From Abditibacteriaceae bacterium (GTDB lineage: Bacteria > Armatimonadota > Abditibacteriia > Abditibacteriales > Abditibacteriaceae): DNA of 28,072 bases. Location of the stretch: the NCBI GenBank assembly GCA_031372065.1, contig JANMKN010000254.1:1-28072 (forward strand), written 5' to 3'. Shown piece by piece: positions 1-28,072 of this stretch. The notes below the pieces were generated by a model. The model searched no databases. It saw nothing but the letters and a program-made list of their open reading frames with translations, and had not been told where the DNA came from. Numbering within the stretch: the stretch's first letter is position 1; every line of letters begins with the position of its first letter. The translations under genes were made by a program, and so were the position numbers.

Positions 1-360
1 ATCTTCTTTTTGCTCGTCTTTTTTATGATGACCAGCTTGGCGATGGTGCAACTCGATGGCAAACGCGTCCAGTTGCCCGAAAGCGGCACCGCGACGCTGA
101 ATCCGCAAGAAAAAGTGGTGGTTTCCATCACCAAAGAAGGCGGCGTTTATGTCGGTCAGGACGCCACTCCCGATGCGCAAATTTTGCCGTTGTTGGCGGC
201 GCGTGTGCAAAAGAATGCCGAAGTCACGGTGATTATCAACTGCGACAAAGGTCAGCGCATTGAACGCTTTCAGAAAGTATTCGATTTAATCAAGCAATCC
301 AACGCGCGCAACGTGATGATCGCCACCTCGCCCAAAAGCGCGGCTGTGGCGGCAGAATGA
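1..360 (+). CDS. exbD: ExbD/TolR family biopolymer transport protein (5' end lies outside the window)
   Basis: Frame is open from base 1 (IFFLLVFFMMTS, the ExbD TM helix). It continues with V.LP, VVVSITKEG and VIINCDK...KVFDLIKQ, typical of the ExbD periplasmic domain. Confidence 0.9.
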   Translation: MFFLLVFFMMTSLAMVQLDGKRVQLPESGTATLNPQEKVVVSITKEGGVYVGQDATPDAQILPLLAARVQKNAEVTVIINCDKGQRIERFQKVFDLIKQSNARNVMIATSPKSAAVAAE

Positions 361-477
361 ATTAACCACAGAGAACGCGGAGAGCGCAGAGAAAGGAGAA
401 TATGTCGGTAAAAGTCATCTTCTCTTTCTTGATTTCTCAGTAATTCCTCTGTGGTCTCCGTGGTCTCTGTGGTTAAT
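361..477. repeat. Intergenic long inverted repeat built from 9-mers (ACCACAGAG-type element)
   Basis: Ends ATTAACCACAGAGA (361-374) and TCTCTGTGGTTAAT (464-477) are perfect inverted repeats. Each arm has three imperfect 9-mers (ACCACAGAG/AACGCGGAG/AGCGCAGAG vs CTCTGTGGT/CTCCGTGGT/CTCTGTGGT). Confidence 0.85.
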
Positions 478-484
478 AAATCAA

Positions 485-970
485 ATGAAAATAACGCAAG
501 CTCCCATTAAGAAGGCACGCATTGAAATCATTCCGATGATTGATGTGATCTTCTTTTTGCTGGTCTTTTTCATGGTGTCCTCGCTTTCGATGGTGCGCAT
601 GAAAGGCGTCACGATGGCGTTGCCGCGTCAGGGCAATGGCGGCGAAAAAGGCGGGCAGGGCAATGCGGCTGGCCCGTCGAAATTAGTCGTCACGGTCAAC
701 CCGCAAGGCGATTATTTCATCGGACGCCGCAAAGTGAGCCGCGCAGAATTCAAAAACCAAATGGGCACAGCATTAGCGCGCACGCCGGATGCCATTGTCA
801 TTCTCAACGTCGCCAAAACGCAAAGCACGCAAAACCTGATTGACGTGATTGATTCGGTGAATACCACGCCGTCGCCTTCGGGCAAACCGCTGCAATTGCT
901 GATTGCCACCGAGCCGGTGGACGCCGAAGGCAATGCCCTGCCGCCCAATAAGCCGCAAGGCGCCCGCTAA
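485..970 (+). CDS. exbD: ExbD/TolR family biopolymer transport protein (second copy)
   Basis: KKARIEIIPMIDVIFFLLVFFMV carries the conserved TM Asp, followed by an ExbD periplasmic domain. Confidence 0.93.
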   Translation: MKITQAPIKKARIEIIPMIDVIFFLLVFFMVSSLSMVRMKGVTMALPRQGNGGEKGGQGNAAGPSKLVVTVNPQGDYFIGRRKVSRAEFKNQMGTALARTPDAIVILNVAKTQSTQNLIDVIDSVNTTPSPSGKPLQLLIATEPVDAEGNALPPNKPQGAR

Positions 971-971
971 A

Positions 972-1067
972 AGCTGTGAGCTGTGAGCTGTGAGCTGTGA
1001 GCTGTGAGCTGTGAGCTGTGAGCTGTGAGCTGTGAGCTAAAAGCTAAAAGCTAAAAGCTAAAAGCTA
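972..1067. repeat. Heptamer tandem repeat (AGCTGTG)x9 + (AGCTAAA)x4 + AGCTA
   Basis: Counted directly. It fills the spacer between the exbD stop and the GGAG ribosome-binding site (1072-1075) of the next gene. Confidence 0.97.
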
Positions 1068-1080
1068 TTTTGGAGTTCTT

Positions 1081-4000
1081 ATGTTTCGTGATCGCCTGCT
1101 GATTTTTTCGTTTTTCATTTCGCTGCTTATCAATACCTTCGCGGTGTGCGTAATCGGCGGTGTGACAGGGCGCGTGCCGCATTTTGGCCCGGAGCCAGCA
1201 AAGAAAAACGTGCTGCGTCCGGTGCGCATTGGCTCATATAAACCGCCCAAAGCGCCGCAAGTGCGTCCGACTCCGCCAACACCGAGCGCGCAAAACCGCT
1301 CTGCGGCCCGTAAAAACACCGCGCAAGCCAAAAATGCGCCGCGTTTAGCGAAAAATAAGGCTCCTCTGCCGCAAATCAAAGCGCAAAAAGCCGGTTTAAC
1401 TGCGAAGCAATTAGAACTGCTCCGCGCCGCGATGAATGCCAAAGCCGCGCAGGAGCGGGCGAAACAACCGCAAAGCAACGACAAAAATTCCTCTGGCAAA
1501 ATGGCGAAAGCCGACGGCGCTTCCGGTCAGGGCAAAGGCGGCGACAACAAAAACGGTCAGGGCAAAAACGCGGGCAATAAAGACAAACCTCGCATGGCAA
1601 AGGCCGATTTTGGCCTCAAAGACAAGCCCGCCAAAACACTACAGGCTAAAGCCACTCCTAAGCCCGATAACGCCGCCGAAGGCAAAGAAGACAAGGAAGA
1701 CGACACCGACGCCAAAGACGAAGACAATGTGAAAGACGACGCCAACGCCAAGGATGCCAAAGACGAAGCGGCGGCCAAGCCAGAAAATAAAAAACCGGCG
1801 CCCAAAGACGAAAAACAACAGCCGAAAAAAAGCGGCGAAAAATCGGACGCAAAAACCGAGATGAAATCGGGCAAGTTCACTCCGACCAAATTCGTTGGCG
1901 TTTGGGAACTCGCGCCCGACCAGAAAATCGTCTTGCCCAAAGAACTCAGCGCCATTAAATTCCCCGAAGACTTGCCGATTATGCCCGGCGTCAAGCCGCT
2001 GACGCCCGAACAAATCGAAGAATTGCGCAAGCTATTGCACGAACAGAATTTGAAACAATGGAAAGGCCTTACTAAAGAGCAACTGAAAAAGATGCTCGCC
2101 GCGCGCAAAGGTGCCGAGCGCAAGGACAGCGCCAAGCGCAAAGGCGGCACGCGCGGAATGCCGACAAAAATCGCCAAAGCCACGCCCAAACCGATTCCAC
2201 CACCCAAAAAAGAGGCGCCCAAACGCGCCCCACGCGAAGCCAAACTCAGCGACGAAGAGCAAGCCGCTATGCCGCAAGGTCTAACTTCGCCGTTTCGCTA
2301 CAAGCCGTGGACGCCCGCCTTTCAAAAATACGCTGCTTTAATCAAAGAACGCGAAGCCAAAAAATTAGCAGGCGCGCCCGACGAAACAGAAAAAACACCC
2401 GTCACGCCCAAAAACACGCCACCAACCACACCGCCGACAGCGCCAAAAAATCCGCGCCTCGCCTCCACCCAAGGCACGCCGCCGATTCCCGTTCCGCCGC
2501 CGAACGCACCCGAAAAAAACGTTCTCAATGGCGAAACCCCGCTGGTGCCGAATCCTCCAGTCACGCCGAATGCGGTAACGCCAAATGCGGTAACGCCGAA
2601 TGCGGGAAATACCGGAGCTAATGCTCCCGCTAACAACGGCGAAAAACCAAACGAAATTCTCGGCGCGAATAATCAAGAAAACGGCGCCAATAACGGCGCT
2701 GCCGGTGCCAACGCCGCCAATGGAAATACGGGAAATAATAATCCAAACGCGGGCGCCAACGCCGGAGGAAGTGCCGGAGGAAACGTGGGCGCTAATGCCG
2801 GTGGTAACAATGCGGCAAGCGGCGCCAACGCGACAAACAGCAATCCGGCAGGCGGCAATCCGGCAGGTGGCAACGCGGGAAATAATGGTGGCAACAACGG
2901 CAACAATCCCAACATTTTAGGCGCTGGTGGCGAAGGCGGACAAAACACCGGCACTGGCACTCCTGCCAACGCAGGCACGCCCGCCAATAATGGAAACGGC
3001 GGACAACCGGCGGGAGGCAACAACGCTGGCAATGCCGGAACCGGAAATGCGGGCAATGCCGGTGGCAACAACGCAGGCGGAAACGCCGGAGCCAACGCTG
3101 GGGCGAATGCTGGAAATAACGGCGGCAATTTATTAGGCGCCGGAGCCAATGCTGGCGGAAATGCTGGCAACAACGGAAATGCTGGCAACAATCCCAATAA
3201 TCAGGGCGTTTTGGGCGCTGGACAAGGCAACGCGGGAACTCCTGCACCGGCCAATGGCGCCAATGCTGGTCAACCCGCAGGCGGCAACGCCGGAGCTAAT
3301 GCAGGCGCGAACAACGCGGGCAACAATCAAAATAACGGCGGCAACCTTTTGGGTGCCGGTCAAAATAACGCGGGCGGAAATCCCCCCGCTAATGCTGGTA
3401 ACGCGGGCAACAATGCAGGTTTGTTGGGTGCCGGAGCCAATAACGCGGGCGGCAACGCAGGAACTAACACTGGTGCCAATGCCGGAGACGGTAATGCAGG
3501 TGGCAATGCGGGAAATGCAGGCAATAACGGTAATGCGGGTCTGTTAGGCGCAGGTGCCGGAAACGCGGGCGCTAATGCGAGCGGCGGAAACGCTGGTAAT
3601 AATGGCAATGCGGGATTATTAGGGGCCGGTAATGGCGGAGGCAATGCCGGGTCTGGAAATGCTGGCGGCGGAAACGCTGGCAACGGCGGCGCGGGAGGCG
3701 GCAGCGCTGGTGGTAGTGGCGGTGCGGCAGGAGGGGCGGCTGGTGGCGCCGGTCTGCTTGGTGCAGGCGGTGGCGCTGCGGGAAATGGCGGCGCAGCAGG
3801 CGGCGCCGGTGGCGGCGGAGGTAATGCTGGTGCTGGAGGTTCTGGAAGCAGTCAGGGCAATCCCGGTGGCGGTGCGGGCGGCGGCGGTGGCCTTAATGTT
3901 ATCGGCGCCGAAGGCAATGGCAAAGCCGAAGTCAGTGGCGAAACCAATAACGAAGGCCCAACCGATAGCGGCGATGGCAGCGGGGCAGGCGGCGATTTTG

Positions 4001-5613
4001 AAATTGGCCCGTTCAACGCGCTGGAAACTGACATGGAAGGCCTCGGTTTAGAGCAAGACATCAGCGGCGCTTATGATGCGTCGCTGTATGCCAACAGCAA
4101 TTTCACCGATACCGGTTTCACTCCGGCACAAGGCACCGCACCCGATCCGCCTGAGCATAATTCCGAATCAAAAGCCGGTCTTGCTGGCGCTTTAGTGCTG
4201 CCGCCGATGCCGCCCGTGGGCACCGCCAAAGGCCGCAATCGCGAATTACGCTTCCCCAAACCCAATACGCGCGCGGCGCTATCACCCCCAATGCCCAAAC
4301 CTGTGCCCCCACGCGCTACCGGCAGTTTGGCCCAGCGTCCGGCACCTAAGAAAACGCCGCCGCGTCGCATTGCCAAAATGCTACTACCGCCGCGTCAGGC
4401 GCCGACTGGCGAAACCGTGCCGCCGGGCCTTTCGGTTGGTTCCTATAGCCAGCAAGGCAGCATTCCCTTCGCGGCGCCGCGTTCGCGCTTGCCACTGGGC
4501 ACACCAGTGCCCGATCTCAGCACGATGCGCTCGCAAAACAAAGATGCGCGTCCGGCTCCTAATGCCGCACCACAACAGACCGCAGCGAATCCCAATCGTC
4601 AAACTCGTCCCGGTGACAACAAGAAAACGTCCGGTGCCGGACGCGACAATTTGCGCGTGCAAAATGGAAAACCAATGCCCGGCAAGCCAACGGCGGGCAA
4701 GAATGACGGCAAAGTGGCATCGTCCAAAAATGGCAAGCCCGCTGGCGGCAAAACGTCCGAAAAAGGCGCGCAATCCCGTTTGATGCAAGGTGCCCCCGGA
4801 CAAAATGGCAAACCGGCCAGTGGTCAGCCGCTCGGCCCGCAACAAGGGCAACCGGCCAAGCCAACGCCCGGCGTGCCGCAAAAAGCCACAGAGAAAGCCT
4901 CTGCCGAGCGCATGGCACAATTGGAGAAATCAACGGCAAAGTCCACACAAAATTCGCAGCTTTTAACGATGCTGGCGCGCCAGATTTTGGCGCAGCAAAT
5001 GGTCAATCAAAAAGTGCCCGGCAACGCCGCCAAAACGCGTCGTTATAACAACAGCAACGGCGTCAAAGACGGCTCGAAATCGCCGCTGCCGCCCACGCCT
5101 TTGCCCGATAGCGATGCTGAAATTGGCGATGGTTCGGGCCTTAAAGGCGAATATTATTTGGGTCGCAACTTCGATCAATACGTTTTCACGCGCGCCGACC
5201 CGAATATCGAATTTTTCTGGGGCGCCGACGCCTCACCGAGTCCGCGTTTGCCGGTTGGCGCCGACTGGACGGTGCGTTGGACGGGCAAAATCGAAGCGAA
5301 GTATTCCGAGAATTACACCTTCTACGCTGCCGCCGACGATGGTGTGCGCGTGTGGGTAGATCACAAACTCATCATTGACAACTGGTCGTTGCATCCGATG
5401 TTGCAATATTCGGGGCAAATCAAGCTCGAAGCGGGCAAACAGTATTCAATTCGCGTGGACTTTTTCGAAGGCGCTGGCCCGCCCGCTGCGGTTTGGCTTT
5501 ACTGGGAAAGCGCCAGCCAAAAGAAAGAATTTGTGCCGCAAGAACAGTTTTTCTACCCGCTCGCGGGCGATGATGCCGAGTTAGATAAAGACGAATTGCC
5601 GGGCAATTCCTAA
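1081..5613 (+). CDS. Giant TonB-like membrane-anchored protein: N-terminal TM helix, Pro/Lys-rich and acidic linkers, Asn/Gly/Ala low-complexity region, C-terminal PA14 domain
   Basis: GGAG RBS upstream. TM helix LLIFSFFISLLINTFAVCVIG has SxxxN (S14/N18) and is followed by a Pro-rich stretch. The C-terminus GLKGEYY...TRADPNIEFFWG...VRWTGKI...YTFYAAADDGVRVWVD...LEAGKQYSIRVDFFE...LYWES is a PA14 domain. It sits directly after the exbD pair. Confidence 0.85.
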   Translation: MFRDRLLIFSFFISLLINTFAVCVIGGVTGRVPHFGPEPAKKNVLRPVRIGSYKPPKAPQVRPTPPTPSAQNRSAARKNTAQAKNAPRLAKNKAPLPQIKAQKAGLTAKQLELLRAAMNAKAAQERAKQPQSNDKNSSGKMAKADGASGQGKGGDNKNGQGKNAGNKDKPRMAKADFGLKDKPAKTLQAKATPKPDNAAEGKEDKEDDTDAKDEDNVKDDANAKDAKDEAAAKPENKKPAPKDEKQQPKKSGEKSDAKTEMKSGKFTPTKFVGVWELAPDQKIVLPKELSAIKFPEDLPIMPGVKPLTPEQIEELRKLLHEQNLKQWKGLTKEQLKKMLAARKGAERKDSAKRKGGTRGMPTKIAKATPKPIPPPKKEAPKRAPREAKLSDEEQAAMPQGLTSPFRYKPWTPAFQKYAALIKEREAKKLAGAPDETEKTPVTPKNTPPTTPPTAPKNPRLASTQGTPPIPVPPPNAPEKNVLNGETPLVPNPPVTPNAVTPNAVTPNAGNTGANAPANNGEKPNEILGANNQENGANNGAAGANAANGNTGNNNPNAGANAGGSAGGNVGANAGGNNAASGANATNSNPAGGNPAGGNAGNNGGNNGNNPNILGAGGEGGQNTGTGTPANAGTPANNGNGGQPAGGNNAGNAGTGNAGNAGGNNAGGNAGANAGANAGNNGGNLLGAGANAGGNAGNNGNAGNNPNNQGVLGAGQGNAGTPAPANGANAGQPAGGNAGANAGANNAGNNQNNGGNLLGAGQNNAGGNPPANAGNAGNNAGLLGAGANNAGGNAGTNTGANAGDGNAGGNAGNAGNNGNAGLLGAGAGNAGANASGGNAGNNGNAGLLGAGNGGGNAGSGNAGGGNAGNGGAGGGSAGGSGGAAGGAAGGAGLLGAGGGAAGNGGAAGGAGGGGGNAGAGGSGSSQGNPGGGAGGGGGLNVIGAEGNGKAEVSGETNNEGPTDSGDGSGAGGDFEIGPFNALETDMEGLGLEQDISGAYDASLYANSNFTDTGFTPAQGTAPDPPEHNSESKAGLAGALVLPPMPPVGTAKGRNRELRFPKPNTRAALSPPMPKPVPPRATGSLAQRPAPKKTPPRRIAKMLLPPRQAPTGETVPPGLSVGSYSQQGSIPFAAPRSRLPLGTPVPDLSTMRSQNKDARPAPNAAPQQTAANPNRQTRPGDNKKTSGAGRDNLRVQNGKPMPGKPTAGKNDGKVASSKNGKPAGGKTSEKGAQSRLMQGAPGQNGKPASGQPLGPQQGQPAKPTPGVPQKATEKASAERMAQLEKSTAKSTQNSQLLTMLARQILAQQMVNQKVPGNAAKTRRYNNSNGVKDGSKSPLPPTPLPDSDAEIGDGSGLKGEYYLGRNFDQYVFTRADPNIEFFWGADASPSPRLPVGADWTVRWTGKIEAKYSENYTFYAAADDGVRVWVDHKLIIDNWSLHPMLQYSGQIKLEAGKQYSIRVDFFEGAGPPAAVWLYWESASQKKEFVPQEQFFYPLAGDDAELDKDELPGNS

Positions 5614-6899
5614 TGCGCTCCAAAATTTTCCTGTCACTTCTTTTAAGCGCCGCGCCAGCATGGGCGGCGCCAACCAAAACGCTGCCACTGGAACCGATTC
5701 CGGCAGTGCCGGAATCGGGCGTGCCACTGCAAAATGCGCCCGGCGACGGCGGAAATGGCGATGCGCCCGCTAATAAGTTGGATAGTGATCTCGTCGCGGC
5801 TATTGTTGATGGCGATGTGAAAAAAGCGGCAGATTTGCTCGCCAAAGGCGCCAATGTCAACGCGACGGATCGCTATAAATCCACGCCGCTGATGCAAGCT
5901 GTGGCGGTGGGCACCGAAGCGATGATCGGGCTTTTGCTCGACAAAGGCGCCGATGCCAATGCCCAAGATAAAGATGGCTTCACGCCGCTTTTAATTGCTG
6001 CGTATTCGGGTCGCACTTCCGTCGCTTCGATGTTGCTTAATAAAGGCACCGACCTGAAAACGACGGACGCCAAAGGTCACACCGCTTTGATGGGCGCGGC
6101 TTATTCGGGCAAAAGTGACATCGTGAAAATGCTTGTAGACAAAGGCGCCGATTTTCGCGCCCGCGATGCCGATGGCTTTACTGCGCTGATGGTCGCTGCT
6201 GGTTCGGGCAATGTCCAAAATGTGCAGCTTTTGATGTCAAAAGGCGCTTCGGTCAACACAACGACGGCCAGTGGTTTTACGCCGCTAATGCAAGCCTGCG
6301 GCGCCGGACGAGTGCGCGTGGTGAAGCTGCTTTTGCAGAACAATGCTTACGTCGAAACGCAAACTAAGCAAGGTTTTACGCCGCTTTTGATTGCGTGTTA
6401 CGCCGGTCAGCCGCGTGTTGTGGAGTTGCTTTTAGATCGCGGCGCGAATATCGAAGCGTTGGATGTCATCGGTCACACGCCGCTGATGGGCGCGGCTTAT
6501 TCGGGCAACGCCGACATTGCGCGTTTGCTTTTGCTGCGCGGCGCCAACATGGAAGTTCAAACGAAAAGCGGCCTCAACGCGCTGATGCAAGCGGCTTATT
6601 CGGGCAAGGCCGATGTGGTGAAATTGCTCATCGAACGCGGTGCCAATGTCGAAGCCAAAACCGCCAAAGGTTTGACGGCTTTGATGCAAGCCGCAGGTGT
6701 CGGCAATATGGAAATCGTGCGCTTGATTTTAGAAGCGGGCGCCGACATCAATGTGCTGGATATTTCCAAGCAAAATGCGCTCTCGTGGGCTAAAAAACGC
6801 CGTCAGGGTGACGTGATAGAGCTGTTGATTCAAGCCGGCTCCGAAGACTTACCCGACAAGCCCGAACCCGCCAAAGAGCCGACATCGAAAGGCACGTAA
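5613..6899 (+). CDS. Exported ankyrin-repeat protein (about 11 repeats)
   Basis: Signal peptide MRSKIFLSLLLSAAPAWA, then 33-aa repeats of G.T(P/A)L..AA..G....V..LL..GA. Its start overlaps the upstream stop (TAATG). Confidence 0.95.
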   Translation: MRSKIFLSLLLSAAPAWAAPTKTLPLEPIPAVPESGVPLQNAPGDGGNGDAPANKLDSDLVAAIVDGDVKKAADLLAKGANVNATDRYKSTPLMQAVAVGTEAMIGLLLDKGADANAQDKDGFTPLLIAAYSGRTSVASMLLNKGTDLKTTDAKGHTALMGAAYSGKSDIVKMLVDKGADFRARDADGFTALMVAAGSGNVQNVQLLMSKGASVNTTTASGFTPLMQACGAGRVRVVKLLLQNNAYVETQTKQGFTPLLIACYAGQPRVVELLLDRGANIEALDVIGHTPLMGAAYSGNADIARLLLLRGANMEVQTKSGLNALMQAAYSGKADVVKLLIERGANVEAKTAKGLTALMQAAGVGNMEIVRLILEAGADINVLDISKQNALSWAKKRRQGDVIELLIQAGSEDLPDKPEPAKEPTSKGT

Positions 6900-6901
6900 T
6901 C

Positions 6902-6955
6902 GTAGAGGCACGCTACGGCGTGCCCTTTTCAGGACACGCCATAGCGTGCCCCTAC
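6902..6955. repeat. GTAG-type REP doublet (REPIN-like)
   Basis: GTAG-AGGCACGC-TACG-GCGTGCCC is followed by the inverted copy GGACACGC-CATA-GCGTGCCC-CTAC. Confidence 0.8.
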
Positions 6956-6960
6956 TACTT

Positions 6961-9897
6961 ATGCGACAAATTTTGTTTTTTGCCATCATTTTTTGTTTTC
7001 TCGCGCCGCTACGCGCTGACGAGCCTTTTACGCTCAACAACGAGCAAATTATGGCTGCTTTGCGCGCCGATAAGCCCCTCGAAGAGGGGATGTGGGTTGA
7101 GACGCTTGATCTCACCAATATGTCGTCGGGTTATAGGCAGCCGATGGCGCGCAAAAGCATTGACGAAAACGCTTTGCGACTGGATGGCGTGCTTTATCCG
7201 CACGGCATCGGCACGCACGCCAACAGCGTGCTGAACGTTGACCTCAAAGGCGCGGTTAAGCGCTTTTTGTGCGTGGTTGGTCTGGACGACGAAGGCAAAG
7301 GCAACGCGGCTAAAGTGGTTTTCAAGGTCGTGGCCGATGGCAAAACCTTGTTCGATAGCGGCACCAAAATCAGCGGAGAAAAACCTGACATAATCAACGT
7401 AGATGTGCGCGGCGCCAAGCGCTTGACGCTTAGTGTCACCGCGCCTAATAATGAAATCACATGGACTCACGCCGATTGGGCGGGCGCGATGTTCCTCTTG
7501 GACGATGATTCGACGGCGCGGCCCGAATCGGTTTCGTTAGGCGCTGTAACTTCGATGCGCGCCTTTCCGCCGCCTTTCAAACCGGGCGAGGCGCCGGGCG
7601 TTTATGGCCCGCAAATCTTCGGTTGCACGCCGAAAAAACCATTTTTTCAGCGCATTTGGGCCACCGGCAAAGAGCCTTTCAAATTTACCGCTGATCGCTT
7701 GCCCAAAGGCTTGCAACTCGACACCGAAGGCGGCCTGATTACCGGCCAAATCGAAGCGTCGGGCAACTACGATTTTTCGATTGGCGTGAGCAATGCCAAA
7801 GGCAAAACCGTGGTGCCGATGAGCATCGTGTGCGGCGATCACAAACTCGCGCAAACGCCGCCGATGGGCTGGAATGCGTGGAACGTTTTTGGCGAAACAG
7901 TTAGCGTTGCCAAAGTCAAGGAACAGGCCGATTTGCTCCTCGAAACTGGCCTTGCGCAGATGGGTTACAACTACGTCATCATTGACGATACATGGCAAGC
8001 GCGCCGCGAAGCCGACGGCAGCATTTTCTCCAATAAACGCTTTGGCGACATCACCGAACTCGCCGATTACTTGCACGGGCGCGGCCTGAAATTGGGCCTT
8101 TATTCCACGCCGAATTTGGAAACCTGTTCGGGTTACGCGGGCAGTTACGGCCACGAAGAACAAGACGCTAAAGCCTACGCCGAGTGGGGCGTGGATTACT
8201 TGAAATACGATTGGTGTCAGGTCGGTAGCAACAAAGAAAACACCACGCCCGAAGTGATGCAAGAAGCCTACGGGCGGATGCGCAAAGCCTTGGATAAAGC
8301 ACCACGCGACATCGTGTGGGCGCTGACGCCTTACGGTTTTGGCGAAGCCTACAAATGGGCGGGCGATTTGGGTGCAAATTCGTGGTTCACCGATGTCGGC
8401 ATTCAAGATACCTTTGAAAGCATTCGCAAAAATGGCGAGCGTATGGGCGATTTAACGAAATATTCGGCGCCGGGCCGCTGGAACGATCCGGGCTGGCTCA
8501 TGGTCGGCAAATTTTCGCCGAACAAGCCGCGTTTTTCCAATCTGCGCGCTGCGGAATTGCAACTGCAAATGACGCAGTGGTGCATCGCCAATGCGCCGCT
8601 GATTTTGTCGTGCGATTTGCGCCAACTCGACCCAAATAAGCTGTATCCGGTCAACACTTCCTTGCTGACAAATCCCGAAGTTTTGGCTGTCAATCAAGAT
8701 ATTTTGGGCGTTCCGGCCAAGCGCACAGGCTGGGAAATTGAAACGTGGGTCAAGCCTTTGATTGATGGCACTGTAGCCGTGGCGCTGCTCAACAAAAGCG
8801 ACAGCGCGCGCGAAGTGAGCGCGCGTTGGTGGGACATCGGCAAAGTCGGCAAGCAAATGGTGCGCGATTTATGGCTGCGGCAGGATTTGGGCGAATTCGA
8901 TCAAGAATTCAAAGCCATCGTGCCGCGTCACGGCGCGATGCTTTTGAAAATCGGCCAGCCTTTGGCGCCCAGCAATCAATGGCGCGGCCTCAATCGCACC
9001 GTGTATTTGCGACCTGTGGGGCGCTGGGGCGAAGGCTTGCGTTGGGCGTGGAGTCGCAACGGCGTTGATTGGTCTATCAACAACAAAACGCGCAATAAAC
9101 CCGAAGTCGGCGGCAAGCAAATGCGTGATAACAGCATCGAACGCGGCTCCGACGGCGTTTATCATATGCTGTGGACAACCGGCGACAAAGATTCCGGTTT
9201 CGGCTACGCCAACTCGCGCGATTTGCTGAGTTGGGGCGAGCAAAAAATGGTTCCCGTTGATAGCGGCGTGCTGGCCGGACGCCTGCGCGAAGCCCGGCAT
9301 CCACAACTTTTCTGGGACAAAAAAGGCGCGCAATGGATTATTCTTTTCGCCGCCGAAGTGACCGATGAAAAACCGCGCGGCTGGCGTATTTACGCGGTGA
9401 CGACCAAAGATTTTAAAACCGTCAGCGACCCGAAATTGCTTCTTGATATGCCTTATCGCGCCACATATCCGAACCTGATTGAAAGCAAAGGCCGCTATTA
9501 TTTGCTTTACCGCGACGATGACAGGCGCACGGCCAAAATCAGTGCTTCCACTGCGCCACTTGGCCCCTTTGATGTATCGCCCGATTTGGAATCGCTGTTG
9601 CCGCCAGCCGAAGCTGTTGACCCGAAAAAGAAAAAGCCCGCCCCACCGCACGATCCCGGCGCGCCACTGTCGTGGGGAATGGATGTTGAGAATATTAAAC
9701 TCATGCCAGCGGGCGACGATTGGTTGGTGAGTTTCTTCCGCAGTGGCAAAGACCAAACGCATCTTATGTTCAAGTCACGCGATTTGAAAACATGGAGCGA
9801 AGTCAAGCCCGAAATTGTGCTGCCCAGAGACTTTCACGCCGGAGAACGCATCGTTACCACCGAAACCACACTGATGGAAATTTTGCGGGGGAACTGA
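6961..9897 (+). CDS. Exported multidomain glycoside-hydrolase-like protein: NPCBM/NEW2 + Ig-like + GH27 (alpha-galactosidase fold) + GH43-like beta-propeller
   Basis: Signal peptide MRQILFFAIIFCFLAPLRA (ATG 6961; the track's GTG start lies inside the REP). NPCBM: GIGTHANS...VGLDD...HADW. Ig-like: LPKGLQLD...GLITG. GH27: LAQTPPMGWNAWN, IDDTW, WGVDYLKYDWC. Propeller: MRDNSI...GVYHMLWTTG...GYANSRDL. Confidence 0.88.
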   Translation: MRQILFFAIIFCFLAPLRADEPFTLNNEQIMAALRADKPLEEGMWVETLDLTNMSSGYRQPMARKSIDENALRLDGVLYPHGIGTHANSVLNVDLKGAVKRFLCVVGLDDEGKGNAAKVVFKVVADGKTLFDSGTKISGEKPDIINVDVRGAKRLTLSVTAPNNEITWTHADWAGAMFLLDDDSTARPESVSLGAVTSMRAFPPPFKPGEAPGVYGPQIFGCTPKKPFFQRIWATGKEPFKFTADRLPKGLQLDTEGGLITGQIEASGNYDFSIGVSNAKGKTVVPMSIVCGDHKLAQTPPMGWNAWNVFGETVSVAKVKEQADLLLETGLAQMGYNYVIIDDTWQARREADGSIFSNKRFGDITELADYLHGRGLKLGLYSTPNLETCSGYAGSYGHEEQDAKAYAEWGVDYLKYDWCQVGSNKENTTPEVMQEAYGRMRKALDKAPRDIVWALTPYGFGEAYKWAGDLGANSWFTDVGIQDTFESIRKNGERMGDLTKYSAPGRWNDPGWLMVGKFSPNKPRFSNLRAAELQLQMTQWCIANAPLILSCDLRQLDPNKLYPVNTSLLTNPEVLAVNQDILGVPAKRTGWEIETWVKPLIDGTVAVALLNKSDSAREVSARWWDIGKVGKQMVRDLWLRQDLGEFDQEFKAIVPRHGAMLLKIGQPLAPSNQWRGLNRTVYLRPVGRWGEGLRWAWSRNGVDWSINNKTRNKPEVGGKQMRDNSIERGSDGVYHMLWTTGDKDSGFGYANSRDLLSWGEQKMVPVDSGVLAGRLREARHPQLFWDKKGAQWIILFAAEVTDEKPRGWRIYAVTTKDFKTVSDPKLLLDMPYRATYPNLIESKGRYYLLYRDDDRRTAKISASTAPLGPFDVSPDLESLLPPAEAVDPKKKKPAPPHDPGAPLSWGMDVENIKLMPAGDDWLVSFFRSGKDQTHLMFKSRDLKTWSEVKPEIVLPRDFHAGERIVTTETTLMEILRGN

Positions 9898-9975
9898 ATC
9901 GGTAGTCAACCTTCCATAAAAGGCCAAGGCGTTTAAAAGAGCGAGAAAAAATTCTCAAAAATTTTATAACTGCTC

Positions 9976-10004
9976 TTGACGTCCTGCCTTGACACAATTA
10001 CAAT
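9976..10004 (+). promoter_or_regulatory. Sigma70-type promoter TTGACG-N17-TACAAT
   Basis: -35 box at 9976-9981, exact 17-bp spacer, -10 box at 9999-10004, with AT-rich sequence upstream. Confidence 0.7.
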
Positions 10005-10074
10005 CTTTTCTTGCGCGTGTCGGAATTGTAGAAAAAACGATTTGGACAAAGCGCGACGGAGTGAATTAAATTCA

Positions 10075-10254
10075 ATGAACACCCTACATTTCGGATTCGA
10101 GAATATTTTGGCCCAATCAATGTTTATCAACGTGTTTGGCTTGCTCATGTGCGCTGGTAGCCTTTACCTGTGGTTACATCGGCGTCCCAAACTCTCGGCC
10201 CGGAAAGTGCGCGTTTCGCGCGATGTCACGCCTTATCGGCGTTCCTCGCGTTAA
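10075..10254 (+). CDS. 59-aa small ORF (leader peptide or small membrane peptide)
   Basis: MNTLHFGFENILAQSMFINVFGLLMCAGSLYLWLHRRPKLSARKVRVSRDVTPYRRSSR lies between a promoter and a terminator, with GGAG upstream at a somewhat long spacing. It has a hydrophobic core and an Arg-rich tail. Confidence 0.5.
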   Translation: MNTLHFGFENILAQSMFINVFGLLMCAGSLYLWLHRRPKLSARKVRVSRDVTPYRRSSR

Positions 10255-10272
10255 ATCAATTTCAATTGCACT

Positions 10273-10310
10273 GCCCGCTGTCGAGAAATTCTCGACAGCG
10301 GGCTTTTTTT
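10273..10310 (+). terminator. Intrinsic terminator immediately upstream of the tRNA cluster
   Basis: Perfect 14-bp stem GCCCGCTGTCGAGA / TCTCGACAGCGGGC with a 3-nt loop, followed by T7. Confidence 0.9.
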
Positions 10311-10338
10311 GTGTTTGCCACAGAGAAAACAGAAGTCT

Positions 10339-10410
10339 GGGGGCGTGGTGTAATGGTAGTCACGCGAGATTGTGGCCCTCGAAGATCGGGTTCAAATCCC
10401 GGCGCTCCCT
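10339..10410 (+). tRNA. tRNA-His(GTG), atypical: no encoded G-1, U73, no CCA
   Basis: Acceptor GGGGGCG/CGCTCCC, D-arm GTG-TAATGGTAGT-CAC, anticodon arm CGAGA-TTGTGGC-CCTCG, T-arm TCGGG-TTCAAAT-CCCGG. Confidence 0.88.
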
Positions 10411-10414
10411 TGTC

Positions 10415-10475
10415 GAATGCAGAATGCGGAATGGCGAATGCGGAGTGAGTATTCCGCACTTCACATTCCGCATTC
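10415..10475. repeat. Heptamer-based hairpin spacer between tRNAs
   Basis: GAATGCGGAATG (10422-10433) pairs perfectly with CATTCCGCATTC (10464-10475). The arms consist of GAATGCG-like heptamers. Confidence 0.8.
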
Positions 10476-10479
10476 AAAA

Positions 10480-10550
10480 AGGGGCGTCGTTTAATGGCAG
10501 GACAGCAGCCTCCAAATCTGTTTATGAGGGTTCGATTCCTTCCGCCCCTG
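10480..10550 (+). tRNA. tRNA-Trp(CCA), 3' CCA not encoded
   Basis: Acceptor AGGGGCG/CGCCCCT with G73, anticodon arm GCAGC-CTCCAAA-TCTGT (C31-U39 mismatch), T-arm GAGGG-TTCGATT-CCTTC. Confidence 0.92.
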
Positions 10551-10554
10551 TTGA

Positions 10555-10620
10555 GTAGTTAAGAGTTTGGAGTTAGGAATGCGGTCAATTCCAAATTCTT
10601 AACTCAAAACTCCCAACTGC
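10555..10620. repeat. Heptamer-based hairpin spacer between tRNAs
   Basis: AGTTAAGAGTTTGGAGTT (10557-10574) pairs, with G-U pairs, with AATTCCAAATTCTTAACT (10587-10604). Confidence 0.75.
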
Positions 10621-10627
10621 TGTAAAA

Positions 10628-10701
10628 GCCTGTGTAGCTCAGTGTGGTAGATCAGTCGGCTCGTATCCGACCGGACGCTGGTTCAACCCAAGCCACGGAT
10701 G
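10628..10701 (+). tRNA. Degenerate tRNA-Thr(CGT)-like gene, possibly a pseudo-tRNA
   Basis: TAGCTCAG..TGGTAGA D-loop signature, perfect anticodon arm GTCGG-CTCGTAT-CCGAC and T-loop TTCAACC. There are mismatches in the acceptor (GCCTGTG/CACGGAT), D and T stems. Confidence 0.72.
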
Positions 10702-10712
10702 CCTCCAAAATC

Positions 10713-10750
10713 AAAAAAGGCGCCTCTGAAAAGTTCAGAGGCGCCTTTTT
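10713..10750. terminator. Bidirectional intrinsic terminator
   Basis: AAAAAGGCGCCTCTGAA-AAG-TTCAGAGGCGCCTTTTT lies between the convergent tRNA cluster and dehydrogenase gene. Confidence 0.9.
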
Positions 10751-10765
10751 GGTTTGAAAAGTGAT

Positions 10766-12109
10766 TTATTTGCCGTTGTAAGTCACGCGCCAAATGGTAT
10801 TTGAGCCGTCGTCGGTGAACAAAAGCGCGCCATCGCTGGCGATGGAGACACCGGCGGGGCGGCCCCAAACGTTGCCTTCGGGTGTGACGAAACCGGTCAC
10901 GAAATCTTCGTATTCGCCCGTCGCTTTACTGCCATTCATCGGCACGCGAATGATTTTATAGCCAGTGCGCCGCGCGCGATTCCATGAGCCGTGTTCGGCG
11001 GCAAAGGCGTCGCCGCGAAAGGCTTTGGGAAATTGCTTCGCGCCATAGAAAGCCATATCTATAGACGCCGAATGCGATTGCAAAAGCACATCAGGCACGA
11101 TAACTTTGTCTTTCAATTCGAGATGTTTGCCTTCTTGACGCGGGTCTTGGTTGCCGCCGATATAAAACCACGGCCAGCCGTAAAAACCGCCGTTTTTCAC
11201 GCTGGTAATGTAATCCGGCACCAAATGATCGCCCAATCCATCGCGCTCGTTGACCGAAGTCCATAATTCGCCGGTTGTCGGATGAATGGTTAGGCCCACC
11301 GGGTTGCGAATACCCGAAGCATAAACGCGTTCGTTTTTGCCGTCGGGTGTAAATTCAAAAATGCGCGCGCGGCGATTTTCTTCGGGGTCATTGTTTTCGT
11401 CTACGTTGGAAAGTGAGCCAACGGAAACGAACATTTTTTTGCCATCGCGTGAAAACACTACATCGCGCGACCAGTGCCCGCCGCCGCGCAAACGTCCACC
11501 TGCCGAAATATCATCCACTACCACTTGTGGCGCGTTTTGCGCTTTGATGTCGCCATTTTTGTAGGCAAATCGCACCACAGAATCGGTGTTGGCGACATAA
11601 ACATACTGCGGGTTTTTGCCGAGGGGATAAAACGCGATGCCAAACGGCTGCTTTAATCCTTCGGCGAAAATTTCGTTGATTTCGGGCTTGCCATCGTGAT
11701 CGGCGTCGCGCAACATACGCACACGGTTTGGCCCGCTTTCGGCCACAAAAAAGTCGCCGTTGGGCGCCGTCATAATCACGCGCGGATTGTTGAGGCCCGA
11801 TGCAAATTCGCTGATTTTGAAACCGACGGGCACTTTGGGCAGAGCGCCTTCGGGACGCGGCACCATGCGCGGGCCGTTGTCCACCGATTTGGTTTCAAAC
11901 GGCTTGTCCATATCGGCGGGCGTCAAATGGCGCCGCACGCCGGGCGCATCGGTTGTCCAATCGCCGCGCGCAGCTTCGCCCTTAAGGGTTTGATTGGAAG
12001 AAGTTTGTTGGGCCTGAACTGGTTGGTTGGTTTGGCAGCCGGCAGCAACGCAAAGCGCGCTGGTTGCCAACAAAAGGGAATTCTTGCTTGAAAATTTTTG
12101 AGTGAGCAT
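10766..12109 (-). CDS. Glucose/sorbosone dehydrogenase family (PQQ-type beta-propeller), probable lipoprotein
   Basis: Lipobox-like VAAGC. Motifs LPKVPVGFKISEFASGL, GGGHWSR, SVGSLSNV, GIRNPVG, VNERDGLGD, YGWPW, HSAS, EHGSWNR and GRPAGV. Confidence 0.92.
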   Translation of the reverse strand: MLTQKFSSKNSLLLATSALCVAAGCQTNQPVQAQQTSSNQTLKGEAARGDWTTDAPGVRRHLTPADMDKPFETKSVDNGPRMVPRPEGALPKVPVGFKISEFASGLNNPRVIMTAPNGDFFVAESGPNRVRMLRDADHDGKPEINEIFAEGLKQPFGIAFYPLGKNPQYVYVANTDSVVRFAYKNGDIKAQNAPQVVVDDISAGGRLRGGGHWSRDVVFSRDGKKMFVSVGSLSNVDENNDPEENRRARIFEFTPDGKNERVYASGIRNPVGLTIHPTTGELWTSVNERDGLGDHLVPDYITSVKNGGFYGWPWFYIGGNQDPRQEGKHLELKDKVIVPDVLLQSHSASIDMAFYGAKQFPKAFRGDAFAAEHGSWNRARRTGYKIIRVPMNGSKATGEYEDFVTGFVTPEGNVWGRPAGVSIASDGALLFTDDGSNTIWRVTYNGK

Positions 12110-12145
12110 AAGAAAATTGATCCGCGCGAAAGCGGGTCACGCTCA

Positions 12146-12174
12146 AATTTAGAAGCAAATCCTTCGCCTGTCAA
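12146..12174 (-). promoter_or_regulatory. Sigma70-type promoter TTGACA-N17-TAAATT for the dehydrogenase gene
   Basis: On the minus strand, TTGACA (12174-12169), a 17-bp spacer and TAAATT (12151-12146) end about 36 bp upstream of the ATG. Confidence 0.55.
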
Positions 12175-12218
12175 CGGTATATTGAAACGTAAAAAACCAA
12201 TGAAGAGATTAGCGAATG

Positions 12219-13181
12219 CTAACTTTCAATATCATCAGGGCGCCAGCGACGCAGCATCCACGACCATTGATCGGGATGTGCGCGCACGGCGGTTTCGATG
12301 GAGGCAATGACTTGTTTAGTGCCTTCAATAGTTGCGGCTTCGCGCTCATCACGATTGGCGGCGTGAACTTCAAACGCCGGGGAAAAGCGGCCTTCAATGC
12401 GTCCATCGCTGCGCCACGGTTCGCGGCGCACGCCGTAAACCGGCACAATCGGCGCGCCGCTCATCATGGCTATGCGCGCCGGGGCGGTTTCAAAGCGCGT
12501 CAGGTGGCCGAACAAAGGCAGCAAAGCGCCTTCGGCTCCGGCGTGGCGGTCGGGCAGAATATACAACGCCGAGCCAGCGCGCAAGGCTTTCAAAGAAGGA
12601 CGCGCCGCTGCGTGCTTGGAAATCAATTGCATCCCCACGGCGCGGCGCACCGAAGTCATGTGTTCTTGGGCGCTGACATTCGACAACGGGCGCATGATAG
12701 CAGACAAAGGAACTTCCTGAGACAAACGCGCCGCCAAAACTTCCCAGTTGCCCAGATGCACCGTAAGCAAAATTGCGCCGTTGCCTTTTTGCAAAGCCGC
12801 TTGCAAATGTTCCATGCCTTGCAGACTGACATAATCGCGGATTTCCTGCGGCGAGGCGGTGCGTTGATGAAAAAACTCGCAGGTCGTCATGCCCCAGTTT
12901 TGCGCCGAACGGCGCGCGATATATGTGGCACGCACGCGCGAAACGCCCAACGCTTTGACGACGTTATCAATCGCCAACTCGCGGCGGCGGCGCCCGATTT
13001 TGAAAAAAGCCAGCCCGATTAAGGCGCCCATTCGACGGCAGCTTTGCCACGAGGCGCTTTCAAGGCGATGTCCCAGCGCACTCATCAAGCGCTTTTCCAA
13101 GGCGGCGCGGCTGCTGCTGGTTTCTTTCTGGCGCGGCGAAATCAAAGCGTCAGCGGTGGGTTGCTCAGGTTGTTCCGTCAT
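12219..13181 (-). CDS. Lipid A lauroyl/myristoyl acyltransferase family (LpxL/HtrB-like LPLAT)
   Basis: GxEHLxxALxxGxGAILLTVHLGNWE (HxxxxE), ILPDRH, LPLFG, QWSWMLRRW. Confidence 0.9.
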   Translation of the reverse strand: MTEQPEQPTADALISPRQKETSSSRAALEKRLMSALGHRLESASWQSCRRMGALIGLAFFKIGRRRRELAIDNVVKALGVSRVRATYIARRSAQNWGMTTCEFFHQRTASPQEIRDYVSLQGMEHLQAALQKGNGAILLTVHLGNWEVLAARLSQEVPLSAIMRPLSNVSAQEHMTSVRRAVGMQLISKHAAARPSLKALRAGSALYILPDRHAGAEGALLPLFGHLTRFETAPARIAMMSGAPIVPVYGVRREPWRSDGRIEGRFSPAFEVHAANRDEREAATIEGTKQVIASIETAVRAHPDQWSWMLRRWRPDDIES

Positions 13182-14116
13182 AAAGTTTCTTCGGCCCTAT
13201 CTTCCGCGCGCCAGCGGCGATGCATCCACAGCCATTGATCGGGATACTCTCGCACGATGGCTTCTGTGGCGTCGTTCATAAAACGTGTGCCCGCCAGCAC
13301 CGCGTCATCGCGCGTTGCATAGTGTTGCTGCTGCAAATCCAAAGCTGGCCCCGACTGAATGACGACACGCCCGTTGGCAATCCACGGCTCGCGTCGCACT
13401 GCAAAAATCGGCACAATTGGCGCTTGTGCGGCCAAAGCCAAACGCGCGGGCGAGGTGAAAACGCGTGTCTGATGGCCGAACATTGGCAGAAGCATTCCGC
13501 TCGGCCCGGCGTGCTGATCGGCGAAAATCGCCAGACCTTCGTTAGCGCGCAAGGCGCGCAGCGAAACGCGCGCCGATTCTTCTTTGAGAATCATTTTGAT
13601 ATTGACCGCCGCGCGCACTTTTTCGGCGTGACTTTTCAACGCCTGATTCGATGTAAGGCGCACCACGACCGACATCGGAAACTCTTGCGCCATGCGCGCG
13701 CCCATCACTTCCCACGCGCCAAAATGCGCCGTCGGCAGCATGGCGCCGTGACCTTGCGCCAAAGCGTTATGAATATGTTCCAGCCCCTGCCACGCGCAGT
13801 AAGCGCGGATTTCAGCAGGCGAGGCCGCCTGCAAATGCATAAATTCACAAAACGACATCCCAAAATTCTGCACCGACCGCCGCGCGATTTGCTGGCGCCG
13901 CCTTTGGCTAAGATGCGGCAAGGCGAGGCTCAAATTTTCTAAAGCGATAGTGCGGCGGCGTTTTAATCCATAGAAAAACGCCAATCCCATCAACGAACCA
14001 ACGCGCCGACAGGTAATCCACGGCGCCGAGGACAAGGCATCGCCCATTCGTTGAATGAGGCGTTTTTCTAAAGCGCGGCGTTGTGTTTTCATCATGATCT
14101 TTGAGGCCGCTATCAC
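13178..14116 (-). CDS. Lipid A lauroyl/myristoyl acyltransferase family (LpxL/HtrB-like LPLAT), paralogue
   Basis: GLEHIHNALAQGHGAMLPTAHFGAWE, IFADQHAG, QWLWMHRRW. ATGA overlap with the downstream paralogue. The true start may be an ATG near 14096. Confidence 0.9.
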   Translation of the reverse strand: MIAASKIMMKTQRRALEKRLIQRMGDALSSAPWITCRRVGSLMGLAFFYGLKRRRTIALENLSLALPHLSQRRRQQIARRSVQNFGMSFCEFMHLQAASPAEIRAYCAWQGLEHIHNALAQGHGAMLPTAHFGAWEVMGARMAQEFPMSVVVRLTSNQALKSHAEKVRAAVNIKMILKEESARVSLRALRANEGLAIFADQHAGPSGMLLPMFGHQTRVFTSPARLALAAQAPIVPIFAVRREPWIANGRVVIQSGPALDLQQQHYATRDDAVLAGTRFMNDATEAIVREYPDQWLWMHRRWRAEDRAEETL

Positions 14117-14180
14117 ACGGCGTTGTAATTTGCGCCATAGTTTGTCACATATAGCGCGTAAGGCCCAAGAAGCTACCTAT

Positions 14181-14306
14181 GACCAATTGGCGGGGCCGCT
14201 CAATGACTTGGCGGGGCCGCTCAATGACTTGGCGGCTCCGCCGAATGACTTGGCAGGGCCGCCGAATAACTTAGCGCCGCCGCCGAATGACTTATTGGAA
14301 CACAAT
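14181..14306. repeat. Six imperfect 21-bp tandem repeats (consensus AATGACTTGGCGGGGCCGCCG)
   Basis: Units start at 14181, 14202, 14223, 14244, 14265 and 14286. Confidence 0.92.
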
Positions 14307-14308
14307 AC

Positions 14309-14347
14309 AAAAAGGTTAATGAAGAAAATTTCCTCATTAACCTTTTT
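14309..14347. terminator. Hairpin / bidirectional terminator-like element
   Basis: AAAAAGGTTAATGA ... TCATTAACCTTTTT form a 14-bp inverted repeat. Confidence 0.65.
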
Positions 14348-14370
14348 GCGAACCATGCGGAAACAAGTTC

Positions 14371-14598
14371 TAAGAATCAGTTTGAAAAGTCTTATTCGAG
14401 GCGAAAAAGAGGCATTTTGTCATCCTGAGTCATGTTACGCAGTGCGCTTATGGTAGGCACTGGAAAGAGCGACGAAGTCGCTCTTTCCTTTAACACAAAT
14501 CAACCGCGTAAGATGTCATCCTGAGCTTGCGAAGGATGACATCTCTTCTGTTTTTTGCTCAATTCTCATACTTTTGAGACTTTTCAAACTGATTCTTA
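14371..14598. mobile_element. MITE-like non-autonomous element (228 bp) with nested palindromic elements
   Basis: Perfect 22-bp terminal inverted repeats TAAGAATCAGTTTGAAAAGTCT (14371-14392) and AGACTTTTCAAACTGATTCTTA (14577-14598). No transposase. Internal hairpins at 14462-14488 and 14511-14544. Confidence 0.82.
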
Positions 14599-17256
14599 CA
14601 AGGCCGCTGCGGTGGCTTGGGCGCTGAGAACGCGGTCAATGCGCATTTGCGATTGATCGAGATGCAAGCGCGTGTAAGCATCCAGTTCGCTTTTGCGCGC
14701 TTCGGCGATTTTTGCTTTCAAGCGGCGCAAAGTGTCCCACGCCAGCATTCTCGTGTCGGAATCGCCGCGCTGCGAGGCCAGATTTATCAGCAAATCAACG
14801 TGCGAACGCTGCAAATCGCGATGCAGCGGGCTGATGCTGATTTCGGTTTTCTTGTCCAACTCCGACCAAATGGTGCCTTGCACGCTGCGGAATAGTTCCA
14901 GCAACGTCAGGCCTTCTTTGAACGGCATTTTGAATTCATTTTCTTCCATACGTTCAAGGCGCGAAGGGTCGAAAACGGTTGCTAAAACGCTGCTTTGCAA
15001 GTTGGAAATTTGGGAGCGAACCGGAAACGCCATGCGAGCGCGCATATCGCCAAATTCATACGGATCGGGCGCCATTTTTTGATAATAATCCGCCGGAATG
15101 TTGAAAGCATCGGCGGCGAAAACGTATTTGTTAATCAAATTCAAGGCGCGCCGTTGTTCGCTGGCCGCCACAGGTTTCAACTGCGGTTTTTCACCGATTT
15201 CGCCGCGCGTGTTGCGCACTGCGTTAAGGCCGCCAATGTAGCGTGCCGCCTGCGCCGCGCGTCCGCCGTTGCCGCCGATTAAACGGTAAAGACTGTTGGT
15301 GAACTCGCTGTAATCCTCGCCCTTTTTTGGCAAGCGCTCGCCCAAAGTGGAAATTAATTCCTGGTTGAGTTGGAACGACTTTTCCATGTAATCCAGCGGG
15401 TCGCGTCCCAAATCGTAGCGCACGATGCTGGGGTCGTAATTGTCGGCCAATTCGTCGCTTTGATAGGCCAAACCCGGCTCGTTGCAACGCGCGGCGATGC
15501 TTTTAAGGGCCGGTTTTTCGGCTTCGGGCGTTTTTTCGCCGGTTGACTTGTAACCGTATTCAATCGCCCACATATCGTAGGGGCCGATTGTCGTCGAAAA
15601 CAAATCCACGCCTTGTTTTTTCAAGCCGTAAAGGTTGAAGCCGGTGTAATCCATCACCGAAGCGGTCAGACCAGTGCCGGCGATGTTTTTCTCGTCGCCC
15701 AATTGGTTGGCATCGTAAAGCGTGCTGGCGATAAAGTTGTGGCGCAAACCCAAACAATGGCCGAATTCATGGGCGATGAGAACGCGCAATTGATTGTTGG
15801 CGAACTCAGTTTCGTCCACGCTGACGCGGCCCGCTGTGCCGATTTGCGCGGCTTGCAGCATTTCCAAAGCCTGCCAGCCCGTCCATGCTTGTTCCATCAA
15901 ACCTTCGCCGTAATCGCAGGAAGTGACGCTGCTATTTGTCGCACTCGCTTTGGGATTGATGGCCGGATTGACGGTTTCTTTGGCCTGAGTGCGTGCAAAA
16001 CGCATCCAGTTGGAGTTGCAGTTGATGTTGGCGCTGATAATCTCGCCAGTCAGCGGGTTTTCACGCATCAAAGCCACAGCCATCGCGCTGTAGGAAGACG
16101 GCGGCGTGGTCACCCAGCGCAGCACGTTGTAACGCAAATCGGCGTGATCCCAATCGGCATCGTCCGGCATTTGCTTAACGACAACGGCATCCTTGAAACC
16201 AATGCGCTCGAAGGCTTTGTTCCACAACAACATCCCCTCGGCAGCGGCGCCGCGATATTCTTTGGGCCATGCTTTGTCAATCCAGAAGACAATCGGCTTT
16301 TTGGGCAGCGAAAGAGCCGCTGAAGGCTCGGTTTTTTCCAGTTTCCAGCGATTAATATAAACCACGCGCGGGTCGTTTTTGGAATCGTCATCGAAAGTGT
16401 CGAAACCGGCGCGGCCCGCCGATAAAGAACCGTTCACGAAAAAGCCGACACGCGCATCGGCCAGACGCGGCACATAACCATTTTCCGGCACCGCAAAGAG
16501 GTTTAAATCCACTTTCAGCGGCGCGCTTTTCGAGCCGCCCGTTTTGGAACTGGTGTTGTAATTGACCTGAATCACCAAGTTTTCCGGCAGGTTTTTGATG
16601 GATTCGATGTAGCTTTTGCCGCCATCAATGCTGAAACCAAGATCATTGGTATCGAACAGTTTTCCGGCGCCCGGCATATTGCTGCGAAAGAAATCGCTGA
16701 CATCAACCAGAAACGATTTGCGCTCTTCCTGTTTGGCGGCGATAGCGAAAACTTCAACTGTGGTATCGGGAAATTCGCGCGCCACAGCCGCTGCTTGCGC
16801 CGAATCTTTTTTGACGCGATAAGTCAAATTCGGCGAAACGAGCAGCAAGCGCTCATCGGGCGTTTTGTCCCATTTTAAAACCACATCTTCCAATGGCGAA
16901 CCAGCATTGACGCGCCCATTGCCGCTGCTGGCAGTCATCTGCAAAATATACAGCTTGCCGAACTGATCTTCGGTCAGTTCGAGCATCAGTTTTTGCTTGT
17001 TGCCGTCCAATTTGCGATAAAGCGTGAAAACGCCGGGCAATTTTTCCCAATCTTTGACGGTTTCGTCAATGTTTTTGGGTTTATCCTTCTTTTCGTCTTT
17101 CTTATCGTCCTTTTTGTCGTCTTTGGGCGCCTCTTTGGTGTCTTTGGCATCCTTAGGCGCTTCTTTGGCCGGTTCTTTCGGCGGATCTTTGGGGGCGTCT
17201 TCGGCGCAAAGCGGCGCCACAACCAGCAACAAGGCCAGCAGATAAGTCAACTTCAT
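14596..17256 (-). CDS. Exported zinc-dependent metalloprotease (EcxA-like, DUF5118/DUF5117/DUF4953 architecture)
   Basis: Signal peptide, PRLADARVGFF, YINRWKLE, KPIVFWID, NPLTGEI, metzincin motif HEFGHCLGLRHNF, Met-turn SVMDY, GPYDMWAIEYGY. Confidence 0.93.
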   Translation of the reverse strand: MKLTYLLALLLVVAPLCAEDAPKDPPKEPAKEAPKDAKDTKEAPKDDKKDDKKDEKKDKPKNIDETVKDWEKLPGVFTLYRKLDGNKQKLMLELTEDQFGKLYILQMTASSGNGRVNAGSPLEDVVLKWDKTPDERLLLVSPNLTYRVKKDSAQAAAVAREFPDTTVEVFAIAAKQEERKSFLVDVSDFFRSNMPGAGKLFDTNDLGFSIDGGKSYIESIKNLPENLVIQVNYNTSSKTGGSKSAPLKVDLNLFAVPENGYVPRLADARVGFFVNGSLSAGRAGFDTFDDDSKNDPRVVYINRWKLEKTEPSAALSLPKKPIVFWIDKAWPKEYRGAAAEGMLLWNKAFERIGFKDAVVVKQMPDDADWDHADLRYNVLRWVTTPPSSYSAMAVALMRENPLTGEIISANINCNSNWMRFARTQAKETVNPAINPKASATNSSVTSCDYGEGLMEQAWTGWQALEMLQAAQIGTAGRVSVDETEFANNQLRVLIAHEFGHCLGLRHNFIASTLYDANQLGDEKNIAGTGLTASVMDYTGFNLYGLKKQGVDLFSTTIGPYDMWAIEYGYKSTGEKTPEAEKPALKSIAARCNEPGLAYQSDELADNYDPSIVRYDLGRDPLDYMEKSFQLNQELISTLGERLPKKGEDYSEFTNSLYRLIGGNGGRAAQAARYIGGLNAVRNTRGEIGEKPQLKPVAASEQRRALNLINKYVFAADAFNIPADYYQKMAPDPYEFGDMRARMAFPVRSQISNLQSSVLATVFDPSRLERMEENEFKMPFKEGLTLLELFRSVQGTIWSELDKKTEISISPLHRDLQRSHVDLLINLASQRGDSDTRMLAWDTLRRLKAKIAEARKSELDAYTRLHLDQSQMRIDRVLSAQATAAAL

Positions 17257-17453
17257 AGAGGATTTTCCTTCGCAGCGGGGTTTTGAATTTACGGCAACTG
17301 TCCCGATGATTTTAGCAAATCACCGCTCGCTTTACATGGCAACACACAACGGTAAATTGACACGTTCGGTTCCGTTAAGATTTGGCATCTTGGTGGACGA
17401 TTAGCTGATGTGATAGGCGCTCGGCGCAGCGCCATTTCTACCCAAAAGCCTAA

Positions 17454-17579
17454 ACCACCGCCCTGCGCGGCCAAAGCGAAGCGCACAACCTCTTTGTAGA
17501 CGCTTATTTCAACGCCCGCAAAATCGGCGGTCACAGCAGCGATTCTACACCGGCCACCACAACCACGCCCAACGCGTGA
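17454..17579 (+). pseudogene. Possible orphan 3' gene remnant (…HNLFVDAYFNARKIGG…TTTTPNA*)
   Basis: A 41-codon start-less frame with host-like codons, preceded by an in-frame TAA and followed by a terminator hairpin. The family was not identified with certainty. Confidence 0.3.
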
Positions 17580-17599
17580 CCAAACATAAGGGGAAAAGC

Positions 17600-17635
17600 C
17601 AAATCAGCCACCAGAACATTCTGGCGGCTGATTTG
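17600..17635. terminator. Hairpin terminator downstream of the methyltransferase
   Basis: CAAATCAGCCACCAGAA / TTCTGGCGGCTGATTTG inverted repeat with one mismatch. Confidence 0.7.
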
Positions 17636-17675
17636 TTTGCTGTTAATGTCTGGTTCGACCTCGCAAAAAATCACA

Positions 17676-18869
17676 TTATGTGCTAATGGGAGAGTCCGTT
17701 CGGTCAGCAAATGACTGCGTATTTGGTTGGTGTGGGGAGGCTATTTTCTTAAACAAGGCGTCTCCGATAGTTTCTCCCAATAGCACAGGCACCGCATTTC
17801 CGATTTGTCTCATGGCTTCAGTCCATGCTCCCAGTATCTGGTAGTCGTCGGGGAAAGTTTGAATGCGTTTACCCTCGAAAACCGTGAAATAACGCACCGT
17901 TCCATCGTGAAACCGAATCATGTTTTCTCCGCCCGGAACACCATGATCACCGGCTTTTAGAGTTTTCGATGGAGAATCGTAGCTGCTTCCGTTATGGCCA
18001 GGATAAACGCGCGCCAAATCACGAAAGATATGGTCTACAATCCTATGCTTGGCGCGTGGATCGGGAACGTCCTTGAGTGCGTCGCGGATAGTGCGCCACG
18101 GCCTCAATTTTGGCTCGAAAAATCCTAATGTGTTCCTCAACTTGCTAACCTTCGCTCGTTGACCGTTGCAACAGATTTCGCGTTGTGCTTGCGGAACTTC
18201 ATGGGCATCCCAATACGAACCGGTAACGAATTTATCCCATAACAGTCGTTCTTCGCTGTGCGTTGGTAAGGGAAATTCCCAAACACTGTCCAAGTCAGAA
18301 CGTAGGCCAACAATCACGACACGTTCACGGCATTGCGGGACGCCGTAATCAGCGGCGTTCACCAAAGTGTGCTTGATTTTGTATTTAATGCCTCCATAGC
18401 GCTCATAATTTATTTTTTGAAGGGACTGAAAATGCTCTTCCCAAGTCGTCTTTAAAGTCGGGTGTGCGTCCGGAAACGTGAGCCGGAGAATGATATAGCG
18501 AAAATAATCGGAGAATGTTTCGCGCAATAGCCCTTTGACATTTTCAAAAACAAACGCCTTGGGAGAAAGAATTTCAATGGCGTTTATCGCGTAAGGAAAC
18601 ATATCACGGCTATCGTTGTTTGCGCCGTGTTTCCCGCCCAAAGAAAACGGCTGACACGGCGGGCCACCGGCAACGACATCAATGTTTGCAAGCTCATGAA
18701 AATCAAAATCTCGAATGTCGCCTTCAAAAACTTTATCTGGGTCGAAATTGCGGCGCAGCGACACGCAGGCATTTTCGTTCAATTCCACGAAAGCGCTATG
18801 GTCGAAGCCAGCGAGTTCGAGGCCTTTTGCCAAACCGCCTGCCCCCGAAAAAATCTCCAGAGTTTTCAC
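17676..18869 (-). CDS. DNA (cytosine-5)-methyltransferase, cognate MTase of the type II R-M pair
   Basis: Motif I FSGAGG, IV GGPPCQPFS, VI FENVKGL, VIII QCRERV, IX RIQTFPD, X QIGNAVP. Its GTG start overlaps the REase TGA (GTGA). Confidence 0.96.
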   Translation of the reverse strand: MKTLEIFSGAGGLAKGLELAGFDHSAFVELNENACVSLRRNFDPDKVFEGDIRDFDFHELANIDVVAGGPPCQPFSLGGKHGANNDSRDMFPYAINAIEILSPKAFVFENVKGLLRETFSDYFRYIILRLTFPDAHPTLKTTWEEHFQSLQKINYERYGGIKYKIKHTLVNAADYGVPQCRERVVIVGLRSDLDSVWEFPLPTHSEERLLWDKFVTGSYWDAHEVPQAQREICCNGQRAKVSKLRNTLGFFEPKLRPWRTIRDALKDVPDPRAKHRIVDHIFRDLARVYPGHNGSSYDSPSKTLKAGDHGVPGGENMIRFHDGTVRYFTVFEGKRIQTFPDDYQILGAWTEAMRQIGNAVPVLLGETIGDALFKKIASPHQPNTQSFADRTDSPIST

Positions 18870-19531
18870 TGTTTCACCGCAAGGTTGTCCAAATGGTTTT
18901 TAATGTTGGCTTCAATAGTATTTTGCGCGCGTGGCGTGCCTTTGCATTTCAAAGCCCATGACCTGCCGGGATGAATCACGTCCCAATCTGACCGCGCTTG
19001 TTCATACCGCCCCTTGCCCGGATCGTGATTGCCAAAGCCATCCAACGCTGAGTTCCATAAAGGTCTGTTCAATTTTATTAATGCAGCCTCAATCGTTCCA
19101 ATCATGTCAGAACCGGCGCCCTCGAAAATGACGAACCGGCACATGAAATCTTCAATAAAGAGGTTAGAGGTGCCATCAATGCTCCGACTGTGTTCGCGCA
19201 GGCGATTGCACAATTCGCGTGATTGATCCAGAGGATTGTCCGATGAGCGACTTTGCCGCCAGCCTCGCGGCACAGCTTTGCCAACATAAATCGCAGCAGT
19301 GTAGGATAACCGATTCAACTCGGCATATTTTGCGTAAAGCGGATTCTTGCCGATGTAATAGAGCGCATATACGCCTGTTCCCAAAAAGTTTTCCGGCGGC
19401 GGAAGCGTGTGAACAGGAGTTCCGTTGAAAAACCGAACTGCGTCTTTGATAAGCTCGACAAGGGCGTCGTTGCGATAAATGTGTTCGCTACGGTCAAAAG
19501 GTGTTTGTTGCATTTTTAGATAGTGCGCCAA
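18866..19531 (-). CDS. Eco29kI-family GIY-YIG type II restriction endonuclease
   Basis: GVYALYY...IYVGKA, RLREH, IEAALI, PLWN, GFGNHDPGKGR, SDWDVIHPGRSWA. ATG at 19513 is an alternative start. Confidence 0.93.
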   Translation of the reverse strand: MAHYLKMQQTPFDRSEHIYRNDALVELIKDAVRFFNGTPVHTLPPPENFLGTGVYALYYIGKNPLYAKYAELNRLSYTAAIYVGKAVPRGWRQSRSSDNPLDQSRELCNRLREHSRSIDGTSNLFIEDFMCRFVIFEGAGSDMIGTIEAALIKLNRPLWNSALDGFGNHDPGKGRYEQARSDWDVIHPGRSWALKCKGTPRAQNTIEANIKNHLDNLAVKQ

Positions 19532-19715
19532 TCTTTAAACAATTCAATCAGAAAAGCATTGAAAACGCAATTCGGTAAGTGTTGGAATTTTATCGTTAGC
19601 GTTAGTATGGGCGTAGAGATTTCGCTTCCGCTTACCGCGTCGCGCCGCGCGTGTAAAAATTAAAGCGCCGCTTTCATTTCACCGAGGATTTCAGCCACAC
19701 ATCAGGCAAAAAACC

Positions 19716-21710
19716 ATGCAAGAACTGAATTTTCGTCAGATTCATCTCGATTTTCACACCAGTGAAGCCATTCCCGGCATCGGTGCGGACTTTGACCCCG
19801 AAGAATTCGCCGCCACGCTCGACAAAGCGCGCGTGAATTCCGTTACGGCCTTTGCGCGCTGTCATCACGGCTACATTTATTACGATTCCAAAATTCATCC
19901 CGAACGCGTTCATCCACATTTGGAGCGCAAGAATTTGCTGCCCCAGCAAATCGAAGCGTGCCACAAGCGTGGCATTCGCGTGCCGATTTACACCACGGTG
20001 CAATGGGACGAATTTACCGCTGACCGCCAGCGCGATTGGCTGATGATTGATACCGAAGGCCGCGAATTTGGCACCAAGCCGTTCGAGGCCGGGTTTTATC
20101 GCAATCTCGATGTTTTTCATCCCGGCTACCGCCAATTTTTGTATGACCACGTCAAAGAACTTTTTGAAATGATGCCGGTGGACGGCCTATTCTTCGACAT
20201 CGTGCAAAACCGCCAATCGGTTGCCATGCATTGGCTGGACGCGATGGATAATCAGGGTTTCAATCCCGAAGACGACGGCGACCGCCAGCGTTTCGCGGCT
20301 AAAGTTCATGATGAATGGGCGCTGGAAATGACTGAATTTTGCCGCGAATTTTCCAAAGACTGCACACTGTTTTACAATTCGGGCCACGTCGGGCCGCGTC
20401 ATCGCGCGGCGCAGGCGGCGTATTCGCATTGGGAATTGGAATCGTTGCCGTCAGGCGGTTGGGGCTATTTGCATTTTCCGCAATCCATGCGTTATGCGCG
20501 CGGCTTAAACAAAGATTGCTTGGGCATGACCGGCAAGTTTCACACATCGTGGGGCGATTTTCACTCGTTCAAAAACCCGGCGGCTTTGCAGTTTGAATGC
20601 TTTCAAATGTTGGCTTTGGGCGCCAAATGTTCGGTTGGCGATCAATTGCATCCGTCCGGCAAAATTGACGAGGCAACGTATGATTTAATCGGCGGCGTTT
20701 ACCGCGAAGTGGAAGCCAAAGAAGCGTGGTGCAGGGGCGCCGAGCCGCTCAATGAAATCGGCGTTCTCACGCCCGAAGAATTTGTCATGCAACGCGCCGC
20801 TTTTAACGCCAAAAGCGACCGCGATGTGCCTTCGGTGATGGGCGCAGTGCGAATGCTGCAAGAATTGCGCTTGCAATTCGACATTCTCGATACAGAGCGC
20901 GATTTTGGCGCTTACAAACTCCTGGTTTTGCCCGACGAAGTGCCAGTTGACGATACTCTGGCCGAAAAACTGGAAAATTATCTGGCCGATGGCGGTTCTA
21001 TTATCGCCAGCTATCATTCGGGTTTGAATTTCGAGGGCACCCAATTTACCTCGAAGATGTGGGGCGTCACTTACAAAAATGATGCGCCGTTTTCGCCCGA
21101 TTTTCTTGTGCCGGGCGAATTGAACAACGGCTTACCCGATACCGGCCATGTGATGTATTTGCGTGGCTTGGAAGTGGAGCCGCACGAAGGTGCGCAGGTT
21201 TTATCTCACGTCGAAATTCCCTATTTCAACCGCACATGGCGCCATTTTTGTTCGCATCGCCACACGCCGTCCAGCGGCGAAAAAACGCATGCGGGCGCCG
21301 TAAAAAAAGGCCGCGTTATTTATTTTGCGCACCCGATTTTCGCGCAATATCAAAACAACGCGCCGCGCTGGTGCAAGCAACTCATCGCCAACGCCATTGA
21401 TTTGTTTCTGCCCGAAAAATTGCTGCATATCGAAGCGCCATCTTCGCTTTTGACAGCGCTTAACGAACAGCCGGCACAGGCGCGACGCGTTTTGCATCTG
21501 TTGCATTACATTCCCGAACGGCGCGGCCAAGCCTTTGATATTATCGAAGATATCATCCCGCTTTTCGATGTGCGCGTAAGCGTCATGGGCGAGGCAGGCA
21601 ACGTAAAACTTGTGCCCTCCGGCGAAGAATTGAAATTTCTCATCGAAGATGGCCGCACGCATTTCGTCGTGCCGAAAATTGAAGGCCACGCGATGATTGA
21701 AATTGCTTAA
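19716..21710 (+). CDS. GH151-like glycoside hydrolase (alpha-L-fucosidase/beta-galactosidase-related; GHL6 barrel + GH42 trimerisation-like domain), cytoplasmic
   Basis: FRQIHLDFHTS, FARCHHG, DGLFFDI, ELESLPSGGWGY, GMTGKFHTSWGDF, VGDQLHP, YKLLVLPD. No signal peptide. Confidence 0.82.
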   Translation: MQELNFRQIHLDFHTSEAIPGIGADFDPEEFAATLDKARVNSVTAFARCHHGYIYYDSKIHPERVHPHLERKNLLPQQIEACHKRGIRVPIYTTVQWDEFTADRQRDWLMIDTEGREFGTKPFEAGFYRNLDVFHPGYRQFLYDHVKELFEMMPVDGLFFDIVQNRQSVAMHWLDAMDNQGFNPEDDGDRQRFAAKVHDEWALEMTEFCREFSKDCTLFYNSGHVGPRHRAAQAAYSHWELESLPSGGWGYLHFPQSMRYARGLNKDCLGMTGKFHTSWGDFHSFKNPAALQFECFQMLALGAKCSVGDQLHPSGKIDEATYDLIGGVYREVEAKEAWCRGAEPLNEIGVLTPEEFVMQRAAFNAKSDRDVPSVMGAVRMLQELRLQFDILDTERDFGAYKLLVLPDEVPVDDTLAEKLENYLADGGSIIASYHSGLNFEGTQFTSKMWGVTYKNDAPFSPDFLVPGELNNGLPDTGHVMYLRGLEVEPHEGAQVLSHVEIPYFNRTWRHFCSHRHTPSSGEKTHAGAVKKGRVIYFAHPIFAQYQNNAPRWCKQLIANAIDLFLPEKLLHIEAPSSLLTALNEQPAQARRVLHLLHYIPERRGQAFDIIEDIIPLFDVRVSVMGEAGNVKLVPSGEELKFLIEDGRTHFVVPKIEGHAMIEIA

Positions 21711-21757
21711 AGCTGGGCTGTGTCACAATCGCTGCGTTTGAGAAGAAAAGAGAAGCT

Positions 21758-21938
21758 ATGACAAAGTTTTCCACCGGTGTTATCGAAAACCTGGGTTTTT
21801 ACGTTTATCTTTACGCAGACCCAGCAAACAGCGAAGTTTTTTATGTGGGCAAAGGCAGAGGCAATCGCGCCTTTGCTCATTTGGACATTGAAGATGAGGA
21901 TGACGAAACCGAATCTAAAAAATCGGCACGGATTCGAG
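21758..21938 (+). pseudogene. Truncated LEM-3-like GIY-YIG nuclease (N-terminal 60 aa only)
   Basis: FSTGVIENLGFYVYLYADP..SEVFYVGKGRGNRAFAHL...KKSARIR. The rest of the ORF, to 22213, reads as antisense of other ORFs and lacks the helix carrying the catalytic Glu. Confidence 0.75.
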
Positions 21939-22033
21939 CCCACCCACACGTTACCGTCCTGCACAACGTCAACGTTACAAGTCATAGTTCTTCCTGTCAT
22001 AGTTCTTCCTCGTTCTGTTCATCACGGCTTTTA

Positions 22034-22225
22034 TTACTTTCGCTTATAAACCGTCCATCGGAGAAAACGGAACTTATGGTAGAGTGCATCAACTTCGGGC
22101 GGTTCGCTGTCGATTCGCTCCAGCATCATCTGAGACGCAAAGCGATAGCCAAAGATAAAAAGCCCATCACGATCAATTCGGAGAAAACCAAAGTCAATTT
22201 TCAATTTTGCTAACCTTTCACGCAT
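22034..22225 (-). CDS. Small hypothetical protein (63 aa), phage-like
   Basis: AAGGAG RBS 7 nt before the ATG at 22225. The start overlaps the upstream ORF end (ATGCGTGA). Confidence 0.5.
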   Translation of the reverse strand: MRERLAKLKIDFGFLRIDRDGLFIFGYRFASQMMLERIDSEPPEVDALYHKFRFLRWTVYKRK

Positions 22226-22367
22226 CGTTTTGCTCCTTGCCATCAAGAAGTGAGGAATAGTCCTTTGGCACGTTTCCCCGAAAATCGTCTGCGGCTTCGG
22301 TCACCAAGGCTTCCATCGCTTTAGCACTGATGAAGAACAGGTGTAAGGCTACTTTATCAAAAGCCAT
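22218..22367 (-). CDS. Small hypothetical ORF or gene remnant (49 aa), phage-like
   Basis: MAFDKVALHLFFISAKAMEALVTEAADDFRGNVPKDYSSLLDGKEQNDA*. It ends in the KE..DA pattern typical of translationally coupled phage genes and falls below the ORF-track cutoff. Confidence 0.4.
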   Translation of the reverse strand: MAFDKVALHLFFISAKAMEALVTEAADDFRGNVPKDYSSLLDGKEQNDA

Positions 22368-22429
22368 TAATTTTTAGTTCAACTTGTAGATTCGACGTTG
22401 CTGAGAGCCGCACGCATTTGAAATTGCTT

Positions 22430-22496
22430 GATGTTCGTAAAAAAGGGAGGGCCAAAAAATCCTCATCTCATTTTGCCCTCCCTTTTCACGAACATC
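22430..22496. terminator. Long hairpin / terminator downstream of the Gfo/Idh/MocA gene
   Basis: GATGTTCGT..AAAAGGGAGGGC / GCCCTCCCTTTT..ACGAACATC inverted repeat, 4 nt after the stop. Confidence 0.75.
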
Positions 22497-22499
22497 CGT

Positions 22500-23804
22500 T
22501 TATAAATGCCACGGCGCGCGGGGTTGGCGCGCGAAAAGGCGCTCGGCTTGCGGGTCGTTGACAAAACTTTCTGTTTGCGGATTCCATTTGACAGGACGAT
22601 TTAATTCGTAAGCAATATTGCCCAAATGACAAACCGTCAATGTGCGCGCGCCGATAGCGATGTCACAATTGGGTTTGCTACGATTGCGCACCGAATTCAA
22701 AAAATCGGTGTGATGATTGTCGGCGGTGTGCAAATGAATTTCATTCGGGCCGATGCGCTGGCGCGCTAAAGTTTCGGGCCACGTTTTGATGGCGTAGCGC
22801 CAGACGGCCACTTTGCCTTTGTCGCCGAAAAACATCACGCCGTTGCCTTCGCCGCATTCGCGCGCCATGCGATCCGGGTCGCGCGTGACGGTCACGCCGT
22901 TGGCGTAGCGATAGGTCAGCGTTTTGATTTCCTTGCCATCGGGCGGTAGGACTTCGACGGGGCCGCTGTCGTCCATGCCCAAACCCCACTGCGCAATATC
23001 AAAATGATGCGCGCCCCAGTTGGTCATTTCACCGCCGGAAAAATCACGAAAACCCATCCATCCACCAACATAAGCCTCGTTATACGGGCGCCACGGCGCC
23101 GGACCGAGCCACATTTCATAATCAAGCCAATCGGGAACCGGCTGCGCGGGCAAGCGGCAATCGTAAACACCCGCCGGGCCACCGACGGCCACGACAACTT
23201 CTTTCACTTGCCCGATATAGCCGTTGCGCACCAATTCACAGGCGAAGCGAAAATGATAGCTTGACCTTTGCTGCGTGCCCATCTGAAAAATCGTGCCGTA
23301 ACGTCGCATTTCGCGGCGCATGGCAAGCGTTTCTTCGATGGTGACGGAAATCGGTTTTTCGCAGTAAATATCTTTGCCGGCGCGCGCCGCTTGCATCGAA
23401 ACATACGGATGCCAGCGGTCGCCTGTGGCAATGAGAACCGCATCAATATCGGGCCGCGCCAAAAGTTCGCGGAAGTCACGATAAGCCACGCAATCCTGAT
23501 TGCCATAGCGCGCATTCACTTGATTGCGAATATCATTGACGCGGTTGGCATTGACATCGCAAACCGCGACAACTTGCACATCGGCGCGACTAACAAGGCC
23601 ACCTTCGGGCGTCCAAATACCGCCGACAACGTGGCGTCCGCCTTGCCCACCCACGCCAATGGCGCCCATGACAATGCGATTGCTGGGTGCCGTGCGCCCT
23701 TTTCCTGCGGCGCGCACAATTTGCGGCAGCATCAAAGTGCCCGCGCCGACAGCGACACCTTGCTTCAGAAAATTACGGCGCGACAAAGAAGTTTTGGGAT
23801 TCAT
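22500..23804 (-). CDS. Tat-exported Gfo/Idh/MocA family oxidoreductase
   Basis: Twin-arginine signal SRRNFLK (start ATG 23804), IGVGGQG, DAVLIATGDRWH, YCEKP, QMGTQQRS, WLGPAP, WGAHHFD. Confidence 0.93.
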   Translation of the reverse strand: MNPKTSLSRRNFLKQGVAVGAGTLMLPQIVRAAGKGRTAPSNRIVMGAIGVGGQGGRHVVGGIWTPEGGLVSRADVQVVAVCDVNANRVNDIRNQVNARYGNQDCVAYRDFRELLARPDIDAVLIATGDRWHPYVSMQAARAGKDIYCEKPISVTIEETLAMRREMRRYGTIFQMGTQQRSSYHFRFACELVRNGYIGQVKEVVVAVGGPAGVYDCRLPAQPVPDWLDYEMWLGPAPWRPYNEAYVGGWMGFRDFSGGEMTNWGAHHFDIAQWGLGMDDSGPVEVLPPDGKEIKTLTYRYANGVTVTRDPDRMARECGEGNGVMFFGDKGKVAVWRYAIKTWPETLARQRIGPNEIHLHTADNHHTDFLNSVRNRSKPNCDIAIGARTLTVCHLGNIAYELNRPVKWNPQTESFVNDPQAERLFARQPRAPWHL

Positions 23805-23925
23805 AAAGATGAAGAAAAGACAAAGAGCGCGGCTTAAAGTCGCGCCACAGCAGAGCATTTTCAGTTTCCAATTCTTGCCGCATCCTCATTTAAAGGCCAC
23901 ACTGCAAACGACAATTGCAACGCTC

Positions 23926-25044
23926 ATGAAACCCTTTGGAAAACCATTCGCGCTTTTTTCTGTTTTGGCAACTTTTTCTGTTACTTTTTCAACCACTGTT
24001 ATGGCAAACACACACACATTTTATGTCGGCACCTACACGGGGCCAAAAAGTCAGGGCATTTATCGGGGCACGCTCAATAGCGACTCTGGAAAACTCGGCC
24101 CGCTCGAACTCGTTGGCGAAGCGAAGAATCCTTCGTTCGTGGCGCTCAGTCCCGATGGCAAATATCTTTACGCCGCTATCGAAGACAACGCGGGCGCGGT
24201 GGGCGCGTGGAAGCTCAATGCCACTGGCCCAGCGACCATGCTGAACAAGCAATCGTCCGGTGGTGGCGGCGCGTGCCACGTTTGGGTGGATGCGACGGGC
24301 AAAAACGTTTTCGTCGCCAACTACAACACCGGCAACATCGCCAGCTTGCCAGTGAAAGAAGATGGTTCCCTTGGCGAACGCAGCGCTTTTGTGCAGCACG
24401 TCGGTAGCGGCCCCGACCAAGGCCGTCAAAAAGAGCCGCACGCGCACGCGATTTACGCTTCGCCCGACAACAAACTGGTTTATACCTGCGACCTCGGCAC
24501 CGATGAGATCAACATTTACAAACTCGACGCCGACAAAGGCACTTTAACGCCCAACGACCCGCCTTTTGGCAAAGTGCCGCCCGGCGGTGGCCCGCGCCAT
24601 TTAGAATTTGTCGGTGATCGCGTTTATGTTTGCAACGAAATGAAAATGTCCGTGACGGCGTTTAACCGCGACCCGCAAACCGGCGCGCTGACCGAGTTTC
24701 AAACCGTTTCCAGCTTGCCGCCGGACACGTCCATCAAAGGCTTGTCCACAGCGGAAATTTTCGCGCATCCCAATGGCAAAACGCTGTATGTTTCCAATCG
24801 CACGCATGATACCATCGCGGTTTTCGACATCGCCGCCGACGGCAAATTAACGCTTGTGCAAAATGCGCCGTCGCCGAAAATTCCGCGCGGTTTTGATTTA
24901 TCGCCGGACGGCAAATGGCTGGTCGTGGGCGGTCAAAACGATAACACCATTCAAGTGATGAAAATCGAAGCCGACGGCAAATTGACGGCAACCGATAACA
25001 AAACCGAAGTCGGCGGCCCCGTGTGCATTTTGTTTGCTAAATAA
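23926..25044 (+). CDS. Exported 6-phosphogluconolactonase/cycloisomerase-2 family lactonase
   Basis: Signal peptide from ATG 23926. Motifs YVGTYT, NPSF, VANY, RQKEPHAH, DLGTD, GPRH, LYVSNR and PRGF. Confidence 0.92.
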   Translation: MKPFGKPFALFSVLATFSVTFSTTVMANTHTFYVGTYTGPKSQGIYRGTLNSDSGKLGPLELVGEAKNPSFVALSPDGKYLYAAIEDNAGAVGAWKLNATGPATMLNKQSSGGGGACHVWVDATGKNVFVANYNTGNIASLPVKEDGSLGERSAFVQHVGSGPDQGRQKEPHAHAIYASPDNKLVYTCDLGTDEINIYKLDADKGTLTPNDPPFGKVPPGGGPRHLEFVGDRVYVCNEMKMSVTAFNRDPQTGALTEFQTVSSLPPDTSIKGLSTAEIFAHPNGKTLYVSNRTHDTIAVFDIAADGKLTLVQNAPSPKIPRGFDLSPDGKWLVVGGQNDNTIQVMKIEADGKLTATDNKTEVGGPVCILFAK

Positions 25045-25051
25045 ATTCCAA

Positions 25052-25167
25052 AATTAACCGCTAAACCTGCGGCTACGCAAAAACAGCGCAAAAACGACGC
25101 AGATTTTTGATACTTGTGTTGTTTTTGCGAAACGAAGTTGGCGCAGCCAAAGGTTTAGCGGTTAATT
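25052..25167. repeat. Intergenic inverted-repeat element
   Basis: 17-bp perfect inverted ends AATTAACCGCTAAACCT / AGGTTTAGCGGTTAATT, with an internal CGCAAAAAC / GTTTTTGCG pair. Confidence 0.8.
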
Positions 25168-25176
25168 CCTGATTCT

Positions 25177-25791
25177 ATGAAAACACTTCTCGCGCTTTTG
25201 CTTTTCGCGGCTGCTGTTCACGCCGCGCCGGTGCCTTTGTTTGATGGCAAGACTTTCGAGGGTTGGGAAGGCGACACGAAAACAACGTGGCGCCTTGAAG
25301 TCGATGAAATCGTCGCAGGCGCGCCCGATAAAAAGCAGGAACACAACGATTTTTTGGCGACGACCAAAGAGTTTCAAAACTTCGAGTTGCGCCTCAAAAT
25401 CAAGCTGACGGGAACTGAAGGTTTCGTCAATTCCGGCATTCAGTTTTGGTCGCAACGCGTGCCCGATAACTTTGAAATGAAGGGCTATCAGGCCGATTTT
25501 GGCGAAGGATATTTCGGCGCGCTTTACGATGAATCGCGGCGCAACAAAGTTCTCGCCGCGCCCGAAAAAGAAGTTGCCGAAAAAGCCGTCAAACTGAACG
25601 AATGGAACACTTACCGCATTCGTGCCGAAGGAAATCGCATTCAATTGTGGCTCAATGATGTGCCCACTGTGGATTACACCGAAGCCGAAAAAGACATCCC
25701 GCAAAAGGGTTTTATTGGCTTGCAAATTCATGGCGGCGCCAAAGCGCAGGTGCGCTTTAAAGACATTACGATTGAAGAATTGCCGAACTGA
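25177..25791 (+). CDS. DUF1080 (3-keto-disaccharide hydrolase) family protein, exported
   Basis: Signal peptide, LFDGKTFEGW, NFELRL, NSGIQF, GYQAD, EWNTYRI, GFIGLQIHGG, VRFKDI. Confidence 0.93.
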   Translation: MKTLLALLLFAAAVHAAPVPLFDGKTFEGWEGDTKTTWRLEVDEIVAGAPDKKQEHNDFLATTKEFQNFELRLKIKLTGTEGFVNSGIQFWSQRVPDNFEMKGYQADFGEGYFGALYDESRRNKVLAAPEKEVAEKAVKLNEWNTYRIRAEGNRIQLWLNDVPTVDYTEAEKDIPQKGFIGLQIHGGAKAQVRFKDITIEELPN

Positions 25792-25796
25792 TTTGT

Positions 25797-25896
25797 AAAT
25801 AGAACGCGAATTACGCAAAACAGCGCGAATTTTCGCAAATTTCTTTCAAAAGATTTGCGTTTATTGCCGAAAATTTGCGTAATTCGCGTTCTATTT
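25797..25896. repeat. Intergenic inverted-repeat element with 9-mer-like arms
   Basis: 23-bp perfect inverted ends AAATAGAACGCGAATTACGCAAA / TTTGCGTAATTCGCGTTCTATTT. Confidence 0.85.
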
Positions 25897-25908
25897 GAAA
25901 ACCCAACT

Positions 25909-27615
25909 ATGAAACTAATTTTTGCTCTGGCCCTTTTGTTCTTAACTGCGCCGCTAATGGCAGCGACGGATTATCCACTGACCGAAGATTCCAAGGCGCA
26001 TGAGAATGTGCCCAAGGGCGAAATTTTGCGCTTTGCTTTCGAGAAAAGCAAAATCTTTCCCGGCACGCGGCGCGATGTTTCGGTTTATGTGCCCAAGCAA
26101 TACGATGGCACCAAACCGGCGTGCGTTTATGTGAACCAAGACGGCATTCAGTGGAACGCGCCGACAGTTTTTGATAACCTCATCGCCAAAAACGAGATGC
26201 CCGTTACGATTGGCGTTTTCGTGACGCCGGGCGTGGTCAAAGCTGCCAACGAAAACGCTTTGCCTCGCTTCAATCGTTCGCTGGAATATGATGGACTCGG
26301 CCCCGATTACGCCAACTTCTTGCTGAACGAACTGTTGCCCGAAGTTGAAACCATGAAGACTGCTGATGGACGCGCGATTTTGCTTTCTAAAAGCGGCAAT
26401 GACCGCGCCATTGGCGGCAGCAGTTCGGGCGCCATTGCCGCATTTACGGCGGCGTGGGAGCGACCCGATGCCTTTAGTCGCGTCTTCAGCGGCATCGGCA
26501 CTTATGTGGGCCTTCGCGGCGGCAACGAATATCCGACGATCATTCGCAAATACGAACCAAAGCCGCTACGCATTTTTTTGCAGGATGGCTCGGCTGACCA
26601 AAACATTTACGGCGGCGATTGGTGGATGGCGAATCAGGAAATGGAGCGCGCCTTAGCCTTCGCAGGCTACGAAGTCAATCACGCGTGGGGCGATGGCGGG
26701 CACAACGGCGCGCAAGGCACGATGGTTTTTCCCGATGCCCTGCGCTGGCTGTGGAAAGACTGGCCACAATCCGTCAAAGAAGGCGAAGGCGCGCCGCAGA
26801 TGAAAGAGATTCTAATTGCGGGCGAAGAGTGGAAAGAGGTTGGCGAAGGTTTCAAATCGAAAATTGATTTGGCGGTGGATTCTAAGGGCGGAGTGTTTTT
26901 CCCAATCTTTCCTCAAACAAAGGCGAAATCATCTGCAAGAATCATTCAATGGGATGTTATGCAAGATAAATTTAAGCCAAGTGCAATGGCACCAAGGAAT
27001 TTTGAAGGATTGTCAGCGGTGGTTAATAACGGGCTGGTTAAAGCCACAGTAATTGCTAACAGCGGCTGGCGATTCGAGAGTGCACTGGGGCCACTTGATA
27101 GTTCTGCTGCTGGTTATCGCCTTGACCAATTGCCGACGATAATTCAAAACGTTTCAGACAAAGGTCAACGTAAGGTAGTTGATGAAAATGCAAATGGAGC
27201 CGTGAGTTTGACACTCTCCCCTGATCAAACATTGCTTTACGCGGCGGACAACGATCACTGGGTTTACTCCTACCAAATTCAGCCCGATGGCTCTTTGGCG
27301 CATAAGCAAAAGTATTATCATTTGCACGTCCCCGATACCGCCGACAATGCGGGCGCGGGCGGAATGTGCGTTGACCGCGATGGGCGGCTTTATGTCGCAA
27401 CGGCGATGGGCATTCAAGTGTGCGACCAAGCCGGACGCGTTAATTCGATTATTCCGGTTCCCGGCGGCGCGGCGACAAGCGTGGTTTTAGGCGGCGCCGA
27501 TTTTGACACGTTATTTGCGGCTTCCGGTGGCAAAATTTACAAGCGCAAGGTGAAAACCAAAGGCGCGCCGTCGTTTTTGCCGCCGCCGGTTAAACCCGCC
27601 GGGCCGCGATTGTAA
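25909..27615 (+). CDS. Exported fusion: Fes-like alpha/beta esterase + SMP-30/gluconolactonase-like beta-propeller
   Basis: Signal peptide from ATG 25909. Esterase motifs VYVPKQYD, NRSLEYD, GSSSGA (GxSxG), QDG and GGH. Propeller motifs LSPDQTLLY, GMCVDRDGRLYVAT and GIQVCDQAGRV. Confidence 0.88.
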   Translation: MKLIFALALLFLTAPLMAATDYPLTEDSKAHENVPKGEILRFAFEKSKIFPGTRRDVSVYVPKQYDGTKPACVYVNQDGIQWNAPTVFDNLIAKNEMPVTIGVFVTPGVVKAANENALPRFNRSLEYDGLGPDYANFLLNELLPEVETMKTADGRAILLSKSGNDRAIGGSSSGAIAAFTAAWERPDAFSRVFSGIGTYVGLRGGNEYPTIIRKYEPKPLRIFLQDGSADQNIYGGDWWMANQEMERALAFAGYEVNHAWGDGGHNGAQGTMVFPDALRWLWKDWPQSVKEGEGAPQMKEILIAGEEWKEVGEGFKSKIDLAVDSKGGVFFPIFPQTKAKSSARIIQWDVMQDKFKPSAMAPRNFEGLSAVVNNGLVKATVIANSGWRFESALGPLDSSAAGYRLDQLPTIIQNVSDKGQRKVVDENANGAVSLTLSPDQTLLYAADNDHWVYSYQIQPDGSLAHKQKYYHLHVPDTADNAGAGGMCVDRDGRLYVATAMGIQVCDQAGRVNSIIPVPGGAATSVVLGGADFDTLFAASGGKIYKRKVKTKGAPSFLPPPVKPAGPRL

Positions 27616-27628
27616 GAATTGAGGATAA

Positions 27629-27670
27629 AGAAATGGGAAACGAGAATTGCTCTCGTTTCCCATTTCTCTT
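27629..27670 (+). terminator. Intrinsic terminator-like hairpin
   Basis: 17-bp inverted repeat AGAAATGGGAAACGAGA / TCTCGTTTCCCATTTCT, 14 nt after the stop. Confidence 0.8.
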
Positions 27671-27714
27671 GTCATTTTGCCAGCCGCCAGACTTTCTAAC
27701 GCCCATTCATAAGC

Positions 27715-28030
27715 AACGGATATGAATACTGTGCTGATCAATGAATATCCCTAATGAATGGATACTCTGACTCATCCACTTGATACTCTGACTCATCCGC
27801 TGAACTCGATTAATTAGCGAAACAATAATAATACTGTGCTGATCAATGAACTTCCCTCATCAATGGGTCTTCTGCACGCCCGATGGGTAATCTGCACAGC
27901 CGTTTGGCTCGCTTACATCACGAAACAATAAGAATACGAGCCTGATTAATGATCTTCACTAATGAATGGGTCTTCTGCACAGCGTTTCGATGCTCTGACG
28001 CGCCCTTTGGGTCATCTGAACGCGTGCGTC
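27715..28030. repeat. Hierarchical repeat array: about three 103-105-bp super-repeats, each of five 20/21-bp subunits
   Basis: AATACTGTGCTGATCAATGAA occurs at 27725 and 27830, with a variant at 27933. GATACTCTGACTCATCC occurs twice 21 bp apart, and AATGGGTCTTCTGCAC occurs at 27862 and 27965. Confidence 0.85.
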
Positions 28031-28072
28031 AAACTCTTCGATAGGACTTTGCAAACACTCTCACTATGAATC

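Follow-up and report, generated by a model that had tools for sequence, protein, structure and literature searches.

A predicted motor-driven transducer with a PA14 tip, encoded beside ankyrin and GH27-like proteins in Abditibacteriaceae

Gene organization and the ExbB/ExbD motor

The window, a complete contig (C4) of 28,072 nucleotides from an Abditibacteriaceae genome, begins with five co-directional open reading frames on the forward strand (1-360, 485-970, 1081-5613, 5613-6899 and 6946-9897). In gene order, their products contain the Pfam domains ExbD, ExbD, PA14, ankyrin repeats, and NPCBM, Ig and GH27 followed by a C-terminal sandwich. The spacers include a palindromic repeat (361-480), a tandem heptamer array of the form (GCTGTGA)n(GCTAAAA)n (971-1080) and a further palindromic segment (6900-6960), while the third gene and the ankyrin gene overlap in a TAATG stop/start sequence (5611-5615). 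The co-directional genes, repeat-filled spacers and overlap reported by the first-pass annotation of this DNA are all present in the sequence. A promoter and terminator scan gave nothing useful within the cluster.

The first gene, exbD1 (1-360; Pfam ExbD, E = 4.9e-17), is cut at its 5' end by the contig edge and lacks about 21 codons found in its congeners, including that of the transmembrane Asp. It aligns with the full-length copies of two genomes, G001 and G002, from their residue 22 on, at 89-91% identity. The second gene, exbD2 (485-970; Pfam ExbD), shares about 28% identity with exbD1 and retains the transmembrane Asp in the segment IIPMIDVIFF. The Asp expected of the ExbD subunit in 5:2 motors of the ExbBD/TolQR type is therefore found in exbD2 (IIPMID) and in full-length exbD1 homologues. 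As the window is the entire contig, the region upstream, where exbB had been predicted to lie, is out of view. A contig break at a repeat has separated the exbB from the rest of the cluster: an orphan exbB on contig C311 stops about 100 nt from the contig end and is followed by a palindromic repeat of the type seen at 361-480. This gene is 82-85% identical to the exbB preceding the equivalent exbD pair in two congeners, in agreement with the predicted position. Direct sequence overlap between C311 and C4 was sought and none was found. ExbB has kept the motifs LGT.TG and AL.AT, which we take to be the counterparts of the E. coli pore threonines.

The putative transducer and its PA14 tip

The tonB slot of the cluster is occupied by a gene (1081-5613, forward strand) encoding a 1510-aa putative force transducer with a transmembrane anchor, a long low-complexity linker containing conserved islands, and a C-terminal PA14 domain. 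The protein has one hydrophobic segment only, near residues 7-25 (KD19 maximum of 2.5 at residue 7), corresponding to a single transmembrane helix (1099-1155) in which Ser14 and Asn18 are the counterparts of TonB Ser16 and His20. All 26 transducer homologues have this Ser-x3-Asn anchor in place of the Ser-x3-His of TonB, consistent with the TonB-type anchor proposed earlier for the gene in this position. Asn likewise occupies the His position in a canonical TonB of the phylum, and a preprint describes the His20-to-Asn variant of E. coli TonB as fully functional (bioRxiv 2022.09.26.509584). In G034 and G039, the gene after the equivalent exbB-exbD-exbD set encodes a genuine TonB_C protein, that of G039 having 1095 aa and S-x3-N and lying beside a TonB-dependent receptor (TBDT) gene. 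A proline-flanked strand resembling the D-box, PVRIGSYKPP (1219-1248), is the putative ExbD-binding site. It lies about 20 residues from the transmembrane helix, compared with 10-15 in the D-box definition, and imperfect matches occur in 20 of the 26 homologues, using a pattern defined after these homologues had been viewed.

The HMM search suggested in the first-pass annotation revealed no TonB_C in the 1510-aa protein up to an E-value of 0.1 (Pfam), PA14 being the sole domain; a TonB_C-like match 7 kb downstream in G012 belongs to a separate gene. The conserved islands of the linker cover residues 262-438, 1036-1047, 1117-1128 and 1324-1348. The first, a partly helical block (1864-2394), is specific to this transducer family; a search of 1.84 billion representatives yielded only 15 clusters, and its predicted structure is of low confidence (pTM 0.20). 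Further along are a repeat region rich in Gly, Asn and Ala (2641-3930), which contains nine LLGAG-like motifs and varies in length and repeat unit among homologues, and a conserved island ahead of PA14, NS.G.K.G..PLPP.P.P (5050-5124). The latter was found in 15 of 17 full-length homologues, and the two without it are those without adjacent ankyrin and GH27 genes. The linkers of homologues reach about 1900 aa and are mostly disordered, and would thus make a poor force link, which counts against the explanation that we favour below. In E. coli, disordered replacement abolished native function and left some force transduction (PMC12204202).

The PA14 domain (5134-5541, residues 1352-1487; Pfam E = 1.1e-23) ends the transducer, as previously annotated, and has an intact Asp-Asp calcium/sugar motif (residues 1419-1420). 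This motif is invariant in all 18 copies, whereas the third calcium ligand position (CBL2) is Glu in most copies and Ala in genus g2. The closest solved structure is the PA14 dyad of RsgI3 (6qe7). The ESM Atlas returned only generic PA14 clusters (0.81), and the matches of a protein search with the PA14 profile were dominated by multi-PA14 proteins. A link to the anthrax protective antigen was rejected as a weak fold-family match only. The PA14 domain at the transducer tip is likely a sugar grip.

The same genome contains a second, separately derived locus with a motor and a TM..PA14 protein. Across 20 regions, the transducer slot of this second locus carries PA14 (8), vWA (8, in relatives) or DUF4159 (2), and the PA14-type and vWA-type ExbBs of this family form sister groups. 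The exchange of these domains in one orthologous slot shows the tip to be modular, with PA14 as one interchangeable version. A 2025 study put forward motor-driven force transducers ending in vWA, as predictions only (PMC12204202, section 8). They share with the present protein a transmembrane helix with an SHLS-like motif, a motor box, a linker that is disordered and a C-terminal domain other than that of TonB, as well as neighbouring tolQ/exbB-like, paired tolR/exbD-like and repeat-solenoid (TPR in that case) genes and the absence of TBDTs and Pal. The helix, motor box and disordered linker that mark this class are found here beside exbB and paired exbD genes. In contrast to the vWA proteins, the cluster has a PA14 tip, Asn for His in the anchor, an ankyrin solenoid, an additional degenerate GH27 and a linker 5-15 times longer than the described length of about 100 residues. 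Thus, PA14 is one tip among the TonB_C-less transducers proposed in that work, and the machine described as new in the first-pass annotation is not wholly new in design; its PA14 tip, however, is mentioned neither in PMC12204202 nor in its one text supplement.

Ankyrin and GH27 proteins and conservation of the cluster

The ankyrin-repeat protein (5613-6899, forward strand) has about 10 repeats and an N-terminus judged by eye to be signal-peptide-like. NCBIfam matches to effector ankyrins were all far below the cut-off, and this identity was rejected. All matches to this ankyrin type came from genomes that carry the cluster (8/8, among 27 genomes), and in G300 the ankyrin and GH27 parts are fused in one gene. 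An AlphaFold model of this natural fusion, built from an unpaired alignment, showed both parts folded (pLDDT 87.5, pTM 0.61), with a low-confidence linker and no defined packing of ankyrin against GH27. A complex prediction for PA14 with ankyrin and GH27 scored 0.01, which has no bearing either way.

The fifth gene encodes an NPCBM-Ig-GH27-sandwich protein whose GH43-like tail is not conserved (6961-9897, forward strand), its start being more likely ATG 6961 than GTG 6946, where the open reading frame begins. The nucleophile Asp422 is kept and the standard acid/base position is Gly485, these being the roles that we presume for the two Asp positions of GH27 enzymes. The residue register was taken from an alignment with the α-galactosidases 1uas and 6f4c, with which the cluster copies share the fold and most motifs, including the nucleophile Asp in 14 of 18. 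In contrast to those enzymes, all 18 copies lack the standard acid/base Asp (present in 7/7 paralogues), have Gly for the Asp of WNDPD and contain a 5-residue insert (0/7 paralogues); one pocket Asp is kept in all 18. Since the acid/base residue is missing throughout, the cluster GH27 is probably not an enzyme, and these substitutions point to a conserved non-catalytic protein rather than to an enzyme of altered specificity, although in some copies an Asp lying one or two residues ahead of the usual site might still act. The cluster copies form their own clade (support 100/97), derived from NPCBM-Ig-GH27 enzymes of these sugar-degrading genomes. The earlier description as an altered GH27/GH43 protein therefore holds for its GH27 half. 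The GH43 match is below the Pfam cut-off (22.6 vs 32.2 bits), and GH43 was rejected as a core part because the tail occurs only in G000, G002 and G005.

The arrangement exbB(-exbB)-exbD-exbD-[TM..PA14]-ankyrin-GH27 was identified in four Armatimonadota families (15 of 401 genomes). Eight relatives from three families have the full cluster on a single contig (G002, G005, G012, G021, G023, G195, G218 and G300), with a frameshift in the linker of G002 and no GH27 in G195, whose genome has only intact-type GH27s, so that the cluster GH27 is dispensable there; in the fourth family (G037), the cluster is split at the repeat region. Among 16 genomes with this PA14 type, ankyrin directly follows the transducer gene in 14 and GH27 is found in 11 (two of the absences coincide with contig ends), and neither gene is beside the transducer in G390 and G278. 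Ankyrin and/or GH27 occur at 16 of 17 close metagenome loci, whereas a comparison set of 62 generic PA14 loci contained no exbB, exbD or ankyrin and one GH match. The synteny that the first-pass annotation proposed to examine is conserved across relatives, and neither the locus nor those of its relatives has a TBDT or canonical tonB, the lack of a TBDT in the window having been stated there already. Of the refuting conditions named in that annotation, none that could be examined was borne out. The cluster is patchy, present in 10 of 27 genomes of its own family, so an accessory role fits better than core envelope upkeep. No conserved outer-membrane or wall-anchored partner was found near it.

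Proposed mechanism and alternative explanations

With PA14 in place of the usual tip, accompanied by an ankyrin protein and a glycosidase without its acid, the likely function is the pulling or rearranging of envelope glycan rather than the opening of a transporter. In our preferred explanation, which we consider almost as probable as its alternatives combined, a motor of ExbB, ExbD1 and ExbD2 with a PA14-tipped TonB-like transducer tensions or repositions a glycan belonging to the envelope of the cell itself, ankyrin serving as a scaffold and the probably non-catalytic GH27 as a second clamp. The transducer would very probably dock through two elements, the Ser-x3-Asn helix contacting ExbB and the D-box-like strand contacting the ExbD pair. 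By analogy with the wrap-and-pull model of Ton and Tol, proton flow would turn the motor and reel in the long linker. The PA14 Asp-Asp motif would then, with fair probability, hold a putative sugar ligand through Ca2+. Exported ankyrin and GH27 could bind the linker islands, GH27 holding a galactoside-like sugar uncut, for which the chances appear balanced. The output, the least certain step, might be a Tol-like organization of envelope glycan and not TBDT opening, to which we give somewhat less than even chances. A bolder version appears doubtful: a proton-motive-force-driven glycan winch, in which a Ca2+-lectin tip acquired twice in Armatimonadota lets 5:2 motors pull polysaccharide against a clamp formed by an ankyrin-linked dead glycosidase, replacing Tol-Pal or moving a flagella-less lineage.

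The cluster resembles the Ton system in its gene order, motor residues, S-x3-H/N anchor, D-box-like strand and nearest ExbDs, and it could instead serve uptake through a TBDT or porin encoded elsewhere. PA14 and the inactive GH27 would then trap oligosaccharides entering the periplasm, or the PA14 tip would bind a protein. The closest ExbDs outside the phylum are located in TBDT-exbB-exbD-tonB operons, G039 combines the exbB-exbD-exbD layout with an adjoining TBDT, and the GH27 ancestry noted above lies in enzymes of sugar-degrading genomes. Unlike Ton, however, the cluster has two distinct ExbDs and sometimes two ExbBs, its transducer lacks TonB_C, and no TBDT was found near it in three near-complete genomes. 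Each of the five relatives examined encodes TonB_C proteins and TBDTs of its own at other sites, with several of these genes next to one another, and no conserved transporter or regulator neighbours were found at the loci, making uptake unlikely. Surface motility, adhesion or exopolysaccharide spreading, in which the long linker would extend to a glycan in the outer membrane or at the surface, is less likely still. The two ExbDs are, in our view, reminiscent of AglQ/AglS of Myxococcus, and flagellin is absent from all 27 family genomes. Agl-Nfs belongs to the same proton motor class and, according to PMC3858216, can move glycan strands; a gliding role has also been suggested for vWA tips. In Agl-Nfs and Agl-Glt, however, a surface multi-protein Nfs complex handles the glycan rather than a lectin-type domain on the transducer itself. 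No nfs/glt-like genes were seen here, conserved outer-membrane subunits are absent from the locus, nothing indicates a route for PA14 across the outer membrane, and flagellin is missing from genomes with and without the system alike, so its absence is not discriminating.

A sensor of glycan or tension comparable to the RsgI anti-sigma factors, reporting polysaccharide binding through ExbBD gating or cleavage, appears quite improbable. The clostridial RsgI3 and RsgI4 sensors (6qe7, 6qdi) share the TM-linker-PA14 layout and Asp-Asp calcium motif and are the best structural relatives by sequence, the nearest solved PA14 being described as the sensor of RsgI3 in PMC6852018, and a linker so long and soft is better suited to a tether than to a piston. 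In contrast to RsgI, the transducer has a single PA14 and exbBD coupling. Only about six residues precede its helix, leaving no cytoplasmic output domain, and neither an anti-sigma domain nor an adjacent sigI, nor any conserved sigma factor or regulator, was found at the locus. Least probable of all, the transducer might be motor-linked with ankyrin and GH27 as mere co-travelling genes. GH27 is missing in G195, both genes are missing beside the transducer in G390, G278 and L167, and in L158 other genes spanning 4.6 kb intervene, but the linkage survives order swaps across four families and includes gene fusion and translational coupling. In addition, the ankyrin type was matched, among 27 genomes, in those with the cluster only, and the GH27 clade is specific to the cluster.

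Characterized TonB and TolA transducers pull protein by β-strand addition, and a lectin-tipped transducer, if real, would add carbohydrate to the targets on which motors of the Ton/Tol family act. Unlike vWA, PA14 would offer a direct biochemical handle on the TonB_C-less transducer class, itself only predicted, and a conserved bacterial GH27 pseudoenzyme is probably added. The cluster also hints at how a Terrabacteria diderm in which TolB was not detected may energize its envelope. Like Tol-Pal, it combines a transducer with soluble exported partners, but the locus has no TolA C-terminal domain, TolB or Pal, and TolB_N gave no matches in the 94%-complete genome. A single OmpA-domain match was observed elsewhere in this genome, in a 626-aa frame.

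Conservation of the cluster and its missing exbB

The five ORFs of the first-pass annotation, with their spacers and the TAATG overlap (window positions 1-9897), were all borne out in the sequence. The 1510-aa protein has PA14 as its sole Pfam domain, whereas the other products match ExbD, ExbD, ankyrin repeats and an NPCBM-Ig-GH27-sandwich arrangement; a GH43 match in the tail of the GH27 protein falls below the Pfam threshold. The nearest relatives of exbD2 lie in records of Abditibacteriaceae, a family placed in Armatimonadota. The window is the entire contig C4 of a genome (G000) that is 94% complete and contains two exbB genes. One of them, on contig C311, stops near the contig end, followed by a palindromic repeat of the same kind as that after exbD1; it shares 82-85% identity with the exbB preceding the same exbD pair in congeners. 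It is very likely the gene that had been predicted upstream, out of view, but no sequence overlap joining C311 to C4 was found.

The transducer-specific linker block gave strong matches in 15 of 401 genomes of the phylum (families f1, f13, f15 and f31) and one further weak match. Among 1.84 billion proteins it occurs in only 15 clusters, whose six full-length members all end in the same PA14. Synteny was confirmed in relatives, where exbB(-exbB)-exbD-exbD-[TM..PA14]-ankyrin/GH27 lies on a single contig, with the full order in genomes G002, G005, G012, G021, G023, G218 and G300 and without GH27 in G195, whose GH27s are of the intact type only. In fragmented genomes the break falls within repeats and both cluster halves are present; in G001 and G003 the cluster reaches contig edges. 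The G002 transducer gene has a frameshift within GC-rich repeats, possibly an assembly error. Over the 16 genomes carrying the window-type PA14, the ankyrin gene comes next in 14 and GH27 likewise follows in 11, the contig-edge cases G001 and G003 being among those without it, and in G390 and G278 neither adjoins the transducer gene. Close metagenome loci, several of them near-duplicates, have ankyrin and/or GH27 in 16 of 17 cases, and 62 generic metagenomic PA14 loci contained no exbB, exbD or ankyrin and a single GH match. These linkage counts are not statistical tests, because kin are not independent. In G300, ankyrin and GH27 form a single 903-aa protein. The flanking genes are not conserved among relatives. 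The cluster is real and conserved and, in these searches, restricted to the phylum.

Several variants were also observed. The G390 and G278 loci (L331:7480-11089 and L332:7618-11651) carry a shorter exbD-exbD-[TM..PA14] with no adjoining partners or conserved linker islands, the G278 copy including exbB. At L165:131-2449, exbB and exbD1 form one 360-aa ORF (fusion or frameshift) and an extra gene precedes the transducer, and in L164 the ankyrin gene is followed by an exbB.

A TonB-type anchor joined to PA14

The 1510-aa protein contains one hydrophobic helix with Ser-x3-Asn conserved in 26 of 26 homologues. The corresponding Ser-x3-His of TonB and TolA touches ExbB/TolQ (PMC12215075), and Asn fully substitutes for TonB His20 (bioRxiv 2022.09.26.509584). 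A proline-flanked strand (residues 42-55) bears an imperfect likeness to the D-box (defined in PMC10907165) in 20 of 26 homologues, by a pattern set after inspection of their sequences. The protein would act in the manner of a TonB/TolA or vWA transducer, but its C-terminal domain places it in neither family: a TonB-type anchor is joined to PA14. Full-length transducers range from 688 to 1892 aa. Coupling to the motor is strongly indicated.

An exbB-exbD-exbD layout closing with a TonB_C protein (the C-terminal domain of ordinary TonB) is found in G034 and G039. The G039 protein has 1095 aa and S-x3-N, and its gene comes after a TonB-dependent receptor (TBDT); therefore, an ordinary TonB of this phylum is compatible with a long soft linker and Asn. 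The locus (L047:9398-16799) reads TBDT-exbB-exbD-exbD, then this TonB, with Gly/Ser/Arg-rich linker repeats. In the aligned ExbBs, including that of G039, an aliphatic residue apparently replaces the E. coli Trp that meets the TonB His, in what we take to be the matching column. The closest ExbDs outside the phylum, among the matches listed, lie in TBDT-exbB-exbD-tonB operons. In the window genome, TonB_C is found in a separate protein and four genes are TBDT-like; five of five relatives have both types away from the cluster. Two TBDT-barrel proteins of ~1200 aa with long N-terminal extensions (G000:C171:11633-15277 and C159:6267-9758) may have signalling rather than uptake roles.

The window PA14 most resembles the polysaccharide-sensing dyads of clostridial RsgI, in which sugar is bound by an Asp-cis-Asp calcium and xylan binding is lost with EDTA (PMC6852018). 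The Asp-Asp pair is present in 18 of 18 copies; where a third ligand would sit, most copies have Glu and one genus has Ala. Sugar binding by this domain is moderately likely.

A degenerate GH27 and an ankyrin protein as proposed partners

The window GH27 can be aligned with plant α-galactosidases, with WFTDVG at WRTTGD. All 18 cluster GH27s lack the standard acid/base Asp, have Gly for the Asp of WNDPD, retain one pocket Asp and share a 5-residue insert; as nucleophile, 14 have Asp and four have Glu. Seven of seven unlinked paralogues used as controls are canonical. The 14 cluster copies included in a tree (insertion cut from three rows) form a single clade (support 100/97), a degenerate one. 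Residual activity is possible, since a few copies have an Asp near the standard acid/base site. In genus g2 (L042:10958-13447, L043 and L044), the GH27 barrel has a long Thr/Pro/Val/Ala-rich insertion and a Glu nucleophile.

In the ankyrin protein, both the repeat register and the surface residues are retained. Of the 27 family genomes, only cluster-bearing ones gave strong matches to it. The pre-PA14 island (just before PA14) and the A1 linker block are absent from G390 and G278, the two genomes without adjacent partners, both incomplete assemblies from one genus. This hints that ankyrin and GH27 might bind these segments; that they contact the transducer at all is moderately well indicated. 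Any cellular role assigned to the system is tentative. Glycan strands are moved by a motor of the same class in Agl-Nfs (PMC3858216), and the wrap-and-pull model is speculative according to a 2026 review (PMC12905483), whose available portion mentions neither PA14 nor vWA.

Exchange of tips at a second locus

The other exbBD locus of the window genome (contig C342; region L275:2687-9675) reads TPR-exbB-exbD, then a 738-aa TM(S-x3-H)-linker protein with a terminal PA14. In 20 exbD regions of relatives, picked from the top ExbD matches, the gene in this slot ends in PA14 (8), vWA (8) or DUF4159 (2); one remaining region stops at a contig end and one is a TBDT-linked Ton-type locus. Nine further genomes have exbD and a second-locus-type PA14 ~2 kb apart on the same strand. 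In a quick tree, the family's PA14- and vWA-type ExbBs are sisters (99), separate from the window ExbB clade. Thus, tips have been exchanged on an orthologous motor at this parallel locus. PA14 itself was probably recruited twice: identity between its two groups is 26-31%, and their union in one clade was rejected on a quick tree with long branches (p-AU 0.0085).

Transducers with vWA tips beside TPR, tolQ-like and paired tolR-like genes have been proposed, with function unknown (PMC12204202); the main text and one text supplement of that article contain no occurrence of PA14 or ankyrin. A literature search, with most subscription journals and bioRxiv supplements outside its coverage, returned no publication on the PA14-tipped cluster.

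Elsewhere in the window, two tandem lipid A acyltransferase-family genes (12219-14116), together with three Omp85 matches, fit a diderm envelope. Ahead of a tRNA-His, tRNA-Trp and tRNA-Thr cluster (10339-10703) lie a 59-codon ORF without Pfam match (10075-10254), a site resembling a promoter and a strong hairpin of terminator type. A Met-zincin DUF4953/DUF5117 protein is encoded at 14596-17256; only in G300 does a homologue of it directly precede the cluster. A C5 DNA methylase and an Eco29kI-family restriction endonuclease (17676-19531) occupy a lower-GC stretch, and a short LEM-3/GIY-YIG-like ORF (21758-22213) is apparently degenerate.
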